Shown here: positions 1 to 64,000 of the stretch, piece after piece
Layout of the letters: every line of letters begins with the position of its first letter
How positions within the stretch are numbered: the first letter of the stretch is position 1
Source of the DNA: Alphaproteobacteria bacterium
GTDB taxonomy: Bacteria; Pseudomonadota; Alphaproteobacteria; UBA7879; UBA5542
NCBI GenBank assembly: GCA_046317875.1
Contig: JBKCVN010000026.1
Coordinates: 12,617-76,616 of the forward strand
Direction: 5' to 3'
Length of the DNA: 64,000 bases
The notes under the pieces: model-generated
Databases searched by the model: none
What the model saw: only the letters and a program-made list of their open reading frames with translations
What the model was told of the DNA's origin: nothing
Translations under genes and position numbers: made by a program

Positions 1-3
1 TTA

Positions 4-702
4 TTGGTGATTAATAAACCCGCGGGGTTGGTGGTGCATCCGGGTGCTGGAAATAAAAAGGGCACCTTAGTGAATGCGTTGTTGGGGCATTCTGAAGGCC
101 ATTTGTCGGTGGTGGGGGGCGTGAAGCGGCCTGGTATCGTGCATCGGTTAGATAAGGATACCAGCGGACTGATGGTGGTGGCCAAGACGGATGCGGCGCA
201 TCAAAAACTATCGGCCCAATTTTCCGATCGCACCCTAAGCCGTACTTACCTAGCCTTTGTGGTGGGCCAAATTATGCCCGAAGGCACCATTGATCAAAAC
301 ATCGGACGCAGTTCCCACAATCGGCAAAAAATGGCGGTTAGACGGGTGGGGGGAAAAGAGGCCATCACCCACTATAAGGTGCTGGAGTATTACGGTGAAC
401 ACGCGGTGATTGCCTCGCTGGTGGAATGTCGATTAGAGACGGGGCGTACCCATCAAATTCGGGTGCATTTGGCCAATGCGGGCCATCCCTTGATTGGGGA
501 TCCGGTATATGGTCGGGCCAAAAGCAACCCCATGTTGAAGCGATTATGGGCCGAGAATCCGGGTGTGTGGATAGATGACCGGCAGGCCTTGCATGCGGCA
601 GCGATTAAGTTTACGCATCCCGCCACGGGGGAAAAAATGAAGTTTGAAATCCCCTTTCCCCCTGATTTGGAAGCCTTGCAAAATATTTTAGAAGGGGCCT
701 GA
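4..702 (+). CDS. rluD: RluA-family 23S rRNA pseudouridine synthase (RluD-like), 5' end cut by window edge
   Basis: HRLDKDTSGLMVVAKT catalytic Asp motif and a C-terminal GDPVYG motif typical of RluA/RluD; the ORF runs to the window start. Confidence 0.8.
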   Translation: MVINKPAGLVVHPGAGNKKGTLVNALLGHSEGHLSVVGGVKRPGIVHRLDKDTSGLMVVAKTDAAHQKLSAQFSDRTLSRTYLAFVVGQIMPEGTIDQNIGRSSHNRQKMAVRRVGGKEAITHYKVLEYYGEHAVIASLVECRLETGRTHQIRVHLANAGHPLIGDPVYGRAKSNPMLKRLWAENPGVWIDDRQALHAAAIKFTHPATGEKMKFEIPFPPDLEALQNILEGA

Positions 703-1628
703 TGAACAGCGCGCCTAAAAATATTCTTGTGATTCAGCCCTTGCCGGGAATTGGCGATCTTTTTTGGTTTGATGCGGTGCTGCAAAGCCTAAGTTCTTTT
801 TATAAAACGCCTGTGACGTTGTTGACTAAACGCCAAAGTCAAGCCCAGGCCCTGTATGGCGGCAATAATTATGTTCAGGACGTTTTGTGGATTGAACGGC
901 CGGGGCTGCATGAGGGGCTATGGGGGATGTGGCGGTTGGCCCGAACCTTAAAACAAAAAAAATTCTCCCATGTTTGGATTTTACATAAAAGTTGGCGCTA
1001 TCGATGGGTCTGCCGATGGGCGGGCATTCAACATATTATGGCCTATCCTGTTGAGAAGAAATGGTTACAGCTGCACCCCATTCAACGGGCCGAGCAACTG
1101 CTGAAAAACAATGGGGTGCCTTTGTTAAAGGATCCTTTGTTTCCCATTTCTGAGGATGCCCGCAGGCATGTGGAACAGATCTTAAAAATCCATAAAAAAC
1201 CCTGGGTGGCGTTGGGGATTGGGGGATCGGAGCCTTCGAAAAAATGGGGACATACGTATTGGGAAGATTTGGCTGTGTGGTTGAGCCATCATAAAAAAGT
1301 ATCGGTATTTTTGTTGGCGGGGGCTCGGGAACACACCGAGGCTGAAAAGATGGTTTCATCCATTCAAAAAAAGGGGGGTGAGGCCGTGGCACTCACCCAG
1401 TTTTCCTTGCAACAGTCCCTGGCGTTTTTAGCCGAAACAGAGTTGGTGATCGCTAATGATACGGGCATGATGAACGGAGCTGCCGTTTTAAATAAGCCTG
1501 TTATTGGCTTATTTTTAGGGACTGCGCCGCTTCGCTATCGGTCTTGTTTAAAGCCCATTCAGGTGTTACCTGGTGGAAAAACAATTTCTGTGGATCAGGT
1601 TCAAAAAGCTGTGACGATGATTTTGTAA
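702..1628 (+). CDS. Glycosyltransferase family 9 (LPS heptosyltransferase-like)
   Basis: N-terminal ILVIQPLPGIGDLFWFDAVL and a C-terminal ELVIANDTGMMNGAAVLNKPVIGLFG-like GT9 signature; start overlaps the rluD stop (ATGA). Confidence 0.6.
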   Translation: MNSAPKNILVIQPLPGIGDLFWFDAVLQSLSSFYKTPVTLLTKRQSQAQALYGGNNYVQDVLWIERPGLHEGLWGMWRLARTLKQKKFSHVWILHKSWRYRWVCRWAGIQHIMAYPVEKKWLQLHPIQRAEQLLKNNGVPLLKDPLFPISEDARRHVEQILKIHKKPWVALGIGGSEPSKKWGHTYWEDLAVWLSHHKKVSVFLLAGAREHTEAEKMVSSIQKKGGEAVALTQFSLQQSLAFLAETELVIANDTGMMNGAAVLNKPVIGLFLGTAPLRYRSCLKPIQVLPGGKTISVDQVQKAVTMIL

Positions 1629-1640
1629 TACACTGATATG

Positions 1641-2201
1641 TCAATAAAATGACGTTTCAGCCAAATAAGATTGAAGATGTTGTAACCGTTGTTGGAACCG
1701 TAATAAAGCCAACTCGGTTTGAACTAAATATTCAAAAGTAGGCAGGTCACGATCATCTGCCAAGGTATCCAAAATATTTTTTACATTATCTTGTTCTAAG
1801 ATCTTGGTCATGTCCCGCCATTTTTTTTCGATTCGCGCTTCATTTTTGTGGATGGAAGTGGAAGAGGAGTGACAAGATCTATGAAAAATCTTTGAAATGG
1901 CTACTTGGGGACCGTCTTTTAAAATATGATTCGAGACCTGAAAATAATAATTGGCCGCCCTATGCATATCGGAAGAAATGAACCCTGAAAGTTCTAAAAG
2001 ATGAAGACCCGTTCCCCGCCATAACCAAGGCTTTTTAACTTTTAAATGATATTTCTTTTCCATCTCGTGTAAGAAATAATACCGATTTCTCTCGATGGGA
2101 TTTCGAAAGAAAGGGTTGAAAGGGGGTGACCTGAGTGGCAGGATCGACTGTTGAGCGAAATGTTTAGATTTTTTTTGCGCAGTGCGAAATTTTTTTGGCA
2201 T
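1641..2201 (-). CDS. Hypothetical protein, possible truncated carbohydrate sulfotransferase-like
   Basis: FFRNPIERNRYY resembles the RNP(I/L)DR 3'-PAPS-binding motif of sulfotransferases. No N-terminal PKxGTT motif is present. It sits in a very AT-rich context next to an LPS glycosyltransferase. Confidence 0.3.
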   Translation of the reverse strand: MPKKFRTAQKKSKHFAQQSILPLRSPPFNPFFRNPIERNRYYFLHEMEKKYHLKVKKPWLWRGTGLHLLELSGFISSDMHRAANYYFQVSNHILKDGPQVAISKIFHRSCHSSSTSIHKNEARIEKKWRDMTKILEQDNVKNILDTLADDRDLPTFEYLVQTELALLRFQQRLQHLQSYLAETSFY

Positions 2202-2452
2202 AAGTTGTCTCCTATTTTAAGTGTCTGCCTGTTAAACAGCCTAAGTACATAATATAAAAAAAAGTAATTGTAAATAAAAAAATCGATATTTTTTATCAAT
2301 TATTTAAATTTATTGTTTTTTATTTTTTTCTGAATATTTAAAATTTAATTTTTACACGGCATTTTTTCTGACTATTCGCAAACTTGATATTTTTTTAAAA
2401 CCCCATTGAATGAATCCCCCCTTCTTGAGTATTATCGGGCAGGGGGTTTTTC

Positions 2453-3337
2453 ATGCTTAAAATAATAGGAATACTGATGCTGCAAGGGGTGATGTTGAAT
2501 GGAACGGCGGCCACAAAAGAAATTTTCCCTACGGCCCAGAAAATCCTCACTCAGCTGCGCCACCAACACTATGCCCAGGTGCCTTTTCGGTATGACCACT
2601 GGTTTTGTACCCAGGCCATGGAATCGTTCTTTAAATTTGTAGATTTGCCCGAAACTGAGCGGCATAAGTTTAATGGCAAACTATCCAGTAAACATCGTCG
2701 GGGTGATTTAGGGCTGGTTTATCGGCAAAAATCCCAGGGGGACGGGTATAACGATAGTAAGTGTTTTTTCCATTATCACCCCAAATTGCGGGCCTTACAT
2801 GAACAAGAAATTCAGAAAACCCCCGTGGTGAAAGATTTTATGGACCGGGCTGATTTGATTTGGCAGGAAGTGTATCACACGTTGGACTTAACCCTTACCC
2901 AATTCGAATATCCATTTCCAGGAATAAAAGCTAAGGTTTTAAACACACAAGAGCCCCATATTTTGGTGCGTTTTTTGCGGTATGATATTCAAACCCCGGG
3001 CCATTATTTAGCCAAACCCCATTTTGATGCGGGATCCATGACCTTTGCGATCGCTGAAAGCAAGCCAGGGTTGCGGCTGGGGAGTGGCCCTGACGATCTG
3101 AAATTGGTGGAACATTACGACAAGCAAGCCTTATTTTTCCTGGCTGCCAATATTGGGCAGTTAATAGACCCCACCCCCCTGAAGCCCGGTTGGCATGATG
3201 TGATTCATGTGGGCGAAAGACCATCGGATAATAAATACGAACGGTGGGCTTTAGTGGCCTTTATTGATGGGCATAACACCACGGGGGCGCCGGAAACGGT
3301 GACGCATAAGTGGCGGGTGGATAAGAAGCTGTTGTAG
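2453..3337 (+). CDS. 2OG-Fe(II) oxygenase superfamily protein (isopenicillin-N-synthase-like)
   Basis: HFDAG (HxD) followed by WHDVIHV (distal His) and ERWALVAF (RxS-like) with jelly-roll spacing. Confidence 0.5.
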   Translation: MLKIIGILMLQGVMLNGTAATKEIFPTAQKILTQLRHQHYAQVPFRYDHWFCTQAMESFFKFVDLPETERHKFNGKLSSKHRRGDLGLVYRQKSQGDGYNDSKCFFHYHPKLRALHEQEIQKTPVVKDFMDRADLIWQEVYHTLDLTLTQFEYPFPGIKAKVLNTQEPHILVRFLRYDIQTPGHYLAKPHFDAGSMTFAIAESKPGLRLGSGPDDLKLVEHYDKQALFFLAANIGQLIDPTPLKPGWHDVIHVGERPSDNKYERWALVAFIDGHNTTGAPETVTHKWRVDKKLL

Positions 3338-3565
3338 AAAAAACCTGATTTTTTCCTATAATTTAGGTACACTTTTCTTTGACTTTTATTAATCTAAAGA
3401 ACCCTAAAAATTAGAACGAAAAAAGCATTTTCCTGACCCTTCATAGTTAGAGTATTCGGTATTATATTTTCTATTTGACAAATACAAGGTAAACGCTGTA
3501 CTTCATGTAACTGTATTAAAAAATATGAATTTTTGTTTGTTTTGTATTAAAGAAAGAGTTTTAAA

Positions 3566-5344
3566 ATGAGAAAAAAATTTCTAGGCTTAACCATGTCCTT
3601 AAGTTTGGTGATGTCTTTGCTTTGTAATGCCCATGTAGAGTATGACCAAACATCCCCTGAAAAAGATATGTACTTCCAAGTAGAGACAGCACTAAGGGGT
3701 ATGAGAAATAAGATAGTGACTGCAATAACAGATCCATACCATGACACCATAGAATATTATTGGGCTTCCGCAGAACATAAAAAGACTTTTAATGAGACAA
3801 TTGATGGCCTGGCCCAGACTGCCATTTCTCGCATTCAATCAATTTCTGGTTGCAAAAGATCAGATGTAGCTATTAACTTAATTCAAAATTTTGCAAACGA
3901 TATAAAAATACAGGCCAAACCTTTTTTACAGCCAATTGATCAATTAAGAGGGGAGCTTTTGAAAAGTATATCTTGCTATGATGAGGGAAAAGCTACACCC
4001 GCTGAGAAAGAACAGTATGGGAAAATAGTTTATATGAAAAGAAAAGATGATGGTACCTTGTTTTCGGCTTCTGAACCACTGAAGGATGTATGGAAAAGGG
4101 TGGCACAGATAACGGCAGATGCAGATCTTTTTTTGAATACAAATCGCGTTTTATCTGATGCTCATAATATGACCCTTTTTGCTTTTTTGATGGGGGATCA
4201 AGATGTTAGGCATTCGGGAGAACCTTTGGCTATCTATCCGGCTTTTTATAATTACCTTGATCGGTTAAGTAATGGTACATTAAACCCAGAAGTAATACGT
4301 TTTGCATCAGTTTCCTTATATGAAGCTAGAGTGGGGGTTAAAGATAAAGAGACGGTTGACTGTTATGAACCCTCTGTGTTTGAATCTGTTTCTGAAGAAA
4401 AACCTGATGATAGTCAAATCGATTCGAATCATGTTAATATTAAAAAATCAGTGAAACTTTCAAAGCTGTTGGGGATATCTGAAGATGACCTGAATAAGAT
4501 TCGAGCAGCAAATCCTCCTTATAAATTCTCTAGCCCAGAATTAAAAGCCAAAGAAGAGGAACAAAAACGTTTATTAGAGGAAAAACAACGTGCCGAAGAA
4601 GAAGCCCGTCGTTTAGAAGAACAAAAACGTGCCGAATTACAAGCCCGTGCCGAATTACAAGCCCGTGCCGAAGAAGAAGCCCGTCGTTTAGAAGAAAAAC
4701 GCCTTCAGGAGAAGAAGGATGCGACCATCAATGCACCTGTTATGACAAGGATTCTTTTCCAGGATAATAGGCAAGAAATGAAGAAAATTTCCGATAAAAT
4801 GAAAGAAATTGAGCTTCTTCATTGTGATAAGGATGAGCACGGTCGGAAAAAAGAGAGGAAAAATCTTTTGGGAAATCCATTAGTTGTTAAAGAGATGATT
4901 ATGGATTATTCCCGAGGATATGAACAAGTAGGCCCCAAGGCTTTTTTTGATACTATTTTTGAAGCTTTCTTAAATCCTATGATGGGAACAGTTTTAAATG
5001 CTTCTATCCCCCAAGATTGTTCTACTTTAAAAGCATGGCTTTTACAGAAATATAAAGATTTTGGTGGAGAAAATCCAGATCAAACAATTAAATATATTTT
5101 TGATAAATTTAATAAGGGTGGTTTCGGGTATAACGTTCTTGTTCCGGCCTTAAGCCACTTCCATGGTTTTGTCACTTTATATGGACAAGACTCTAGATAT
5201 CAAGACGATATTGAGACTGTCACCATAAATGTTATGAGCATGCTGCAAGAGCAACTTGAGAAATGTGGTGATGGCGCCCAGGGCCGAGGATTTTTGATTG
5301 ATTGGGCCATCATTCAAGCGATCCAAAAAGGGGTTGGGGCCTAA
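3566..5344 (+). CDS. Secreted coiled-coil repeat protein, candidate effector
   Basis: Signal peptide MRKKFLGLTMSLSLVMSLLCNA. The central region is an E/Q/R/A-rich coiled coil with in-frame tandem repeats (EEEARRLEE, RAELQA). The gene is AT-rich relative to its neighbours. Confidence 0.55.
   Translation: MRKKFLGLTMSLSLVMSLLCNAHVEYDQTSPEKDMYFQVETALRGMRNKIVTAITDPYHDTIEYYWASAEHKKTFNETIDGLAQTAISRIQSISGCKRSDVAINLIQNFANDIKIQAKPFLQPIDQLRGELLKSISCYDEGKATPAEKEQYGKIVYMKRKDDGTLFSASEPLKDVWKRVAQITADADLFLNTNRVLSDAHNMTLFAFLMGDQDVRHSGEPLAIYPAFYNYLDRLSNGTLNPEVIRFASVSLYEARVGVKDKETVDCYEPSVFESVSEEKPDDSQIDSNHVNIKKSVKLSKLLGISEDDLNKIRAANPPYKFSSPELKAKEEEQKRLLEEKQRAEEEARRLEEQKRAELQARAELQARAEEEARRLEEKRLQEKKDATINAPVMTRILFQDNRQEMKKISDKMKEIELLHCDKDEHGRKKERKNLLGNPLVVKEMIMDYSRGYEQVGPKAFFDTIFEAFLNPMMGTVLNASIPQDCSTLKAWLLQKYKDFGGENPDQTIKYIFDKFNKGGFGYNVLVPALSHFHGFVTLYGQDSRYQDDIETVTINVMSMLQEQLEKCGDGAQGRGFLIDWAIIQAIQKGVGA
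4550..4712 (+). repeat. In-frame tandem nucleotide repeats inside the CDS (coiled-coil EEQKR/AEEEARRLEE/RAELQA units)
   Basis: gccgaattacaagcccgt occurs twice in tandem; gccgaagaagaagcccgtcgtttagaagaa occurs twice. Confidence 0.7.
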
Positions 5345-5370
5345 AACATTATACAATGTGTTACAGAAAA

Positions 5371-5390
5371 GGCGCCTAAGGGCGCCTTTT
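5371..5390. terminator. Bidirectional rho-independent terminator between convergent genes
   Basis: ggcgcc-taag-ggcgcc stem-loop with an A-run upstream and a T-run downstream (aaaaggcgcctaagggcgcctttt). Confidence 0.65.
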
Positions 5391-5425
5391 CATTTTTCAT
5401 AAAATTAACTTGGGTGTACAACCCA

Positions 5426-6328
5426 TTAATTTTTTGATGTGTTTGATTTCATGATTAATCTGGCAGCCCGCAACTTTTCAAAATCATCACCCGCGTGATA
5501 AGACGACCGGGTTAGGGGCGAGGCCGAGACCATCAGGAACCCTTTCCCGCGGGCCATGCGTTCATAATCTTGGAACTCTTCTGGTGTGGCATATCGCATG
5601 AGGGGGTGGTGTTTGGGTGTGGGTTGAAGATACTGACCAATGGTCATGAAATCAACATCTGCCGCCCGCAAATCATCCATCACTTGATAAATCTCGGGCT
5701 TTTCTTCGCCCAAGCCCACCATGATGCCCGATTTGGTAAAGATGGTGGGGTCTAGCTGCTTGACGCGATGCAGTAAATTCAACGAGTGGAAATAGCGGGC
5801 GCCGGGACGCACGGTGGCATACAGGCGCGGCACGGTTTCCAGGTTGTGGTTATACACATCGGGCTTGGCTGCCACAACGATTTCCAGGGCCCCAGGTTTA
5901 CGCAAAAAGTCGGGCGTTAGAATTTCAATGGTGGTGTGGGGGGATGTTTTTCGAATGGCCCGAATGGTTTGGGCAAAGTGCTCGGCGCCTCCATCGGGCA
6001 AATCATCCCGGTCGACGGACGTGATCACCACATGGGCAAGATTCAATTTTTTCAGCGCCTCGGCCACACGTTCGGGCTCGTGGGGGTCTAACAAATCGGG
6101 GCGCCCGGTTTTAATGTTACAGAAGGCACAGGCGCGCGTGCACACACTGCCCAGAATCATGATGGTGGCGTGTTGTTTGGCCCAGCACTCGCCAATATTG
6201 GGGCAGGCGGCCTCTTCACACACCGTATTCAGCTTGGCATCCCGAATCAACTGCCGCGTAGTGTGATACTCGGCCGAGATAGGGGCTTTAACTTTCAGCC
6301 AATCAGGTTTTGCAAGTTTTTCTGTCAT
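5426..6328 (-). CDS. lipA: Lipoyl synthase
   Basis: Radical-SAM CxxxCxxC (CTRACAFC) plus the N-terminal [12 protein letters not shown] cluster motif. Confidence 0.9.
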
Positions 6329-6337
6329 GATCCCTTA

Positions 6338-7735
6338 CTAAAAATGCAATGCTTTCCCATAGGCATCCAACACCGCCTCGTGCATCATTTCCGACAACGT
6401 TGGATGCGCAAAGACAGTATGCATCAATTCAGCTTCGGTGGTTTCCAGGGTCTTGCCCACCACGTAGCCTTGGATGAGTTCGGTGACCTCGGCGCCGATC
6501 ATGTGGGCACCCAAAAGCTCGCCTGTTTTGTCATCAAAAATGGTTTTGATGAGTCCTTCCGCATCGCCCAAGGCAATGGCCTTACCATTCGCCATATAAG
6601 GGAAACGACCCACCCGAACTTTATGGCCTTTTTGTTTGGCAGCGGCTTCAGTAAGGCCCACGCTGGCCACCTGGGGCAAGGAATAAGTGCATCCGGGAAT
6701 ATTGGATTTTTTCAAGGGGTGCACATGGGGTTGGTTGGCAATTTTTTCCACACAAATGATGGCTTCATGGCTGGCCTTATGCGCGAGCCACGGGGCCCCG
6801 GCCACATCGCCAATGGCATAGACGCCTGGTTCATCGGTGGCACACCATTCATTGGTTTTGATCTGGTTTTTTTCTACCTTGACCTTTGTGTTTTCAAGGC
6901 CCAAGTTTTCCGTATTGCCCACAATACCCGTGGCCACAATGACGCGGTCCACCGTTAGGGTGGTTATTTTGCCTTTATGGTCTAATGTGGCTTTTACGGA
7001 GTCTTTTCCTTTTTCCAGGCTTTTAACCGTGGTGCCCGTATGAATCTTCATGCCTTGTTTTTCAAACATTTTTTGCGCATTGGCCGAGATTTCGGCGTCT
7101 TCCACCGGCAGAATGCGGTCTTGAATTTCCACCACGGTGACTTCGGCCCCCAGCGTACGGTAAAAGCTGGCAAATTCCACCCCAATGGCGCCCGATCCCA
7201 CCACCAATAAACTTTGGGGCATGTGTTCGGGGGTCATGGCTTCTTTCGAGGTCCAAATAAGATGACCGTCTGGTTCAAGGCCGGGCAAAACCCGGGGACG
7301 TGCGCCTGTGGCCAAAATGATATGAGACGCGGTTAAAACCTGTTTGTTGGCACCCTCCGTCACTTCCAGTTTTTTTTGACCCAATAATTTGCCATAGCCT
7401 GGGATGAGGGTAACTTTATTTTTTTTCATAAGATGGCTGATACCACCCGAGAGTTGGTGTGATACTTTCCGAGAGCGCTCGACAATTTTTTTGATATCAA
7501 ATTTAATAGAAGAGGCCGACAACCCAAATTCATCTAAATGATGCATCAGGTGATAAATTTCAGCCGAGCGTAATAATGCCTTGGTGGGAATACATCCCCA
7601 ATTAAGACATACACCACCCAACTTATCTTTTTCCACCAGGGCTGTTTTTAAGCCTAACTGGGCCGCCCGAATGGCTGCCACATACCCACCGGGCCCACCG
7701 CCCACCACAATAAGATCAAAAGACTGAGACATCAT
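6338..7735 (-). CDS. lpdA: Dihydrolipoamide dehydrogenase (E3)
   Basis: GGGPGGYVAAIRAAQLG FAD motif and the GGVCLNWGCIPTK redox-active disulfide. Confidence 0.9.
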   Translation of the reverse strand: MMSQSFDLIVVGGGPGGYVAAIRAAQLGLKTALVEKDKLGGVCLNWGCIPTKALLRSAEIYHLMHHLDEFGLSASSIKFDIKKIVERSRKVSHQLSGGISHLMKKNKVTLIPGYGKLLGQKKLEVTEGANKQVLTASHIILATGARPRVLPGLEPDGHLIWTSKEAMTPEHMPQSLLVVGSGAIGVEFASFYRTLGAEVTVVEIQDRILPVEDAEISANAQKMFEKQGMKIHTGTTVKSLEKGKDSVKATLDHKGKITTLTVDRVIVATGIVGNTENLGLENTKVKVEKNQIKTNEWCATDEPGVYAIGDVAGAPWLAHKASHEAIICVEKIANQPHVHPLKKSNIPGCTYSLPQVASVGLTEAAAKQKGHKVRVGRFPYMANGKAIALGDAEGLIKTIFDDKTGELLGAHMIGAEVTELIQGYVVGKTLETTEAELMHTVFAHPTLSEMMHEAVLDAYGKALHF

Positions 7736-7743
7736 ACGACTCC

Positions 7744-8991
7744 TTACACCAACAATAGGGCTGGATTTTCAATATATTTCTTGAAGGCTTGCAACAACTG
7801 ACTACCCACGCTGCCATCCACCACACGGTGATCTACGGATAGCGAGCATGTCATCACTGTGGCAACGGCCAGTTGTCCGTTTTTCACCACCGGGCGCTGT
7901 TCACCGGCACCCACGGCCAGGATGCATCCTTGGGGGGGATTGATGATGGCTTCGAATTGTTTAATGCCGAACATACCTAGGTTCGAAACGCTGAAGGACC
8001 CGCCTTGGAATTCTTCGGGTTTTAATTTGCCTTCTTTGGCCTTTTGAACCAGGGTTTTGACTTCCTGGGAAATGGACAACAGGGATTTTAGGTTAGCCAT
8101 TTTTACAATGGGGGTAATAAGGCCATCTTCAATGGCCACCGCCACTGAAATATCGGATGTATTGTAATATCGAATGGTTTGACCCATCCACGAGGCATTG
8201 GCTTCGGGCACATCACGCAAGGCCAACGCCACGGCTTTTAACACGAAATCATTCACCGTTACTTTGACATTTAAATGGGTATTGATGGATTGACGGGCGG
8301 ACATCAGGGCATCCAGTTCGCAATCAACGGTTAGGTAAAAATGGGGTACCGATTGTTTGGATTCGGTCAGGCGTTGGGCAATGACGCGACGCATGTTGGA
8401 TACGGGTTTGTCCTCATACAAAGGACCATGATGCACGGGGGCGTGGCCTAGGCCCGCAGAGCCGGGCACAAAGTTTTCGATATCTTGTTTGATGATGCGA
8501 CCATGGGGGCCCGAGCCTTGGACCTGGCGCAAATTAATGTGTCGTTCCGTGGCCAACCGTCGGGCCAGGGGGGATGCCACAACGCGACCTGTGGACATGG
8601 TCATGCTAGGTGCGGGCGCTGAGGAAACAGGTGCAGCTGGGACACTGGGTGCAACAGGTGCAGGTGCAGTGACCACAGGTTCTTGTTTCGGTGCTTCGGG
8701 GGCCGCTGCTGCTGTGAATTTGTAACTGTCAAGGGCGCTTTTGTCTTCGCCTTTTTCCAGAATCAGCGCAATAGGGCTGTTCACTTTTACATTATCGGTG
8801 CCTTCGGGAATAAGGATTTTTCCTAAGATGCCTTCATCCACCGCTTCCACTTCCATGGTGGCTTTATCGGTTTCGATTTCTGCAATGACTTGGCCGGCCG
8901 TAAGGGCATCGCCTTCTTTTTTATGCCACTTCACCAAGTTACCTTCGGTCATGGTGGGGGACAAGGCGGGCATTAGAATTTCAATAGGCAT
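7744..8991 (-). CDS. pdhC: Pyruvate dehydrogenase E2 dihydrolipoamide acetyltransferase
   Basis: Lipoyl domain (IETDKATMEV), Ala/Pro linker, and a catalytic domain with SLSVDHRVVDG. Confidence 0.9.
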   Translation of the reverse strand: MPIEILMPALSPTMTEGNLVKWHKKEGDALTAGQVIAEIETDKATMEVEAVDEGILGKILIPEGTDNVKVNSPIALILEKGEDKSALDSYKFTAAAAPEAPKQEPVVTAPAPVAPSVPAAPVSSAPAPSMTMSTGRVVASPLARRLATERHINLRQVQGSGPHGRIIKQDIENFVPGSAGLGHAPVHHGPLYEDKPVSNMRRVIAQRLTESKQSVPHFYLTVDCELDALMSARQSINTHLNVKVTVNDFVLKAVALALRDVPEANASWMGQTIRYYNTSDISVAVAIEDGLITPIVKMANLKSLLSISQEVKTLVQKAKEGKLKPEEFQGGSFSVSNLGMFGIKQFEAIINPPQGCILAVGAGEQRPVVKNGQLAVATVMTCSLSVDHRVVDGSVGSQLLQAFKKYIENPALLLV

Positions 8992-9012
8992 ATAAGACCT
9001 CCGATTGGGTTA

Positions 9013-9502
9013 AAGATGGATTGCTTTGTCGGACTTTTGGTCCTCCGCGCAATGACGATAAAAGATGGCCTTCGTCATTGCGAGGGAATCCGAAGGATGA
9101 ACGAAGCAATCCACCTTTCTTAATAACAAACCTAATAACAAATGAATTCATACAAATCTTTCCAATCTGGGTTCATGCCGGCGATCAATTCAATCTTCTT
9201 CTGGCGAGATCCACCTTTAAGCTGTTTCTCTCGGGTGATCGCATCAAACATGGTTTCAAAAAATTCGTAATAGACCAGATTTTTGCAACCATACTTTTCT
9301 GTAAAAGAGCCTTTTATTTCTGCCTCTCGATGTTGAAAAACGCGATGCGTCAAACTAGATGTTACTCCTACATACAGAGTGCCTCTGTATCCGTTTGCCA
9401 TTATGTACACAGCAGGCTGCTTTTTCATAACACTTAACGACCCATACACAAACAAGATGGTTTGCTTTGTCGGACTTTTGGTCCTCCGCACAATGACGAT
9501 AG
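9013..9502. mobile_element. GIY-YIG nuclease cassette bounded by ~45-bp direct repeats, inserted between pdhB and pdhC
   Basis: Near-identical repeats at 9013-9060 and 9456-9502 (gatgg(a/t)ttgctttgtcggacttttggtcctccgc(g/a)caatgacgata). An imperfect palindrome (cgcaatgacga...tcgtcattgcg) lies after the first copy, and a third partial copy (attgctttgtcg) at 9508-9519. Confidence 0.45.
9132..9428 (-). CDS. Small GIY-YIG nuclease family protein (YhbQ/UPF0213-like)
   Basis: YIMANGYRGTLYVGVTSSLTHRVFQHRE (GIY...YVG) and the conserved KNLVYYE...REKQLKG. The likely start is MKKQ at 9428 rather than the upstream ORF start. Confidence 0.75.
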   Translation of the reverse strand: MKKQPAVYIMANGYRGTLYVGVTSSLTHRVFQHREAEIKGSFTEKYGCKNLVYYEFFETMFDAITREKQLKGGSRQKKIELIAGMNPDWKDLYEFICY

Positions 9503-9540
9503 GGGAATTGCTTTGTCGCTTCGCAAAAGAAAACCATTCC

Positions 9541-10518
9541 TTACCTATATGTTACTTTTTTTACCGCTTCTATGATGTCAGCTACTTGCGGCAGGGCCAT
9601 TTTTTCAAGGTTAGCTGCATAGGGTAAGGGCACATCTTTGGCGGATACACGCACTACAGGGGCATCTAGATGATCGAAGGCGTGCTCCATCATCTTAGCT
9701 GCAATTTCGGCCCCAAAGCCACAGGTGGGCCAGGTTTCTTCTACCGACACCAACCGGTTGGTTTTTTGTACTGATTCTACAATCAAATCCGTATCCAAGG
9801 GCCGCAGGGTACGCAGATCAATTACTTCCGCATCAATGCCTTCTTGGGCCAACAGTTCGGCGGCTTGAAGGGTTTTACCCACCATCAAAGAGAATGCCGT
9901 GATGGTTACATCTTTCCCTGGACGAACAATTTTACCCTTTCCAATGGGCACCACATGATCGCCCTCGGGGACCTCAAACTTTTGCCCATAGAGTAATTCA
10001 TTTTCCAAAAAAATCACGGGGTTGGGGTCACGGATGGCCGCTTTTAAAAGCCCCTTCGCATCGGCTGCATCATAGGGCGCAATGACTTTTAACCCAGGGC
10101 AGTGACTGTACCAACTGGCAAAACATTGAGAGTGTTGGGCCCCCACACGAGAGGCTGGTCCATTGGGGCCACGGAAAACAATAGGGCAACCCATTTGACC
10201 ACCAGACATGTACAATGTTTTGGCTGCCGAGTTTACGATTTGGTCGATGGCCTGCATCGCAAAGTTAAAGGTCATGAACTCGACAATAGGTTTTAATCCC
10301 ATAAAGGCAGCACCCACCCCAAGCCCTGCAAAACCATGCTCGGTGATGGGGGTATCGATGACCCGCCCAGGTCCAAATTCTTGCAACAACCCTTGGGTCA
10401 CTTTATAGGCGCCTTGGTATTCGGCTACTTCCTCGCCCATGACAAAAACATCAGGGTCTTGGCGCATTTCTTCCGCCATAGCTTCACAAAGGGCTTCACG
10501 AATCGATAGAATAGGCAT
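9541..10518 (-). CDS. pdhB: Pyruvate dehydrogenase E1 beta subunit (no N-terminal lipoyl domain)
   Basis: Transketolase-like pyrimidine-binding and C-terminal domains; 325 aa. Confidence 0.9.
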
Positions 10519-10529
10519 GGGAGATTTCC

Positions 10530-11543
10530 TTAATTTTCAATAAGAACATCTGTATATAATTCAGATGCATCGGGTTCGGGTGAATTTTGTGCAAATTCAG
10601 CAGACTCTTTAATAGCGTCTTTAACGCGCTCGGCCACCTGTTCAAAGTCGGCTGCCGTGCAGATTTTTTCTGCCAATAAAATTGATTCCATATTGGTTAA
10701 TGGATCATTAGTGGCGCGATACGTTTCAACTTCTTCTTTGGTGCGATACTTCGCTGGGTCAGACATGGAGTGTCCCCGATAGCGATAAGTGTCCATCTCG
10801 AGAATATAGGGACCCTTGCCCGAACGAATGTGATCGAAGGCTCGCTTTGCGGCCCGTTGAACTTCGAAAATATCCATTCCATTTACCTTTTCCCCAGGAA
10901 TACCATAGGGTTCGCCACGGGTATAAAGGTCTTTGGTGGTGGTATGGCGTGCGACAGCGGTTCCCATGGAATATTGATTATTTTCCACCACGTAAAGAAC
11001 GGGCAGTTTCCAAAGGGCTGCCATATTATAGGCTTCGGCCACCTGGCCTTGGTTCGAGGCCCCATCGCCCATATAGGTGACGGATATGGCGCCCGTGTTC
11101 TTGTATTTGTGCGCAAAAGCCATGCCCGTTCCCAGGGGAACTTGGGCGCCTACGATACCGTGGCCCCCGAAAAAGTTTTTCTCGCGGCTGAACATATGCA
11201 TTGATCCGCCCTTACCCTTGGAGACACCACCGATGCGCCCCGTCAGTTCGGCCATAATCCCGTTGGCCGGCATCCCACAGGCCAGCATATGACCATGGTC
11301 ACGATAGGCCGTAATAATGGTGTCGTTTTCTTTTTGCATGGACTGAATGCCCACCACTACTGCTTCTTGACCAATATATAAATGGCAAAAGCCCGCAATC
11401 AACCCCATCCCATAAAGTTGGCCTGATTTTTCTTCAAAGCGACGAATCAGCAACATATCTTCGTATAGTTTTAATAGTTGCTGTTTATTTTGATTGTTTA
11501 CTTTTGAGTTCATTGCAATATCTGTTTTTTCTTTCACTGACAA
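10530..11543 (-). CDS. pdhA: Pyruvate dehydrogenase E1 alpha subunit
   Basis: TPP-binding region [23 protein letters not shown] and a [11 protein letters not shown] phosphorylation-loop-like motif. Confidence 0.9.
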
Positions 11544-11598
11544 TTTTTGATCCTCATTATTCCACAGGATGAGGCCTAAGGCTAGCCCCTTAGATATC

Positions 11599-13095
11599 TC
11601 ATTCCTTATTTGATAATTTTTGGCTTAAAAGATCGTTTACCACGGCAGGATTAGCCTTGCCTTTTGTTTCTTTCATGACTTGTCCCACAAAGAACACAAA
11701 AAGTTTGTCTTTCCCCGATTTGTATTGAGCCACCATATCTGGGTTGTTGTCCAAAACCGTTTGGATAATCCGTTCCAGGGCCCCCGTATCCGTAATTTGT
11801 TGCAATCCTTTTTCAGAGACAATGGATTGCGGAGATTTGGATGATGACCATGCATCAGCAAATACTTCCTTGGCAATGCGCCCAGAAATAACATCTTTTT
11901 GAATCAGATTCACCAAGTCGGCCAGATGTTCAGCCGACACGGGGGTATCATGAATGGATTTATTTTCTTTGTTCAACAAAGCAAAAAAATCGCCGGATAG
12001 CCAATTGGAAATTAGTTTGGCAGACTGGAGGTCTTTATTTTTCTGCCACCCTTCGGTATGATTTACCGCTTTTTCATAAAAATCAGCGATGTCACTATCT
12101 TCTACCAATAGATCTGCATCATAAGGGGTAAGCCCATATTCCGCCATAAAACGGGATTTCTTTTGATCAGGCAATTCGGGCAGATTTCTTTTAATGCTGT
12201 CTAGGTAGTCATCCGTCAAAATCACAGGCAACAGATCTGGGTCTGGGAAATAGCGATAATCCATGGCCGTTTCTTTCGAGCGCATGGAGCGGGTTTCCCC
12301 CCGGTTAGGGTCGTATAACCGTGTTTCCTGAACCAACGTTCCGCCTTCTTCCAAAATTTCAGCTTGGCGCCGGGCCTCATATTCGATGGCTTGGCCAATG
12401 TAGCGGATCGAGTTCACGTTTTTAACCTCGGCCCGGCATCCCCAGGGTTCACCTGGGCGATTCACCGAAATGTTGACGTCTGCGCGCATGCTGCCTTCAT
12501 CCATATTTCCATCGCTGGTGCCCAAATAGCGCAGGATCAGTCGCAGCTTTTTCATAAAGGCCATGGCATGTTCGGGGGTGCTCATGTCGGGGCAGCTGAC
12601 GATTTCCATCAAGGCGGTTCCCGACCGATTGAGGTCGATACACGTTTTTTTAGGATGCAAATCATGGATGCTTTTGCCAGCATCTTGTTCCAGGTGGATG
12701 CGCTCGATCCGCACACGGTGGGTGGCCCCGTCCTGCAGGTCTAGATCTAAATACCCTTCCCCTACGATGGGGTGATACAACTGGCTGATTTGATAGCCTT
12801 GGGGCAAGTCAGCATAAAAATAATTCTTCCGGTCAAACATGGAAAATTTATTAATTTTTGCATTAATCCCATAGCCCGTTTTGATGGCTTGCTCGATACA
12901 CTTTTTATTCAGGACTGGCAACATCCCCGGCATGGCGGCGTCCACCAATGACACTTTGCTGTTAGGGTCGGCGGCAAATGATGTGGGGGCCGAGGAAAAT
13001 AATTTAGAGGCGGAGGTAACCTGAGCATGGACTTCCAGCCCGATGACCACATTCCACGGACCAGATTTTGTATGGAGCCAATAATTATGTGACAT
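11599..13095 (-). CDS. gatB: Asp/Glu-tRNA amidotransferase subunit B
   Basis: GatB family, full length, with the C-terminal YqeY-like domain. Confidence 0.9.
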
Positions 13096-14567
13096 TAGAG
13101 AGCCTCGATAATCGGATGTTTGAACTGAGCCGCCGTTTCAAGGGCAAAAGCGGCATTAAAAAGTCGATCTTCGCTGAGCATTGGACCCAGCAACTGCATA
13201 CCTAAGGGCAGTCCTTTTTCCGAAAAGCCCACGGGGACAGAAATGGCGGGGATTCCCGCAAGGTTAGCCGCCACAGTGAAAACGTCTTCCAAATACATGG
13301 CCAAGGGGTCCATGGACGGATCATTTAAAGCAAACGCATCCGAGGCCGTGGTGGGGGTTAGAATAAAGTCTACTTTTTGGAAAGCGGATTGGAAATCATT
13401 TAAAATTTTCCGACGCACTTTTTGGGCCCGAAGGTAATAGTCTTCATAACATCCAGCGGATAGGGCATGGGTCCCAATCATGATGCGGCGTTTGACTTCA
13501 TCCCCAAAGCCGGCGGTGCGGCTTCTTTCATACATTTCGTCCAGGGTTTGACCCTCGACCCGAAGGCCATAGCGAACACCATCGTACCGCGCCAGGTTCG
13601 AGGAAGCTTCAGCGGGGTTAACAATATAGTATACCGCCAGGCCATATTCGGTATGCGGCAAGGAAATATCAACAATTTCAGCGCCCATTTCTTTGAACCA
13701 TGTGGCCGATTGTTGCCATAGACGGGCAATGTCAGGGTGGAGACCATCGAGATTGTATTCCTTAGGAATTCCAATTTTTAATCCCTTTACGTTGCCAGTT
13801 AAGGACTGTGTGTACTGGGGAACCGCATGGGGAAGACAGGTGGAATCCTTCGGGTCATGACCGGCCATATGCTCGAGCACAAGAGCTGCGTCCCTGACGG
13901 TGCGGGCCATGGGCCCGGCGTGATCTAAAGAAGAAGCAAAAGCTATAATGCCATAGCGTGAACACCGTCCATAGGTGGGTTTAATGCCCACAATACCGCA
14001 GTGACTGGCAGGCTGACGAATGGATCCCCCCGTATCGGTTCCCAGAGCCACCAACGAAGAACCAGCCGCCACCGAGGCGCTGGACCCACCCGAGGAGCCC
14101 CCAGGGGTTAAATCCGTATCATCATTTTTTCTTTTCAAGGGATTAATACTGGGGCCAAAACAGCTGGTCAGAGTGGATGACCCCATGGCAAATTCATCCA
14201 GGTTCGTTTTGCCCAGTGAAATGGCGCCCGCTTGGTTTAATTTATGGGTAACGGTGGATTCATATGTGGGAATAAAATTTTCTAGTATTTTCGAGCAAAT
14301 GGTGGTGCGAATATCTTTGGTACAGAAAATATCTTTGGTGGCCAAAGGGAGGCCTTCCAAAGGGCGAGCTTCGCCTTTTGCATAGCGTTTGTCCGATTCT
14401 TTGGCTTGTTCACGAGCCTGTTCGAATGTATCCAAAACATAGGCATTCAGATGAAAGGTTTCTTCTGCTCGTTGAATATAGGTATTGATTACCTCGGAGG
14501 TACTTATTTCTTTTTTGACCAGCTTCTGCCGAAGGTGATGAAAGTCTAATTTTAATAGGGATACCAT
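13095..14567 (-). CDS. gatA: Glu-tRNA(Gln) amidotransferase subunit A
   Basis: Amidase signature [14 protein letters not shown]; overlaps the gatB start. Confidence 0.9.
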
Positions 14568-14581
14568 AGATAAAGCCTTTA

Positions 14582-14878
14582 TTATTCTACAACTTTGGGA
14601 ACAAGGAAGAAGCCGTAATCCTGATCGGGGGAATTAGCCAGCACGTCTTCTTTTGAATTTTCCAGGTGGGCGATGTCTTCCCGCAGGGGAGTTTGGGGGA
14701 TAAGATCCACCACAGGGTTGGCTAGGGGTTGGGTGTCTGAGATATCAACTTTTTTTAATTGATCAATCCAGTCAAAGACTTTGGATAAGCCAATCGTAAT
14801 TTCTTCCACTTTATCTTCAGACATCTTAAGCTGGGCCAGCTTTTCAATCCGAATAATTTGTTCTTTCTTCAGCGACAT
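14582..14878 (-). CDS. gatC: Glu-tRNA(Gln) amidotransferase subunit C
   Basis: Small protein heading the gatCAB operon; likely start MSLKKEQI (the track ORF extends 10 codons upstream). Confidence 0.75.
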   Translation of the reverse strand: MSLKKEQIIRIEKLAQLKMSEDKVEEITIGLSKVFDWIDQLKKVDISDTQPLANPVVDLIPQTPLREDIAHLENSKEDVLANSPDQDYGFFLVPKVVE

Positions 14879-15132
14879 TGAAACTCCGAAAATTAATGAC
14901 CAGACCATACAACAGAGTGCGTTTCATGTCTAGTTTCTATCATGCACGAGTTCTTATTATTCAAGGCTTGGGGCGTAAAATCCTTAGTTAGGCTCTGCAC
15001 AATCTGTGCTTAATGATGTGTTTGACATTGTTCTTTAATTAGATTAGACGGGACATACTAATTACACCTTGAAAATTTTGGGGAGACTAATCTTTATTTT
15101 ATGCATTAATTCTTTTATTAATCCCTATTCTA

Positions 15133-15822
15133 ATGGGGTGTTCTGGAGAAAAAAGAAGACCCTGTTTCTTAGAGGTGCAGAAAGATCAAAGAGGGTTTTC
15201 TTATCATTCAAGATCTATGGATTGGCACAATATCTCTTTAAATCAGGGGTATGCGGCTCCGAAATATGATTCTGGGCCCCGTTATGATGAACTGAATGTT
15301 TCCCCAGGTGATCTTATAGATGTAAAGCTGTTACAAGAAAAAGCCCAACAGGGGGATGCACAAGCTCAGTATAATTTAGGTGTATTTTATGATTGGGGGC
15401 ATGAATCAGATCCGTCTAAGGCCATGGAATGGTTCAAAAAAGCTAGGGAAAAAGGACACATTTTAGCCCAATTTAATTTAGGGTGTATCTATGCCAACAG
15501 GCAAAGCTCTCGAAAGGAGATGGATCAAAAGAACCGTGTAAGGGCCATGAAATGGTTCAAAAAAGACGCAATTCAAGAATATCAAGAAGCACAGTATAAT
15601 CTTGGCATGGCCTATGTAATAGGTCATGGAGTTGTAAAAGACCATTCCAAGGCTAAGATATGGCTTCAGAAAGCCGCAGATCAAGGGCACATTATCTCAA
15701 AGTATAATCTTGGGGTTATGTATGCTAATAGGTTGGGGGGTAAAAAAGATCAGGTCAGATCTTTAAAATTATTTTGGGAGGTTGCTCTAGAAGGTTTAGA
15801 GGGCTTTGCCAAAGCCCCTTAA
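15133..15822 (+). CDS. Sel1-repeat protein, apparently frameshifted (signal peptide in an upstream ORF at 15069)
   Basis: Four or more Sel1/TPR-like repeats (AQYNLGVFYDWG..., AQFNLGCIYAN..., AQYNLGMAYVIGHGV..., SKYNLGVMYAN...). A signal-peptide-like ORF at 15069-15269 is in the -1 frame relative to this ORF and overlaps it across an A6 run. Confidence 0.6.
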   Translation: MGCSGEKRRPCFLEVQKDQRGFSYHSRSMDWHNISLNQGYAAPKYDSGPRYDELNVSPGDLIDVKLLQEKAQQGDAQAQYNLGVFYDWGHESDPSKAMEWFKKAREKGHILAQFNLGCIYANRQSSRKEMDQKNRVRAMKWFKKDAIQEYQEAQYNLGMAYVIGHGVVKDHSKAKIWLQKAADQGHIISKYNLGVMYANRLGGKKDQVRSLKLFWEVALEGLEGFAKAP

Positions 15823-16021
15823 AAGCGATGCTTAGATGTGCTTTGGCCGACGGAAGAATAGTTAAAGAGGTGAATCCACAAAAATGGATTTCTGGGTTTT
15901 CTGATTAAAGCAAGATGTATTTCTTCTTTATATTATTCATATTTATAATTATTTTTGGATTATATTATGTCTCTCACATACTGTTAGAGAGCATCTTAAT
16001 GGCTAGTTTTATCGGAAAGTT

Positions 16022-17371
16022 TTGGAAAAAATGAACCTATTTTATATTTTGATTTTTTTTGTTTTGATTCTTTGTTTGATATTTATGTTTAAACGTTCTG
16101 TGTTTAAGCCAAACAGTTTGTCTCGGCTTTCAACAAGTGAGTCTGCAACAGGGAATTTTAATAAAATATTTGAATATTTTGAAGGTGCAGGAATACCACA
16201 AGATGAGAAACAAGCTATAGAATCTTTTCGAAAAGGAGTCGAGCAAGGAGATGCTCGAGCACAGACAAATCTTGGAATAGCATATAGCCTAGGGGTTAGC
16301 GTTAAAAAGGATAGTGCTAAAGCAGTTAAGTTGTTTAAAGACGCAGCACAGCAGGAATATGCAGCTGCTCAGCGTCTTCTAGGATTTTCATATCTTATGG
16401 GTCAAGGAATTGCTAAGAACAATTTGAAGGCGCTGGAGTGGTATCGTAAAGCCGCTGACCAAGGTGATGCCATTGCACAAGTTGAATTGGGCAGTATGTA
16501 TGAGAACGGGCAGGGTGTTCAGATAGACTGTGAAAAAGCTGTAGCATGGTATCAAAAAGCTGCTGACCAAGGATATGCCGATGGGCAGCGTCTTTTGGGA
16601 TTTTCATATTTTATGGGTAAAGGGGTTGCCAAGAGTAACTCAAAAGCGATTTTTTGGTATCAAAAGGCAGCAGATCAAGGACACTCTATTGCCCAAAACA
16701 ATTTAGCGTCTATGTATGCTGAGGGCCAAGGGTTTAAACAAGATTTTTTAAAAGCAGCAGAGTTATATAAAAAATCTGCAGAGCAGGGGAATTCTGTGGC
16801 GCAAAACAATCTGGGTTACATGTATAGGGATGGACAAGGAGTCAAGAAAGATCTTGCAAAAGCATTGGAATTTTTTCAAAAAGCGGCTGATCAAGGATTT
16901 TTGTATGCTCAGTATGAGGTTGGAAAAGCCTATTTTATGGGTAAAGGGGTTTTACAGGACAATTTTAAGGCCATAAAATGGTTTCGTAAAGCAGCTGACC
17001 AAGGAGAGTTTCGTGCACAATTTAATCTAGGTTATATATTTATGGTAGGCCATGGTGTGTATGCAAACTGGGCCAAAGGGCTTAAATGGTATCAAAAAGC
17101 AGCTGAACAGGGGCACTCTATGGCCCAGAATAATTTAGGAATCATGCACACATATGGACAAGGGGTAGAAAAAGACTTCTCAAAAGCGTTTGAATGGTTT
17201 CAAAAAGCTGCCCTGCAAGGGCTAGACGAAGCACAATTTAATTTGGGATCTATGTATGACAAGGGGCAAGGAGTCAAGAAAGACTTTTCAAGCGCGGTTG
17301 AGTGGTATAAGAAAGCTGCAGCACAAGGCCATGCAGGTGCCATTGCTGCTTTAAAAGAAAAAAGTTCTTAA
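16022..17371 (+). CDS. Sel1-repeat protein (~11 tandem Sel1 repeats) with an N-terminal TM/signal segment
   Basis: Reiterated A(Q/A)xNLGxMYxxGxGVxxDxxKAxxWYxKAAxQG units; hydrophobic N-terminus LFYILIFFVLILCLIFMF. Confidence 0.8.
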   Translation: MEKMNLFYILIFFVLILCLIFMFKRSVFKPNSLSRLSTSESATGNFNKIFEYFEGAGIPQDEKQAIESFRKGVEQGDARAQTNLGIAYSLGVSVKKDSAKAVKLFKDAAQQEYAAAQRLLGFSYLMGQGIAKNNLKALEWYRKAADQGDAIAQVELGSMYENGQGVQIDCEKAVAWYQKAADQGYADGQRLLGFSYFMGKGVAKSNSKAIFWYQKAADQGHSIAQNNLASMYAEGQGFKQDFLKAAELYKKSAEQGNSVAQNNLGYMYRDGQGVKKDLAKALEFFQKAADQGFLYAQYEVGKAYFMGKGVLQDNFKAIKWFRKAADQGEFRAQFNLGYIFMVGHGVYANWAKGLKWYQKAAEQGHSMAQNNLGIMHTYGQGVEKDFSKAFEWFQKAALQGLDEAQFNLGSMYDKGQGVKKDFSSAVEWYKKAAAQGHAGAIAALKEKSS

Positions 17372-18504
17372 CTAATAGATATATCCACAAAAACAGGCTG
17401 TTGGGTTTTGGGATCAAAGGCCAGGGCCACTTTACCTTCTTTTATTTTTAGGGCCCTTTCCCCGAACAGTGATAGCCTCCACCCCTGCATAAGGGGAGAG
17501 GTGGACGGGTTATGCACAAAATCTTCCAGCCGATCCCGATTGGCAATTAATTTTGGGGCAATTCCATGGGTCTCTGCCTGGGCCTTTAGGAAAACGGATA
17601 AAATATCCATTAGGGTGCCATTGGGTTTCGGACGAAAATCGCCATTTGTTTTAAGCGGCGACGCCTTTTCAGCCGCTTCCATAAATGCTGATTGGATTTG
17701 GGGGTTGGTAATGCCGTTGGTGGATAAATCTTCGGGGGTCAATTTGGTTTTTGAGGCTAGCTTGACCAAAATTTCATCCTTGATCAGATGGGAGCGGGGC
17801 ACGTTTTGACTTTGAGCATAGCGCTCCCGTACGGCGGCTAATTCTTTGAGCATGCCCAAAAGGGCAGGGGAGGAATGAAAAAATGTTTTGATCTTAAGCC
17901 AGGCCTTGTCGAAGCTGGTTTGGTACGTATCTGGGTTATTCAGAATATCCAATTCATCTTGGATATATTCAATTTTAGATCCTGCCCGTTCCACTAGTTT
18001 TTCATAAATTTCTTGCAGGTTTTCCACATCGCCCATGGCATAGGTAATTTGTTTGGGGCTAAGCGGGCGCTGGGCCCAATCGGTGTGTTGTTGGGACTTG
18101 TCTACTTTTTTCCCCACAATGCCTTCCGAGAGCTTGTCGTAAGAAATGCTGTCTCCGAACCCACAGACCATGGCCAAAATTTGGGTATCTGCAATGGGAG
18201 AGGGGACCTGGCCCCACATCAGATGAAAGACTTCCAAGTCTTGGCGGGCGGCATGAAAAATCTTAAGAATCTGGCTGTCTAGGAATAAGTCCTTCAAGGG
18301 CGATAAATCAAGCTTTTGGGGAAGGGGGTCAATAAGTACAATTTGATCATCAAACGCCAGTTGGATCAGACATAACTTTGGCCAATAGGTGGTTTTGCGG
18401 AAAAATTCCGTATCCACACTAAGGTATTTAGGTCGGGTAGAAAGGATAGTCCCACATAAAGTTTCTAGTTGAGCCTGTTGATCGATATAAATAGGTTTCA
18501 TCAT
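17368..18504 (-). CDS. rnd: Ribonuclease D
   Basis: DEDDy 3'-5' exonuclease domain (LSVDTEFF, YAMGDV) plus HRDC-like C-terminal regions. Confidence 0.8.
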   Translation of the reverse strand: MMKPIYIDQQAQLETLCGTILSTRPKYLSVDTEFFRKTTYWPKLCLIQLAFDDQIVLIDPLPQKLDLSPLKDLFLDSQILKIFHAARQDLEVFHLMWGQVPSPIADTQILAMVCGFGDSISYDKLSEGIVGKKVDKSQQHTDWAQRPLSPKQITYAMGDVENLQEIYEKLVERAGSKIEYIQDELDILNNPDTYQTSFDKAWLKIKTFFHSSPALLGMLKELAAVRERYAQSQNVPRSHLIKDEILVKLASKTKLTPEDLSTNGITNPQIQSAFMEAAEKASPLKTNGDFRPKPNGTLMDILSVFLKAQAETHGIAPKLIANRDRLEDFVHNPSTSPLMQGWRLSLFGERALKIKEGKVALAFDPKTQQPVFVDISIS

Positions 18505-18651
18505 TTTTATATATAAGAATATATCATTTTCTGCAATTTTTCTGTATTGAAAGATCCTGTAAGCTTCTTTTTAAATAGCAATATATAAAAAATGACAAAA
18601 CAAAAAAAATCTGTTAATTCAATCATGTGACTAAATATAAGGAGATTTGTG

Positions 18652-19170
18652 ATGGAATGGATACAAAAGGCACTGCTCGTATTAATTGTCTGTATTGGAT
18701 CGGTTTTTGGAGCGTTCGATGAAGAAAGCGTTGGAGCTTCTAAGCTGGAATCAAAACTCAATCTTGATAGAAAAACTTTTGAAGACACATATATCGACCA
18801 GGGTAATTCTTTAAAAACGTCATGTGATTATGGAGTGCGAGAGGCTAGAAGCCGTGTGGTTATTGTAACACAGTGGGAAAGTCTTTTCGGGGTAAAATCA
18901 GATCTAGAAGTTAAAATGGCATTGCGCACAGTTTATGAAGCCCATAAAGAAATCCCTGAAGTTGATTTCTTATTTTTCTACATTGTAGGTTTAGAAAAAA
19001 AATCAGGTGCTTATACTCAGATTAAAAATTTGGGAGCAGTCAATGAAGAAGAAGCAGAAACTGTGTCACAGAATTTTGAATTAAATATTGATGCTGTGAC
19101 CCCTAAGAACTTAAGAGATGACCAAGTTTGTCTTTTGCTGCATAAAAGTAAGCTATACGAACAAGAATAG
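18652..19170 (+). CDS. Hypothetical secreted protein
   Basis: Signal peptide MEWIQKALLVLIVCIGSVFGA. An AAGGAG Shine-Dalgarno motif lies 8 nt upstream of the ATG. No recognisable domain. Confidence 0.4.
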   Translation: MEWIQKALLVLIVCIGSVFGAFDEESVGASKLESKLNLDRKTFEDTYIDQGNSLKTSCDYGVREARSRVVIVTQWESLFGVKSDLEVKMALRTVYEAHKEIPEVDFLFFYIVGLEKKSGAYTQIKNLGAVNEEEAETVSQNFELNIDAVTPKNLRDDQVCLLLHKSKLYEQE

Positions 19171-19284
19171 GGAAGCTCAAAAAATATCGATGTTTTTTGC
19201 CTAAATATGCATTTTTGCAAATGCTAGACTTATCTTCTTTTTCGGTATATAGTCTAGCATTCAGAATTTAGAAAAAGGATTAAA

Positions 19285-19701
19285 ATGGCTCGCGTAACGG
19301 TTGAAGATTGTATCACAAAGATTCCAAATCGCTTTGAATTAGTGTTGGTGGCTTCCCAACGGGTTCATGAGATTTCTACAGGTGCCCCCCTTACATTAGA
19401 CAAAGATAACGATAAAAACTCGGTTATTGCCCTTCGTGAAATTGCAGAGGGTACGGTTTCCATCGATTCTTTGAAAGAAGGCGTTGTTCAAGGCTTTCAA
19501 ACACATGTGGATGCAGATGAAGAAGAACAGATGGCTGTGGAAGCACTTTCTGAGGAAAACAGCTGGTTGACGGGCCAAGAAAGTGGTAATCTTTCTGAAG
19601 AGATTTCGGAAGACGTATTAACCATAGTGGATGATTTAGAAAGTGAAGAACATCAAGCAGAGCCTTCACCTGAAGAGATTCTTGAAGAATCAGAAGACTA
19701 A
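19285..19701 (+). CDS. rpoZ: RNA polymerase omega subunit with an acidic C-terminal extension
   Basis: [30 protein letters not shown] is the canonical RpoZ N-terminus. Confidence 0.85.
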
Positions 19702-19729
19702 TTCATTAAACCTTTATCAACAAAGGAAA

Positions 19730-19752
19730 GGACGCCTGCGCGTCCTTTTTTT
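19730..19752 (+). terminator. Hairpin plus T-run between rpoZ and spoT (terminator or attenuator)
   Basis: ggacgc-ctgc-gcgtcc followed by ttttttt. Confidence 0.5.
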
Positions 19753-19763
19753 ATGGCAACTCA

Positions 19764-21944
19764 ATGCCTTGGGACTTGGGAATCATGTCTGATATCAGTG
19801 CATCTGCCCTTGTGGAGAAAGTATTATCCTATGCCCCCCGCGCTGATGGGGCACTGATCAAAAAAGCATTTGAGTTTGCGAAGAGCCACCACTTGGATCA
19901 AAAACGGGCTTCGGGCGAGCCCTATATTACCCATCCTTTGACTGTGGCTGAAATGCTGGCTGACTTAAAAATGGACGTCCAGTCGGTGGTGGCAGGATTG
20001 CTGCATGATACGGTTGAAGATACCGCAGCCACTTTAAAAGATATTGAAAAACAGTTTGGGACTGAAATCAGCCAATTGGTACAGGGTGTAACGAAGCTAG
20101 CCCGCATTGGTCTGCAATCTACGGAACAAAAGCAAGCCGAAAATTTCCGTCGATTGGTTCTGGCCATGTCGGATGACATTCGGGTGTTGATGATAAAATT
20201 ATGTGATCGTTTACATAATATGCGCACCTTGAAATATGTAAAATCTGAAGAAAGCCGTCGTCGGGTGGCCCTGGAAACTTTGGAAATTTATGCCCCCTTG
20301 TCTGAACGTATTGGAATGAAATCCATTCAAGAAGAGCTGCAGGACCTTTCCTTTTCCCAGCTGAATCCGGACGCCTATGCCATTATTACAAACCGTATTA
20401 AGCATTTACATCAGTTAGATAAAACCACCATGTCGTTGGTGGTACAAGATCTGACAAATATTATGCAAAAGGCTGGCATCAAAGCCGTGGTGACGGGGCG
20501 TGAAAAAAGCCCTTATTCCATTTGGCGGAAGATGCAAAATAAAAATGTTAGCTTTGAACAATTGTGTGATGTGGTGGCCTTCCGTATATTGGTGGAATCC
20601 ATTGCAGACTGTTACCATGCATTGGGCATCATCCATAACGAATTTTTTGTGATTCCGGGGCGATTTAAGGATTATATTTCCACCCCTAAGCCCAATAATT
20701 ATCAATCGCTGCATACCTATGTGATTGGGCCCAAACAACGACAGATTGAAATTCAGATTCGAACCCAAGCTATGCAGGAAGTGGCTGAATATGGGGTGGC
20801 GGCCCATTGGCAATACAAGCAGGGCATTCGGCCCAAGGAAGGTAAGCAATATCGCTGGGTTCGGGGGTTGTTGGATATCTTAGAACATGCGGCGGGGGAT
20901 GATGAGTTTTTAGAACATACCAAGCTTGAAATGTTCCAAGATCAGGTCTTTTGTTTTACCCCCTATGGAGATCTGATTGCCTTACGGCGGGGATCCACGC
21001 CCGTAGATTTTGCGTATGCTGTGCACTCGGATGTGGGAAATCGCTGCAAGGGTGCCAAAATTAATGGAAAATTGATGCCTTTGCGCACCGAATTGCGGAA
21101 TGGAGACCAAGTAGAAATTGTGATTTCTTCCACCCAAAACCCTTCCCCCACCTGGGAAAGATTCGTGGTGACCGGCAAGGCTAAAACCAATATACGACGG
21201 TTTTTACGTGCCAAAAAAAGATCACAGTTTGTATTGTTGGGCAAATCCATTTTTCTAAAAGAGTTTCAGGCTGTGCCTAAAAAAGAACTGGAAGGGAAAT
21301 TAGCTCTTTTGTTAGGCAAGTTTAAGCTGCAAGAAGAAGATTTTTATGCTGCTTTGGGGGAGGGTTTGATTTCCACGCAGGAATTATTAGGCAAAGCCTA
21401 TCCAGCAGCGCCGGTGGCGCCCTCGTCGGCCTTAAGTGTAAAAGAAAATATCTCTGCCCCCCCATCTCCTATTAAAATTAAGTTGCCCAAATTGGAACGA
21501 ACCCGCAGTGAAATCAAGGGGCTGATCCCAGGTTTGGTGATTCACTATGCGGGATGTTGCCATCCCGTGCCAGGTGAAAGCATTGTGGGTATTGTGACCA
21601 CGGGGCGGGGTGTCACTATTCACCGTAAAAATTGTTATGAAGTGGAAGATTTTGATGGTGATCGGGGCCGGATATTAGAAGTAGAATGGGGAAGTGCCGC
21701 TAAAACAGATATGTATACATCTAGGATTTTGGCGGTGCTGCATAACACGCCGGGAAGTTTGGGCGAATTTAGCACCCTTATTGGTCAAAAAGGGGGCAAT
21801 ATCTTGGATATTAAAGTCACTCGCCGCAGTGGTGATTTCTTTGATTTTATGGTGGATTTGATGGTACAAGATTTGTCACATCTTAAATCCATTCTGGAAA
21901 CTTTAAGGGTATCTAAAATTGTGCATCTTGTGGAAAGGATTTAA
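19764..21944 (+). CDS. spoT: Bifunctional (p)ppGpp synthetase/hydrolase
   Basis: HD hydrolase domain (HPLTVAEML...HDTVEDT), synthetase domain, TGS, and a C-terminal ACT domain. Confidence 0.9.
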   Translation: MPWDLGIMSDISASALVEKVLSYAPRADGALIKKAFEFAKSHHLDQKRASGEPYITHPLTVAEMLADLKMDVQSVVAGLLHDTVEDTAATLKDIEKQFGTEISQLVQGVTKLARIGLQSTEQKQAENFRRLVLAMSDDIRVLMIKLCDRLHNMRTLKYVKSEESRRRVALETLEIYAPLSERIGMKSIQEELQDLSFSQLNPDAYAIITNRIKHLHQLDKTTMSLVVQDLTNIMQKAGIKAVVTGREKSPYSIWRKMQNKNVSFEQLCDVVAFRILVESIADCYHALGIIHNEFFVIPGRFKDYISTPKPNNYQSLHTYVIGPKQRQIEIQIRTQAMQEVAEYGVAAHWQYKQGIRPKEGKQYRWVRGLLDILEHAAGDDEFLEHTKLEMFQDQVFCFTPYGDLIALRRGSTPVDFAYAVHSDVGNRCKGAKINGKLMPLRTELRNGDQVEIVISSTQNPSPTWERFVVTGKAKTNIRRFLRAKKRSQFVLLGKSIFLKEFQAVPKKELEGKLALLLGKFKLQEEDFYAALGEGLISTQELLGKAYPAAPVAPSSALSVKENISAPPSPIKIKLPKLERTRSEIKGLIPGLVIHYAGCCHPVPGESIVGIVTTGRGVTIHRKNCYEVEDFDGDRGRILEVEWGSAAKTDMYTSRILAVLHNTPGSLGEFSTLIGQKGGNILDIKVTRRSGDFFDFMVDLMVQDLSHLKSILETLRVSKIVHLVERI

Positions 21945-22340
21945 ATGATTTTAGGCATAGGCACAGATTTATTAGATGTGCGTAGAATTGAAAACTTAAT
22001 TCAGAAATATGGGGATAAATTTCTGAAGAAGACATTTACGGAAGATGAAATATCGGCTTCTGAGCGATACGAGGGCCAGTCTTTGAAAGTGTTGTTTTTT
22101 GCCAAAAGATTTGCGGCCAAAGAGGCCTTTTCAAAGGCCGTGGGCTGTGGGTTAGGAGAGCATCTAAAGTTTTTGGATATTTCCGTTGAAAACAATTTCA
22201 AGGGTAAGCCCTCTTTAAAGGTGACAGGGGTCAGCGCAGACTATATTAAAGAATACTTTAAGAATTCCGAGATTAAAATTGATTTAAGTCTCTCGGATGA
22301 GTATCCTATGGCCCTGGCGTTTGTCGTCATTTCTGCATAG
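21945..22340 (+). CDS. acpS: Holo-ACP synthase
   Basis: MILGIGTDLLDVRRIE; FAAKEAFSKA. Confidence 0.85.
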   Translation: MILGIGTDLLDVRRIENLIQKYGDKFLKKTFTEDEISASERYEGQSLKVLFFAKRFAAKEAFSKAVGCGLGEHLKFLDISVENNFKGKPSLKVTGVSADYIKEYFKNSEIKIDLSLSDEYPMALAFVVISA

Positions 22341-22362
22341 TTGTTGAGTATAGGTATTTAAA

Positions 22363-23205
22363 ATGAGACTGATTTCGAAATCTTCCCGTAAAAAAAATAG
22401 ACCCAAAGGATTTTGGAGAAATTTAGGTGAAATTATCCTGGCCGTGACCGTGGCTCTTTTAATCCGCAGTTTGTTTTTCCAGCCCTTTAAAATCCCTTCG
22501 GAATCATTGTATCCCACCTTGGTGATTGGGGATTATTTGGCCGTATATACGGGACAGTATGGATATAGCCGTCACTCTTTTCCCTACAGCCTGCCCTTGG
22601 TATCTGGGGAACGATTATTCTATAAAGCCCCCAAGCGGGGAGATATTGTGGTGTTCCGATATCCGGCGGGTGCCGAGCTTCCCACCTGGGAAAGATTTAT
22701 AGGTGATATTAAGGGCTTTTTTGTTTTTTCTGATAAGATTCCCTTAGATTCCTATTGGGTAAAACGAGTGATTGGGTTACCTGGCGACCGTATACAATTC
22801 AAGGACGGTATTCTTTATATTAATGGCGAGCCATGCCCCCAACGTCGGGTGGGCGAATTTAGTGAAAAGATGCCTTCGGGGCGTATTCGCTATGTGCCTG
22901 AATATATGGAAACTTTGCCTAATGGTCTGGAACATAAGGTTTTAAGAGAATCGGAAGAAGGTCAAGCGCCCGGCGATAACACAGAAGAATATGTGGTGCC
23001 AGCGGACCACTTCTTTATGGTGGGGGATAATCGGAACCAATCCAGCGACAGTCGTTATCGTTTGGGCCCTGTGCACAAGGACTATTTGATTGGACAAGCC
23101 AAGATCATCTTGTTTTCCTTTGATTCGGGCATTCTGGATTTATGGAAAATTTGGGAGTGGCCTGAGATTGTGCGTCTGAAACGCTTTATGTCGGTTATTC
23201 GTTAA
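22363..23205 (+). CDS. lepB: Signal peptidase I
   Basis: N-terminal TM segment, the SESLYPTL catalytic-Ser box, and the GDNRNQSSDSR box. Confidence 0.85.
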   Translation: MRLISKSSRKKNRPKGFWRNLGEIILAVTVALLIRSLFFQPFKIPSESLYPTLVIGDYLAVYTGQYGYSRHSFPYSLPLVSGERLFYKAPKRGDIVVFRYPAGAELPTWERFIGDIKGFFVFSDKIPLDSYWVKRVIGLPGDRIQFKDGILYINGEPCPQRRVGEFSEKMPSGRIRYVPEYMETLPNGLEHKVLRESEEGQAPGDNTEEYVVPADHFFMVGDNRNQSSDSRYRLGPVHKDYLIGQAKIILFSFDSGILDLWKIWEWPEIVRLKRFMSVIR

Positions 23206-23207
23206 TA

Positions 23208-23894
23208 ATGGCTCATAGAAATCTAAAACTTAATTACACCTTTCACGATGACGTATTGCTTAAAAAAGCTTTAACGCACCCTAGTCTTGCCCAAAAATCA
23301 AAGCTGGAGAATTACGAGCGTTGCGAATTCTTGGGAGATCGTGTTCTGGGGTTGGTTATTGCTTCGTACCTTTATCATCAATATCCCCATAATAAGGAAG
23401 GCGAGCTTTCCCGTCGGTTCACCAATTTGGTAAGGAAGGAAGCATTGGCTAAGGTGGCCCAGACCCTGAACTTGGGTGATTTTATTTATATGTCAGACAG
23501 TGAATTGGCCAGCGAAGGGAACAAGAATGAATCCATCTTGGCTGATGCATGTGAAGCGTTGATAGGGGCTATCTATTTAGATGGCGGCTTTGAAAGCGCC
23601 TATCGGTTTGTGCTGGAACAATGGTCACCCCTGTTGGAAGAACAGTCTGTGGAAATTGCTGTGGATGCCAAAACCCAGCTGCAAGAGTTTTTGCAAAAAC
23701 ACAAACAACCCTTGCCCCATTATTCAGTGATTGCCATCACGGGACCTGACCATGCGCCCTATTTTAAGGTCTCTTTATCCGTAAAAGATGAACGCCCCGT
23801 GTATGGCGAAGGATCCTCAAGGCGCCAGGCCGAGCAACAAGCCGCTGCGGAAATGTTATTTATATTAAAGAAAAAAGAATTTGAAGATGACTAA
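23208..23894 (+). CDS. rnc: Ribonuclease III
   Basis: ERCEFLGDRVLGL RNase III signature plus a C-terminal dsRBD. Confidence 0.9.
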   Translation: MAHRNLKLNYTFHDDVLLKKALTHPSLAQKSKLENYERCEFLGDRVLGLVIASYLYHQYPHNKEGELSRRFTNLVRKEALAKVAQTLNLGDFIYMSDSELASEGNKNESILADACEALIGAIYLDGGFESAYRFVLEQWSPLLEEQSVEIAVDAKTQLQEFLQKHKQPLPHYSVIAITGPDHAPYFKVSLSVKDERPVYGEGSSRRQAEQQAAAEMLFILKKKEFEDD

Positions 23895-24783
23895 ATTTGG
23901 ATTTGTAACACTGATGGGTGTACCAAACGCAGGTAAATCCACCTTGTTAAATGCCTTATTAGGCGAGAAACTTTCGATTGTGTGCCATAAGCGGCAAACC
24001 ACCCGTACCCGGGTGGCTGGTATTTTAACCAAAAAAGAGACGCAGGCGGTTTTAATTGATACCCCAGGCATTTTTTTTGATGCCAAGGGGCGCCTGGAAA
24101 AATCCATGGTTTCTACCGCCTGGCAAGCCACCACCGAAGCCCATATTATTTTGCTGATTGCGGATGCCCATATTCCCCACTTTTTAGAAGATACCAAAAA
24201 AATTATGGAACGCCTTAAAAACGTGGAAGAAAAAGTGGTATTGGTATTAAACAAAACAGATTTATTAAAGAATAAGTCTGCCCTATTGGAAATTACCCAG
24301 GACCTGACTTCTTCTTTTAAGTTTAAAAATGTGTTCATGATTTCGGCCCACAAAAAAAGGGGATTGGATAAGGTGGAACAATTCATTTTAGACTCCCTGC
24401 CAGACGGGCCGTGGATGTACCCTGAAGATCAGCTTTCTCATTTATCCGAGCGATTTTTAGTGGCCGAGTTAACCCGTGAAGTGTTGCTGCATCAAGTCCA
24501 TGACGAGGTGCCCCATGGCTTGGCCGTATTGACGGAAAAATGGGAAAATTTCCGGAATGGAGATGTGAAAATCTTCCAGCAAATTTGTGTATCCCGTAAA
24601 AGCCATAAATCCATTATTTTGGGCCAACAGGGCAATAAAATAAAAGCCATAGGAGAAATAGCGCGTAAGGAAATATCGAAAGCGCTTGGGTGTACGGTTC
24701 ATTTATTTTTGCACGTGAAGGTTGATGAGAAATGGCAAGAAAAACCAGACTTTTATGAAGAACTGGGCATTGATTTAAATTAA
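23881..24783 (+). CDS. era: GTPase Era
   Basis: G1 GVPNAGKST, G3 DTPG, NKTD, and a C-terminal KH domain. Confidence 0.9.
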   Translation: MKMTKFGFVTLMGVPNAGKSTLLNALLGEKLSIVCHKRQTTRTRVAGILTKKETQAVLIDTPGIFFDAKGRLEKSMVSTAWQATTEAHIILLIADAHIPHFLEDTKKIMERLKNVEEKVVLVLNKTDLLKNKSALLEITQDLTSSFKFKNVFMISAHKKRGLDKVEQFILDSLPDGPWMYPEDQLSHLSERFLVAELTREVLLHQVHDEVPHGLAVLTEKWENFRNGDVKIFQQICVSRKSHKSIILGQQGNKIKAIGEIARKEISKALGCTVHLFLHVKVDEKWQEKPDFYEELGIDLN

Positions 24784-25497
24784 ATGGTGGAATGGAAAGA
24801 TCAGGGGTTTATCCTGGGGATCCGATCGTTTGGTGAAAAGGACGCCATTCTTCATGTGATGACCCAACATCATGGATGCCATGCGGGGGTTTTAAAGAAC
24901 TTTAAATCGAAGTCTAATCAGGCCTTGCAAATGGGATCCTTGGTACGCTGTCATTGGAAAGCCCGGTTGTCCGAGCATCTAGGCATGTGGGCGTTAGAGC
25001 CTGAAAAATCCTATTTAGCCTCGGTTCTGGGAGATCCTCAGCGACTTTTAGCCCTGAGTGTGGCGGCCCAATTTACCACGTCTTTGGTACCCGAACGGCA
25101 CCCCTATCCCCACTTTTATGCCGTATGGAGCAATCTGTTAGAAACCCTGGCCCATGAAGCGGAATGGAAAAAAGAATATGTATTCTTTGAATTCCATCTC
25201 TTGCAAGAGTTAGGTTTCGGCCTTAAACTAGATGTGTGTGCGGTGAGTAATACATCTGACAATTTAAAGTATGTATCACCCAAAACAGGATGCGCAGTGC
25301 GGGAAGATATAGGCATGCCCTATCATGATAAATTATTCCAACTGCCTTCGTTTTTAGGCACAAAAGAAGGTATATATCATCCCAAAGACATTCGGGATGG
25401 GCTGGAGATGACGGGCTATTTTTTGATGAAACACTTTTCTGAACAAAAATATGCTAATCTATTTCAGACACGACAACGATTTATAGAGAACTTATGA
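24784..25497 (+). CDS. recO: DNA repair protein RecO
   Basis: RecO N-terminal OB-fold region; completes the conserved lepB-rnc-era-recO order. Confidence 0.8.
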   Translation: MVEWKDQGFILGIRSFGEKDAILHVMTQHHGCHAGVLKNFKSKSNQALQMGSLVRCHWKARLSEHLGMWALEPEKSYLASVLGDPQRLLALSVAAQFTTSLVPERHPYPHFYAVWSNLLETLAHEAEWKKEYVFFEFHLLQELGFGLKLDVCAVSNTSDNLKYVSPKTGCAVREDIGMPYHDKLFQLPSFLGTKEGIYHPKDIRDGLEMTGYFLMKHFSEQKYANLFQTRQRFIENL

Positions 25498-27710
25498 CAA
25501 CGACGCCTGACCAAAAAACCATTCTGTTTAAAGACGCCCTAGGCGAACGATATTTGTCCTATGCCCTGTCCACCATTATGTCTCGGTCCTTACCCGATGT
25601 GCGTGATGGGTTGAAACCGGTGCATCGTCGTCTTATTTTCGCCATGCGGGAATTAAAACTGGACCCCAAATCGCCCCCTAAGAAATGTGGTCGTATTGTG
25701 GGGGATGTGATTGGTAAATATCACCCCCATGGGGATGTGGCGGTTTATAATACCTTGGTGCGTTTGGCCCAGGATTTCACCCTTAGATATCCCTTAATCG
25801 AGGGACAGGGGAACTTTGGAAATATCGACGGCGATAATGCCGCGGCCATGCGATATACGGAAGCCCGTTTAACAGCGGTGGCCCATGCCTTGATGGAAGG
25901 ATTGGACGAAGACGCCGTTGATCACCGGGATAACTATGATGGGGAATTCCAAGAGCCTGTTGTGTTTCCGGGCAAGTTTCCAAATCTATTAGCCAATGGA
26001 TCGGAAGGCATTGCGGTGGGGATGGCCACCAGTATTCCCCCCCATAACGTAAAAGAATTGTGTGGAGCCCTGAAGCATCTGATTGATCACCCCGAGGCGC
26101 CCGTCAAAGAGTTGTTGCAATTTGTGACAGGGCCCGACTTCCCCACAGGCGGACAGCTTATTGAAAGGCCCGAGACCATTCGGGCGGTTTATGAAACGGG
26201 ACGCGGCAGCCTGAGGGTGCGGGCAAAGTACGAGATTGAATCTTTGGGCAATGGGCAGTATCAAATTATTGTGACCCAGATTCCCTATCAAGTGGAAAAG
26301 GGTAAATTAGTCGAGCAAATTGCCAATTTGATGCTTAATAAAAAAGTCCCTTTCTTGGCGAATGTGTTAGACGAATCGGCGGATGATATTCGGATTGTAC
26401 TAACGCCCAAAAGCCGATCCGTGGACCCAGCTGTTTTGATGTCGATTTTATTTAAGCATTCTGACCTTGAAACGCGGGTCAATTTGAACATGAACGTGCT
26501 GAACCATCAAAATGTACCACGCGTCATGAATTTAAAGGATATTCTGGAGGAATATTTAGCCCATCGGTTGGTGGTACTGAAACGTCGGTCTGAATATCGA
26601 TTGAAGGAAATTAAGAACCGCTTGGAAATCCTTCAGGGTCTGTTGATCGCTTATCTGAATTTGGATGAAGTGATTCGCATCATTCGGGAAGAAGATGAAC
26701 CCAAACCCGTGATGCAAAAAAAATGGAAATTGAGCGATATTCAGGTGGAAGCCATTTTAAACATGCGGCTTCGGTCCTTGCGCAAACTAGAAGAAATGCA
26801 AATTAAAACCGAGTTGGATGCCCTGGAGGCAGAAGCCAAAAACCTGAATACTTTGCTGAAAGACCCCGCCGAACAAATGGGCAAACTGAAGATAGAAGTG
26901 GGCGAAATTGAAACCCAGTTTGGGGATGATCCCATATTGGGCCCCCGCCGAACGGTGATTGAGGCTGTGGAAGATGGGGGATTTATTCCTGTGGAGGCCA
27001 CCATCGAGAAAGAGCCGTTAACCATTATATTTACCCAAAAAGGCTGGATTCGGTCCTTTAAAGGGCACTCGATTGAGTTAGATGAGGTTAAATATAAAGA
27101 AGGGGACGAGCTGGCCCTGATGGTCAAAACGGATACCACCGAGAAAGTTTTATTTTTTGGAACGGATGGTCGTTTTTATACCCTTCGGGCCTATGATATC
27201 CCCGGTGGACGAGGCTTTGGTGAGCCCATTCGTATGTATTTAGATTTGCCGCCAGAGGGTGAAATCTTGATGATGGATGTTTATCAAGAAGGCGATAAAT
27301 TTATTGTGGCCTCTTCCACGGGACGGGGATTTGTGGTGGCGGCAGAAAATGCTGTGGCCCAGACCAAAAATGGCAAGCAAGTTCTGAATTTGGAAGAGGG
27401 TGAACGGGGCCTTATTTGCCATAAAATGGTGGGCGATCATGTGGCCGTGATCGGTGAGAACAGAAAAATGCTGATATTCCCGATTGCTGATTTGCCCACC
27501 ATGAATCGGGGGCGGGGCGTGATGCTGCAAAAATATGGGGATGGGGGCTTGTCAGATTTGAAAAGCTTTTCATTAGCTGCAGGCCTGACCTGGGCCAATA
27601 AGAAACGGGGTTATCAAGAAACGGACCTGACCACGTGGATGGGTAAACGGGCCGGGGCTGGACGTTTGGCCCCCACAGGATTTTCTAAGACCAATAAATT
27701 TGAAGGGTAA
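25494..27710 (+). CDS. parC: DNA topoisomerase IV subunit A
   Basis: GyrA/ParC N-terminus YALSTIMSRSLPDVRDGLKPVHRR, active-site region AAMRYTEARL, and a beta-pinwheel C-terminal domain. Confidence 0.85.
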   Translation: MTTTPDQKTILFKDALGERYLSYALSTIMSRSLPDVRDGLKPVHRRLIFAMRELKLDPKSPPKKCGRIVGDVIGKYHPHGDVAVYNTLVRLAQDFTLRYPLIEGQGNFGNIDGDNAAAMRYTEARLTAVAHALMEGLDEDAVDHRDNYDGEFQEPVVFPGKFPNLLANGSEGIAVGMATSIPPHNVKELCGALKHLIDHPEAPVKELLQFVTGPDFPTGGQLIERPETIRAVYETGRGSLRVRAKYEIESLGNGQYQIIVTQIPYQVEKGKLVEQIANLMLNKKVPFLANVLDESADDIRIVLTPKSRSVDPAVLMSILFKHSDLETRVNLNMNVLNHQNVPRVMNLKDILEEYLAHRLVVLKRRSEYRLKEIKNRLEILQGLLIAYLNLDEVIRIIREEDEPKPVMQKKWKLSDIQVEAILNMRLRSLRKLEEMQIKTELDALEAEAKNLNTLLKDPAEQMGKLKIEVGEIETQFGDDPILGPRRTVIEAVEDGGFIPVEATIEKEPLTIIFTQKGWIRSFKGHSIELDEVKYKEGDELALMVKTDTTEKVLFFGTDGRFYTLRAYDIPGGRGFGEPIRMYLDLPPEGEILMMDVYQEGDKFIVASSTGRGFVVAAENAVAQTKNGKQVLNLEEGERGLICHKMVGDHVAVIGENRKMLIFPIADLPTMNRGRGVMLQKYGDGGLSDLKSFSLAAGLTWANKKRGYQETDLTTWMGKRAGAGRLAPTGFSKTNKFEG

Positions 27711-27867
27711 CTGATTTTAACTGGAATAAATTTGTTTCTCTTCCGGTGCAAGTTTATGACGCCTGCCAAAATGGTTGATAGGCATCAAACTTTATCTCTC
27801 TTCAAAATTATTTGATTTTATCCCGTCTTCTGTGAAGAACTAAAGAAGAGACAGGAGAGGTTTTATA

Positions 27868-29112
27868 ATGTTTAAAGTTATGGCAACGGGCAGAAATCTG
27901 ATTCTTTTTTTATGGGTCTGCATCAGTTTTTTTTCGGTTTCAAATTCCAAAAATACTTCAGAATTTGTGAATAATGCTTATCACGCGGAAGGGCTGTCTG
28001 TGGAAGTCAGGCAAAATCTAGTCCAAAAAGGATATGACTTATTGCGTCGCCTTCAGGAAGGTGAGGCATTACCCGAACAAACAGCGATTTTTTCAGAGAA
28101 AGTTCTTCTGGCTGTCCGAAAAAAATCACCTTCCAAAAAAAGCCAAAATGTGTCTGATTTTGAATTGGTTCGACGGGCAAAGCTAGAGAATATCATTGCC
28201 ATAGTATGGGCATTGGCGGATTATGGAAACAGCATAGATTCTGTGTTTGCCAGCGGTGCCTTTAGTGTGGTGGAGGCGGACGAAAGGTTATCAAAACTCT
28301 TTCAAGAGTATGTAATGTACACCTCGCGGCTGAAAGACTTGAAAAAGCTTTCGAATGGTGTTTTCGTCTCGATTAACCCCTGGGCCAATAAATTTGTATA
28401 CAATAGACATCCCCGCCTTCGTGCATCTAGCCATTATAAAAAAGGATTGACCACCTATCAGTTTGGTATTGATGCCCGCTTTGCCAAGAATGGGCCTTCT
28501 TTGCCGGTGTTTCCCTTTAAAACCCGGCATCTTTTAGTGGGACGTGTTAAAACCTTTACAGGATTGCCCAAAACTTTTGTGAAATATGAATCCTATGGAA
28601 GTGCGGATATCAATTCTGCCATAAATCATCTGAATGAATTTATGCAGGTGGTTAAATTTAAAACGGCGCCCTTGGAAAAACGCAGTGAGAAGAAGATAAG
28701 GCCCGAGTTGTTAAGGGCTTTTGCCCCCTTAAAACAGGCCCTGATGGCCCTTCCGGATAAGGGAACATCATTTTTGTATCCATCCTTAAGCAATATGCCA
28801 TCCATCGATGGTCGATTAGCAGCTAAGGCCTTTGATGCCGTTTTCAAAGATAGAAAATATAAGGCTGCAGGGAAAAGCTATGATCTTGCCACCTTATCCT
28901 TAATGGCGGTTTTAAGTTATCGTTTTTCACAAGATGAAATTATTAAAGGGCATGCTGCCGGATTTTTGAATGCCGTGGAGGGTATGTATCATGATGGAAG
29001 GGGAACCTCAGCTGTAGGCCTAACCATTCAGCAAGTGCTGAGAACCGATTCCTTGTTGTTTTATCGTACCGGCAATGAAGTGGTTTTGAATTTAAGAAAC
29101 GTTACATATTAA
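27868..29112 (+). CDS. Hypothetical secreted protein (414 aa)
   Basis: Signal peptide MFKVMATGRNLILFLWVCISFFSVSNS; no recognisable motif. Confidence 0.4.
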   Translation: MFKVMATGRNLILFLWVCISFFSVSNSKNTSEFVNNAYHAEGLSVEVRQNLVQKGYDLLRRLQEGEALPEQTAIFSEKVLLAVRKKSPSKKSQNVSDFELVRRAKLENIIAIVWALADYGNSIDSVFASGAFSVVEADERLSKLFQEYVMYTSRLKDLKKLSNGVFVSINPWANKFVYNRHPRLRASSHYKKGLTTYQFGIDARFAKNGPSLPVFPFKTRHLLVGRVKTFTGLPKTFVKYESYGSADINSAINHLNEFMQVVKFKTAPLEKRSEKKIRPELLRAFAPLKQALMALPDKGTSFLYPSLSNMPSIDGRLAAKAFDAVFKDRKYKAAGKSYDLATLSLMAVLSYRFSQDEIIKGHAAGFLNAVEGMYHDGRGTSAVGLTIQQVLRTDSLLFYRTGNEVVLNLRNVTY

Positions 29113-29177
29113 ATATATGAGTATTGACTATATATAAAGCTGTTCTTATATTTTAGATATAATAATACAGGAAAATC

Positions 29178-29912
29178 ATGAATTTAATACGTTTCTTATG
29201 GGTTGGGTTGTTTTTGCAATGCGGGATTGTTTTATCCAATCCTTTTGAGTCTGGCGAATGGGACCCCTATCGATTAAAAAACCATGCCCATGTTTTGTCT
29301 TTTTCAACCGATCGCTTGATACTTCGGCCTGTTACATCAAAAAACTTTCAGCATTTGTTTGAAGAAGGGAAAAAGCTGTTCTCGCAAGACCAAGTCTTGG
29401 CTTATTGGGGTGGGTCGCGTACCGATACGGACGAAAATACAACAAAGTGGGAAGGTTTTTTAACACGGTGCTTGCATCGGCAAGAAGCAGGATTGCTCAG
29501 TTGGAAAGCCGTTTATCTTAAAGAAACCAAAACATTTTTGGGGTTTGTGGGTGGGAATAGATATGTAGATGCCCGGGATACACACACATCTTATAATGGA
29601 GCCATTGAAATAGCTTATGCCTTTCATCCCGAAGGTTGGGGAAAGGGATATGCCACCGAAGCGCTGAGAGGATTCTTATCGTTTGATGTGGGCCGTTTAG
29701 AAAACTATAGTTATGTGTTTGCCACGGTTCACCCTGAGAATACGCCTTCGATTAAAGTGTTAAAAGACAAAGCAGGTTTGCACGCCTGGACCCTGGATCA
29801 GGATATCCCCGCCTTTTTAAAACGTGAAAATCGTCAGTTTTATAAGATTGATAAAGACGAGCTTCTTTCAAAGAAGCTGCCAAGAGTTAAAGCTGTTTCT
29901 TTTAGAGTTTAA
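29178..29912 (+). CDS. GNAT-family N-acetyltransferase with an N-terminal signal-peptide-like extension
   Basis: RLILRPVT...LFEE RimJ/RimL-like start and an IAYAFHPEGWGKGYATEA acetyl-CoA-binding motif, preceded by the hydrophobic MNLIRFLWVGLFLQCGIVLS. Confidence 0.6.
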   Translation: MNLIRFLWVGLFLQCGIVLSNPFESGEWDPYRLKNHAHVLSFSTDRLILRPVTSKNFQHLFEEGKKLFSQDQVLAYWGGSRTDTDENTTKWEGFLTRCLHRQEAGLLSWKAVYLKETKTFLGFVGGNRYVDARDTHTSYNGAIEIAYAFHPEGWGKGYATEALRGFLSFDVGRLENYSYVFATVHPENTPSIKVLKDKAGLHAWTLDQDIPAFLKRENRQFYKIDKDELLSKKLPRVKAVSFRV

Positions 29913-29926
29913 TTAAACACTTAACC

Positions 29927-31114
29927 TTAATCTTCTTGCAGTACTTTTAATTCAAATTGGGGCAAGATGGCGATCAGATGTTCCACCAATTCCGCTTGAA
30001 TATGCTCGTGAGGTTTCAAAGCCGTTTCTTTGGTATAGGCATAGACTTCCACAGGAAGTCCCCCGTTAGACTGGGGTTTCAAAATGCGGGCCATAAAATT
30101 AACATCGGTTTTGAGGAACCGATTGTCTTGTTCCAATAACGCTTCGATATAAATCCGAAATAGTCCCAGATTGGTAAGGGGCAGGGACGTTGTTTCTTTG
30201 TTTTGTTTCAAGTAAAAATCCATCACAGGAATTTTTTTTAGGTTTTCAGAAAGACTGTCATCCAAAAACTTAATAGTGTGGTTATCGATCACCAAATGGG
30301 TTTGAAAGCGACGTCCGCCAAATTCAAACATGCCCCGCCAATTTTTAACCACATTTGTGGTGACGTAATAGGGGGGAATGGTGGAAATGGTTTTATCAAA
30401 GTTTTGTACTTTAATGGTGTGTAGTGACATCTCTATAATATGACCCGAAATGTTCTTTTCGGGGATTTCTATCCAATCCCCCTTTTGCATCATGTTTGAT
30501 GAAGCAAGTTGAACACTAGACACAAAGGATAACAAGGAATCTTTAAATACCATGGTAATGATGGCCATGGCAGCCCCCAGGCCCGTTAAGAAGGTGAGGG
30601 GAGATTTATCCAAAAGATGGGAAATGATCAGAATCCCAAAAACAAAGAAGATGAAAATTTTCACAAACTGTACATAGCTTCGAATGGGCCATCTTTGGCT
30701 TTTGGGCCGCCGTTGGTAGGCCTTTTCCACCCCATTCATAATGGTATTGGCGAGAATGGCAAACAGGCACAAAATATAGGTGATCAGAATTTTTTCGATG
30801 GATTTCAAAATCTTTTTTAGGGCAAGTTCTTCTGGGCTGCCAAATAAAAGGGGCAGCATCAAAAATAAAATTAGGGGAACGGCCACCATTAATAAACGTC
30901 GCAGAAGGGATATTTCTGCAATAATTTTTTCAGTTTCGGGGTAATGTCGCACCACAAATAATTGGAACCTTTTAAAGAAGGCACGGCTGAGAATTTTATG
31001 GATCATCACACCGGCCGCAGCAGTGACGACCACAACCGTAAGGGTGGTAGCAAGGGAACTAAGGTGATGGCCTATTTTTAACGCGGCATAAAAACTGTAT
31101 AATTTTTCAATCAT
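29927..31114 (-). CDS. MscS-family mechanosensitive channel
   Basis: Multiple N-terminal TM helices followed by an MscS beta-domain-like region (GDWIEIPEKNISGHIIEMSLHTIKVQNFDKTISTIPP). Confidence 0.7.
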   Translation of the reverse strand: MIEKLYSFYAALKIGHHLSSLATTLTVVVVTAAAGVMIHKILSRAFFKRFQLFVVRHYPETEKIIAEISLLRRLLMVAVPLILFLMLPLLFGSPEELALKKILKSIEKILITYILCLFAILANTIMNGVEKAYQRRPKSQRWPIRSYVQFVKIFIFFVFGILIISHLLDKSPLTFLTGLGAAMAIITMVFKDSLLSFVSSVQLASSNMMQKGDWIEIPEKNISGHIIEMSLHTIKVQNFDKTISTIPPYYVTTNVVKNWRGMFEFGGRRFQTHLVIDNHTIKFLDDSLSENLKKIPVMDFYLKQNKETTSLPLTNLGLFRIYIEALLEQDNRFLKTDVNFMARILKPQSNGGLPVEVYAYTKETALKPHEHIQAELVEHLIAILPQFELKVLQED

Positions 31115-31254
31115 TTATTTTCTCTTTTTATTTTAGTTTATCCTGGGGACTAAGGTGTTTGTCAACCAAAGGAGATTAAAAACCTGGGAATAAGCTTGCC
31201 ATGGGGGATGAACTGGGGTAAATTGCCTATTATTTAAGCAATTTTGGAAAATAA

Positions 31255-32235
31255 ATGTTAAAAATTAGATCAATAGAGTTGGATTCAAATGTGTTATTGG
31301 CCCCCATGTCGGGTGTGTCCGATTTACCTTTTCGGCGGCTGGTGAAAAAGCACGGGGGGGTGGGGTTGGTCATATCTGAAATGATTGCCAGCCGGGCCAT
31401 GATTTTGGAAACCAAACAATCCTTATTAAAAGCTAAGTATGATCTAGAAGATTTTCCCCAAGTTGTGCAATTGGCGGGATGCGAACCAGAGGTAATGGCA
31501 GAAGCAGCCAAACTGAACGAAGATCGGGGTGCCTCAGTTATTGATATCAACATGGGCTGCCCGGTGAAGAAGGTGACCAATGGTTATGCGGGGTCAGCCT
31601 TGATGAAGGATGAAGTGCTGGCCTCAAAAATTATTGAAGCCACCGTTAAGGCTGTGAAGGTTCCCGTTACATTGAAAATGAGAATGGGGTGGGATTATAA
31701 TAATTTGAACGCCCCCAAGTTAGCCAGAATTGCCCAGGATCATGGGATTCAAATGATTACGGTGCATGGGCGTACTCGGTGTCAGCTGTATAATGGAACG
31801 GCTAACTGGCCCTTTATTCGCCAAGTTAAGGAGGCAGTGTCCATTCCGGTGGTGGGAAATGGCGATGTTAAAACGTGTGAAGATGCACAGCGTTTATTAA
31901 CAGAGTCAGGGGCTGACGGCGTTATGGTGGGCCGTGGGACGTATGGTCGGCCCTGGTTTATTTCCCAAATTACCCATTTTTTGAAGACGGGCGAAAAATT
32001 ACCGGACCCCTGTTTAGAATCCCAAAAAGAAATTATCTTGGAACATATCGAGGATATGATTGCCCATTACGGAGAATATACGGGCGTTCGGATGGCCCGC
32101 AAACATTTGGGATGGTATAGTCGTGGCCTTCATAGTTCGGCCGAATTTCGGGTGAAAGTCAACCAGGAAGAAACATCGCTAGGCCTGAAAAACTTGATGC
32201 ATGAGTTTTATAAAGCTTTAGATGGGGAGCTATAG
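31255..32235 (+). CDS. dusB: tRNA-dihydrouridine synthase B
   Basis: [13 protein letters not shown]...[13 protein letters not shown]-binding Dus signature. Confidence 0.9.
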
Positions 32236-32237
32236 TT

Positions 32238-32522
32238 ATGGATCAGAAAAACCCATCCCCCCTAACCTTAAGTCAACTGGTAGAGACCTATTTAGAATCG
32301 CAAAAAGAAAATTTATTTTATTTAAATAATTTGCATGATCTAGTGATTCAAGAAGCGGAACGGGCCTTGATCGAGTTGGTACTGAAGAAAACCCGCTATA
32401 ACCAATCAAAAGCAGCGGTTATGTTGGGGCTAAACCGCAATACACTAAAGAAAAAAATGCTGGCTTTGAATTTGTTAAAAGACAGGGAAAAAAATGCTGC
32501 AAAAAATAAAGACAAGTTTTAA
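32238..32522 (+). CDS. fis: Fis-family DNA-binding protein
   Basis: C-terminal HTH NQSKAAVMLGLNRNTLKKKM matches the Fis/NtrC HTH; immediately downstream of dusB. Confidence 0.7.
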   Translation: MDQKNPSPLTLSQLVETYLESQKENLFYLNNLHDLVIQEAERALIELVLKKTRYNQSKAAVMLGLNRNTLKKKMLALNLLKDREKNAAKNKDKF

Positions 32523-34701
32523 ATCTTTTTACTTTTTATCTTTCCAAAAGTTGCGCTTGGGGGAACAGATTCCCCTGACCCTTATTTTGGTGGGACTGTT
32601 CTTTGGGCTGCTGACCATTGGTGTTTTGGCTGGTTTTTCTGTTTTAAACATGCAGCCGCGCTATTTGTTGGTTTTGTTGGCCTTAGATGTTATCGTCTTG
32701 CTGTCGTTGGGTGTGGTGATTGCCAAAAAAATAGTCAAGATTTGGGTGGACCGGCAGCGGGGGTTGGCGGGTTCGAAAATCCATGTGCGCATCACCGCTT
32801 TATTTGCTTTGGTCTCGATTATTCCCGCCATCACCATGACCATTTTTGCCATTTTATTTTTTCATTATGGTCTGCAAGATTGGTTTAGTGGGCGCATAAA
32901 ATCAGCGCTTTCGGAATCGGTGGCGGTATCTAATTCTTATTTAGCCGAACATCGCACCATTGTGGCCAAAGATGCGACCCTTATGGCCTATGATTTGAAT
33001 AAAGAATTGCCGGAATTGGTGAAAAATCGTGCCAATTTCGATCAATACCTCACTATGATGGCTTCGATCCGATCCTTAACTGAAGCGATTGTTTTTGATC
33101 GGGATCAAAAGCTGCTGGGGCGGTCCCATCTTAGTTTTGCACTACAGTTTGAACCCTTGCCCAGTAGGGCCTTGCAAGAAGCCCAAAGTGGGAAAGTGGC
33201 ATTATTGAATAGCCAAGCGCATGACCGGGTTAGGGCCTTGATCGAGCTGCCAGGACGTCCTGGAGTTTATTTGTTTGTGGGACGATCGGTGGATCCCCAG
33301 GTTCTCCAGCATTTAAAAAAGTCTGAAGAAATATTTAAAGAATATGGCGTATTAGAAGGCCAGCGCACAGGATTTGAATTGCTCATTATGGCTTTGTTTG
33401 CTGTGGTCGCCTTATTATTATTATTGGCGGCCATTTGGACGGGTATTTCGTTAGCCAGTCGTCTGATCGCGCCCATCCGACATTTAATTGATGCGGCCGA
33501 AAAGATGCGGGTAGGACATTTGAATATCCGTGTGCCCGAGTCCCCCAAGGACCATGAAGATGAAATGAATGTTTTAAGTCGATCATTCAATAGAATGGCC
33601 TTTAAGATTCAACAGCAACAACAAGATTTGATGAAAACCAACCGCGAATTGGAAACCCAAAAGCAATTCATTGAATCCACCTTGGCGGGCGTTTCGGTGG
33701 GGGTTATTGGATTGGATGAGAAGGGCAAAATTCTCTATCCCAACCAATTAGCGTCTAGCCTGTTAGATATTGATCTTTCCAAAAAAATAGGACAAAAACT
33801 TTTATCCGTTTTTCCCCCCTTGGCACATGTTCTAGAGACACCCTTAAAAACAAAGATACCTTTTTTTGAACAGCAAGCGACCTTTCAGATTAGAGGTGTC
33901 TCACATGCTTTCTTAATTCGTGTTTTATCGGAAACGGACGAAAAGGGATCCATTCAAGGCTATGTGGTGACTTTGGATGAAATTACCCATTTGTTAGATG
34001 CTCAGAAAAAAGCGGCTTGGTCAGATGTGGCGCGCCGTGTGGCCCACGAAATTAAAAACCCTTTAACACCCATTCATTTATCCGCCGAGCGCATGCGGAG
34101 GAGATACTTGAAGGAGATCAAAACCTCCCCAGAAACTTTTATTGAATGTATCGATACGATTATCCGCCAGGTGGCTTATATCGGAAATATGGTTTCCGAA
34201 TTTTCTTCTTTTGCACGCATGCCTTTGGCCTTGATGCAAAACCAAGATTTATCCGTGATCGTTAATCAGGTAGTGTCCCTGCAAAAAAATGTAAAGCCCG
34301 ATTTGTTAGACTTTACCGTGAAGCTGCCCCATGAGCCCGTGATGGTGACCTGTGATGAGCAGCAAGTGTCACAGGCCTTATTGAATGTGGTAAAAAACTC
34401 GATGGAATCCATATTGGAAAATCCCGATAGGAACGAGAAGGGGCAAATAAATATGTCGCTGAGCCTATCGAAAACAACTGTAACCATTTCTATCGAAGAT
34501 AATGGGCCCGGCTTCCCCAAGGATCTGCAAGATAACTTAATGGATCCTTATGTGACCACTCGGCCCAAGGGTACGGGGTTAGGTTTATCTATTGTAAAGC
34601 GTATTATGGAAGATCACAAAGGCAAGTTGGTCTTGGAAAATAAGGACAAAGGGACTGGGGCCCGGGTTTCTTTGGTATTTCCAAGGGTGGAAAATGTATG
34701 A
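32494..34701 (+). CDS. ntrY: Sensor histidine kinase NtrY
   Basis: Four N-terminal TM segments, HAMP, PAS, an H-box AHEIKNPLTPI, and a HATPase_c domain (GTGLGLSIV). Confidence 0.8.
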   Translation: MLQKIKTSFKSFYFLSFQKLRLGEQIPLTLILVGLFFGLLTIGVLAGFSVLNMQPRYLLVLLALDVIVLLSLGVVIAKKIVKIWVDRQRGLAGSKIHVRITALFALVSIIPAITMTIFAILFFHYGLQDWFSGRIKSALSESVAVSNSYLAEHRTIVAKDATLMAYDLNKELPELVKNRANFDQYLTMMASIRSLTEAIVFDRDQKLLGRSHLSFALQFEPLPSRALQEAQSGKVALLNSQAHDRVRALIELPGRPGVYLFVGRSVDPQVLQHLKKSEEIFKEYGVLEGQRTGFELLIMALFAVVALLLLLAAIWTGISLASRLIAPIRHLIDAAEKMRVGHLNIRVPESPKDHEDEMNVLSRSFNRMAFKIQQQQQDLMKTNRELETQKQFIESTLAGVSVGVIGLDEKGKILYPNQLASSLLDIDLSKKIGQKLLSVFPPLAHVLETPLKTKIPFFEQQATFQIRGVSHAFLIRVLSETDEKGSIQGYVVTLDEITHLLDAQKKAAWSDVARRVAHEIKNPLTPIHLSAERMRRRYLKEIKTSPETFIECIDTIIRQVAYIGNMVSEFSSFARMPLALMQNQDLSVIVNQVVSLQKNVKPDLLDFTVKLPHEPVMVTCDEQQVSQALLNVVKNSMESILENPDRNEKGQINMSLSLSKTTVTISIEDNGPGFPKDLQDNLMDPYVTTRPKGTGLGLSIVKRIMEDHKGKLVLENKDKGTGARVSLVFPRVENV

Positions 34702-34726
34702 TAAGGTCATCTGAGAGGATTTTTTT

Positions 34727-36106
34727 ATGAAGCATACCATTTTAATTGTGGATGACCAATCTGATATCCGTCAGCTGCTGGCTGGAATTTTATCTGATGA
34801 AGGGTATGAAACCATAGCGGTTGAAAGTGGAGAGGAAGCTTTAGAAAAAATAGAAAGTCACGGCCCCCATGTGGTGCTTCTGGATGTATGGTTGGCCAAT
34901 CCCCGATTTGATGGTGTCTATTTCCTAGATTTGATTAAGCAAAAAGATCCCCTATTGCCCGTGATCATGATTAGTGGTCATGGCACTGTGGAAACAGCTG
35001 TGAGTTCACTGAAGAAAGGGGCCTATGATTTTATCGAAAAACCCTTCAAGACTGAACGATTGTTGGCCACCATTGAGCGGGCTTTAGAATTTTCCTTGTT
35101 GCAAAAAGAACTCCATCTTTTGAAAGAAGGGCTGGAAAAGCCCACAGAAATTGTGGGGATCTCTTCTGAGAGTGTGGCGCTGAGGCAAACAGTTGATCGG
35201 GTGGCCAGAACCAATGGGCGTATTTTAATTGAAGGCCCCTTGGGAGCTGGCAAACAGTCTTTGGCTTATCTGATTCATGAGAAATCCATACGAAAAGGAA
35301 AGCCTTTTGTTGTGGTTAGTTGTATGGGATTGTCCTCTGAGCTTTTTGACCGTAAATTTTTAGGCTCTTCAACTGCCTTGGGAATTCTAGAGACAGCGGC
35401 TGAAGGGACTATTTATCTGGATGGTCTACAAGATTTATCGAAGGATGTTCAGTTGAAATTCATGAACATACTAAGGGAAGGAAAGTTTTCCCGTAAAGAG
35501 GGGGGCATGGCTCCCTTAGAGGTCCGGTTTATTTGTGGGTCGAATCTAAACTTAGAAGATCAGGTTAAAGCTGGTGAGTTCCACCAGGATCTTTTTTATC
35601 GTTTAAATGTGATTCCCCTAAAAATATCGTCCCTGAGCCACAGGTGTGAGGATATTCCCTTATTGGCAGATTCTATGATGACTAGATTGGTCGAAAGTCG
35701 CGGTTGTAAAGAAAAAGAATTCACACCTGAAGCCAAATTAGTTCTGCAATCCTATGATTGGCCCGGGAACGTACGACAGCTGAGAAATGTAATGGAATGG
35801 GTTTATATTACCTATCCCCAAGAAACCCAAATTACGGGCCAAATGTTGCCTGCCGAAATTCGGTTGGAAAACCAAGAAACTATTTCCCAGGTTTTTAATA
35901 AAGAGTGGATTCTAAGCTTAGAACTGAAGGATGCTAGGGAAAAATTTGAAAAAGTTTATTTGGGTCTTCATATGCGTCGGTTTAATGGGAACATTTCGAA
36001 AACCTCGCGTTCGGTAGGGATGGATCGAACAGCCTTGCATCGTAAAATAAGGCAATTGGGGTTAGTGGCGGACGAGCCCCTTTTGGAAATGGTGGAAGCA
36101 GATTAA
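34727..36106 (+). CDS. ntrX: Response regulator NtrX (REC plus AAA+ sigma54-interaction-like plus HTH)
   Basis: REC domain with LLDVWL. The AAA+ domain has the degenerate Walker A GPLGAGKQS and GSSTAL in place of GAFTGA. C-terminal Fis-type HTH. Confidence 0.8.
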   Translation: MKHTILIVDDQSDIRQLLAGILSDEGYETIAVESGEEALEKIESHGPHVVLLDVWLANPRFDGVYFLDLIKQKDPLLPVIMISGHGTVETAVSSLKKGAYDFIEKPFKTERLLATIERALEFSLLQKELHLLKEGLEKPTEIVGISSESVALRQTVDRVARTNGRILIEGPLGAGKQSLAYLIHEKSIRKGKPFVVVSCMGLSSELFDRKFLGSSTALGILETAAEGTIYLDGLQDLSKDVQLKFMNILREGKFSRKEGGMAPLEVRFICGSNLNLEDQVKAGEFHQDLFYRLNVIPLKISSLSHRCEDIPLLADSMMTRLVESRGCKEKEFTPEAKLVLQSYDWPGNVRQLRNVMEWVYITYPQETQITGQMLPAEIRLENQETISQVFNKEWILSLELKDAREKFEKVYLGLHMRRFNGNISKTSRSVGMDRTALHRKIRQLGLVADEPLLEMVEAD

Positions 36107-37474
36107 ATGAAAGTCGTTATCTGTGGTGCAAATCAAATTGGCTATAACATTGCGTCTTACCTGGCCGCAGAAGAAAACGATATCATCATCATCGACGAAT
36201 CCCCCGAACAAATTGGATATATCCGAGAAACGCTAGACGTTCAGGCCGTGGTTGGCCTGGGGTCCAGGCCTGATTTGTTAGAAGAATTGGCGGGAGATAA
36301 TACGGACATCTTGATCGCCGTTATGCCCTCGGATGAACATAACATTATTGCATGCCAAATTGGGCAATCTCTTTTAAACATTCCTGTAAAAATTGCCCAT
36401 ATCCGAAACCAAAGTTATTTGAATTCGCGTTGGTTGAATAAAAACCTGTCTAGTTTCCCCATTGATTATATTATTTCCCCCGAACGGCAGGTGGCTCAAG
36501 TCATTCTGTCCAACTTGAAAATCCCCGGTGTTATGGAAGTTCTGCACCTGAAAAATTCCGAGTCGTTGGTCTTGTTTCTGCACTTTGATGAACGATCTCC
36601 GATGAATAACATACCCTTGCGCCAAATAGGCGAGCAGTTTTCGGGATTACCCTTTCGGGTGTTAGGCATCTTCCGAAATGACCAGTTCACTATCCCTCAG
36701 GGGCAGGATTATTTGCAGGCAGGGGATGATGCTTATATTTTAGTGGAACGAGATAAACTATCCCGGTTCTTGGCGGTGTTTGGAATTAAATCCGAGCCTT
36801 TAAATAAAATTGTGATTGCGGGCGGCGGGAATGTGGGCTTGTATCTGGCCCAGGGTATTTTATCGGATATGCCTGATGTTTCATTAAAGATTATTGAAAA
36901 CAACCGAGAGCGGGCCAGGTTTTTGGCAGAAAATTTGGAAAATGTAGTAGTTCTGCATGGGAATGCCATCGATTTAAATGTGATGAAAGAAGCCAAGGTC
37001 TCCCAAAGTGACATGTTGGTCTCTGTGACTAATGATGACGCGGCTAATATTTTATCTTCCTTGCTGGGAAAGAATTTGGGAGTACCCCGGGTCACGACGT
37101 TGGTCAGCAACATGATGTATCCTAAGTTTTTGCCATCGTTGGGTGTGGATAGCATCCTGAATCCTGGATTTATTACTATCTCGACAATTTTAAACCATAT
37201 CCGCCGAGGATCCATTCGGACCGCCCATGTGCTGCAGGGGCAAGTGGGCGAGATTTTTGAGGCGAACGTTCCTTCGGATTCCAAATTGATTGGGGAAAAG
37301 TTTGCCCTTTTGAATGTGAACGAGAAATCCATGGTTGGCGGTATTGTGCGTGATGGTACGTTCTATATTCCCCAGTCTGAAGAGTTTATCGAGGAAGGTG
37401 ACCACCTGATTTTATTAGTAAACAACACCTATATTGGGCGGGTGGAGAAGATGTTGCGGTCAAGAAATGAGTAG
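36107..37474 (+). CDS. trkA: Trk potassium uptake protein TrkA (two NAD-binding/RCK units)
   Basis: MKVVICGANQIGYNIASYL and a second Rossmann segment KIVIAGGGNVGLYLA. Confidence 0.85.
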   Translation: MKVVICGANQIGYNIASYLAAEENDIIIIDESPEQIGYIRETLDVQAVVGLGSRPDLLEELAGDNTDILIAVMPSDEHNIIACQIGQSLLNIPVKIAHIRNQSYLNSRWLNKNLSSFPIDYIISPERQVAQVILSNLKIPGVMEVLHLKNSESLVLFLHFDERSPMNNIPLRQIGEQFSGLPFRVLGIFRNDQFTIPQGQDYLQAGDDAYILVERDKLSRFLAVFGIKSEPLNKIVIAGGGNVGLYLAQGILSDMPDVSLKIIENNRERARFLAENLENVVVLHGNAIDLNVMKEAKVSQSDMLVSVTNDDAANILSSLLGKNLGVPRVTTLVSNMMYPKFLPSLGVDSILNPGFITISTILNHIRRGSIRTAHVLQGQVGEIFEANVPSDSKLIGEKFALLNVNEKSMVGGIVRDGTFYIPQSEEFIEEGDHLILLVNNTYIGRVEKMLRSRNE

Positions 37475-38327
37475 GTTTGCATTTGTCAATGGCGCCTATC
37501 AAAGAATGGAACAGGCCCATATTGGACTGGAAGATCGGGGATTTCAATTTGGGGATTCCATTTATGAAGTGATCCACTTTATAGATGATGTTTATATTGA
37601 TGCCGAGGGGCATCTAGAGCGACTGGAGCGTTCAGTTTCAGAATTAGGCATGCCTTTGCCCATGCCCCGGCATATTTTGTTGATGCACATGGGGCATTTG
37701 CGAAAAAAAAACAGAATAAAAGAGGGATTTGTTTATATCCAAATATCGCGCGGAGAAGCCCCCCGGAACCACTTGTTTCCCCAAAATACACTACCCACTT
37801 TGGTGATGATAGTGAAAAAACAGCCGTTTGCCCCCTTTGAAGCCAAAAAAGTGGTAACATTCCCCGATATTCGATGGGGACGATGCGATATTAAAACCAC
37901 CAACCTATTACCGAATGTTTTGGTCAAACAAAAAGCTTTTGAAGCAGGGGCTTTTGAGGGGTGGATGATCACCTTGGGTGGGGTAATTTCGGAGGGGAGC
38001 CTTTCAAATGCGTGGATTGTAAAAGAGGGATCTATTTATACGGCTCCCACTTCTTGCAATATCTTAGGGGGTATTACTCGGCGCCGATTAATCGCGCTTG
38101 CAGATGCGGCCCAAATCCCTGTTGTAGAAAAATCCTTTACTTTGGGCGATGCTTATGGTGCAGATGAAGCGTTTAACAGCAGTTCAAACGCCGTTGTTAC
38201 TCCTATTGTTCAAATTAATGATCGTCTTATTGGGAGCGGTGATCCGGGACCCATTTCTCGCCGTCTTTATGATGCCTATATGGACTTCGTGGAACAGGAG
38301 GTGAAGCGTGATTCAAATTTTAGATAA
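37434..38327 (+). CDS. Class IV aminotransferase (D-amino-acid / branched-chain)
   Basis: Fold-type IV PLP enzyme; EGSLSNAWIV and the catalytic-Lys region. Confidence 0.7.
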   Translation: MGGWRRCCGQEMSRFAFVNGAYQRMEQAHIGLEDRGFQFGDSIYEVIHFIDDVYIDAEGHLERLERSVSELGMPLPMPRHILLMHMGHLRKKNRIKEGFVYIQISRGEAPRNHLFPQNTLPTLVMIVKKQPFAPFEAKKVVTFPDIRWGRCDIKTTNLLPNVLVKQKAFEAGAFEGWMITLGGVISEGSLSNAWIVKEGSIYTAPTSCNILGGITRRRLIALADAAQIPVVEKSFTLGDAYGADEAFNSSSNAVVTPIVQINDRLIGSGDPGPISRRLYDAYMDFVEQEVKRDSNFR

Positions 38328-39033
38328 AAATGTTTCCTTATCCCCGATTGCCATTCTTTTCGATTGGGATGGGGTGTTGGCTGATACCAAAGACTTAATT
38401 AAAGACGCCTATCTAAATGTATTTCAAGAAATTGGGAAAGAGCCCATTTCAATTGACACATTGCATCAATTGCCGGGCACTTCCCTTCGAGATTATTTTC
38501 CCCAGATTTTAGGATCCCAAGCCCCCCAAGCAGAAGTTATATTTTATCGCTATGTCCATGCGAACCATTTAACGCGGTTGCGGCAAGCTGAAGGGGCCCA
38601 ACAGCTGTTAGAGTTCTTACAGGGCCATCACATGTCCATGGCGGTGATCAGCAACAAAAGGGGTGATATTTTAAGAAAAGAAATCAAACACTTTGGATGG
38701 GAGCATTTCTTTTTCGAGGTGGTGGGATCAAAGGATTGTACTGAAGACAAGCCTTCGGCAGTGCCTGTTCATCATATTTTAAGCAGGAAAAACATTGCCA
38801 CCCCGAATGAGCGTGTTTGGTTGGTAGGGGATTGGACAGCGGACCTGGAATGTGCCCACCGAGCAGGGATTACTCCTGTTTTAATCAATAACCCAGATTT
38901 AAAACGAAAAAAAACCATGCCTTTTTTGCCTAAAATATATGCAGAAACATGTTTAGATTTGAAAAACTTTCTTAATCAGTGTATGACGAAAGGTAGTGAA
39001 ACAAAAATAAGTGGAAAAAATGACAACAGATAA
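38308..39033 (+). CDS. HAD-superfamily hydrolase (phosphoglycolate phosphatase-like)
   Basis: Motif [10 protein letters not shown]; motif [19 protein letters not shown]. Confidence 0.65.
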
Positions 39034-39271
39034 AAAACAAAGCACACAGGATGTTTTCCTAAACCACATGCGCAAAAATAAAATTTCATTAACCATGTTT
39101 TTGGTAAATGGTATTAAACTTCAAGGAATTGTAACGGGTTTCGATAACTTTGCGGTGATGCTACGCCGTGAATCTCATCTTCAACTGGTATATAAGCATG
39201 CCATTTCAACCATCATGCCTAATGAAGCTGTAAAGTTCTACGACCCTGAGGCTGAAGACGCTGACAGATAG
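39011..39271 (+). CDS. hfq: RNA chaperone Hfq
   Basis: Sm1/Sm2 motifs: [37 protein letters not shown] and YKHAISTI. Confidence 0.85.
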
Positions 39272-39285
39272 TCGGGCGAGGCGGG

Positions 39286-40572
39286 GTGACTAAAGCATTT
39301 TTGATACATCCCTATTTGGGAAATGAAAAGATGTCGGCCACACGTCAGCCGCATGACAAGCTGCGTGAACTTCAAGGATTAACAGCTGCCATTAATTTGG
39401 ATGTGGCGGGTGAAGCCACCATTAAACTTCAAAAGATTAACCCTTCTACGTGCCTTGGAAAAGGGACAGTAGAAGGGTTAAAAGATTCTTTAGATCATCT
39501 TCATGTTGATTTGGTCATTATTAATCGACCGCTTAGCCCTATACAACAACGAAACCTAGAGAAAGAATGGAACCGCAAGGTGATTGATCGCACCGGTCTT
39601 ATTCTGGAAATATTTGGCGCCCGGGCCCGCACACGGGAAGGCAGCCTGCAAGTGGAGCTGGCCTCTTTAACCTATCAACGCAGTCGACTGGTGCGATCAT
39701 GGACCCACTTAGAGCGTCAACGGGGCGGGTATGGTTTTTTGGGAGGGCCCGGAGAATCGCAAATTGAATTGGATCGACGGTTGTTAGATCAACGCATTTT
39801 GCGGATTAAACAAGATCTGTCCCAAGTTAAAAGAACCCGTGGATTACAACGAAAAGCCCGGGATAAAAATGAACTGCCCCATATTGCATTGGTGGGGTAC
39901 ACCAATGCGGGTAAATCCACCTTGTTTAATTTGTTAACAGGGGAAAATGTATTTGCAGAAGATTTATTATTTGCCACACTAGACCCCACGTTGCGAGCCT
40001 TTAATGGGCCCCATGGAGAGAAATGGATCTTATCTGATACGGTGGGTTTTATTTCCGATTTGCCCACCGAATTGGTGGCATCTTTCCGGGCCACCCTGGA
40101 AGAAGTGTGTGAAGCGGATCTGATTTTGCATGTGCACGATGTATCGAATCCAGAATATAAAGAACAAGCCAAAGATGTATTGAAGATTTTAAATTCTTTG
40201 TTGGCTGACCAAACACCCCCCATTTTGAATGTGTATAATAAAATTGATTTATTATCCTGGGAGGATGGCCATTATTTCCAAACATTAGCCGAGGATCGAA
40301 GCATTTGTATTTCGGCCCAGAAGGGGCAAAACAAGCAAGCGTTGTTGCAAAAAATTCATCACCTTTTATCGGCCAAGCATCATCTTTTAGAAGTGGTTTT
40401 CAAGGCAGAAAATAGCCGTTTATTGGCCTGGTTTTATGAACATACCCAGGTTATTGAGCGAAAAGATGAAGAAAATAATATTTTTTTGCACGTAAAACTT
40501 GACGAAGCCACCGAAAATCGGTTTAACAAGATATGGCGCGTTGAGTGCCAGCACACTTTGCGGGTGTGGTGA
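39286..40572 (+). CDS. hflX: GTPase HflX
   Basis: HflX N-domain plus G-domain (GYTNAGKST, DTVGF, NKID). The ORF 3' end overlaps the tRNA-Leu 5' end by 13 nt. Confidence 0.85.
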   Translation: MTKAFLIHPYLGNEKMSATRQPHDKLRELQGLTAAINLDVAGEATIKLQKINPSTCLGKGTVEGLKDSLDHLHVDLVIINRPLSPIQQRNLEKEWNRKVIDRTGLILEIFGARARTREGSLQVELASLTYQRSRLVRSWTHLERQRGGYGFLGGPGESQIELDRRLLDQRILRIKQDLSQVKRTRGLQRKARDKNELPHIALVGYTNAGKSTLFNLLTGENVFAEDLLFATLDPTLRAFNGPHGEKWILSDTVGFISDLPTELVASFRATLEEVCEADLILHVHDVSNPEYKEQAKDVLKILNSLLADQTPPILNVYNKIDLLSWEDGHYFQTLAEDRSICISAQKGQNKQALLQKIHHLLSAKHHLLEVVFKAENSRLLAWFYEHTQVIERKDEENNIFLHVKLDEATENRFNKIWRVECQHTLRVW

Positions 40573-40644
40573 AATTGGTAGACACACTAGATTTAGGTTC
40601 TAGCGGCGAAAGCTGTGGGGGTTCAAGTCCCTCCACCCGCACCA
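40560..40644 (+). tRNA. tRNA-Leu (anticodon UAG) with a long variable arm
   Basis: Acceptor stem gcgggtg/cacccgc, anticodon stem ctaga/tctag with loop ttTAGgt, T-arm gggggttcaagtccctc, and a 3' CCA encoded. Confidence 0.85.
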
Positions 40645-40663
40645 TTCATTAAAATATAGAAAA

Positions 40664-42007
40664 TTGAGTTTTTACATGTCCATTCAAATTAAAGAAAATC
40701 CTTCTAAGACCCTTTTAAAAGAATTCGTGGTGACGATCCCCCACAAGGATATCGAAGTTCGCATTCAACAAGAACTAGAGGTCCGTTCCAAAACGGCCCG
40801 TATTCCCGGCTTTCGTCCAGGAAAAGTGCCCGTATCTGTGATCGAACAACGCCAAGGGGCCGAAATTGCTGATGATGTGATTGATCGTTTGGTTAAGGAA
40901 TCCAATGAAAAATTAATCAAGGATCGTGGATTTAGACCGGCTTTGCGCCCGTGTTCACACCCCAATGCGCCTTACAAAAAGGGTGAAGATTTTTCGTACG
41001 TGGTGCATGTAGAATTGTTGCCTGAAATCGAAGCAGTGGATTTACAAGCCCTTGATATTACCTGTTATAAAATCAAGAAAGATGCCAAAAAATTACTAGA
41101 ACTAACCACTTTGCGGGCAAAGGCTGCGGGTTCAAATGAACCGGTTAAGACCAAAAGAAAAACCCAAGTGGGCGATATTGTTAAGATCGATTTTGATGGA
41201 AAAATCGAAGGTAAACCTTTGAAGGGTGGGCAAGCCCAAGGGTATGAATTGGAATTGGGTGCCAAGCAGTTTATTCCAGGCTTCGAAGAAGGTTTGGTGG
41301 GGCATGAAAAAGGAAAAAGCCTAACCTTAAATTTGGCGTTTCCCAAAGATTATCATGAAAAAACAATTGCTGGAAAAGATGTGGCTTTTGACGTGACCAT
41401 TCACGAGATCCTAGAACGCATCCCAGCCCCTGTGGATGATGAATTGGCCAAAAAACATGGCTTTGAAAACCTTAAGGCCATGGAAGAGGCGAATGCTAAA
41501 ATTCTAGCCGATTCCCATGGTCGTATGGAACATGGACAGGCTAAACAAGCTGTATTGAACGCCTTGGCTAAGGTGTATTCCTTTGATGTTCCCCCTGGCA
41601 TGGTGGATATGGAATTGGACAGCATCTTCCAAAAATTAGCCGAAGAAGAAGGTATTTTAGAACCCACGGAAAGCCAAATTAAAGAATGGCGCAAAGAATA
41701 TGAAAAAATTGCCGAGCGTCGCGTGCGCTTAGGTTTGGTTCTGGCAGATGTTGGGAAACGTCATAACATCCAAGTCGAGCAAAAAGAATTGACGAACCTA
41801 GTATTGGCAGAAGCTCAACGTTACCCAGGGCAGGAAACCCAAGTGATCGACTATTATCGCCAAAATCCCGGGGCAGTGAACCATTTACGTGCCCAGATTT
41901 TGGAAGAGAAAACCGTCGACTTTATCCTAAAAACTGCTAAGATTAAGGAAAAAGAAGTTTCAGAAGAGGAATTCCTAAAAGTTGGTGAGGCAGCTGAGGT
42001 CCTCTAG
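40664..42007 (+). CDS. tig: Trigger factor
   Basis: Ribosome-binding N-domain (GFRPGKVP), FKBP-like PPIase domain, and a C-terminal arm. Confidence 0.85.
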   Translation: MSFYMSIQIKENPSKTLLKEFVVTIPHKDIEVRIQQELEVRSKTARIPGFRPGKVPVSVIEQRQGAEIADDVIDRLVKESNEKLIKDRGFRPALRPCSHPNAPYKKGEDFSYVVHVELLPEIEAVDLQALDITCYKIKKDAKKLLELTTLRAKAAGSNEPVKTKRKTQVGDIVKIDFDGKIEGKPLKGGQAQGYELELGAKQFIPGFEEGLVGHEKGKSLTLNLAFPKDYHEKTIAGKDVAFDVTIHEILERIPAPVDDELAKKHGFENLKAMEEANAKILADSHGRMEHGQAKQAVLNALAKVYSFDVPPGMVDMELDSIFQKLAEEEGILEPTESQIKEWRKEYEKIAERRVRLGLVLADVGKRHNIQVEQKELTNLVLAEAQRYPGQETQVIDYYRQNPGAVNHLRAQILEEKTVDFILKTAKIKEKEVSEEEFLKVGEAAEVL

Positions 42008-42032
42008 TTTATAACATAAATAGAGGTTTAAG

Positions 42033-42659
42033 ATGTCAGATCCACTATCCACTTATATGAACACTTTGGTTCCCATGGTGATTGAACAAACACCACGAGG
42101 GGAAAGATCATTTGATATTTATTCCCGCCTTTTGAAAGAGCGTATTATCTTTTTGGTAGGTGAAGTTAATGATCATACAGCTAGCCTCATTTGTGCACAG
42201 CTTTTATTCCTGGAAGCCGAAAACCCCAAAAAAGATATTTCTTTTTACATCAATTCCCCGGGTGGTGTGGTAACGGCAGGTCTTTCCATTTTTGATACCA
42301 TGAATTATATCAAGCCCGATGTTTCAACGGTTTGTTTGGGCCAAGCGGCTTCTATGGGATCGTTGCTGTTAACGGCAGGGGCCAAGGGTAAACGATATTG
42401 CCTGCCCAATGCCCGTGTGATGGTGCACCAACCCTTGGGGGGCGCCCGCGGTCAGGCCACGGATATTGAAATCCAAGCCCGGGAAATTTTATCCTTAAGA
42501 AAACGCTTGTACGATATTTATGTGGATTGTACGGGCCAGTCCTTTGAAACCATTGCGGATTCTATGGAGCGTGATAATTTCATGTCAGCCGAAGATGCCA
42601 AAAAATTTGGCTTAATTGATGAAATTGTCAAAACAGCGCCACACAGAAAAGACGAATAG
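42033..42659 (+). CDS. clpP: ATP-dependent Clp protease proteolytic subunit
   Basis: Catalytic Ser region [11 protein letters not shown]; His in MVHQPLGG. Confidence 0.9.
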
Positions 42660-42967
42660 ATCCTGAAATTTTTTCCTCTTTAGGCCCCTTGTGATCCAAG
42701 GGGCGAATTACGCATAAGTTATGATCATAAAATTCTTTGAAATGAAGTGTTCTCTTATCGGGATTTTTTCCCCTGGTGCCAATGTGAACCATAGGCTTCC
42801 TGAGAAAGAATCTTCAGAAAATGTTACAAGGGTTTTTGGTCTCCCTTATTGGTCTTTAGTGGGGAAAGGTTGAGACAGGACTTTTAACCAAGTGGTTGTA
42901 GGTCTTTTTTTAATGAAGATATAATAATAGTTTAGTGAGAGAGCCTCAACCAGCAGAGATATGAAAG

Positions 42968-43657
42968 CTAGCAAAGATATTTAATAATGATAAATCCACC
43001 AATCAGTAACCCTAGGAAAAGGGAACTGACCAACATCATGTTTTCTTGAATAATAGTGTTCATTCGGGCCCCCCATTTCCATACCACGGCGGCTTCTAGG
43101 TAGAAACGAATGGCGCGGGACAGGGTAGAGGCCACCATAAAAAGCCAGAAATCAAACTTTACAGCGCCTGCTGTGATGGTGACCAGTTTAAACGGAATGG
43201 GGGTGAAGGCTTTTATCACAATGGCCCAAAATCCCCACTCGTGAAAAAAAGCTTGGAAGGTAGCCATTTTATCCACCAATCCATAGGTTTGTAAAATGGG
43301 CATTCCCAGCCGTTCAAATAAATAAAACCCAATGGCATATCCTAGGGCGCCCCCCACCACAGAGGCAGCGGTGGTTACGAAGGCCAGAAACCAGGCCCGC
43401 TCTTTATGGGCCACAATCATGGGAACCATCATGGGATCAGGGGGTATAAAGGAGATCGAGCTTTCGGTAAAAGAAACCAGCGCTAAATACCAGGGGGCAT
43501 GACGATGTTTAGATTTTTCTAAGAGCCAAAGATACAATTTTTTCATCTTCCCCAGCATAGAAGACCAGGCAGGGCTTGTCAAAGTCTTCGTGACACCCTT
43601 ATCAGAGTATTGTAATGTTTTTTCATGCGGTTGTTTTTTTATACTTTTTGGTTCCAT
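42968..43657 (-). CDS. DedA/SNARE-associated family membrane protein
   Basis: DedA signature region (FIPPDPMMVPMIVAH...) with multiple TM helices. Confidence 0.7.
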   Translation of the reverse strand: MEPKSIKKQPHEKTLQYSDKGVTKTLTSPAWSSMLGKMKKLYLWLLEKSKHRHAPWYLALVSFTESSISFIPPDPMMVPMIVAHKERAWFLAFVTTAASVVGGALGYAIGFYLFERLGMPILQTYGLVDKMATFQAFFHEWGFWAIVIKAFTPIPFKLVTITAGAVKFDFWLFMVASTLSRAIRFYLEAAVVWKWGARMNTIIQENMMLVSSLFLGLLIGGFIIIKYLC

Positions 43658-44068
43658 ATAAGATTCTTTTTCTTAGTGCCTTTTTGGGCATTTCAAAGGT
43701 TCTTTCGTGGCCTTTTTAAACGTCGCCCTATGGATTCATGGCAAGGAAAAGACCTGGCTTTGTTTGAAAATGCCCAAGGTCAGTTAAAATGTGTGGGGTG
43801 TAAACTATGCGAGATTGCCTGCCCCGCAGAAGCCATTTTTATTGATACGAATGTGGATGATAAAGGGCAGCCCTATCCCCAACGGTTTGATGTGGATATG
43901 GGAAAGTGCATTTCGTGTGGGTTATGTGAACAGGCGTGCCCGGTAGATGCCATTGGGTTCGTGGATCGTTTGTCGCTAAGCTTGGATGATAAAAAAAGCC
44001 TTTATTATTCAAAAGATACTTTACGGCTAAATGGCCAATCAGGGGCCAAGAAGGAAGGTGGGGTATGA
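43625..44068 (+). CDS. nuoI: NADH-quinone oxidoreductase subunit I-like 2x[4Fe-4S] ferredoxin
   Basis: Two CxxCxxCxxxCP motifs (CKLCEIACPAEAI; CISCGLCEQACPVDAI) and RFDVDMGKC typical of NuoI. It carries an unusual hydrophobic N-terminal extension. Confidence 0.7.
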   Translation: MRLFFYTFWFHIRFFFLVPFWAFQRFFRGLFKRRPMDSWQGKDLALFENAQGQLKCVGCKLCEIACPAEAIFIDTNVDDKGQPYPQRFDVDMGKCISCGLCEQACPVDAIGFVDRLSLSLDDKKSLYYSKDTLRLNGQSGAKKEGGV

Positions 44069-44703
44069 ACGCATACGATATGGGATTTTATGCCCTGGCC
44101 ACGGGAATTGCTGGCACCAGCTTTTTGTTTCTATATCTGAAAAACCCCATCCGAGTTTTGCTTGCCTTTGCCTTTTTGGTGGTTGCAATTGTTGGATTAT
44201 TAATTTTATCGGGCGCCATCTTTCCGGCCTTATTAGTGCTTGTTTTTTATGCCGCTTTGATCAGTGCTTTTTTAATTTTTCACATGATGACCCAAAACCA
44301 CACATCCCCCAAGGTGCCACCCTTAACCTGGGGATATAAGGTGTTTTCTTTATTCATATTATCTGCTTTGGCCGCAGAAATGGGTTTTGTATTAATCCAC
44401 AACTCTACTTTATCTTTTGATGCCCCTGTCAAATCAGAAACAAGCCTGTCACCTACTTTGATAGGGGAAATTTTGTATACAGATTATCCCTTTTTTGTGG
44501 TGTATTTGGGTATCCTATTTTTTGTGACTTTTTTAGTGGTTATTTTGCTAACGGGGTCCAAAAAATCAAAATCATCTAAGCAGAGATCCGTTGAAAAAGT
44601 TCAAAGAAATATGGTATCTATTGAGTTGAAAGACTTAAAATTTACCAAAGATGCTGATGAGACTGATCAGTCAGAGGTATCTAGACCAGATCAAGCTTTG
44701 TAA
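44065..44703 (+). CDS. nuoJ: NADH-quinone oxidoreductase subunit J-like membrane protein with a charged C-terminal tail
   Basis: Translationally coupled to nuoI (ATGA overlap). NuoJ-like N-terminal TM pattern (GFYALATGIAGTSFLFL...). Confidence 0.6.
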   Translation: MNAYDMGFYALATGIAGTSFLFLYLKNPIRVLLAFAFLVVAIVGLLILSGAIFPALLVLVFYAALISAFLIFHMMTQNHTSPKVPPLTWGYKVFSLFILSALAAEMGFVLIHNSTLSFDAPVKSETSLSPTLIGEILYTDYPFFVVYLGILFFVTFLVVILLTGSKKSKSSKQRSVEKVQRNMVSIELKDLKFTKDADETDQSEVSRPDQAL

Positions 44704-45296
44704 AAAATGTGTTGGTGAATTTCAGCCACACGAAGCATGTTTTTTTGTTGGGCCCAGGTGGGATTCACCCATCGGGCGTGATAATGGTTGGCCCCATGGG
44801 TAATGTCTTTGTCGGATAAAAGGGCCAAGAGGGTGGCTTGGTACGCTTGTCGGAAATCGGGATTATTAAAGGTTACCGATTGGATGGCATAATAATTAGG
44901 ATCTTGTTCATTCCAACAAGAAAATTGATTCTTTTGTAAAATAACTGCTTGCACGGAATTGGGCCAATTTCGGTGGTCCTTGACACGATTTAAAATGACA
45001 TGGGCAATGGCTTTCAAAGCCTGAATTGATTTTTCACCGCGGGCCTCTCCAAAAACCGTGCGCGCGATCAAATCAATCTCTTTTCTTTGCGAGGGGGTGA
45101 GGGGGCGCAAATAGCCTTTTAAATCGGACAAGGAAGGTAAGGGGTTTGACTCGAGGGCATATAAGGGGTTGCGATAATGATCAAACAAGAGATAGCTGCC
45201 TGCAAACCCTAGCATGCCTAAACCCATCAAAAAGGCAAAATAGGATGTTTTTGCCTTGAGAGAATTTTTTTCTGGTGCGGGGGTAGGGCCTATCAT
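44691..45296 (-). CDS. SleB-like cell wall hydrolase
   Basis: Hydrolase_2 motif ARTVFGEARGE...ILNRV...FSCWN; N-terminal TM anchor. Confidence 0.7.
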   Translation of the reverse strand: MIGPTPAPEKNSLKAKTSYFAFLMGLGMLGFAGSYLLFDHYRNPLYALESNPLPSLSDLKGYLRPLTPSQRKEIDLIARTVFGEARGEKSIQALKAIAHVILNRVKDHRNWPNSVQAVILQKNQFSCWNEQDPNYYAIQSVTFNNPDFRQAYQATLLALLSDKDITHGANHYHARWVNPTWAQQKNMLRVAEIHQHIFYKA

Positions 45297-45297
45297 C

Positions 45298-45852
45298 TTA
45301 TACGGCCCTTACTTCGGTGACTTCGGGGACATAGTACCTGAGCATATTTTCTATGCCTGACTTGAGCGTCATGCTTGAGCTGGGGCAGCCCGAGCACGCC
45401 CCCTGTAAGCGCAAATACACCACGCCATCTTCAAAGCGATCAAAGATAATGTCCCCGCCATCCTGTGCCACCGCTGGCCGTACCCGGGCTTCCAAGAGTT
45501 CTTTGATTTCCTTGACGATTTCCGAGTCATTTTGATCATTGGCAGGAATAGGGGAATCCTGTGTGGAGGGTTCCTTTAAAATGGGTTGGTTTGCCATTAA
45601 ATGTTCCATAATGGTGCCCATCACCGAAGGTTTCAAAAAGGGCCATTCGATGGTATCCGATTTGGTGACGGTAATGAAATTAGTTCCAATAAAGACGGTC
45701 TCCACACCCTGGAGTTCAAACAATCGAAGGGCAAGGGGAGAGTTCTTTGCTGTGGCCTTATTGGGAAAATCCATGGGCTGGTCCAACAGGTGGGTGCCTG
45801 GAATAAACTTAAGGGCTGATGGGTTTGGTGTTTGTTCTGTTTGAATAAACAT
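45298..45852 (-). CDS. Nfu/NifU-like Fe-S cluster assembly protein
   Basis: C-terminal Nfu domain with CSGCPSS (CxxC). Confidence 0.75.
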   Translation of the reverse strand: MFIQTEQTPNPSALKFIPGTHLLDQPMDFPNKATAKNSPLALRLFELQGVETVFIGTNFITVTKSDTIEWPFLKPSVMGTIMEHLMANQPILKEPSTQDSPIPANDQNDSEIVKEIKELLEARVRPAVAQDGGDIIFDRFEDGVVYLRLQGACSGCPSSSMTLKSGIENMLRYYVPEVTEVRAV

Positions 45853-45919
45853 TTAAGCTCCTTGTTTCATGGTGAAACGGGCCCACTATATGCTTATTTG
45901 TTTAAAAAGTCAAAACCTG

Positions 45920-46240
45920 TTAAAGGGCGGACTGGATCCACTCTTTTAGTTTTACCTTAGGTAACATCCCAATTTTTGTATCCACAGGGTGTCCATTGTT
46001 GAAAAGAATCATGGTGGGAATGGTGCGCACATTATAATGGGCAGCTGCCTGGGGGTTTTGATCAATGTCAATCTTTACAATTTTAACCTGCGTACCCATA
46101 TCCTGTGCCAGTTCTTCCAGAACGGGGCCTAACATTTTGCAAGGACCACACCATGGCGCCCAAAAATCCACCAGAACGGGGGTTGAAGCCTTTAAAACTT
46201 CTAATTCAAACGTGGTATCTGTAACGGGATTGGTGGGCAT
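45920..46240 (-). CDS. trxA: Thioredoxin
   Basis: WAPWCGPCK active site. Confidence 0.9.
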   Translation of the reverse strand: MPTNPVTDTTFELEVLKASTPVLVDFWAPWCGPCKMLGPVLEELAQDMGTQVKIVKIDIDQNPQAAAHYNVRTIPTMILFNNGHPVDTKIGMLPKVKLKEWIQSAL

Positions 46241-46435
46241 ATTTTTTGTCCTTTTTTGTAAAGAATTGTAGAAACGATTATATAGAAAATGGAATCAAGA
46301 TGGAACAGTTTTTTGGGCTTTATAAAAAAAAATTTTTGAACCCAAAATTCCGTTGATTTTTATATTTAGTTGCAACACCATTATAAAAGTTGGGATTCTA
46401 TCATTCCCTCATTTTACTAACATGGAGAAAAACAT

Positions 46436-47887
46436 ATGACACACGGGACCAAATTAAGCAGGCTATTTGTGATAAGTACTCTTTTGCTGGCCGGAACGGC
46501 CATGGCTTCTGCCGTTGCGGAGGATATGGATGGTATGACTAAACTAACCATCAAGGAGCGAATTGCACATGCGCGTAGTTTGAATGAACTTTATACCTTG
46601 GCAGCAAAAGAACAAGAAACCCGTCTAGACACTTGGAAGAAACTAAAGGATGGCCAAGATCATGATGCTTTGGATCGTGCTATCACCTCGTTAGCGGATT
46701 TGAAAAAATGGATTACCTTGAGTTGTATGGAGTTAACGGGTCTTAAGCCTGGAGAGAAAACAGAGCGTGCGCGGGTTCGTCAGCATTTCTTTGATGAAAC
46801 AAGCGCAGAATACAAATCTTTTGCTGAAAAAATAAAAGGTCTTTCAAGCTCTAAAACTGAAGCCGGTTCTTTATCCGTAAAGGCAGGGGAACTATATGGT
46901 CAGTTAGTGGCTCAAGCTGGGCAAAGGGCTGCATTTTATAAGGACGCTTTTGCCATGATCACAAGCGATACAGAGATGTTTTCAAAAGAAGGATTTGGAG
47001 CTGCTTTAAACTCTTGGACTGGGGGATATGCAGAATCATTAGAGGCTGCTTTAGGAAAGTATTTCTATGCAAAAAATCCTGCTTTAACTTTGTTAATGGT
47101 GCCTAAGGAAGAGCTAGAATCAGCACATAATATTGTTTCCCTGATGGAAAAATTCCATGAACCTTTGGGCATTTCTAAGGATTCTAATCCCATTTATATG
47201 GCGTCATTTGGGGATGAATTTGTGCAAAAGAGAAATGCATTAGAAGGAAGTCTTTCTTTGTCTGAGATGCATTCTTATATTGAAAATAAAGAGTTTTGGG
47301 AAGGAACAACCCCTGTCGATCAAACTTTAAATACTGTACCAACAGCAGCATCGGCAGACAAGGAAGAACCCACGTCTTCTGAGGGTCAAGAGCCCCCTTT
47401 AAGTGCAGAAGCTTCGTCTGCAGTATCCACACCCGAGGTAGAGTCTAGCCAGTCTAGGGTTGAAGGCCCAGTTGTTCCAAAATTTTTACCTGCGATTGGG
47501 ACGTTGGCTCAAGAAACTGTTACTTCTTCAGCTATTCCCATGGGTGAGGCTCCTGCATCAGTGAGTGGGGCCCCTGCGGAAATGTCAGCCGTAGAAAAAT
47601 CAAGGGATGTGCCCTCGATTTCCGTTTCTTCAGTGTCTTCTAATAGCACGCCGTCATCTGAAACTTTGGAAGATGAGCCAGCAGCGGACCCCGTTTCGGA
47701 TAAACAAGAGCCGCAGGCAAATGTTCAGGTATCTCTGCCTGGGGCAACTGCTTCTTCTGTATCCCAACAGAGTTCTTCGGCAGCCCAGGTTGTACAATCA
47801 GCGCTTTATCAACTTCCGCAGAAAGATGAAGGGATGCAGAATCCACAAGGGCATGGTAAAAAAAAAAATAAGAACAGACATAAATAA
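46436..47887 (+). CDS. Secreted protein with a Ser/Pro/Thr/Glu-rich low-complexity C-terminal half and a basic tail
   Basis: Signal peptide LFVISTLLLAGTAMASA. The C-terminal ~200 aa are S/P/E/A/V-rich; ends in GHGKKKNKNRHK. Confidence 0.45.
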   Translation: MTHGTKLSRLFVISTLLLAGTAMASAVAEDMDGMTKLTIKERIAHARSLNELYTLAAKEQETRLDTWKKLKDGQDHDALDRAITSLADLKKWITLSCMELTGLKPGEKTERARVRQHFFDETSAEYKSFAEKIKGLSSSKTEAGSLSVKAGELYGQLVAQAGQRAAFYKDAFAMITSDTEMFSKEGFGAALNSWTGGYAESLEAALGKYFYAKNPALTLLMVPKEELESAHNIVSLMEKFHEPLGISKDSNPIYMASFGDEFVQKRNALEGSLSLSEMHSYIENKEFWEGTTPVDQTLNTVPTAASADKEEPTSSEGQEPPLSAEASSAVSTPEVESSQSRVEGPVVPKFLPAIGTLAQETVTSSAIPMGEAPASVSGAPAEMSAVEKSRDVPSISVSSVSSNSTPSSETLEDEPAADPVSDKQEPQANVQVSLPGATASSVSQQSSSAAQVVQSALYQLPQKDEGMQNPQGHGKKKNKNRHK

Positions 47888-48181
47888 TCAAGAATCAATT
47901 CCATCTTTACAGGAAGGGGCTACCATGCGGGAGTCCCTTCCTTTTGTTTCTGGGGCGGCGGATTTCATGGTTCCTGTACCAGAGGAAGAAACTTGGGTGG
48001 GGAGTCCCATGACCAGTCTTGATCTTTTAAAAGAGGGAGGAGAGTGGTTGCTAAAAGCGGGCAAGGGATTGCTGGATGCATTCTCTGACCAGGATGAATC
48101 GTGGCCTGCCTCTTTTTAAAAAGCTTAAATCTATTCTGGGGGAGACAAAAGGGGCGTATTGGAATAGAAAGAGTATTTTCC

Positions 48182-50239
48182 TTAGAGCTTGCCCAAATCA
48201 CAAATACGCGCACAGGCCGTTTCAATCTGTTTTAACAGACTGAGACGGTTGTGACGCCGTGTGGGATCGGGATCCTGCACCATTACATTCGCAAAAAACA
48301 CCTCGAGAGGGGCTTTGAGCTGGGAGAGGGCATGAATAGCCTTTCCATATTGGGGAGTATGAGTATCAAGAAATATTTTGAGCGCTTGCTCTGTTTCCTG
48401 AAGGGCATCAAATAATTTTTGCTCTTCTGAAGTGAAAACAGAGGAATCAAAGCGCACATCTTGGAAGCCAGCTGTTTGCTTTAGAATATTGGCTGCGCGC
48501 TTGTATACAGTAATAAAGTCAGGGCCTTCGGGTGATTCAAGGAAAGACTTTAGGGCCGACAGTTTTTGGTTAAGGTCGGTGATGGACCCATCCCATTGGG
48601 GCCCCATGACGGCATTCAGAAGAGATGCCGAATAGAGGGGTTTTAAATAGACGCTGAGACGATCTTCTAAAAATTCTTTCACAGCTGACTTTGCTTTTTC
48701 TTTAGTGGCTGTGGGGAAAGCGTAAGGACTGAGGGCTGCAGAAATTAAATCTGGCAACCGTACGTCTAGTTCATTTTCATGAATCAGGCGAATGATTCCC
48801 AAGGCTGTACGCCGCAAGGCATATGGATCTTTTGAGGCTGTGGGTTCCAACCCTGCTGCAAAGAATCCCACAAGCGTATCCAGTTTATCCACCAACGCCA
48901 CATGGATGCTGAGGGGGTCTTTGGGGCATGTGTCCTGGGGTCCGGCTGGTGCATAGTGAGTGCGGATGGCCTCTGATACCTGGGAAGAGAGCCCCTGGGC
49001 CCGTGCATAGTGGCCCCCCATGATGCCTTGCAGTTCAGGAAACTCGCCCACCATGCCCGTGGATAGATCGGCTTTTAACAAGCTGATAGCCTGTTGCGCT
49101 TGTTGGGGATTAAGGGTGGGAAAGTGGGGTAAAAGCGCAGAAGACGTCTGGTGTAGACGATTAATTTTATCGGCAATGGTACCCAGTTTTTCTTGGAAAA
49201 TACGGTGGGCTAGGGGTTTGTTCCATTCTTCTAGGGGGCGCCTCATATCTTGTTCCCAAAAGAAATGGGCATCGCTAAGGCGCGCGCGCAAAACTCGCTC
49301 GTTTCCATCAATAATCGTTTGACCTTGATCGGGGGTTTCCATATTAGAAACAATCAAGAAATGGGGGGCCAGTTTTCCATTCTTATCGCGGGTGGCGAAG
49401 TACCGTTGGTGGGTACGCATAGAAGTGATGAGAACCTCTTCGGGCAGTTGGGTAAAGCGTTCTTCAATGGTGCCCATCAACACCACGGGCCATTCCACCA
49501 GATTGGCTGTTTCTTGCAACAATCCACTGTCTTCTTCCAGGGTTAAGCCTTTCGAGGCCAGCAAAACATCGATTTGTTCCTGAATGGATTTTTGACGTTC
49601 GAGGGGTTCCACCTGAACATAGTTTTGAGCCAGTTGTATTTTATAGTCCGCATAGTTTTTAACCATGATTTGATGCGGCGACATAAACCGGTGTCCATAG
49701 GTATGGGCACCGGCCTGGATGTTTAAGCTTTTTAAGTATACGGGCACAATCTGGCCGTCGAAAAGGGCCAGGATCCCATGAAGGGGGCGGGCCCAAACAA
49801 AGGTGTCTGTTTTCCAGCGCATGCTTTTGGGCCATTCAAAATTTTCTAAGGTTTCTTTAATGAGGGTCGCCAAAATTTGGGCCATAGGCTTGCCTTGCTC
49901 GTGCACAGTGGCAAAGAGAAAGGGGCCCTTGTCACCCACGTGCTTTTCTTCGCAGTCGGAACGATTTTTATGGATAGATTTTAAAAAACCATCAATGGCT
50001 GCTGGGGGGGCATCAACACGGGGACCACGTCGTTCTTCGGACCGATCGGCCTGTACCAACGGAAGACCAGTAATGATCATGCCCATACGCCGGGGGGTGC
50101 CGAAGGTTTTAATGGATTCGAAGGATAGGTTTTCTTTTTTCAGCCTTAAATCAAAGGCGTTTGCCAATTGGGCTTGTCCCAGGGTCTGAAAGGCCGCTGG
50201 GATTTCTTCAGAAAAAATTTCTAATAAAAATTCGGTCAT
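48182..50239 (-). CDS. glyS: Glycyl-tRNA synthetase beta subunit
   Basis: GlyS family. The likely start is [14 protein letters not shown], giving a 4-nt ATGA overlap with the glyQ stop. The track ORF extends 50 codons further upstream. Confidence 0.85.
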
Positions 50240-51123
50240 TCCGGGGTCTTGGCTCCTTGACTGATGGCCCATGATTGGCAACAACCTTTGGCAATTTCGC
50301 GTACGCGGGCAATGTACGAGGGGCGTTCGGTTACACTGATCATCCCGCGGGCATCCAACAGGTTGAAAAGATGGCTGGCTTTTAAACATTGGTCATAGGC
50401 CGGCAGGGGAAGATTTTTGTCTAATAAATGGCGGGATTCTTGTTCCGCATCTTGAAACTGGCGGAATAAAATATCCGTATTCGCCTGTTCGAAGGCATAA
50501 TGGGAAAATTGACGCTCGTTTTCAAAAAAAACATTCTTATAGGTAATTTCGTCTGGGCCCGTAAGACCATTCCAGTTCAGATCAAAGATGCTTTCTTTTT
50601 TCTGAATCACCAAAGCCAAACGTTCCAGCCCATAGGTGAGTTCGACCGAAATGGGTGCGCAGGGCAGACCCCCCATTTGTTGAAAATAGGTGAACTGGCT
50701 GACCTCGGCGCCATTACACCACACTTCCCAGCCCAATCCAGCCGCGCCCAGGGTGGGACTTTCCCAATCATCTTCCACAAAGCGAATATCATTGATTAGG
50801 GTATCCACCCCAATCGCCTTTAGGCTTTCAAGATATAATTCCTGGGCATTTTCGGGGGTGGGTTTAATGATGACCTGAAATTGATAATAGGATCCTAAGC
50901 GGTTAGGGTTTTCACCATATCGTCCATCGGTGGGTCGACGCGAGGGTTGCACATAGGCGGCCCGCCAGGGATGGGGATCAATGGATCGCAAGGCGGTGGC
51001 AGGATGAAAAGTACCGGCCCCCATTTCCACATCATAGGGCTGAAGGATGGCACATCCTTGTTTGGCCCAAAAGTTTTGTAGGGCTAAAATAATACTTTGA
51101 AAGCTGCGCTGAGAATCTAACAT
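50236..51123 (-). CDS. glyQ: Glycyl-tRNA synthetase alpha subunit
   Basis: Highly conserved GlyQ ([24 protein letters not shown]). Confidence 0.9.
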
Positions 51124-51211
51124 CTATTATCCAAAAATATGGCCCCAGTCTAATGGAAGTTTGTAGGAAACTCAACCATGCTGACCAATATCTTTGCTAT
51201 TTTAAAAAGGT

Positions 51212-51718
51212 TTGGTACAATTAAACTATAATTATTCATTACAGGGAATATTCATGAAAAAATTTTACGTAATTTTGACTATGTTTTTGGGTCTGGTTCT
51301 TTCTGGCATTACATCCACAGGGAGTACGAATATCCCTGATAATACACAAAGAAACTCGAGCCCTTACACAGTGGAAAGTCTTATAAAAGAGCGTGAAGAG
51401 TTCGTAAAAATTCTAAGACAAATACCAAATCCACAGGATAAATACTTTTTATTTGATCTTTGGATCGCTTATTTAGGTGAGAGAGCAGCAGTTGTGGGGC
51501 ATGTAGTAGAAATGAGAGAATTAACCCAGGCTCAGGCTAAAACCTATTTAGACCGCTTAGCACTAGAACATCATGTGGCTGCAAGAGCCTTGAAGAAATT
51601 AGGATATCACGAGTTTGCACAACATTTTACCGAGATGGGAAATATTAGAAAGCGTCAATATAATGCCAGATATTATGATGAGAATCAGGAAAATCCCAGC
51701 AAAAGAAGAAAATACTAA
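51212..51718 (+). CDS. Hypothetical small secreted protein (paralog of 52670-53077)
   Basis: Signal peptide. Shares LWI...LGY... segments with the 52670-53077 ORF. AT-rich. Confidence 0.35.
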   Translation: MVQLNYNYSLQGIFMKKFYVILTMFLGLVLSGITSTGSTNIPDNTQRNSSPYTVESLIKEREEFVKILRQIPNPQDKYFLFDLWIAYLGERAAVVGHVVEMRELTQAQAKTYLDRLALEHHVAARALKKLGYHEFAQHFTEMGNIRKRQYNARYYDENQENPSKRRKY

Positions 51719-51752
51719 TCAGTATTAAAATCAGAGTAAGAGAGAAAAAATC

Positions 51753-52598
51753 ATGAAAAAATTTGGAATCGTTTCAATTGTTTTAGTTTTAGTTGTGACC
51801 TACAGCTTCTGTGCCAGCGATATGGGGGGTGGGGCAAGCGCGGAACATTCCAAAACAGGGGAAGTCCATTTCCAGCGTCCAGGTGTTCATCCCTTGACAG
51901 AGGTCATGGAAAAAACAAAGCACCGCAATGCCCATCAGTTTACAACTTTAGTGATTGGTGCAAGTCCATATGAGGCAGAGAGTGATCCTGAGCGTTCTGA
52001 ATTATATCAGAATTCAGATATATTCTTATTAAGCAGCCATGCGCCCGTTAATCCCACTTTGGATGAGTCGAGATTCTTACCGTTGGATTTTAACTTGGAC
52101 ATATTTAATATTTCCCTTGCGAATTCTAAAGCCAGTTCGAGGTTTGATGAAATACTATTTGACTGGTCAACGTATAAGTTTGTTAGAAGTGATAGCGCTA
52201 TGGCCCGTGTTCTTCATAACATGTTGAAAAAGGGGGGGTCTGTCTTTATTCCGGAACCCCAAGGTATGAATGCAGGAGGACTGGTGCCCACTTTGGAAAG
52301 GTTAATAGACTATCCCCAATATAAAGAAGTGTACGATAAGTATAAGCATCACTTACACCTAGGCCATTCGATGAGTGAATACAAAGAAGCCTATTTACAT
52401 GATATAAAGAAAACAAGGGTTGCCCTTTTAGAAAAGGCTCTTCATGCAGCTGGATTTAAAACAGTTCGTGTTGTGCGATCGACCGAAATTCAGGATTCTA
52501 AGGCTTTTGATTTAATTAAACAAAATGTTGTGGCGAAGAATAAATTACGCGGCGATAATCATGAAGAATTTTCCGTACTAGTCGCCACTAAGGAATAA
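51753..52598 (+). CDS. Hypothetical secreted protein (281 aa)
   Basis: Signal peptide MKKFGIVSIVLVLVVTYSFCAS; no confident domain. Confidence 0.35.
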   Translation: MKKFGIVSIVLVLVVTYSFCASDMGGGASAEHSKTGEVHFQRPGVHPLTEVMEKTKHRNAHQFTTLVIGASPYEAESDPERSELYQNSDIFLLSSHAPVNPTLDESRFLPLDFNLDIFNISLANSKASSRFDEILFDWSTYKFVRSDSAMARVLHNMLKKGGSVFIPEPQGMNAGGLVPTLERLIDYPQYKEVYDKYKHHLHLGHSMSEYKEAYLHDIKKTRVALLEKALHAAGFKTVRVVRSTEIQDSKAFDLIKQNVVAKNKLRGDNHEEFSVLVATKE

Positions 52599-52669
52599 CC
52601 TTTTCGCTTGTTTTTTGACGGGCTTTCTGGGAACAATAAAATATATTTTAGGTTTTCAGGAGGGGGATC

Positions 52670-53077
52670 ATGGCTAAAATCATTCAAGGTATCAGTGCAA
52701 TACTTGTTTGCCTATTTAGTGCTTCGGTTTTTGCAAAACCCATCGCACGAGAGAAGCCGTTGCCGGCCATAGGAATAACCCAAGTTCAGAAGGTGGTCTC
52801 GCACCTGCCGGATCGAGCGGATAAATTGGTGGTGTATCGGTTATGGATTGATGCCCTGCAGTTAAAAGTGGCGGATGCGGATCAGGATCGTTTGGCAGGA
52901 AAATTGTTGAACGATCAGTACGATACTTATCTGGACAATATTGCGCAACTTATTCAATTTATTGCCACAGCGGTTCATGATTTGGGATATGTCTCCCTTT
53001 CCCAAGAATGGAAAAAGCTGGGGGGCCAGTACGCCAAGATTACGGCTCATCCCGAAGCCTTGGCGGCTAAGATTTAA
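52670..53077 (+). CDS. Hypothetical small secreted protein (paralog of 51212-51718)
   Basis: Signal peptide. LWIDALQL / DLGYVSL segments parallel LWIAYLGE / KLGYHEF in the 51212-51718 ORF. Confidence 0.35.
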   Translation: MAKIIQGISAILVCLFSASVFAKPIAREKPLPAIGITQVQKVVSHLPDRADKLVVYRLWIDALQLKVADADQDRLAGKLLNDQYDTYLDNIAQLIQFIATAVHDLGYVSLSQEWKKLGGQYAKITAHPEALAAKI

Positions 53078-53096
53078 AAAGCCATCAGGGCTTACC

Positions 53097-54743
53097 TTAT
53101 GGGTGCGTCATCCACCCTGCTTCTGTTAGGGCGTCCTTGATCGCAATTCTCCAGAAGGCCCTTTGCCCTGTATTATCTTCGGATGCATGGGGTGTGTGGA
53201 AGAATCGGAGAGAGTAGTCTTGTTGACTGTTTTTATGAGGTACACGCATGCAGAGGGTCCCATTGCCTTTCTTGATGGGTGTTTTATCTGAAGGATCTTC
53301 AGTCAACAAATTTTGTCCCACTTTTATGTTCATCTGATTTAAAAGATCGATTGCTTTGCGAAATTTCAAAGTTTTAGAACTAGTTAGTTCTTCGATTATA
53401 TGTGAATAGTCTGGGGTTTGAGGGGCCGATGAAGGTTCAATCTTTTTAACGGAAGGTTGTTTAACTCCTCGGTCTAAATGAATAGCTAGGGAATGGGGTT
53501 GTTCCTCTTCCTCTCCCAATGCAATATTTTGATTTTTGCCTTTTCCTTTTGGTTCAGCTTTCGCCCTAGGTGAATCCATTTGTGTCGACTCTGCTTTTTG
53601 TTCAAGGACGGGGGGCAGGGATTGAACTTCATCAGGTATAAGTGTAGCCCCTTCATCAGGCGTAACACTCTTTTGTTCCAGGGGTAGCCTTCCTTTCCCA
53701 AGAGATAAGCCAGGTTGTTGGATTTTTGACATTTCTAAGTGGCCTAATCCCATTTTTTCTTCCAAAAACTTGTCTTCCGCTTCTGATTTCGGTTCAGAAG
53801 AGGAGGAAGGCATTACCAGGGGGGTCGCCAAGGATTCTTTGCCTTCTTTTTTTAGGGAAGCTTCTGCTTGGACTAAAGTATTTTCTATTTTAAACAGAGT
53901 AAGTAACCTGTGAGTCAGGTTGTCTTTAGTTTCTACTTTGGACTCATATAACTGGGCAAGTAAATCATCGGCTAGCTTCAAACTCACTTCAATTTTTTTT
54001 AAAATAGGATTATGGGGATTTTCTTTTGCTATTTGGTCCCTTATATTTAGTCCCCATGCGAAGAACGCCTCTGGATAAGAAAGAAGGCTGGATTCATCAA
54101 CCATTTCCAAAGCAGTTATCCGAATCGGGGACTTTGAAGAGAGAATCCCGTCTTTTTCTTTAAATGTCTTAATGTTCTTTTCTATGGGCTCAAGTTGGCT
54201 CTTAAGAGATTTATTAAGAAAAGGCTTTAGAATAGAACAAATCGTAAAAAAAGTCTCATGTTCGCTTTCTACCCCTCCTAGATTTCTCTTTTGCAGCCGA
54301 AGATGTGAAAAATATTTTTCTGCAGACAGCGCCTCAAAAACATGAAACCACAAAAGGCCACAGTGATGATGGGAAAGAGGGATAAGAGCGATGGTTATCT
54401 CTTGCATGGTCTGCAGTAAGGTAAGATCATGACTAATGGCACGTTTTAATTCTATTAAATCAAACAAACTCCATTTTTCAAGATGATTAGGCATCAGAAT
54501 AGCAGCAGCAGCTTTTTGTCGAATGCGCTTCTCTATGGCCTCATCAGAGATAAAAGCATCAAATTGCTGATTAAACCTGATCCGACCATCTAGAATTTTG
54601 CTCACGGCCTTAAGGGCGCCTTTGGGGTTGGAGATTTCTTCGCGCGAAAAGAGGGGACGTTCCTGGGCAGCTGTCCATGCAATGCTATTGAAAAATAAAG
54701 AAAACATGACTGTGGCAAAGTAACAGTATTTTAGAAAATTCAA
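53097..54743 (-). CDS. Hypothetical secreted protein (548 aa) with a central low-complexity K/E/P/S-rich region
   Basis: Signal peptide MNFLKYCYFATVMFSLFFNSIAWTAA. Co-oriented and adjacent to the tyrosine recombinase gene. Confidence 0.4.
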   Translation of the reverse strand: MNFLKYCYFATVMFSLFFNSIAWTAAQERPLFSREEISNPKGALKAVSKILDGRIRFNQQFDAFISDEAIEKRIRQKAAAAILMPNHLEKWSLFDLIELKRAISHDLTLLQTMQEITIALIPLSHHHCGLLWFHVFEALSAEKYFSHLRLQKRNLGGVESEHETFFTICSILKPFLNKSLKSQLEPIEKNIKTFKEKDGILSSKSPIRITALEMVDESSLLSYPEAFFAWGLNIRDQIAKENPHNPILKKIEVSLKLADDLLAQLYESKVETKDNLTHRLLTLFKIENTLVQAEASLKKEGKESLATPLVMPSSSSEPKSEAEDKFLEEKMGLGHLEMSKIQQPGLSLGKGRLPLEQKSVTPDEGATLIPDEVQSLPPVLEQKAESTQMDSPRAKAEPKGKGKNQNIALGEEEEQPHSLAIHLDRGVKQPSVKKIEPSSAPQTPDYSHIIEELTSSKTLKFRKAIDLLNQMNIKVGQNLLTEDPSDKTPIKKGNGTLCMRVPHKNSQQDYSLRFFHTPHASEDNTGQRAFWRIAIKDALTEAGWMTHP

Positions 54744-54849
54744 TTTGGTGTCCTTTTAAATAAATAACTTCCGAATATATAGAGACTAGATGTGAGAATT
54801 CAAGAATAATTCAATAAAAACATGATTTTAAAGTAAAAAATATAAAGAA

Positions 54850-55755
54850 TTAAGCCCTAGGATGGCTGGATTTATAGATCTGTTGCAACCTTTTGCGGTT
54901 GATCTTGGTGTATCGTTGTGTGGTGGAGAGTGAGGCGTGTCCCAGCAATTCTTGGATGGTGCGGAGGTCTGCATTTTCCTCGAGCAAATGGGTGGCAAAG
55001 CTGTGGCGTAAAGCATGGGGGGTGACCGTTTCAGGCAGATTGAGGGACCGACGTAATTTTCGCATGGAGTTTTCTGCCACCGAAACGTTCAGTCTTTTGC
55101 CCTGGACGCCGTAAAAAAGAGGGTCGTGGGACGATTGTAAAAAGGGGCAGGAGGTGAGGTAAGATTGGATTTTTTCCCATACGATGGGCAGTAGGGGCAC
55201 AAGGCGTTCTTTTTGCCCCTTACCCTTAACGCGTAACATGCCATTGGGTTCGAGGATATCGCCTTGGTTCATTTTTAGGGCCTCGTGAATACGCAGACCA
55301 CAGCCATACAACAGTGTAAAAAAGGCTTCGTCACGTTTGCCCACCCAATCCTGGGGCGCTAAATCACCTGCATGGGCCAGCAGGGTGTGGGCATCCTCTT
55401 GCGACAGGGCCCGGGGAAGGGCTTGCTCTTTTTTTGGGGCCCGAAGGTTGCGGGCGATGGGGTTATGGGCCAGGCCTTGTTGATCGAGAAAGAGGAAGAA
55501 ACTGCGGATGACCGACACCGCCCGTGTGATGGTGGATTTGTTTTGTTCCTGATGGGACAACAGGTGGGTCATCCAGGATCGAAAATCCCGTGCCTTGAGC
55601 AAAGTAAGGTCAGAAAGTGTTACTTCTTGGCCCACATGGGTTTGAAGAAAAGACAAAAATTCATTCAGCACACGTGTGTATACCTGTACCGTGAGGGGCG
55701 AGAGATTTTTTTCCTTTTGAAGCCAGTTGATCCAGTTTTGGATGGGAAGCGACAT
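54850..55755 (-). CDS. xerC: Tyrosine site-specific recombinase (XerC/XerD family)
   Basis: Catalytic R...HxxR...Y: ALRHSFATHLL, LGHASLSTTQRYT. The N-terminal SAM-like domain (TVQVYTRVLNEF) is present. Confidence 0.8.
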   Translation of the reverse strand: MSLPIQNWINWLQKEKNLSPLTVQVYTRVLNEFLSFLQTHVGQEVTLSDLTLLKARDFRSWMTHLLSHQEQNKSTITRAVSVIRSFFLFLDQQGLAHNPIARNLRAPKKEQALPRALSQEDAHTLLAHAGDLAPQDWVGKRDEAFFTLLYGCGLRIHEALKMNQGDILEPNGMLRVKGKGQKERLVPLLPIVWEKIQSYLTSCPFLQSSHDPLFYGVQGKRLNVSVAENSMRKLRRSLNLPETVTPHALRHSFATHLLEENADLRTIQELLGHASLSTTQRYTKINRKRLQQIYKSSHPRA

Positions 55756-56006
55756 GCTACTCTCTTTTTTTTATTCATGGGCGGTATCTTATCATTCGAG
55801 CACTATATATAGTATGCCTAAAAAAGAAGTTTGTGAAAAGCATACCATAGAACAATATAATGGATTTAAACCTATACCTAAGATATTCAGGTATGTAAGT
55901 CATAAATATTTAATCTCTATGGGGGGATCAGATAAATGTAAGAAATTTTTTTCTTCTTTAAAAACATGTTACAATAATAAAAAATGCTAAAAAAACAGGG
56001 AATCAC

Positions 56007-56726
56007 ATGTTAAAAAATTCATATTATTTTATGATCTTATTGTTTTTGCCATTCATGAATGCGATAGCATCAGATGCACCATGTCCCACCACCCAGCCTT
56101 GCAAAAGCGCAAAAGATTGCCAGTGGAAACCAGGGCCTCAATGTGGAAATGATTTTTTGCATCAGCGATTTAAAAACCTGAAAAAAGACCAGAACACGCA
56201 TAATCATGGACATCGGTGTAGAACCTTAGAAGCTTACCAAAAAATGGTCAAGGGGGGGCGCCTAAAGAATGCTTTGACCTCAAACTGTTTTAAAGAATTT
56301 TGCAGATACTGGTGTTTAGCCGGACAAAGTGCCAAAAAGACCCAAGATGCCGAGTACGAATTATGTAAATCTTGTGTTAGTGCGACTCGATTAAGGCCTG
56401 AAGAACGCGAGTTAGCAGCTTCATGGTATGATGTCACTCTGCCAGCTAAAAGCCTTAACAAAGAAAGCCCCTCTAAGCTTATGTTTAGAGACGCTTATCG
56501 AAAAGTAAAAGATTCTTTGGGATCGTCTTACATAAAAAATAAAATGAAATGGTGTAAGAAATCATGTAACAAACGTCAAATTGGACTTTATCCTAACGGT
56601 GACGATGATCGTGACACGAAATCTAAGATGGATCAGTATTATAATAAATGTAGAATTATTTGTGGATTAAAGTCCGAGAATCTCGCGCACGGTCTGAATC
56701 TTAAACCCGCAGCTGATAATTTTTAA
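56007..56726 (+). CDS. Cysteine- and lysine-rich secreted protein
   Basis: Signal peptide MILLFLPFMNAIASDA; ~20 Cys in 239 aa; AT-rich. Confidence 0.4.
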   Translation: MLKNSYYFMILLFLPFMNAIASDAPCPTTQPCKSAKDCQWKPGPQCGNDFLHQRFKNLKKDQNTHNHGHRCRTLEAYQKMVKGGRLKNALTSNCFKEFCRYWCLAGQSAKKTQDAEYELCKSCVSATRLRPEERELAASWYDVTLPAKSLNKESPSKLMFRDAYRKVKDSLGSSYIKNKMKWCKKSCNKRQIGLYPNGDDDRDTKSKMDQYYNKCRIICGLKSENLAHGLNLKPAADNF

Positions 56727-56843
56727 AAAACTGAAGAAAAAAGAATTCTGGGGGAACGATAGTCTATTCCGTCATTCGGGGATTTCAATTGAGATAGGGG
56801 GGGCCAAGTTTGTTGATTCAACAACAATAACCCGCCTTGTAAA

Positions 56844-57497
56844 TTAAATCTTCTGGCCTGAATCTTTCCAATCTTTCAGGAACATCTCGAGTCCCTTATC
56901 GGTGAGAGGGTGATGAAGCAATTGTTTGATCACTTTGGAGGGCGCCGTCATCACGTGGGCACCCATCATGGCCGCATCCAGTATGTGACGTGGATGACGG
57001 ACCGAGGCCACCAGAACTTCGGTGGTCAGTTCAGGATAATTCCCATAAATCTGGCAAATTTCTTGAATCAAAGCCAGGCCGTCTTGCCCGATATCATCCA
57101 AACGGCCCACAAAGGGGGAAATAAATGTGGCCCCCGCTTTGGCTGCCATCAGGGCTTGGCCTGAAGAAAAACATAGCGTTACGTTGGTCATGGTGCCCTC
57201 TTGATGAAGTACGTGGCAAGCCTTGAGCCCTTCACCGGTAAGGGGCAATTTCACACATACGTTCGGGGCAATTTTAGCCAAAGCCCGCCCTTCAGCCAAC
57301 ATGCCTAGGCTATCTGTCGAGACCACTTCTGCACTGACGGGGCCGGGCACAATTTCGCAAATTTCTTGGATCACATCCTTAAAATTACGACCTGACTTGG
57401 CAACAATGGTGGGGTTGGTGGTCACACCATCCACAACGCCCATGGCGGCGAGTTCTTTAATTTCTGCAATATCAACACCGTCTACAAAAAACTTCAT
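56844..57497 (-). CDS. tal: Short-form transaldolase / fructose-6-phosphate aldolase
   Basis: [31 protein letters not shown] and a TGEGLKA Schiff-base Lys region. Confidence 0.85.
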
Positions 57498-57558
57498 GGG
57501 CTTTCTACTTTCTGCTACTAATTAAGAGTCTTGATCACCATATCGAAAAAAAGAAAAA

Positions 57559-59589
57559 ATGTCAGCGCCTTGTGAAAAAAAAGTTGAAGTTTTATTGCCG
57601 GTTCCTTTTGACCAGACCTTTTCATATGGTGTGCCGAGCGAATTTAAGGTGGGAAAAGGGGATTATGTTCAGGTGTCCTTTGGAAGTCGCACTTTGGTGG
57701 GGGTGCTATGGAGTGAAGCTGTGCCTGGGGAAGAAGAAACCCCAGTTGTACCAGCGTTAGGGCCAGCAAAGAAAGCCTATACCCTGAAACCCTTATTAAA
57801 GAAATTTGATTTTCCGCCTTTGAGCCCCCAATCCATAAAATTTGTAGAGTGGGTGGCCCATTATTATATGGCGCCCCTGGGGATGGTTTTAAAGATGGTG
57901 TTGGCTGAGCCATCAGTTTTTAAAGATATAAAACGTCGCACCCCAAAAGAGATGCCGTTGAAACAATCTGGAGAGCCAGTGGTATTGTCGGCGTCTCAAG
58001 AATCTTGTGTTTCTTTTTTAAAAGAAAAGATGGAGGGGTTCCATACTGTGTTATTAGAGGGGGCCACGGGGTCGGGTAAAACTGAAGTGTACCTGGAACT
58101 GGTGAAAGAGATCTGTGCCAAAGGTCAACAAGCCGTTGTTTTATTACCCGAAATTGGGTTGGGTACCCAGTGGGTGGCGCGGTTTGAAAAGCGGTTTGGG
58201 GAAAAGCCTATATTGTGGCATTCAGACCTGACCCCGGCCCAACGCCGTGATAATTGGGAAAAGATAGCCCAAGGCGAGGCTCGTGTTGTGGTGGGGGCCC
58301 GATCGGCTTTGTTTTTGCCCTATCCAAACCTAGGGCTGGTGGTGGTAGATGAAGAACACGATGGGGGGTACAAACAAGAATCCGGTGTCTTTTACCATGC
58401 CCGTGATATGGCAGTGATTCGGGGGTCTTTGGCCTCGTGTTTGGTGGTGTTGGCCTCGGCCACGCCCTCGTTGGAAACGGTGGTGAATGTGGAGCAGGGG
58501 CGATACGACAAATGCCATCTGGACCAACGATATGGGGAAGCTGGGTTTGCACACGTTACCCTGATAGATCGCCGTGCCAAGGAAGGAAATCTGGTGCCCG
58601 GCAGCCGTTGGATTTCAAAACCCCTCTATGTGGCCATACAAGAAACCTTGGCCCAGAAGGATCAGGTTTTATTGTTTTTGAACCGTCGTGGCTATGCACC
58701 CATGCTGTTGTGTAGTGCCTGTGGCGAGCGAACCACCTGTAAACAATGTGATGCGTGGTTGGTGCATCATAAAACCCAAAATAAGTTACAATGCCACCAT
58801 TGTGGCTATACGGAACGACCCCGAACGGTGTGTAAGGGGTGTGGAGAAGAAAATACACTCATTCCCTGTGGGCCGGGGGTGGAACGGGTGATGGAAGAAG
58901 TAACGGCCTTATTCCCCGACGCCCGCACCTTGATGATGACCAGCGATACCATGACTACCCTGAAACAATCGGAAGAGATGATTGGCAAGATCGAAAAAAA
59001 ACAGGTGGATATTATTGTGGGGACCCAAGTTATGGCCAAGGGGCACCACTTTCCTGATTTAACTTTGGTGGGGGTTATTGATGGGGATTTGGGGCTGGGG
59101 GGCAATGATTTACGCCTGGTAGAGCGCACTTATCAGTTGTTGCACCAAGTCTCGGGCCGATCGGGCCGGGCGCAGAAAAAAGGGCGGGTGATGATTCAGT
59201 CGCACATGGGGGACCATCCCGTGATGCAGGCTTTAATGGTGCAGGACCCCTCGGGTTTTTTGGCGCTGGAAAAAGAAAGCCGGCAAGTGTTTGGCTTTCC
59301 CCCCTATGGACGGTTGGCCGCGGTGATTTTATCGGGACGTCAAAGCCATCAGGTGGAGGCTGCGGCCCGCCAAATGGCAGCCTGTATTCCCGTGATAAAA
59401 GAGATTGAAGTGTTGGGACCGGTGCCGGCCGCCATGAGCCGGTTGAAGGGCCAATATCGGTGGCGGTTTTTGGTAAAAAGTGAGCGTGGGATTAAGATAC
59501 AATCCTTCCTAAAGAAATGGGTGGAAACCGCCCAGATTCCCACCCACATTCGATTACAGATTGATATGGATCCTTATAACTTTTATTAG
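57559..59589 (+). CDS. priA: Primosomal protein N' (PriA helicase)
   Basis: Walker A GATGSGKTEVY, DEEH box, and a Cys4 zinc-binding region (CSACG...CKQCD...CHHCG...CKGCG). Confidence 0.9.
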   Translation: MSAPCEKKVEVLLPVPFDQTFSYGVPSEFKVGKGDYVQVSFGSRTLVGVLWSEAVPGEEETPVVPALGPAKKAYTLKPLLKKFDFPPLSPQSIKFVEWVAHYYMAPLGMVLKMVLAEPSVFKDIKRRTPKEMPLKQSGEPVVLSASQESCVSFLKEKMEGFHTVLLEGATGSGKTEVYLELVKEICAKGQQAVVLLPEIGLGTQWVARFEKRFGEKPILWHSDLTPAQRRDNWEKIAQGEARVVVGARSALFLPYPNLGLVVVDEEHDGGYKQESGVFYHARDMAVIRGSLASCLVVLASATPSLETVVNVEQGRYDKCHLDQRYGEAGFAHVTLIDRRAKEGNLVPGSRWISKPLYVAIQETLAQKDQVLLFLNRRGYAPMLLCSACGERTTCKQCDAWLVHHKTQNKLQCHHCGYTERPRTVCKGCGEENTLIPCGPGVERVMEEVTALFPDARTLMMTSDTMTTLKQSEEMIGKIEKKQVDIIVGTQVMAKGHHFPDLTLVGVIDGDLGLGGNDLRLVERTYQLLHQVSGRSGRAQKKGRVMIQSHMGDHPVMQALMVQDPSGFLALEKESRQVFGFPPYGRLAAVILSGRQSHQVEAAARQMAACIPVIKEIEVLGPVPAAMSRLKGQYRWRFLVKSERGIKIQSFLKKWVETAQIPTHIRLQIDMDPYNFY

Positions 59590-60767
59590 GGTTTGGCCTC
59601 GGCTGCGGTTGCGGCGGCAGGTTCGGGACGGGCCATGACCTTGTTAATTTTCTCCACCAGTTCGGGGGTGAGGGTTTGGAATACATTCAAGGTAAAATGT
59701 TCTTCTTCCCCAGAAAGAACATTCTTGCCACGGATATTACTAGAATAAGACATCAGTCCAAATAGAGAAAATTTATCATCTTCTTTTGTAAATACGGGGC
59801 AACCACTGGTACCACCCACACAGGGACCGAAAAGTTTTTTCTCTTCATCGGATAGTGTATGAAAAGCTAGGCTTGATTCTTTTTTAAAAGACTCATTGTC
59901 GCTAGGGTTTAATTTTTCAAAACATCCAAATGCTTTGGGCTTTACGGGTACTGTTCTTAGTGTTTGTACGAAAACCTGGGGCCGAAAATGGGCACACACG
60001 CTGTCTCGAGTCTGGGTTACCAGGGAAGGAAGCCTATGATCGGGGTGCTCAAATATTTTTGGCAGAGGGGCTCTGTCCATAAATGTTGTTCCATTCATGG
60101 ATTTTTGTCCATCAGCAAAACACCACAAACCTTGGGAGGCGATTCCATAAACATTAACGGTGGGGGGATCGATGGGGGTGGCAGAAAGGGTAATGGGTGC
60201 AATATTTGGAAGGGGGTTTTCTACCTTTAACAAAAGAATATCATGAAGTGTGTTAATAGTATGTTTCCCATTTCTTATGATGAAATCATGGGTGCTTAAA
60301 TTTTGCCGAAAGCTTTTTAAAAGCCCATTCTCTTTTCCATCACTGAATAGTGGGGGGATATGCTTTTCACTTATTGTGACTTTTGAGAATTGATAACGAT
60401 TCGTGCAGTGGTATAATGTTTTATCTTTTTTGGCTTTGGTAATATCCATGTTGCTATTAGTGAGATCAATAGGAATGGTGCTAGGGGAAGGGCTGACCCA
60501 AACGGATGTGTCAGCATCTAATATATGGGTATGATGACAGGAGGTGAGAATATAGTGGGCATTTAAGGCAACGCCTGACCCCATGGAAAGGTCTTGCTCT
60601 CCTTTTTTGTAAGAGACGACCGTCATTATGTTCCCGGCGGGGAAGGTTGGGTGGCTTGCGATGAAAGCTTTTGAGGCTTCATTTGCCTCGAAGGGGTCCT
60701 CAAAAGCCCCAAATCCAGATATAAAAGAACATAGGGTCAGTAGAAAAACTTTTTTTAAGTGCATCAT
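59586..60767 (-). CDS. Secreted trypsin-like (S1/chymotrypsin-fold) serine protease, paralog 1
   Basis: Signal peptide MMHLKKVFLLTLCSFISGFGA; His box LTSCHH; Asp in HDILLLKV; catalytic Ser box GGTSGCPVF. Its stop overlaps the priA stop. Confidence 0.7.
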   Translation of the reverse strand: MMHLKKVFLLTLCSFISGFGAFEDPFEANEASKAFIASHPTFPAGNIMTVVSYKKGEQDLSMGSGVALNAHYILTSCHHTHILDADTSVWVSPSPSTIPIDLTNSNMDITKAKKDKTLYHCTNRYQFSKVTISEKHIPPLFSDGKENGLLKSFRQNLSTHDFIIRNGKHTINTLHDILLLKVENPLPNIAPITLSATPIDPPTVNVYGIASQGLWCFADGQKSMNGTTFMDRAPLPKIFEHPDHRLPSLVTQTRDSVCAHFRPQVFVQTLRTVPVKPKAFGCFEKLNPSDNESFKKESSLAFHTLSDEEKKLFGPCVGGTSGCPVFTKEDDKFSLFGLMSYSSNIRGKNVLSGEEEHFTLNVFQTLTPELVEKINKVMARPEPAAATAAEAKP

Positions 60768-60819
60768 GATTCTTTCGTAATGAAATAAATGCCTTATCTT
60801 ATAACAAGTTTTTTTACTT

Positions 60820-64000: not shown

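What the first reader, a model, noticed from the sequence alone, without database searches (positions are those of the whole stretch)
3340..5420. AT-rich gene for a large secreted coiled-coil protein with internal tandem DNA repeats
The 592-aa protein has a clear signal peptide. Its central block EEQKRLLEEKQRAEEEARRLEEQKRAELQARAELQARAEEEARRLEEKRLQEKK is encoded by exact tandem nucleotide repeats (an 18-mer x2 and a 30-mer x2 at about 4600-4700). The gene and its long AT-rich flanks differ compositionally from the neighbouring lipA/pdh genes, and it is bounded by a strong bidirectional terminator. Repeat-bearing coiled-coil secreted proteins are typical effector or surface proteins of intracellular bacteria, and the repeats make the length variable.
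Basis: partly seen in the sequence, partly recalled or inferred. Interest (0 to 1): 0.55.

Follow-up and report, generated by a model that had tools for sequence, protein, structure and literature searches.

The report
Secreted orphan protein with variable spacer
This is a real gene of an uncultured Holosporales-like (protist-symbiont type) bacterium for an exported, unusually fast-evolving two-domain protein of no known family, whose central charged helix changes length through DNA repeats; that fits a host-facing protein, but its function is unproven.

Summary
ORF 3566-5344 (+) encodes 592 aa with a Sec-type signal peptide. Its central block is encoded by an exact 33-nt repeat x2 and an 18-nt array, the only strong tandem repeat in the 64 kb. 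GC3 is 0.30 against 0.48-0.61 in the neighbours, and a conserved hairpin terminator sits before convergent lipA.

The nearest genomes are Holosporales-like. The family is almost an orphan: a profile search of 1.84 billion proteins found two orthologue clusters and one distant marine "Rickettsiales" homologue with the same architecture. No Pfam, NCBIfam, PHROG or PDB match was found, and both AlphaFold models were unusable.

Against a close relative whose housekeeping genes are 93-99% identical, this protein is 62.5% identical. dS is ordinary (0.36) and dN/dS is 0.60, against 0.02-0.21 in the neighbours. Spacer length differs between lineages (76, 57 and 69 aa), each with its own DNA repeats.

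The "coiled coil" looks more like an ER/K single alpha-helix: 61% charged, 41 favourable against 3 unfavourable charge pairs, and no heptad seam. Low GC3 is shared by all four family members and synteny is conserved, so recent transfer is unlikely.

Best reading: a Sec-exported, host- or envelope-facing protein with a length-tunable rigid spacer. Moderate-to-low interest.

The parts
3338..3565 (+). AT-rich (25% GC) upstream spacer. It holds promoter-like sites: TAGAAA-16-TATAAT at 3335-3362, and a TTGACA at 3475-3480 inside a block conserved in L001.
   Evidence: The promoter assignment is a consensus match only; the number of matches in the region is not above the shuffle expectation.
3550..3558 (+). 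Purine-rich ribosome-binding-site-like AAGAAAGAG, 7 nt before the ATG.
   Evidence: Sequence read directly. The 24-nt block around the start codon is identical in L001.
3566..5344 (+). CDS of 592 aa plus stop codon; orphan family.
   Evidence: Orthologues are intact in L001 (568 aa) and L088 (579 aa).
3566..3631 (+). Predicted Sec/SPase I signal peptide, residues 1-22, with cleavage at CNA|HV.
   Evidence: There is no conserved lipobox Cys. The mature start [VI]xY[DA]Q is conserved in all four members.
3632..4531 (+). N-terminal domain, residues 23-322. Conserved motifs include DADLFL..NR...HN.TLFAFLMGD.D, SNH.N.K and NPPY. It is the most variable part of the protein.
   Evidence: For residues 216-322 dN/dS is 1.45 (CI 0.87-3.15). 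For residues 94-215 dS is 0.96.
4532..4723 (+). ER/K-type charged helical spacer, residues 323-386.
   Evidence: AF2 predicts a single helix over residues 323-386, which includes its best-scored blocks (pLDDT 65-77 over 331-380). The spacer is 61% charged, with 41 favourable against 3 unfavourable i/i+3,4 charge pairs (z 5.8) and no heptad periodicity. Codon use is monotone: CGT, GCC, TTA.
4556..4708 (+). Tandem DNA repeat block: exact 33-mers at 4589-4621 and 4664-4696, and an 18-nt array at 4628-4684.
   Evidence: A 60-nt indel relative to L001 falls inside this block.
4724..5341 (+). C-terminal domain, residues 387-592. It is predicted all-helical and is the most conserved part (74% identity to P0001).
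   Evidence: dN/dS is 0.50 (CI 0.34-0.76).
5264..5299 (+). Near-invariant C-terminal motif C-G-x-G-A-x-G-R-x-F-L-I (CGDGAQGRGFLI).
   Evidence: Nine of its twelve residues are invariant in all four members, including the distant P0003. Its meaning is unknown.
5366..5391 (.). Hairpin terminator shared by the convergent orf592 and lipA genes.
   Evidence: Free energy is -21.6 / -19.6 kcal/mol, and the hairpin is conserved in L001.

Best explanation
The gene encodes a lineage-restricted protein that is exported by the Sec pathway and cleaved by signal peptidase I. The mature protein has a roughly 300-aa N-terminal domain and a roughly 200-aa helical C-terminal domain. A stiff charged single alpha-helix (ER/K type) of about 9 nm holds them apart.

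The spacer was built by amplification of a short DNA unit and is still being remodelled the same way. Slipped-strand or unequal recombination between the repeats therefore changes its length in frame. The estimated lengths are 6.6, 8.5 and 9.3 nm in the three lineages.

The protein acts outside the cytoplasm, most likely at the cell surface or released toward the eukaryotic host. Its N-terminal domain is under diversifying or relaxed pressure, and the C-terminal domain carries the conserved activity or binding site.

Shown here: the gene, the export signal features, the repeats, the length variation, the fast non-synonymous evolution, the narrow distribution and the conserved position.

Inferred: the single-helix state of the spacer, the final location, and the host-facing role.
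For: Signal peptide features are conserved in all four members. LepB (signal peptidase I) is encoded in the window.

The architecture signal peptide / N domain / low-complexity spacer / C domain is kept even in the distant P0003. There the spacer is Ala/Pro/Gln-rich instead, so what is conserved is a spacer, not its sequence.

The charge pattern fits a single alpha-helix. There are 41 favourable against 3 unfavourable pairs (z 5.8). The best heptad register has only 28% strong hydrophobic residues at a/d. The block resembles AEEEXXX-type single-helix designs (PMC5347031). Predicted coiled coils have turned out to be single helices before (PMC4571873).

Spacer lengths are 76, 57 and 69 aa, with lineage-specific DNA repeats. 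Codon use in the spacer is monotone.

Protein identity to L001 is 62.5%, against 93-99% for housekeeping neighbours. dS is ordinary at 0.36. dN is 0.215 and dN/dS is 0.60 (CI 0.48-0.76), against 0.02-0.21.

The organism is Holosporales-like. The same low-GC3 class in the window holds Sel1-repeat proteins and other signal-peptide orphans.
Against: There is no functional homology of any kind. There is no usable structure: pLDDT was 45.6 and 40.9.

No anchor, beta-barrel, lipobox or known secretion motif explains how the protein would leave the periplasm.

Positive selection is not demonstrated. The only segment with dN/dS above 1 has a CI of 0.87-3.15, so relaxed constraint would explain the numbers equally well.

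The single-helix call rests on my own simple scoring, not on an established predictor or on experiment.

The host association of this particular organism is inferred from relatives only.
Confidence: 0.5

Rival explanations
1. It is a periplasmic envelope component. The two domains would bind inner-membrane or peptidoglycan partners and outer-membrane partners. The rigid helix would act as a strut or ruler across the periplasm, working like TolA domain II or Lpp.
For: There is a Sec signal but no feature for outer-membrane passage. A helix of about 9 nm plus two globular domains is of periplasmic dimensions. Weak compositional hits to TolA and PcsB fall in the spacer. The position next to a GT9 heptosyltransferase-family gene is conserved.
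Against: Envelope struts are usually conserved and widespread. This protein has dN/dS 0.60 and only four relatives among 1.84 billion representatives. The TolA and PcsB hits have E-values of 0.5-1 and are compositional. The spacer length changes by 30% between very close relatives.
Confidence: 0.25
2. The central block is a true dimeric or trimeric coiled coil, making the protein an oligomeric fibre.
For: It is a long uninterrupted predicted helix. It contains Leu and Ala at 27% combined. The hydrophobic moment at 100 degrees is marginally high in the window copy (5% of shuffles reach it).
Against: The best heptad register has 28% strong hydrophobic residues at a/d. The 3.5-residue periodicity is not significant: 11% of shuffles reach it in the window, 15% in P0001 and 98% in P0005. 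The 6-residue RAELQA unit spreads Leu around the helix. The block is 61% charged, with near-exclusive opposite-charge i/i+3,4 pairing. P0003 replaces the block with an Ala/Pro-rich linker.
Confidence: 0.2
3. It is a recently acquired foreign (horizontally transferred) AT-rich island gene.
For: GC3 is 0.30, against 0.48-0.61 in the neighbours. The flanks are AT-rich and the family has no wide phylogenetic distribution.
Against: The gene sits in the same rluD-GT9 ... lipA position in three lineages, including one whose GT9 is only 59% identical. dS to L001 is 0.36, inside the range of the neighbours (0.15-0.59). GC3 of 0.29-0.31 is kept in all four members. No match was found in the plasmid or viral collections.
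Confidence: 0.07
4. It is a gene in decay: relaxed constraint with no remaining function.
For: dN/dS is high. One metagenomic copy (L003) has a frameshift after codon 79.
Against: dN/dS is significantly below 1 (CI 0.48-0.76; none of the 2000 bootstraps reached 1). For the C-domain it is 0.50. The ORFs are intact in the window, L001/L002 and L088. Motifs are invariant out to a homologue of only 24% identity. The L003 frameshift is absent from the cluster-mate (90% or more identical) P0005.
Confidence: 0.05

Closest known systems
ER/K charged single alpha-helix (SAH) linkers, e.g. myosin VI/X, INCENP, CAF-1 KER (PMC5347031, PMC4571873, PMC4183817, PMC10335832)
   Same: The block is E/R/K/A/Q-rich with dense i to i+4 salt-bridge pairing and no hydrophobic seam. 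It sits between two functional domains as a semi-rigid spacer. It is easily mistaken for a coiled coil.
   Different: Here the linker is in a Sec-exported bacterial protein. It is encoded by exact tandem DNA repeats, and its length varies between close relatives. The monomeric state was not tested.
Periscope proteins: variable-length bacterial surface stalk proteins (PMC8201768, PMC9704523)
   Same: Length variation is generated by highly identical tandem DNA repeats in a rod-like region. That region separates a functional domain from the rest of the protein.
   Different: Periscope stalks are long arrays of folded domains in wall-anchored proteins, mostly Gram-positive. Here there is a single helix of about 60 aa, no anchor, only 2-3 short units, and a Gram-negative symbiont.
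Ehrlichia/Anaplasma tandem-repeat protein (TRP) effectors (PMC8112483, PMC3417381)
   Same: They are lineage-specific, repeat-bearing, fast-evolving proteins of obligate intracellular alphaproteobacteria with no conserved domains.
   Different: TRPs are type I secretion substrates without Sec signal peptides, and their repeats are acidic, Ser-rich and disordered. There is no sequence similarity.
Holospora obtusa periplasmic proteins of the infectious form: 63-kDa PRP1 and the 89-kDa invasion-tip protein (PMC9866348)
   Same: They are novel-sequence proteins with a signal peptide. They are stored in the periplasm of a Holosporales symbiont and then exposed or released to the host during infection. 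This gives a precedent for Sec-exported host-acting proteins in this group.
   Different: No homology was detected: the exhaustive profile search returned nothing beyond the four family members. PRP1 has a D5_N DNA-binding domain, which is absent here.
TolA domain II / Lpp-type periplasmic helical spacers
   Same: They are long charged or Ala-rich helices spanning the space between two binding domains in the cell envelope.
   Different: TolA has an N-terminal membrane anchor and a conserved C-terminal domain III. Lpp is a lipoprotein trimer. Here the NCBIfam TolA match has E 0.99 and is compositional, and there is no lipobox.

Membership tests
Sec/SPase I-exported proteins | A positively charged n-region, a hydrophobic h-region of 10-15 residues, and small residues at -3/-1 of the cleavage site | tested here: met
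   The window has MRKK + FLGLTMSLSLVMSLL + C-N-A|H. The hydropathy peak covers residues 4-15 and there is no other hydrophobic segment. The layout is conserved in P0001, P0005 and P0003. This was done by inspection; SignalP was not available.
Bacterial lipoproteins (SPase II) | A lipobox [LVI][ASTVI][GAS]C with an invariant Cys at +1 | tested here: not met
   Only the window copy has a Cys (SLLC, with a poor -1 residue). P0001 has Gly at that position and P0005 has none.
Charged single alpha-helix (ER/K, SAH) | High E/K/R content with a dense excess of opposite-charge i/i+3 and i/i+4 pairs | tested here: met
   The window spacer is 61% charged, with 41 favourable against 3 unfavourable pairs (z 5.8 against shuffles). 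P0005 has z 5.1 and P0001 z 2.8.
Charged single alpha-helix (ER/K, SAH) | A monomeric, stable helix in solution | not testable with these tools
   It needs circular dichroism plus SEC-MALS or AUC on residues 323-386. AF2 predicts one continuous helix with pLDDT 65-77 over most of it, but that cannot give the oligomeric state.
Canonical coiled coil | Heptad periodicity with hydrophobic a/d positions | tested here: not met
   The best register has 28% strong hydrophobic residues at a/d (44% if Ala is counted). The 3.5-residue periodicity is not above shuffles: the fraction of shuffles reaching it is 0.11, 0.15 and 0.98. MARCOIL and DeepCoil were not available.
Periscope proteins | Length variation between strains through highly identical tandem DNA repeats | tested here: met
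   There is a 60-nt indel against L001 inside the exact repeat. L088 has a different 66-nt x2 repeat.
Periscope proteins | A stalk made of repeated folded domains, plus a cell-surface anchor | tested here: not met
   The spacer is a single helix of about 62 aa. There are no LPXTG, beta-barrel or lipobox features and no Pfam domains.
Type V autotransporters | A C-terminal beta-barrel translocator | tested here: not met
   There is no Pfam autotransporter hit. The C-domain is predicted all-helical, though in low-confidence models.
Ehrlichia-type TRP / type I secretion effectors | No Sec signal, a C-terminal type I secretion signal, and acidic Ser-rich repeats | tested here: not met
   A Sec signal is present. 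The repeats are E/R/K/A-rich and helical.
Any curated protein family (Pfam, NCBIfam, PHROGs, PDB sequences) | A significant profile match | tested here: not met
   The best E-values are 0.03-1, and the matches fall mostly in the low-complexity spacer or are otherwise insignificant.

The most novel reading that the evidence does not exclude
The protein founds a new family of Sec-exported host-interaction proteins of Holosporales-like symbionts. In this family a repeat-encoded, length-tunable ER/K single helix would act as a molecular ruler. It would set the reach, or the intramolecular coupling, between a diversifying recognition domain and a new C-terminal catalytic or nucleotide-binding domain marked by the invariant C-G-x-G-A-x-G-R-x-F-L-I motif.
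Probability: 0.15. Interest if true: 0.55.

Novelty: new member of a known kind. Interest (0 to 1): 0.3.

Why it matters
How Holosporales-type symbionts of protists interact with their hosts is largely unknown (PMC11909080). Candidate exported proteins that evolve fast while sitting in a conserved position are practical starting points for that question.

This one also gives a compact natural example of a bacterial ER/K-type spacer whose length is changed by DNA repeats. It could be tested directly with peptides and with strain comparisons.

As it stands, it is one more lineage-specific orphan with no assigned activity.

Tried and rejected
- **Family and structure-sequence searches.** Pfam, NCBIfam, PHROGs and PDB-sequence searches, with single sequences and with profiles, gave only compositional hits.
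- **AlphaFold2.** The full-length run (3 sequences) gave pLDDT 45.6 and the C-domain run (4 sequences) gave 40.9. A Foldseek search of PDB with the full model gave a best E of 0.44 and TM 0.13, which is meaningless. I therefore did not run a fold search on the C-domain model.
- **Word-index homologue searches.** Searches with the C-domain alone and with the 4-sequence alignment failed even to recover known relatives. The likely causes are saturation by low-complexity words or a tool quirk.
- **Collection scans.** Scans of genome contigs, of metagenome contigs (twice), of viral contigs and of plasmids for relatives found nothing.
- **Paralogues.** There are none in the window.
- **Motif ideas rejected.**
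  - PTP C-X5-R loop: the spacing here is C-X6-R, and the context is helical and C-terminal.
  - Fic HxFx(D/E)GNGRxxR: the His is not conserved (Lys in the window, Asn in P0003).
  - Clan CD His-Gly...Cys dyad: the Gly is not conserved and there are no hydrophobic strands before the catalytic-type residues.
  - Rossmann GxGxxG: the pattern fits, but it lies 25 residues from the C-terminus between two predicted helices.
  - None of these is supported by a profile hit.
- **Sample origin.** A literature search for SRR10823795/8 found nothing.
Full report
**1. What is there**

ORF 3566-5344 (+) encodes 592 aa. Its start codon follows a purine-rich AAGAAAGAG. The 24 nt around the start are identical in the closest relative.

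The N-terminus is MRKK, then the hydrophobic stretch FLGLTMSLSLVMSLL, then CNA|HV. It has the three regions of a Sec/SPase I signal peptide and is the only hydrophobic segment in the protein. The Cys is not conserved: P0001 has Gly there and P0005 has none. It is therefore not a lipoprotein.

The central block is encoded by two repeat types:
- an exact 33-mer at 4589-4621 and 4664-4696;
- an 18-mer array, two exact copies with the period continuing exactly for 27 further bases. TRF reports 3.2 copies at 92%.

Nothing else in the 64 kb reaches a TRF score of 80.

The hairpin at 5366-5391 lies between this gene and convergent lipA. It folds at -21.6 kcal/mol on the + strand and -19.6 on the - strand, with z-scores of -5.9 and -5.0. 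It is conserved in L001.

The gene has GC3 0.302. Its housekeeping neighbours have 0.48-0.61, and the window averages 0.446 with sd 0.080. The gene is second lowest of 51 ORFs but not unique.

**2. Organism and relatives**

The window is an ordinary alphaproteobacterial chromosome segment. It carries rluD, a GT9 glycosyltransferase, lipA, lpdA, pdhCBA, gatBA, spoT, lepB, rnc, era, recO, parC, ntrYX, trkA, hflX, tig, glyS and priA.

By GatB, the nearest species-level genomes are:
- an unclassified alphaproteobacterial MAG (71%);
- an uncultured Holosporaceae MAG (66%);
- then Odyssella and Finniella (57-58%).

The organism is therefore Holosporales-like. All characterised members of that group live in eukaryotic hosts, mostly protists (PMC11909080).

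The protein is almost an orphan.
- A word-index search of 5.8 billion clusters found two relatives.
- A profile HMM read against all 1.84 billion representatives found the same two plus one weak hit, P0003 (E 4e-5).
- No Pfam, NCBIfam, PHROG or PDB-sequence match exists.

The relatives are as follows.
- **P0001** (568 aa, 63% identity) lies on a 75-kb contig. Its gene order is the same: rluD, GT9, a 186-aa ORF, a 294-aa ORF, this gene, then lipA.
- **P0005** (579 aa, 43% identity) is the intact form of P0002. It comes from a metagenome sample labelled GROS21 and lies in the same rluD-GT9 ... lipA interval, with the 294-aa gene on the other side.
- **P0003** (548 aa, about 24% identity) is annotated as a hypothetical protein of a marine "Rickettsiales bacterium" MAG. 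It has the same architecture:
  - a signal peptide;
  - the mature start [VI]xY[DA]Q;
  - an N-domain with GDQ[DE]VT.SGK;
  - a low-complexity linker, here Ala/Pro/Gln-rich;
  - a C-domain ending in the near-invariant C-G-x-G-A-x-G-R-x-F-L-I.

**3. Evolutionary behaviour**

I compared the window with L001.
- Eight housekeeping proteins are 93-99% identical.
- The three orphans of the interval differ widely: the 186-aa and 294-aa ORFs are 85% and 88% identical, but this protein is only 62.5%.
- Nei-Gojobori estimates give it an ordinary dS of 0.36. The neighbours range from 0.15 to 0.59.
- Its dN is 0.215, roughly 5 to 50 times that of the housekeeping neighbours.
- Its dN/dS is 0.60 (bootstrap 95% CI 0.48-0.76), against 0.02-0.21 for the neighbours.

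The gene is therefore vertically inherited and still constrained, but evolves exceptionally fast at the protein level.

Rates differ along the gene.

| Residues | Result |
|---|---|
| 216-322 | dN/dS 1.45 (CI 0.87-3.15): suggestive of positive selection, not significant |
| 94-215 | dS 0.96, against 0.14-0.21 in the adjacent N-terminal segments: possible recombinant mosaic, or an alignment effect |
| 387-592 (C-domain) | dN/dS 0.50 |

GC3 is 0.29-0.31 in all four family members, and in each case it is below the local housekeeping genes. Together with the conserved synteny, this argues against recent horizontal transfer.

In the window, the same low-GC3 class contains two Sel1-repeat proteins and several orphans with signal peptides. 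This is the usual composition of the accessory, host-facing gene set of intracellular bacteria.

**4. The repeat block**

The segment from NPPY to NAP is 76 aa in the window, 57 aa in L001 and 69 aa in L088.
- The window has 60 nt more than L001, exactly within the repeated unit.
- L001 has only a degenerate 18-nt x2.2 repeat.
- L088 has an unrelated 66-nt x2.0 repeat.
- Codon use inside the block is monotone. Arg is CGT in 9 of 10 codons, against 1 of 21 elsewhere in the gene. Ala is GCC in 9 of 10, and Leu is TTA in 7 of 8.

The whole spacer therefore descends from amplification of a short DNA unit and is still turning over.

Its sequence does not look like a coiled coil.
- 61% of its residues are charged.
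- The best heptad register has 28% strong hydrophobic residues at a/d.
- The 3.5-residue periodicity is not above composition-preserving shuffles.
- There are 41 opposite-charge i/i+3,4 pairs against 3 like-charge pairs (z 5.8; P0005 gives z 5.1).

This is the signature of ER/K charged single alpha-helices. Such helices bridge two domains as semi-rigid spacers, and they are commonly mis-predicted as coiled coils (PMC5347031, PMC4571873, PMC4183817).

As a helix, the block would measure about 9.3 nm in the window, 6.6 nm in L001 and 8.5 nm in L088. In P0003 a non-helical Ala/Pro-rich linker fills the same place. That fits a spacer role rather than a sequence-specific one.

**5. Mechanism**

*Shown.* The protein has export-signal features and consists of two domains. 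A repeat-encoded helical spacer of variable length separates them. It evolves fast, occurs in few lineages, and keeps a conserved chromosomal position.

*Inferred.* It acts outside the cytoplasm, at the surface or released toward the host. The N-domain would be the variable recognition part, and the C-domain would carry the conserved site.

The Sec signal argues against type VI or type IV delivery, so "effector" in that sense is not supported. Precedents for Sec-exported, host-acting proteins in this group are the Holospora periplasmic proteins (PMC9866348). No homology to them, or to anything beyond the four family members, was detected.

The main rival is a purely periplasmic strut. The dimensions fit, but the rate and distribution do not. 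A true coiled coil, recent transfer and gene decay are each disfavoured by specific results (see the rival explanations).

**6. Verdict**

The finding is a new, very small protein family of a familiar kind: a lineage-specific, repeat-bearing exported protein of a host-associated bacterium.

The useful additions from this stage are:
- the quantified rate contrast with the neighbours;
- the demonstration of spacer-length variation;
- the re-reading of the "coiled coil" as an ER/K single-helix spacer;
- the rejection of recent transfer.

Function remains open because both structure predictions failed.

Noticed in passing
window 8992-9540: There is a roughly 500-nt insertion between pdhC and pdhB. 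L001 has only a 41-nt gap there. The insertion holds a 119-aa ORF (9132-9491, -) with GIY-YIG-like motifs and a 47-nt imperfect palindrome at 9012-9118. It looks like a small selfish element inside the pdh operon.
   Followed up: partly
L001 11252-11941 vs window 6329-6337: The close relative carries an extra 229-aa PF04199 cyclase gene (GC3 0.31) between lipA and lpdA. In the window those two genes are 9 nt apart.
   Followed up: no
window 2453-3337 (+) and 1641-2201 (-): Two further orphans travel with the gene in all three lineages. The 294-aa protein is 77% identical to its L088 orthologue, which makes it more conserved than GT9 (59%). By eye it shows an HxD...H...R pattern reminiscent of 2OG-Fe(II) oxygenases, but it has no Pfam or PDB hit.
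   Followed up: partly
window 15133-15822, 16022-17371: Two adjacent low-GC3 Sel1-repeat proteins (E 5e-30 and 8e-114). They are a eukaryote-like repeat class common in intracellular bacteria.
   Followed up: partly
window 18649-19170, 46436-47887, 51212-51718, 53097-54743, 56007-56726: Further low-GC3 orphans with signal-peptide-like N-termini and no significant Pfam family. One has a Ser/Pro/Glu-rich tail (46436). One is Cys-rich with a sub-threshold 'late nodulin' hit (56007).
   Followed up: no
window 60820-61863 (-) and 62537-63406 (-): A paralogous pair (30% identity, E 7e-18) carries GG[MT]SGGP[IV]F, which resembles the trypsin-family active-site serine motif. Neither has a Pfam hit.
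   Followed up: partly
window 1-14567 vs L001: Synonymous divergence between the two genomes is uneven. dS is 0.15 for gatA, gatB and lpdA, but 0.57-0.59 for pdhA and pdhB. Inside orf592 it ranges from 0.14 to 0.96. This suggests a recombination mosaic.
   Followed up: partly
window 3632-3649 (residues 23-28): The motif [VI]xY[DA]Q sits directly after the predicted signal-peptidase site. It is conserved in all four family members, including the 24%-identical P0003, although the surrounding sequence varies. It could be a sorting or maturation signal, or the first element of the fold.
   Followed up: no
L001 733-1125; L088 1162-1554; L088 15974-18804: The relatives carry a DUF4280 gene upstream of the region (a PAAR-like type VI spike family, from my own knowledge). 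L088 also has four pentapeptide-repeat genes beyond lipA and an S8 peptidase inside the variable interval.
   Followed up: no
L003 1575-1811: One metagenomic copy of the orthologue has a frameshift after codon 79. The copy on the longer contig L088, which falls in the same cluster at 90% identity or more, is intact. The frameshift is either an assembly error or a real pseudogene allele.
   Followed up: partly

Follow-up and report, generated by a model that had tools for sequence, protein, structure and literature searches.

The closest described relatives of the locus presented here belong to the Ssn endonucleases, a family that cuts single-stranded DNA at specific sites and whose founding member is SsnA (Chenal et al. 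2025, Nat Commun, PMC11893778). Oriented hairpin repeats (NTS/SRM), to which the enzyme binds, usually border the ssn genes. Ssn proteins bind only ssDNA and cut it a few nucleotides upstream of the hairpin in a strand- and orientation-specific manner; the characterized SsnA has no activity on dsDNA or RNA. Cleavage is abolished by mutation of Y6, Y17, or E64 of SsnA and requires a CGTC motif 5' of the stem, while binding requires the C directly after the stem. The family model in CDD is cd10448 (GIY-YIG_unchar_3), and the published SRM search string (HGTCWYN0-2YYVSBRHN0-5WNVSBRGN0-2RNCYNB) misses 29% of the homologs in the paper itself. The authors remark on the IS-like architecture of NTS-ssnA-NTS but leave its past or present mobility as an open question (PMC11893778). 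Literature searches for YhbQ, COG2827, REPIN, and the sequence of the repeat retrieved nothing relevant to the present locus.

The nuclease encoded between pdhB and pdhC in the window (the whole 64-kb stretch of DNA analyzed) is very probably another member of the Ssn (SsnA-like) family, and the repeats that surround it its cognate SRM, of which three copies are intact and a fourth has decayed. The ssn gene (open reading frame 9132-9428 on the minus strand, stop codon included) encodes a single-domain protein of 98 aa whose sole Pfam match is GIY-YIG (PF01541; E 9e-12; residues 6-78) and which ends about 20 residues past this match, with no extra domain. The structure predicted by AlphaFold2 (mean pLDDT 93.6) has the layout beta-beta-alpha-alpha-beta-alpha-alpha, and its top fold matches in the PDB are all GIY-YIG proteins. 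A PDB search with the sequence of the protein yielded no match, so there is no solved structure of an Ssn protein. NCBIfam contains no Ssn-specific model.

The assignment to the Ssn family is most evident from a 94-aa protein of N. gonorrhoeae, with which the window protein shares 53% identity over 90 aa (pairwise E 3e-33); the same gonococcal protein (L177:1498-1782) was retrieved by tblastn against 7.3 Gb with an E value of 4e-21. Its length, the presence of Y6/Y17/E64, and the flanking NTS repeats suggest that it is the ortholog of SsnA from N. meningitidis, and by way of this ortholog the 98-aa protein falls below the threshold by which the paper defines homologs (E < 1e-10 to Neisseria SsnA). 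Residues Y8/Y19/E67 align with the catalytic residues Y6/Y17/E64 of SsnA, and the catalytic columns are invariant in 28 homologs. Identity is slightly higher (54-56%) to homologs whose flanks carry the canonical GTCATTCCCGCGCAGGCGGGAATC. The earlier note had rightly described a small GIY-YIG nuclease cassette in the pdhB-pdhC spacer, co-oriented with the operon, but its label of a YhbQ-type protein does not hold: identity to YhbQ of E. coli is 26% over 66 aa (pairwise E 0.002).

The presence of a GIY-YIG domain, the insertion between conserved genes, and a low-scoring resemblance to TIGR01453, a model of group I intron endonucleases, might also point to a free-standing homing endonuclease of the I-TevI type that targets the pdh locus in dsDNA. 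The score against TIGR01453 (20.3 bits), however, is far under the cut-off of 56, and the 98 residues comprise the catalytic domain alone, with no DNA-binding domain. Moreover, the protein matches no entry of PHROGs or PADLOC, which indicates that it is not catalogued as a phage or defense protein; there are almost no homologs in phages, and homologs occupy many unrelated loci, where they are accompanied by SRMs of their own. A homing endonuclease is thus exceedingly improbable.

The repeats around ssn are more numerous than originally described. The direct repeats reported in the earlier note are real (9013-9060 and 9454-9501; the initial coordinates deviate by no more than 1-2 nt); they measure 48 nt and are 96% identical, and their 40-nt core is matched twice in the window but not once in any of 100 dinucleotide shuffles. 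The imperfect palindrome noted next to the first repeat is larger than claimed. It spans 107 nt (9012-9118) and has arms of 47 nt (9012-9058 and 9072-9118) that are 72% complementary and lie 13 nt apart; the inner arms form a perfect match of 11 nt (CGCAATGACGA/TCGTCATTGCG). The repeat unit thus recurs a third time, in inverted orientation, as the right arm (9072-9118) of the palindrome. Although the pair of direct repeats that was thought to bracket the gene exists, the locus is built from a basic unit of some 40 nt, which is present in 3.5 copies and in both orientations.

Read on one strand, each unit consists of 5'-CGTC, the stem sequence ATTGC, an internal loop with a variable inner hairpin, the complementary GCAAT, and CC-3'; all three intact units conform to CGTC-ATTG(C/T)...GCAA(T/A)-CC. 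Units are found on both sides of the gene. Unit F1 (9454-9501, minus strand; 5'-TATCGTCATTGTGCGGAGGACCAAAAGTCCGACAAAGCAAACCATCTT-3'), the second copy of the direct repeat, precedes ssn on the coding strand and has an outer stem that is weakened by two substitutions (ATTGT...GCAAA). Unit R (9072-9118; 5'-TCGTCATTGCGAGGGAATCCGAAGGATGAACGAAGCAATCCACCTTT-3'), located downstream on the opposite (plus) strand, shares its ends with F1 and F2 and differs from them in the inner hairpin (ATCC-GAA-GGAT). Unit F2 (9013-9060, minus strand; 5'-TATCGTCATTGCGCGGAGGACCAAAAGTCCGACAAAGCAATCCATCTT-3'), the first copy of the direct repeat, is the most distal downstream unit and forms the palindrome by its head-to-head arrangement with R. 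A decayed fourth unit (about 9505-9533, minus strand; TTTTGCGAAGCGACAAAGCAATTCC) has kept its 3' half and lost its CGTCATTGCG head; the third partial repeat that had been noticed at this end (ATTGCTTTGTCG; 9507-9518) is confirmed and represents the tail of this remnant. There are no further or solo units elsewhere in the 64-kb window.

Folding calculations for a single unit as a DNA hairpin gave about -4.5 kcal/mol and a z-score of about -0.5 with nearest-neighbor parameters, which ignore sheared G-A pairs. As this is no better than shuffled sequences, single-unit thermodynamics were rejected as evidence of a hairpin, and the argument rests instead on the compensated stem classes among homologous loci (see below) and on the published biochemistry. 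The entire palindrome, folded as RNA, reaches -48 to -54 kcal/mol, with z-scores of -6.5 and -8.1 for the two strands. Together with its position, which we place within the transcript of the operon and shortly before the ribosome-binding site of pdhC, this would fit a role at the RNA level, with palindrome and hairpins acting as mRNA stabilizers, processing sites, attenuators that tune pdhC, or a small RNA. Yet no Rfam family was detected at gathering thresholds in the whole window or at permissive thresholds in the region 8950-9580 (best match: Clostridiales-1 with 18 bits, compared to a threshold of 48). In other genomes, the units occur in either orientation to the gene and its neighbors, which fits a signal on a DNA strand but not a signal in a transcript, and the characterized SsnA does not bind RNA (PMC11893778). 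Although a function in RNA is improbable, the hairpins may incidentally affect the pdh mRNA.

Evidence for a link between repeats and nuclease comes from a set of 80 homologous loci in about 10 phyla. With a strict pattern, 44 of the 80 loci have ATTGC-type units no more than 300 bp from the gene, and 30 have them on both sides. Close to the gene, the units occur at 3.66 per kb, compared to 0.097 per kb further off, a 38-fold difference; 362 kb of unrelated pdh loci contain only one unit. The most common arrangement is F-gene-R, but the number and orientation of the units vary widely. The enrichment of units near the gene argues against a housekeeping repair nuclease of the YhbQ/UPF0213 type that happens to lie in the operon, surrounded by unrelated REP-like or terminator sequences. 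Such an interpretation would accommodate the small single-domain GIY-YIG protein, its best fold match in the PDB (1zg2, a UPF0213 protein), and a gene that is co-oriented and probably co-transcribed with the operon. However, the window protein is much more similar to SsnA than to YhbQ, the repeats accumulate beside homologous genes in many phyla and vary in concert with the protein, the hairpins are not followed by a terminator-like T-tract, and the gene is missing from the pdhB-pdhC spacer of all 80 related operons retrieved. A chance neighbor of this type is therefore highly improbable.

The stems of the units fall into classes that differ by compensated substitutions (ATGGC/GCCAT, ATCGC/GCGAT, ATTAC/GTAAT, and ATCCT/AGGAT). 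The stem class co-varies with a motif in the protein: proteins with K-x-G-S-R (xGSR) are associated with ATTGC stems (50:0) and those with xWxR with ATTCC, ATCCC, or ACTCC stems (9:0; Fisher p = 8e-11). As the outer stem is nearly invariant, an unbiased mismatch scan revealed only modest covariation in it, with few compensated pairs. These associations suggest that the window locus represents a specificity subgroup defined by an SRM stem of ATTGC/GCAAT and a K-G-G-S-R loop after the catalytic Glu, and that its nuclease would recognize the ATTGC-stem hairpins as cognate sites. The co-variation with the stem class makes the four-residue loop next to the catalytic Glu a candidate determinant of specificity, which is of relevance for the use of Ssn enzymes as programmable cutters of ssDNA.

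The published SRM string, which matches the canonical NTS, has no match in the whole window because its "YY" positions do not allow the G in the ATTGC stem. The mismatch marks a variant class of the motif and does not exclude the protein from the Ssn family. Because the string overlooks the ATTGC-stem hairpins used by much of the family, most of the 80 closest homologs included, SRM censuses that rely on it probably undercount. The repeat family is not confined to this locus and is present in many genomes. In some of these, such as a Bradyrhizobium (L017), units also occur away from the gene in REP-like dispersed arrays, which partly bears out the proposal in the earlier note of a MITE- or REP-like element with copies throughout the genome; in the 64-kb window, however, the units are present only at the gene.

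The module fills the entire pdhB-pdhC intergenic spacer (8992-9540; 549 nt). The genes pdhA, pdhB, ssn, pdhC, lpdA, and lipA are all co-oriented on the minus strand, and the open reading frames on both sides of the module (pdhB and pdhC) are of full length, which agrees with the initial impression of an element that invaded the operon without damage to coding sequences. The GGAGG ribosome-binding site of pdhC is intact and located within the last 21 nt before the ATG. No signal above background was found for a promoter or terminator of the module's own, and there is no terminator-like T-tract after the hairpins. Its orientation, the lack of its own promoter and terminator, and the intact ribosome-binding site of pdhC indicate that the module is probably co-transcribed with the pdh operon.

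Comparison with related operons also points to an insertion. The 80 most similar pdh operons retrieved, all from metagenomes and with a PdhB identity of at most 78%, contain no GIY-YIG gene in the pdhB-pdhC spacer, and the spacer is at most 96 nt long in 52 of the 75 operons in which it was resolved. Neither observation that the earlier note had named as a refutation, a repeat unique to this locus and relatives with the gene at this site but no repeats, was made. The nearest homologs of ssn (69% and 68% identity) are located in unrelated gene contexts and are not syntenic with the window locus. A contig index held no record of the exact 98-aa protein, and an exact look-up of PdhB retrieved a single Logan contig of 16 kb, which ends inside the upstream repeat. 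We do not infer an enrichment of ssn in pdh operons, as a single independent locus among 80 could be due to chance.

A comparative argument for mobility of the module comes from a Micavibrio MAG (L044), which contains two copies of an SRM-ssn-SRM module (378 bp; 4946-5323 and 8601-8978) that are 100% identical. Their identity begins and ends exactly at GTCATTGCG.../...CGCAATGAC, the flanks are unrelated, and the copies are inserted 6 and 4 nt past the stop codons of pdhA and pdhC. In a Legionella locus (L012), the terminal inverted repeats measure about 40 bp and are perfect. These cases, the prevalence of the F-gene-R layout among homologous loci, the patchy distribution of the family across phyla at 50-69% identity, the lack of synteny between the window locus and its nearest homologs, and the IS-like architecture that Chenal et al. 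had remarked on (PMC11893778) would be explained if SRM-ssn-SRM were an autonomous, IS-like transposon whose own GIY-YIG nuclease cuts the hairpin ends. The copy in the window would then stem from a recent transposition into the pdh operon, and the additional F2 unit would be either the target hairpin that was already in place or a result of the insertion event.

Several observations are at odds with such a transposon. There is no target-site duplication at the boundaries of the modules in L044 or the window and no transposase domain (GIY-YIG is the sole Pfam match); GIY-YIG nucleases are not known to have strand-transfer activity. The window contains a single copy of the ssn module, and a second ssn copy within 10 kb occurs in only 2 of the 80 loci; one homolog (P0114) was found in a single fixed context in the 23 contigs read, from many samples. 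Unlike the fixed ends of insertion sequences, the units around the gene vary widely in number and orientation, and the flanking units in the window are direct and not inverted repeats. The duplicates in L044, moreover, could have arisen by gene conversion between pre-existing pairs of SRMs. Overall, an autonomous transposon appears rather unlikely. The mobile cassette suspected in the earlier note nevertheless remains plausible in view of the duplicates in L044 and the non-syntenic homologs, even though target-site duplication and transposase are missing.

For the SRM-associated Ssn nuclease, a working model can be proposed by analogy with the enzymes of Neisseria and Wolbachia. The strand carrying CGTC...AATCC, once single-stranded during replication, transformation, conjugation, or repair, would fold into a hairpin, which the nuclease would bind in an orientation-specific manner to nick the DNA a few nucleotides 5' of CGTC. 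The predicted substrate of the 98-aa protein is ssDNA carrying 5'-TATCGTCATTGCGCGGAGGACCAAAAGTCCGACAAAGCAATCCATC-3', and the cleavable strand would be the minus strand for the units that run from 9501 to 9454 and from 9060 to 9013 and the plus strand for the unit that runs from 9072 to 9118. The 13-nt spacer between the 5' ends of F2 and R (9059-9071) is thus a putative site of ssDNA cuts on both strands. The initial proposal that repeat and palindrome serve as target or recombination sites correctly tied them to the function of the nuclease, but in characterized Ssn homologs such repeats are recognition hairpins in ssDNA (PMC11893778). The module may have arrived as an SRM-ssn-SRM unit by insertion or horizontal transfer and may have been kept as a tolerated, possibly domesticated, selfish module.

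It is conceivable, if doubtful, that modules of the ATTGC/K-G-G-S-R type are, or recently were, self-mobilizing DNA with hairpin ends that is driven by a 95-aa GIY-YIG single-strand nuclease. They would spread by hairpin nicking and host repair or gene conversion, without strand transfer of the transposase type, and could settle in spacers of a few nucleotides within essential operons. This notion is based on the boundaries of the L044 modules, which coincide exactly with GTCATTGCG on each strand, on the position of the window copy in a third spacer of the pdh operon, and on the co-variation of loop and stem. A family published in 2025 accounts for the locus in the window, which represents a new example and not a discovery in itself, but the duplicate in Micavibrio provides module boundaries at nucleotide precision and makes the question of mobility raised by Chenal et al. 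directly testable.

The ssn module resembles several other systems. Homing endonucleases (I-TevI, SegA-G) share the GIY-YIG core and the flavor of a selfish element, but act on dsDNA and possess a long DNA-binding domain at the C-terminus, whereas the window protein is a bare catalytic domain and the Ssn family cuts only ssDNA. YhbQ/UPF0213 of E. coli is likewise a single-domain GIY-YIG protein of about 100 aa with the same fold, despite the low sequence identity. A parallel in genomic organization is offered by the REP/BIME sequences (REPINs) with their RAYT proteins (IS200/IS605 superfamily), which likewise combine a usually single-copy nuclease gene with short hairpin repeats that are recognized as ssDNA. 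In both cases the repeats form inverted doublets and, in some genomes (as in the Bradyrhizobium mentioned above), dispersed arrays. The protein families, however, are unrelated: RAYTs are HUH/Y1 transposases, and Pfam detected no HUH/Y1 domain in the 98-aa protein. With a hydrolytic GIY-YIG nuclease in their place, covalent strand transfer is not expected. Elements of the IS200/IS605 group are also small, depend on ssDNA, and have sub-terminal hairpins that are recognized on one strand, without a requirement for long terminal inverted repeats. Their TnpA cuts both ends on the same strand, whereas the F-gene-R layout places the hairpins on opposite strands; neither TnpA nor TnpB is encoded at the ssn module.

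The Ssn system of Neisseria differs from the window locus in its stem, which comprises 6 bp (ATTCCC/GGGAAT) instead of ATTGC/GCAAT enclosing an internal loop and an inner hairpin that varies (39-nt core), in the loop after the catalytic Glu (K-K-W-N-R in SsnA and K-G-G-S-R in the window protein), and in the number of repeats, which amounts to hundreds of copies in Neisseria compared to none beyond the locus in the 64-kb window. Nevertheless, both systems consist of a single-domain GIY-YIG protein of about 95 aa with aligned Y/Y/E catalytic residues, encoded by a gene that lies between oriented hairpin repeats with the same 5' CGTC and 3' AATCC flanks.

All genes around the 98-aa ORF (9132-9428), here termed ssn after the Ssn family of site-specific ssDNA endonucleases (GIY-YIG), lie with it on the minus strand, co-oriented in the pdh operon: pdhA (10530-11543), pdhB (9541-10518), pdhC (7744-8991), lpdA (6338-7735), and lipA (5426-6328). 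The direct repeats that an earlier note, made from the sequence alone, had seen in the 549-nt pdhB-pdhC spacer (8992-9540) are indeed present as two 48-nt copies of 96% identity, 9013-9060 (unit F2) and 9454-9501 (unit F1), whose 40-nt core has two matches in the window and none in 100 dinucleotide shuffles. The imperfect palindrome of that note forms the middle of a longer inverted repeat (9012-9118; z = -6.5 and -8.1 for the two strands when folded as RNA), with 47-nt arms (9012-9058 and 9072-9118) that are 72% complementary and 13 nt apart, and the note's third partial repeat (9507-9518) belongs to a decayed fourth unit, of which it forms the tail. Together, these elements define the order on the gene strand: pdhB stop, decayed unit, F1, ORF, unit R (opposite strand), 13 nt, F2, 21 nt with GGAGG, and pdhC ATG.

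The units share the consensus 5'-CGTC-ATTGC-(loop + small variable hairpin)-GCAAT-CC-3'. A pattern search returned exactly three intact copies in 64 kb, where chance predicts none, and looser scans of the window found no further whole units or half-sites. Because F1 carries two changes that weaken its stem and the fourth unit has decayed, the array appears to be partly eroding. The ribosome-binding site of pdhC is preserved, and the module shows no conspicuous promoter or terminator signal. An independent assembly of the same organism (Logan contig SRR31514666_1680206, L001:4000-4057; PdhB 100% identical) stops within the upstream unit, as expected of a 48-nt repeat in short-k-mer assembly. 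The region 9019-9111 weakly matches Rfam RF01699 (Clostridiales-1 RNA; 18 bits, E 0.18), whose consensus contains GGAUUGCGGGAGUGCGUAGCACGGAGCAAUCC, very like the 'long' unit CATTGCGAGGAGCGTAGCGACGAAGCAATCC; part of what Rfam lists as an RNA may actually be an Ssn-type hairpin repeat in DNA. Next to lipA, on the opposite strand, a 592-aa ORF (3566-5344, plus strand) combines a signal-peptide-like N-terminus with a Glu/Arg/Ala-rich coiled-coil repeat (EEARRLEEQKRAELQARAELQARAEEEARRLEE), and its product may be secreted or effector-like.

The proposed insertion into the pdh operon is supported by a comparison with the 80 metagenome loci whose PdhB comes closest to that of the window (at most 78% identity), none of which carries a GIY-YIG gene in the pdhB-pdhC spacer. 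The nearest relatives of the nuclease itself, at 69% and 68% identity, are located beside thiC/acyltransferase genes and downstream of groEL. Given this absence and these other contexts, the scenario that would have spoken for an ancient fixed gene, a repeat unique to this locus and relatives with the gene at the same site without repeats, is not what was found, and the module likely arrived by insertion or horizontal transfer. The spacer measures at most 96 nt in 52 of 75 resolved related operons and holds other small genes in the remaining ones (~23; e.g., L130:3981-4293, L149:3981-4851, L152:1645-2599, L114, and L120, all from other Alphaproteobacteria). These include a conserved 101-aa ORF (MAGPKEQPLPPDV...), at times with a 140-aa cytidine/deoxycytidylate-deaminase-like ORF, or alternatively a lysine-rich ORF of 118-127 aa. 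Small genes have repeatedly settled in the pdhB-pdhC spacer.

The 98-aa protein matches the Pfam GIY-YIG domain (E 9e-12) and belongs to a very large family (>4,900 matches) with relatives in Legionella, Amoebophilus, Berkiella, and others; its single 100%-identical match stems from an alphaproteobacterial MAG, and the next best reaches only 69%. Residues Y8, Y19, R29, H33, and E67 do not vary across 28 homologs. A confident AlphaFold2 model built from these homologs (mean pLDDT 93.6) best matches GIY-YIG domains in the PDB (UPF0213 protein 1zg2, Slx1, and the N-terminal domain of UvrC); a sequence search of the PDB found no related solved structure, and searches of PADLOC and PHROGs gave no match. 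Against the group I intron endonuclease model the protein scores 20 bits, below the cut-off of 56.

Repeat units travel with the ssn gene. Among 80 homolog loci from species-representative genomes, covering Alpha- and Gammaproteobacteria, Bacteroidota, Cyanobacteria, Planctomycetota, Omnitrophota, CPR, Spirochaetia, and Campylobacteraceae, 44 have GTCATTGCG...GCAATCC units no farther than 300 bp from the gene, 30 of them on both sides. With a generic pattern (GTC, a 5-nt stem, its complement, and C), 171 ATTGC units were found in the 46.8 kb adjoining the genes but only 59 in 606.6 kb farther off, a 38-fold difference. Unrelated alphaproteobacterial pdh loci, 362 kb in all, hold a single unit. 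Most often the unit reads CGTCATTGCGAGCGNAGCGAAGCAATCC; longer ones contain inner hairpins that differ in sequence, unrelated to one another, such as GGCC-ATT-GGCC, TCCGCC-TAT-GGCGGA, and CCCCGGA-CTTGC-TCCGGGG. Loci differ in how many units they have and how these are oriented; F-gene-R is seen most often, and inverted doublets flanking both sides are common.

On the chromosome of Bradyrhizobium sp. DASA03120 (L017:4514-5908 and beyond), tandem inverted doublets of the Ssn-related motif (SRM) flank ssn with a period of ~167 bp, with additional doublets 2-5 kb off, which looks like a REP/BIME-style expansion. Two metagenome contigs (L002:2600-3000 and L003:1170-1570) share an ssn gene (P0038; protein 100% identical) and the downstream UDP-glucose dehydrogenase gene but have unlike upstream neighbours; they diverge at a tail-to-tail SRM pair, suggesting rearrangement or recombination at the repeats. 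Among the 80 homolog loci, ssn shares its orientation with the first upstream ORF of 150 aa or more in 54 of 69 cases (binomial p = 3e-6) but with its downstream neighbour in only 37 of 73; this bias, based on crude ORF calling, suggests that read-through from the gene upstream drives its expression.

The hairpin stem co-varies with the protein. Across the 80 homolog loci, proteins with x-G-S-R after REKQ(L/I)K are flanked predominantly by ATTGC stems in 50 cases and by ATTCC or ATCCC in none, and those with x-W-x-R have ATTCC, ATCCC, or ACTCC stems in nine cases and ATTGC in none (Fisher p = 8e-11). The Neisseria protein (K-K-W-N-R) is of the x-W-x-R type. In the less frequent stems the two sides change in a compensating manner: ATGGC/GCCAT (Inquilinus), ATCGC/GCGAT, ATTAC/GTAAT, and ATCCT/AGGAT. 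The co-varying residues, the four that come after REKQ(L/I)K, directly follow the catalytic Glu and may contact the stem; they are candidates for what determines the specificity of Ssn nucleases. By nearest-neighbour DNA parameters, which ignore G-A pairs, single units are not notably stable; such pairs are expected in GAGCGNAGCGAA, as in d(GCGNAGC) mini-hairpins.

What the earlier note observed is confirmed, and its interpretation is partly right. A Micavibrio MAG (L044, CAZHEE010000005.1), a distant relative (PdhB 72% identical), carries two SRM-ssn-SRM copies (4946-5323 and 8601-8978) that match each other at 100% across 378 bp, with identity starting and stopping exactly at GTCATTGCG on each strand and unrelated flanks. 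Both occupy spacers of one pdh operon, 6 nt past the pdhA stop codon and 27 nt ahead of pdhB, and 4 nt past the pdhC stop codon and 19 nt ahead of lpdA; the window copy occupies the third spacer. Together with a Legionella MAG module bounded by perfect terminal inverted repeats of ~40 bp, these copies speak for joint movement of gene and repeats, yet an autonomous mobile element is rather doubtful: target-site duplication and transposase are lacking, ssn is usually single-copy, one homolog keeps a fixed context across many samples, repeat layouts vary highly, and the outermost units in the window are direct rather than inverted. The exact boundaries in Micavibrio and the co-variation of protein and hairpin are worth following up.

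The founding member of the family is SsnA of N. meningitidis, a 94-aa single-domain GIY-YIG protein (cd10448) that binds the hairpin repeat NTS (CGTCATTCCCGCGMAVGCGGGAATCYRG) on this strand alone and only when the DNA is single-stranded, cuts a few nucleotides ahead of the repeat, and acts on neither RNA nor dsDNA (Chenal et al., Nat Commun 2025, PMC11893778). Cutting depends most on the three nucleotides 5' of the palindrome and binding on the C just 3' of it; the variants Y6A, Y17A, and E64A still bind but no longer cut. In N. meningitidis, the system lowers transformation by NTS-containing DNA, and a degenerate SRM lies near 71% of homolog genes, on both sides in 42%. The authors likened NTS-ssnA-NTS to insertion sequences and to REP/RAYT and did not settle whether it moves or what it does in other bacteria (PMC11893778).

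In N. gonorrhoeae (NZ_CP119140.1), taken from PLSDB, where its chromosomes are labelled as plasmids, a 94-aa protein has Y6, Y17, and E64 and is flanked by NTS repeats on both sides. The collection files megabase chromosomes from N. gonorrhoeae, Aeromonas caviae, and S. meliloti (NZ_CP119140.1, NZ_CP119142.1, NZ_AP026896.1, and CP090106.1) as plasmids, which allowed the comparison with Neisseria but distorts plasmid statistics. The window protein is 53% identical to the gonococcal one (90 aa, E 3e-33), with Y8, Y19, and E67 aligned to these residues, and 54-56% identical to Emcibacter and Sansalvadorimonas proteins flanked by GTCATTCCCGCGCAGGCGGGAATC. The earlier assignment as a 98-aa GIY-YIG protein was correct, but the label 'YhbQ-type' was not, since E. 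coli YhbQ shares only 26% identity over 66 aa.

The window holds an intact Ssn-type gene with cognate-type hairpins. By homology, the enzyme would recognize the folded CGTC...AATCC strand in single-stranded DNA and nick just 5' of the hairpin; the predicted cuts for R and F2 fall on opposite strands of the 13-nt spacer (9059-9071), and F1 would be cut on the minus strand near 9502-9506. Candidate roles in this organism are selfish maintenance and, as in Neisseria, controlling how incoming ssDNA recombines.

Like the NTS, the window units have CGTC before the stem and C after it, flanks that matter for its function, but their stem is ATTGC and not pyrimidine-rich, which is why the published SRM search string, although it recognizes an NTS, finds no match in the window. 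We treat the repeats as a variant motif class; this failure does not exclude the protein from the family. The module belongs to the Ssn/SRM kind described in 2025 and represents a stem-class subgroup outside the published search motif.

Follow-up and report, generated by a model that had tools for sequence, protein, structure and literature searches.

A small flexible site of orphan, putatively exported proteins between conserved core genes of uncultured alphaproteobacteria

The region between glyQ and priA in a 64-kb stretch of DNA from an uncultured groundwater alphaproteobacterial clade (the whole stretch is called the window here) is a small flexible site of orphan, putatively exported proteins. 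Very probably, it represents a strain-variable patchwork of exported-protein genes on a conserved backbone, shuffled by ordinary recombination in which the resident xerC gene is not involved. Comparison with relatives showed directly the synteny, the presence/absence pattern of the genes, the sharp borders of the mosaic and the saturation at silent sites.

Results

The genes are arranged in the order glyS/glyQ (minus strand), 168 aa, 281 aa and 135 aa (all plus), 548 aa and a 301-aa recombinase (both minus), 239 aa (plus), tal/fsa (minus) and priA (plus), and an ORF check retrieved all ORFs of a preliminary description of the locus at the coordinates given there. On the left, the variable region is anchored by the core gene glyQ (glycine-tRNA ligase alpha; 50236..51123, minus strand; NCBIfam NF006827, 470 bits, above cutoff), which is followed by glyS (48182-50239). 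On the other side, the gene for an fsa/tal-type aldolase (56844..57497, minus strand; TIGR00875, 300 bits, above cutoff) belongs to the core, and priA (57559..59589, plus strand), the orthologs of which contain PriA domains, is the right anchor. The backbone priA–tal–xerC…glyQ–glyS is kept in six related uncultured alphaproteobacterial lineages, and the XerC proteins of the lineages sharing it are 76-95% identical to that of the window. In the relatives tal is located directly upstream of xerC, and in 6/6 lineages glyQ is adjoined by the gene for a small exported protein, an ortholog of the 135-aa protein. Reading from xerC to glyQ, L003 contains genes for proteins of 501 aa, 135 aa and 270 aa, L019 a 548-like gene and a 132-aa gene, L012 four unrelated ORFs and a 125-aa gene, and the GWB1 group Pro_CA and a 141-aa gene. 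In L014 the 135-aa gene is found between xerC and glyQ, and the other exported-protein genes are missing. A glyQ-tal synteny check had been suggested, and it went against an island, because the position of xerC is constant in the six lineages and the presence of the presumed island genes is not.

The recombinase gene (54850..55755, minus strand) is located directly upstream of the 548-aa gene and shares its orientation, as had been described, and its 301-aa product contains both domains of a tyrosine recombinase, i.e. an N-terminal Phage_int_SAM_1 domain (PF02899, E=2.5e-13) and a C-terminal Phage_integrase domain (PF00589, E=2.9e-37). The best HMM was the XerC model TIGR02224 with 299.6 bits (equivalog cutoff 335), compared to 248 bits for the XerD model, each score being below the respective cutoff; the homologs of the clade and a homolog from Geminicoccaceae likewise stayed under the 335-bit cutoff with 302-305 bits. 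PGAP also names the protein XerC (MFN7663037.1). The catalytic set R155, K179/K182, H247, R250, H273 and Y282 is present and invariant in seven homologs. The GC content of the gene is 0.512 and thus core-like (0.49-0.51 for glyQ, glyS, tal, priA and xerC), and its position after tal/priA is identical in every relative examined. Even in a distant Geminicoccaceae MAG, the XerC of which is 49% identical, xerC adjoins priA. A second recombinase was not found within the 64-kb window. From its sequence and location, the recombinase is assigned as the housekeeping chromosome-dimer resolvase XerC in its usual conserved place. Therefore, its closeness to odd genes is no evidence of a mobile island, and a false lead is removed, since a recombinase beside unusual genes does not indicate an island when it is the conserved XerC.

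It had been proposed that the locus is a horizontally acquired, recombinase-linked island. In agreement with a classical genomic island that was imported and mobilized by its own tyrosine integrase, a tyrosine recombinase is indeed located among low-GC orphan genes, and PHROG integrase profiles match it, as they match any tyrosine recombinase. However, it scores best as XerC, has core GC and is found at an unchanged position in every relative, L014 among them, and the presence of the integrase is not tied to that of the island: xerC is retained in L014 and the GWB1 group, where the 548-, 281-, 168- and 239-aa genes are missing. Flanking direct repeats or phage genes were not found, a check for att sites gave no boundary repeat pair above chance-length matches, and there is no tRNA near the exported-gene cluster, the sole tRNA in the window being at 40560-40644. 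The atypical composition holds for four of the five orphan genes, yet equally for orphan genes in other parts of the window, and the genes vary independently, not as one unit. An imported, self-mobilized island is therefore extremely improbable. What stands of the proposed horizontal acquisition is that parts of the locus were exchanged or are strain-variable, i.e. two genes are absent in L003 and two have divergent interiors.

As a fallback, the preliminary description had suggested that the recombinase is the chromosomal Xer and that selfish DNA has accreted next to it. The first half is correct, and the six lineages show the locus to be a hot spot for changes in gene content, which would fit an IMEX-like element exploiting Xer or other selfish DNA beside xerC. 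However, IMEX elements integrate at dif and not next to the xerC gene, and no dif-like site with up to three mismatches (<=3) to the proteobacterial dif consensus was found in the 64-kb window. The cumulative GC skew climbs steadily across the window, indicating that no replication terminus is near. A transposase, a toxin-antitoxin pair, a phage or a defence signature was not detected, and comparable orphan clusters exist elsewhere in the window, far from xerC. Selfish DNA is thus a most unlikely explanation.

Signal peptides had been attributed to six ORFs. Using a heuristic, the highest Kyte-Doolittle score of any 12-residue window within residues 1-45, this was supported for the five orphan proteins, while the recombinase has none. 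The orphan N-termini have a basic, a hydrophobic and a small-x-small segment, and their best windows reached values of 1.9-3.3, compared to <=1.35 for the products of glyS, glyQ, xerC, tal and priA. The five orphan products are predicted to be Sec-exported, and may have a role at the cell surface or extracellularly, directed at a host, a phage or a competitor. The reported lack of recognisable domains was confirmed, because none of the five matched Pfam, NCBIfam, PHROG or PADLOC above threshold. The claim that the genes are AT-rich is true for four of them (GC 0.36-0.41), but not for the 135-aa gene, which at 0.466 is core-like (window mean 0.44).

Low-GC ORFs with signal-peptide-like N-termini and with no, weak or repeat-type domain matches are also scattered elsewhere in the window, e.g. 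at 3566-5344, 16022-17371 (Sel1 repeats), 18649-19170, 27868-29112, 46436-47887 and 59586-60767, and thus the cluster at 51.2-56.7 kb is not compositionally unique. The window additionally encodes Sel1-repeat proteins, a GNAT protein with a signal-like peptide and trypsin-like paralogs.

Judged by sequence comparison, the five exported-protein genes have separate histories and do not form one unit. The 135-aa protein (52670..53077, plus strand; predicted to be exported) belongs to a small helical family with the motif VY.LWID...LGY, of which it is the lineage-conserved member. The identities of its orthologs are 95% in L003, ~50% in L014 and L019, 30-36% in L012 and 28% in the GWB1 group. The 168-aa ORF starts with TTG at 51212, but a likelier ATG at 51254 yields a predicted exported protein of 154 aa (51254..51718, plus strand; GC 0.37), which is the form annotated by NCBI (MFN7663033.1) and which forms a singleton cluster. 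Its proposed paralogy with the 135-aa protein was corroborated (29% identity over 79 aa, E=9e-9, for the 168-aa form). This divergent paralog is present only in the window genome and absent from the related lineages. In L003 a 499-bp segment (~51266-51764), into which the 154-aa gene falls, is missing, and the indel is flanked by the 14-nt direct repeat AAATTTTTTCATGA, which represents the start regions of the 154-aa and the 281-aa genes.

A second strain-specific block is located between tal and xerC (55800..56843; GC 0.366). It stands in place of an unrelated spacer of ~135 nt in L003 and of a tal-to-xerC gap of 1 bp in the GWB1 group, and L001, an independent assembly, matches the whole block at 100% identity. 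The block contains the gene for the 239-aa protein (56007..56726, plus strand), a predicted exported ORFan that is Cys/Lys-rich as described, with 14 Cys (including CX3C and CX2C pairs) and 30 Lys. A search among 5.8 billion clusters retrieved only the protein itself, and tblastn gave 0 matches in the related loci. From the local base composition the chance of so long an open frame is ~8e-9.

The 548-aa protein (53097..54743, minus strand; predicted to be exported) consists of a signal peptide, a helical N-domain, a disordered linker and a conserved C-terminal domain. The low-complexity core that had been noted was verified as an acidic/Lys-rich linker, of which residues 306-442 (~135) are predicted to be disordered. 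For the C-terminal domain of ~90 residues an alpha/beta topology in the order alpha-beta-beta-beta-alpha is predicted. The AlphaFold model had a pLDDT of 45, and fold searches with the protein were uninformative. The family occurs downstream of xerC in three lineages, the homologs at this position being 52% (L003) and 37% (L019) identical. When 1.84 billion representatives were searched exhaustively with HMMER, just two proteins were added, P0032 and P0033, which have the C-terminal domain in common with the 548-aa protein and are found in other chromosomal contexts. A HicA/YcfA-like dsRBD-type domain was considered for the C-terminus and rejected: hhalign of a four-member C-terminal alignment against E. 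coli HicA (sequence confirmed as PDB 6HPB) gave a probability of 0.2%, there was no Pfam match, and the resemblance is confined to the predicted alpha-beta-beta-beta-alpha order.

The gene for the 281-aa protein (51753..52598, plus strand; predicted to be exported) is present in 2/6 lineages, the window and L003. The structure model is of low confidence (pLDDT 53), and it gives a weak hint of a possible degenerate Rossmann/methyltransferase-like fold. No methyltransferase HMM matched even at E up to 10, and a PDB profile search gave spurious matches only. The position of the SAM loop is occupied by LVIGASPYE in the window protein and LVIGVSPYE in L003, and not by GxGxG. In contrast to class I SAM-dependent methyltransferases, the protein carries a predicted signal peptide, which is unusual for that fold.

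The comparison with the closest relative, L003, revealed that divergence is distributed very unevenly. The core proteins are 93% (glyS), 95% (priA and xerC), 98% (glyQ) and 99% (tal) identical, and among the exported proteins the values are 95% for the 135-aa protein, 87% for another secreted orphan, 52% for the 548-aa protein and 49% for the 281-aa protein. The DNA profile has two cassettes of ~40-65% identity with edges 30-100 nt wide in a backbone of 88-99%. The first is situated in the 548-aa gene (53640..54580, minus strand; 38-67%, flanks 80-100%) and the second in the 281-aa gene (51841..52580, plus strand; ~48-67%), where an identity of 90-100% is reached on both sides within 30 nt. 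At 4-fold degenerate sites the identity is 0.90 in xerC and 0.93 in the 135-aa gene, but 0.37 in the 548 middle and 0.33 in the 281 body; the 548 flanks are intermediate, with 0.68 in the N-terminal and 0.82 in the C-terminal part. Taken together, L003 lacks two genes of the window, and in two others the interior is a divergent allele in which silent sites are saturated. The sharp boundaries and the saturated silent sites indicate allele replacement by homologous recombination.

For close and intermediate comparisons the 548-aa family was available in L003 and L019, and the 281-aa protein in L003. In the N-terminal and middle parts of the 548-aa protein the amino acid identity between the window and L003 (0.44) equals that between L003 and L019 (0.44), whereas the silent-site identity of the backbone is 0.78-0.93 for the former pair and ~0.5 for the latter. 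Two genomes with core proteins that are 93-99% identical carry two exported-protein genes whose interiors diverge to the extent seen with a lineage of 83-92% core identity.

Alternatively, the divergence of the two genes could have arisen in situ without recombination, through rapid positive selection or a relaxation of constraint. The exported proteins of the clade generally evolve fast: compared with L019, the identity is 47% for the 135-aa family and 49% for the 548 C-terminal domain, with core proteins at 83-92%. However, selection at the protein level cannot yield 4-fold site identities of 0.33-0.37 in the cassettes next to 0.82-0.93 in adjoining sequence, and the edges are sharp. Localised hypermutation would be required, for which nothing is evident, and blocks of 740-940 nt with indels are unlike the targets of diversity-generating retroelements. 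Divergence in place is thus unlikely.

As the window and all relatives are metagenome-derived assemblies, the mosaic might also be a chimera of co-occurring strains. This is very unlikely, because a separate, independent assembly (run SRR31514666) reproduces 53494-59393 of the window exactly (5.9 kb at 100%), a stretch that covers xerC, the 239-aa gene and the greater part of the 548 cassette, the reading frames are intact across all boundaries, and L003 and L019 stem from samples other than that of the window.

Discussion

The favoured explanation, recombination on a conserved backbone, would comprise two modes. The conserved arrangement of priA, tal-xerC, a small exported protein and glyQ-glyS would provide three junctions, which have gathered lineage-specific exported-protein genes. 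In the first mode, genes would be gained or lost at the junctions, such as the 239-aa ORFan between tal and xerC and, beside glyQ, the 154-aa paralog; elsewhere among the lineages the genes concerned would be a beta-carbonic anhydrase or unrelated ones. A short direct repeat bounds at least one such event. In the second mode, homologous recombination would replace the interior of the 548-aa gene and that of the 281-aa gene by highly divergent alleles, anchored in the conserved signal-peptide/5′ end and in the conserved 3′ end or the neighbouring genes. Silent donor copies for the cassettes were not found in the 64-kb window. XerC would play no part in the variation, and an outward-acting role of the products would favour the retention of divergent alleles.

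Three small orphan families have thereby been defined, i.e. the family of the 135-aa protein, that of the 548-aa protein, which has a conserved C-terminal domain, and the 281-aa protein. The 548-aa and 281-aa proteins are those of the clade that most likely face outward selective pressure. It is tempting to speculate that they are exported effectors targeting a host or competitors, with ancient divergent alleles that are exchanged between lineages and maintained by balancing or frequency-dependent selection; we consider this rather doubtful at present, and if it were true the locus would mark an arms race.

The recombinase shares with the XerC/XerD system the two-domain architecture, the full R-K-H-R-H-Y set, the single conserved chromosomal gene, the core composition and the priA neighbour, the gene being known here from 64 kb only; a difference is that the window protein and its clade homologs score ~300 bits, under the 335-bit cutoff. 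Wolbachia wsp and Neisseria porins are mosaic surface or secreted genes with conserved ends and hypervariable centres. The genes described here resemble them in the conservation of the signal-peptide and C-terminal ends around a divergent, recombining centre, but there is no relationship in sequence or fold.

Replacement and additive flexible genomic islands have been described in closely related aquatic prokaryotes (Lopez-Perez et al. 2014, PMC4033161). The common features are a fixed locus between core genes with a content that is different or highly divergent among strains, products predicted to be exposed or exported (in the present case from the N-terminal heuristic), and sharp boundaries with raised synonymous divergence beside them, for which homologous recombination between lineages is favoured. 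The scale and content differ: the published islands are tens of kb long and comprise gene clusters for glycosylation or surface structures, whereas the present locus contains cassettes of 0.5-1 kb inside single genes together with single-gene indels, and its genes are orphans.

Gene content of the region between glyQ and tal

In a preliminary description the region 51212-56726 had been regarded as a secreted-effector island linked to a recombinase, and the ORFs on which this view was based were verified by ORF calling on the window. On the minus strand glyS (48182-50239) and glyQ (50236-51123) were identified with NCBIfam and Pfam. They are followed on the plus strand by a 168-aa ORF (51212-51718), a 281-aa ORF (51753-52598) and a 135-aa ORF (52670-53077), and on the minus strand by a 548-aa ORF (53097-54743) and a tyrosine recombinase of 301 aa (54850-55755). 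Next come a 239-aa ORF (56007-56726, plus strand) and, again identified with NCBIfam and Pfam, an fsa/tal-type aldolase gene (56844-57497, minus strand) and priA (57559-59589, plus strand). The respective NCBI proteins, from a metagenome-assembled genome, are MFN7663032-040; in this annotation the 168-aa ORF is a 154-aa protein starting at ATG 51254. The mechanically called glyS ORF (735 aa, 48182-50389) has a 154-nt overlap with glyQ; the true start is ATG 50239 (MTEF...), which yields the usual 4-nt overlap of the two genes.

Signal peptides had been assigned to all six ORFs. Signal-peptide-like N-termini were found for the five orphan proteins, with hydrophobic-window scores of 1.9-3.3 versus at most 1.35 for the adjoining core-gene products, but not for the recombinase. 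Known domains were indeed missing, as none of the five had a significant match in Pfam, NCBIfam, PHROGs or PADLOC, and the 168-aa and 135-aa proteins are paralogous (29% identity over 79 aa, E=9e-9). AT-richness was found apart from the 135-aa gene, which has a core-like GC content (0.466), and the recombinase gene (GC 0.512, GC3 0.579), which resembles glyQ, tal and priA and differs from its neighbours. Small groups of low-GC ORFs with signal-peptide-like N-termini are also present elsewhere across the window, and thus the 51.2-56.7 kb region is not unique.

The recombinase is the housekeeping XerC in a conserved backbone

Both the SAM-like and the catalytic domain of the recombinase were found, and its catalytic residues are complete. 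The best equivalog model was XerC with 299.6 bits, followed by XerD with 248, both scores being below the respective cutoffs. Contigs of relatives, all metagenome-derived, were obtained via exact-protein look-ups, and the backbone priA / tal-xerC / ... / small exported protein / glyQ-glyS was found in six lineages. XerC identity to the window was 95% in the closest relative, L003, 85% in L014, 83% in L019, 77% in L012, and 76% in the GWB1_45_5 groundwater group (L004-L011, Rifle). In the latter group only 1 bp separates tal and xerC, and the two may form an operon. In a distant genome of the Geminicoccaceae, the XerC of which is 49% identical, xerC adjoins priA in divergent orientation. The best model, the core-like GC content and the common backbone indicate that the recombinase is the housekeeping XerC, and its linkage to the orphan genes is coincidental.

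The slot between xerC and glyQ is occupied differently. In L014 the ortholog of the 135-aa gene is the sole gene separating the two, in the GWB1 group the slot gene encodes a beta-carbonic anhydrase (Pro_CA, e.g., L005 8468-9277), and in L012 a 265-aa protein without signal peptide is found together with P-loop-containing fragments. At L012 6591-7504 three short co-directional ORFs of 121, 61 and 120 aa, the first with the P-loop GGPGSMKST, resemble the remains of a disrupted kinase or zeta-toxin-like gene.

That the chromosomal Xer is present had been the premise of an alternative view, namely that selfish DNA has accreted next to it. Repeat searches at the region boundaries for att-like direct or inverted repeats yielded only short, chance-level matches, and the sole meaningful repeat was a 14-nt gene-start repeat flanking a 499-bp indel. 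There was no tRNA target near the region (the nearest tRNA is at 40.6 kb of the window), and within the 64-kb window no dif-like sequence, no GC-skew switch, no second recombinase or xer gene and no silent donor cassettes were found. The search for phage and defence signatures returned only the generic integrase match of xerC. Since mobile-element features are lacking in the window and xerC belongs to a conserved backbone, a recombinase-borne island was rejected, as was the IMEX or selfish-DNA reading.

Further genes of the window

The window also codes for Sel1-repeat proteins, three trypsin-like paralogs and a GNAT protein whose N-terminus is signal-like, a content that may be reminiscent of host-associated bacteria. 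Two low-GC Sel1-repeat proteins (15133-15822 and 16022-17371) are paralogous to one another; the second contains ten repeats, and its N-terminus is strongly hydrophobic. The GNAT acetyltransferase (29178-29912; Acetyltransf_3, E=3.5e-20) has a signal-peptide-like start, and the 414-aa orphan beside it (27868-29112) has a similar N-terminus. The segment 59586-63406 encodes three paralogs (393, 347 and 289 aa; 28-30% identity); a signal-peptide-like N-terminus is present in at least the first, which also has a weak Trypsin_2 match (E=0.006). In L003 one 383-aa copy, which falls into the 90% cluster of the 289-aa paralog, lies beside priA, and the segment resembles another variable slot, located on the opposite side of priA. 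Adjoining glyS, a 483-aa exported orphan with a long Ser/Glu/Pro-rich tail is encoded at 46436-47887; its extreme C-terminus is different in L003.

The five orphan genes have separate histories

Comparison over all loci revealed that the five orphan genes have separate histories. The 135-aa protein is part of a small protein family with the motif VY.LWID ... LGY, a member of which adjoins glyQ in all six lineages. The 548-aa family is found directly 3' of xerC in the window, L003 and L019, while the 281-aa protein has a single homolog, in L003. The 154/168-aa paralog is confined to the window and is located in the 499-bp segment missing from L003. This segment is flanked by the 14-nt direct repeat AAATTTTTTCATGA, which arises from the similar start regions (MKKF...) of the 154/168-aa and 281-aa genes; either a repeat-mediated deletion in L003 or an insertion in the window would fit. 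The 239-aa protein, rich in Cys and Lys, is an ORFan, which matched only itself among 5.8 billion clusters. Its gene is part of a block of roughly 1 kb between tal and xerC (GC 0.366), in place of which L003 has an unrelated spacer of some 135 nt. A chance origin of the open frame is very unlikely, and the block has an exact match in an independent assembly. No further alleles were found in metagenomes with the 135-aa family or XerC as query; the alignment of all six 135-aa-type small proteins was too divergent to be used as a query.

Predicted properties of the exported proteins

According to a poor AlphaFold model (pLDDT 45), the 548-aa protein would have a long helical N-domain that is connected by a disordered linker of about 135 residues to a C-terminal unit of the order alpha-alpha-beta-beta-beta-alpha; fold searches with this protein were uninformative. 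When 1.84 billion representative proteins were searched exhaustively with HMMER, only two further, distant relatives were revealed beyond the L003 homolog. Each of the two has about 500 aa, a signal peptide and the common C-terminal domain (...NLC.R.P.K...RF...PH......AFWR.A.....E.GW), and their loci (L017 8001-10556; L015 409-1944) are surrounded by ordinary chromosomal genes. One of them has ubiE on one side and a Fic/MerR-domain gene on the other, with dut and mutS next in line. A HicA-like C-terminal domain was rejected, as it was supported neither by hhalign nor by Pfam (E up to 10) nor by searches of PDB sequences.

The weak model of the 281-aa protein (pLDDT 53, pTM 0.51) indicates a possible Rossmann/methyltransferase-like fold. 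The putative SAM loop is degenerate, sequence profiles gave no support for a methyltransferase, and the protein is no more than a putative member of such a family. PDB profile matches of the alignment were solely to de novo TIM barrels, via a repeated LKKGG motif, and are spurious. The 239-aa protein contains 14 cysteines, including CX3C pairs at 183/187 and 215/219 and a CX2C pair at 120/123, a sequence compatible with a disulfide-bonded exported protein. Its Pfam match to "late nodulin" (E=7e-4, 20 bits versus a 30-bit cutoff) extends over the signal peptide and the initial cysteines and is probably spurious.

A sharp allele mosaic between the window and L003

The most informative result was obtained by comparison of the alleles of the window and L003. 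The amino-acid identities are 99% for tal, 98% for glyQ, 95% each for priA, xerC and the 135-aa protein, 93% for glyS and 87% for the secreted 483-aa orphan, and only 52% for the 548-aa and 49% for the 281-aa protein. At the DNA level, the backbone with 88-99% identity is broken by two blocks of about 40-65%, in the middle of the 548-aa gene (53640-54580) and in the body of the 281-aa gene (51841-52580). The block edges are only 30-100 nt wide, and around the blocks conservation is retained at the signal-peptide ends, at the 3' ends and in the intergenic DNA.

Fourfold degenerate sites were scored under identical amino acids. Their identity is 0.93 in the 135-aa gene, 0.90 in xerC, 0.82 and 0.68 in the C-terminal and N-terminal parts of the 548-aa gene, and only 0.37 in its middle and 0.33 in the body of the 281-aa gene. 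Selection at the protein level cannot produce such a local saturation of silent sites, and therefore the common ancestor of these two interiors must be much older than that of the surrounding DNA. A three-way comparison agrees with this older ancestry: in the N-terminal and middle region of the 548-aa gene, identity between the window and L003 (0.44) equals that between L003 and L019 (0.44), while the respective backbone silent-site identities are 0.78-0.93 and about 0.5. The interiors of both genes were most probably replaced by divergent alleles through homologous recombination, for which the conserved gene ends could have served as anchors. The slightly higher silent divergence in the flanks fits replacement of the interiors.

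Taken together, the region consists of a conserved core backbone, of which the housekeeping xerC is a part. Its junctions seem to be sites of gain and loss of lineage-specific genes for putative exported proteins, at most candidate effectors, and the 548-aa and 281-aa genes would exchange divergent alleles by recombination. The proposed horizontal acquisition is thus retained as gain and loss of single genes and allele replacement, but not as a recombinase-borne island. New are the orphan families and the sharpness of the allele mosaic, while phenomena of this kind are already known: the same pattern has been reported for replacement flexible genomic islands (PMC4033161), whereas at the present locus it is found on the scale of single genes.
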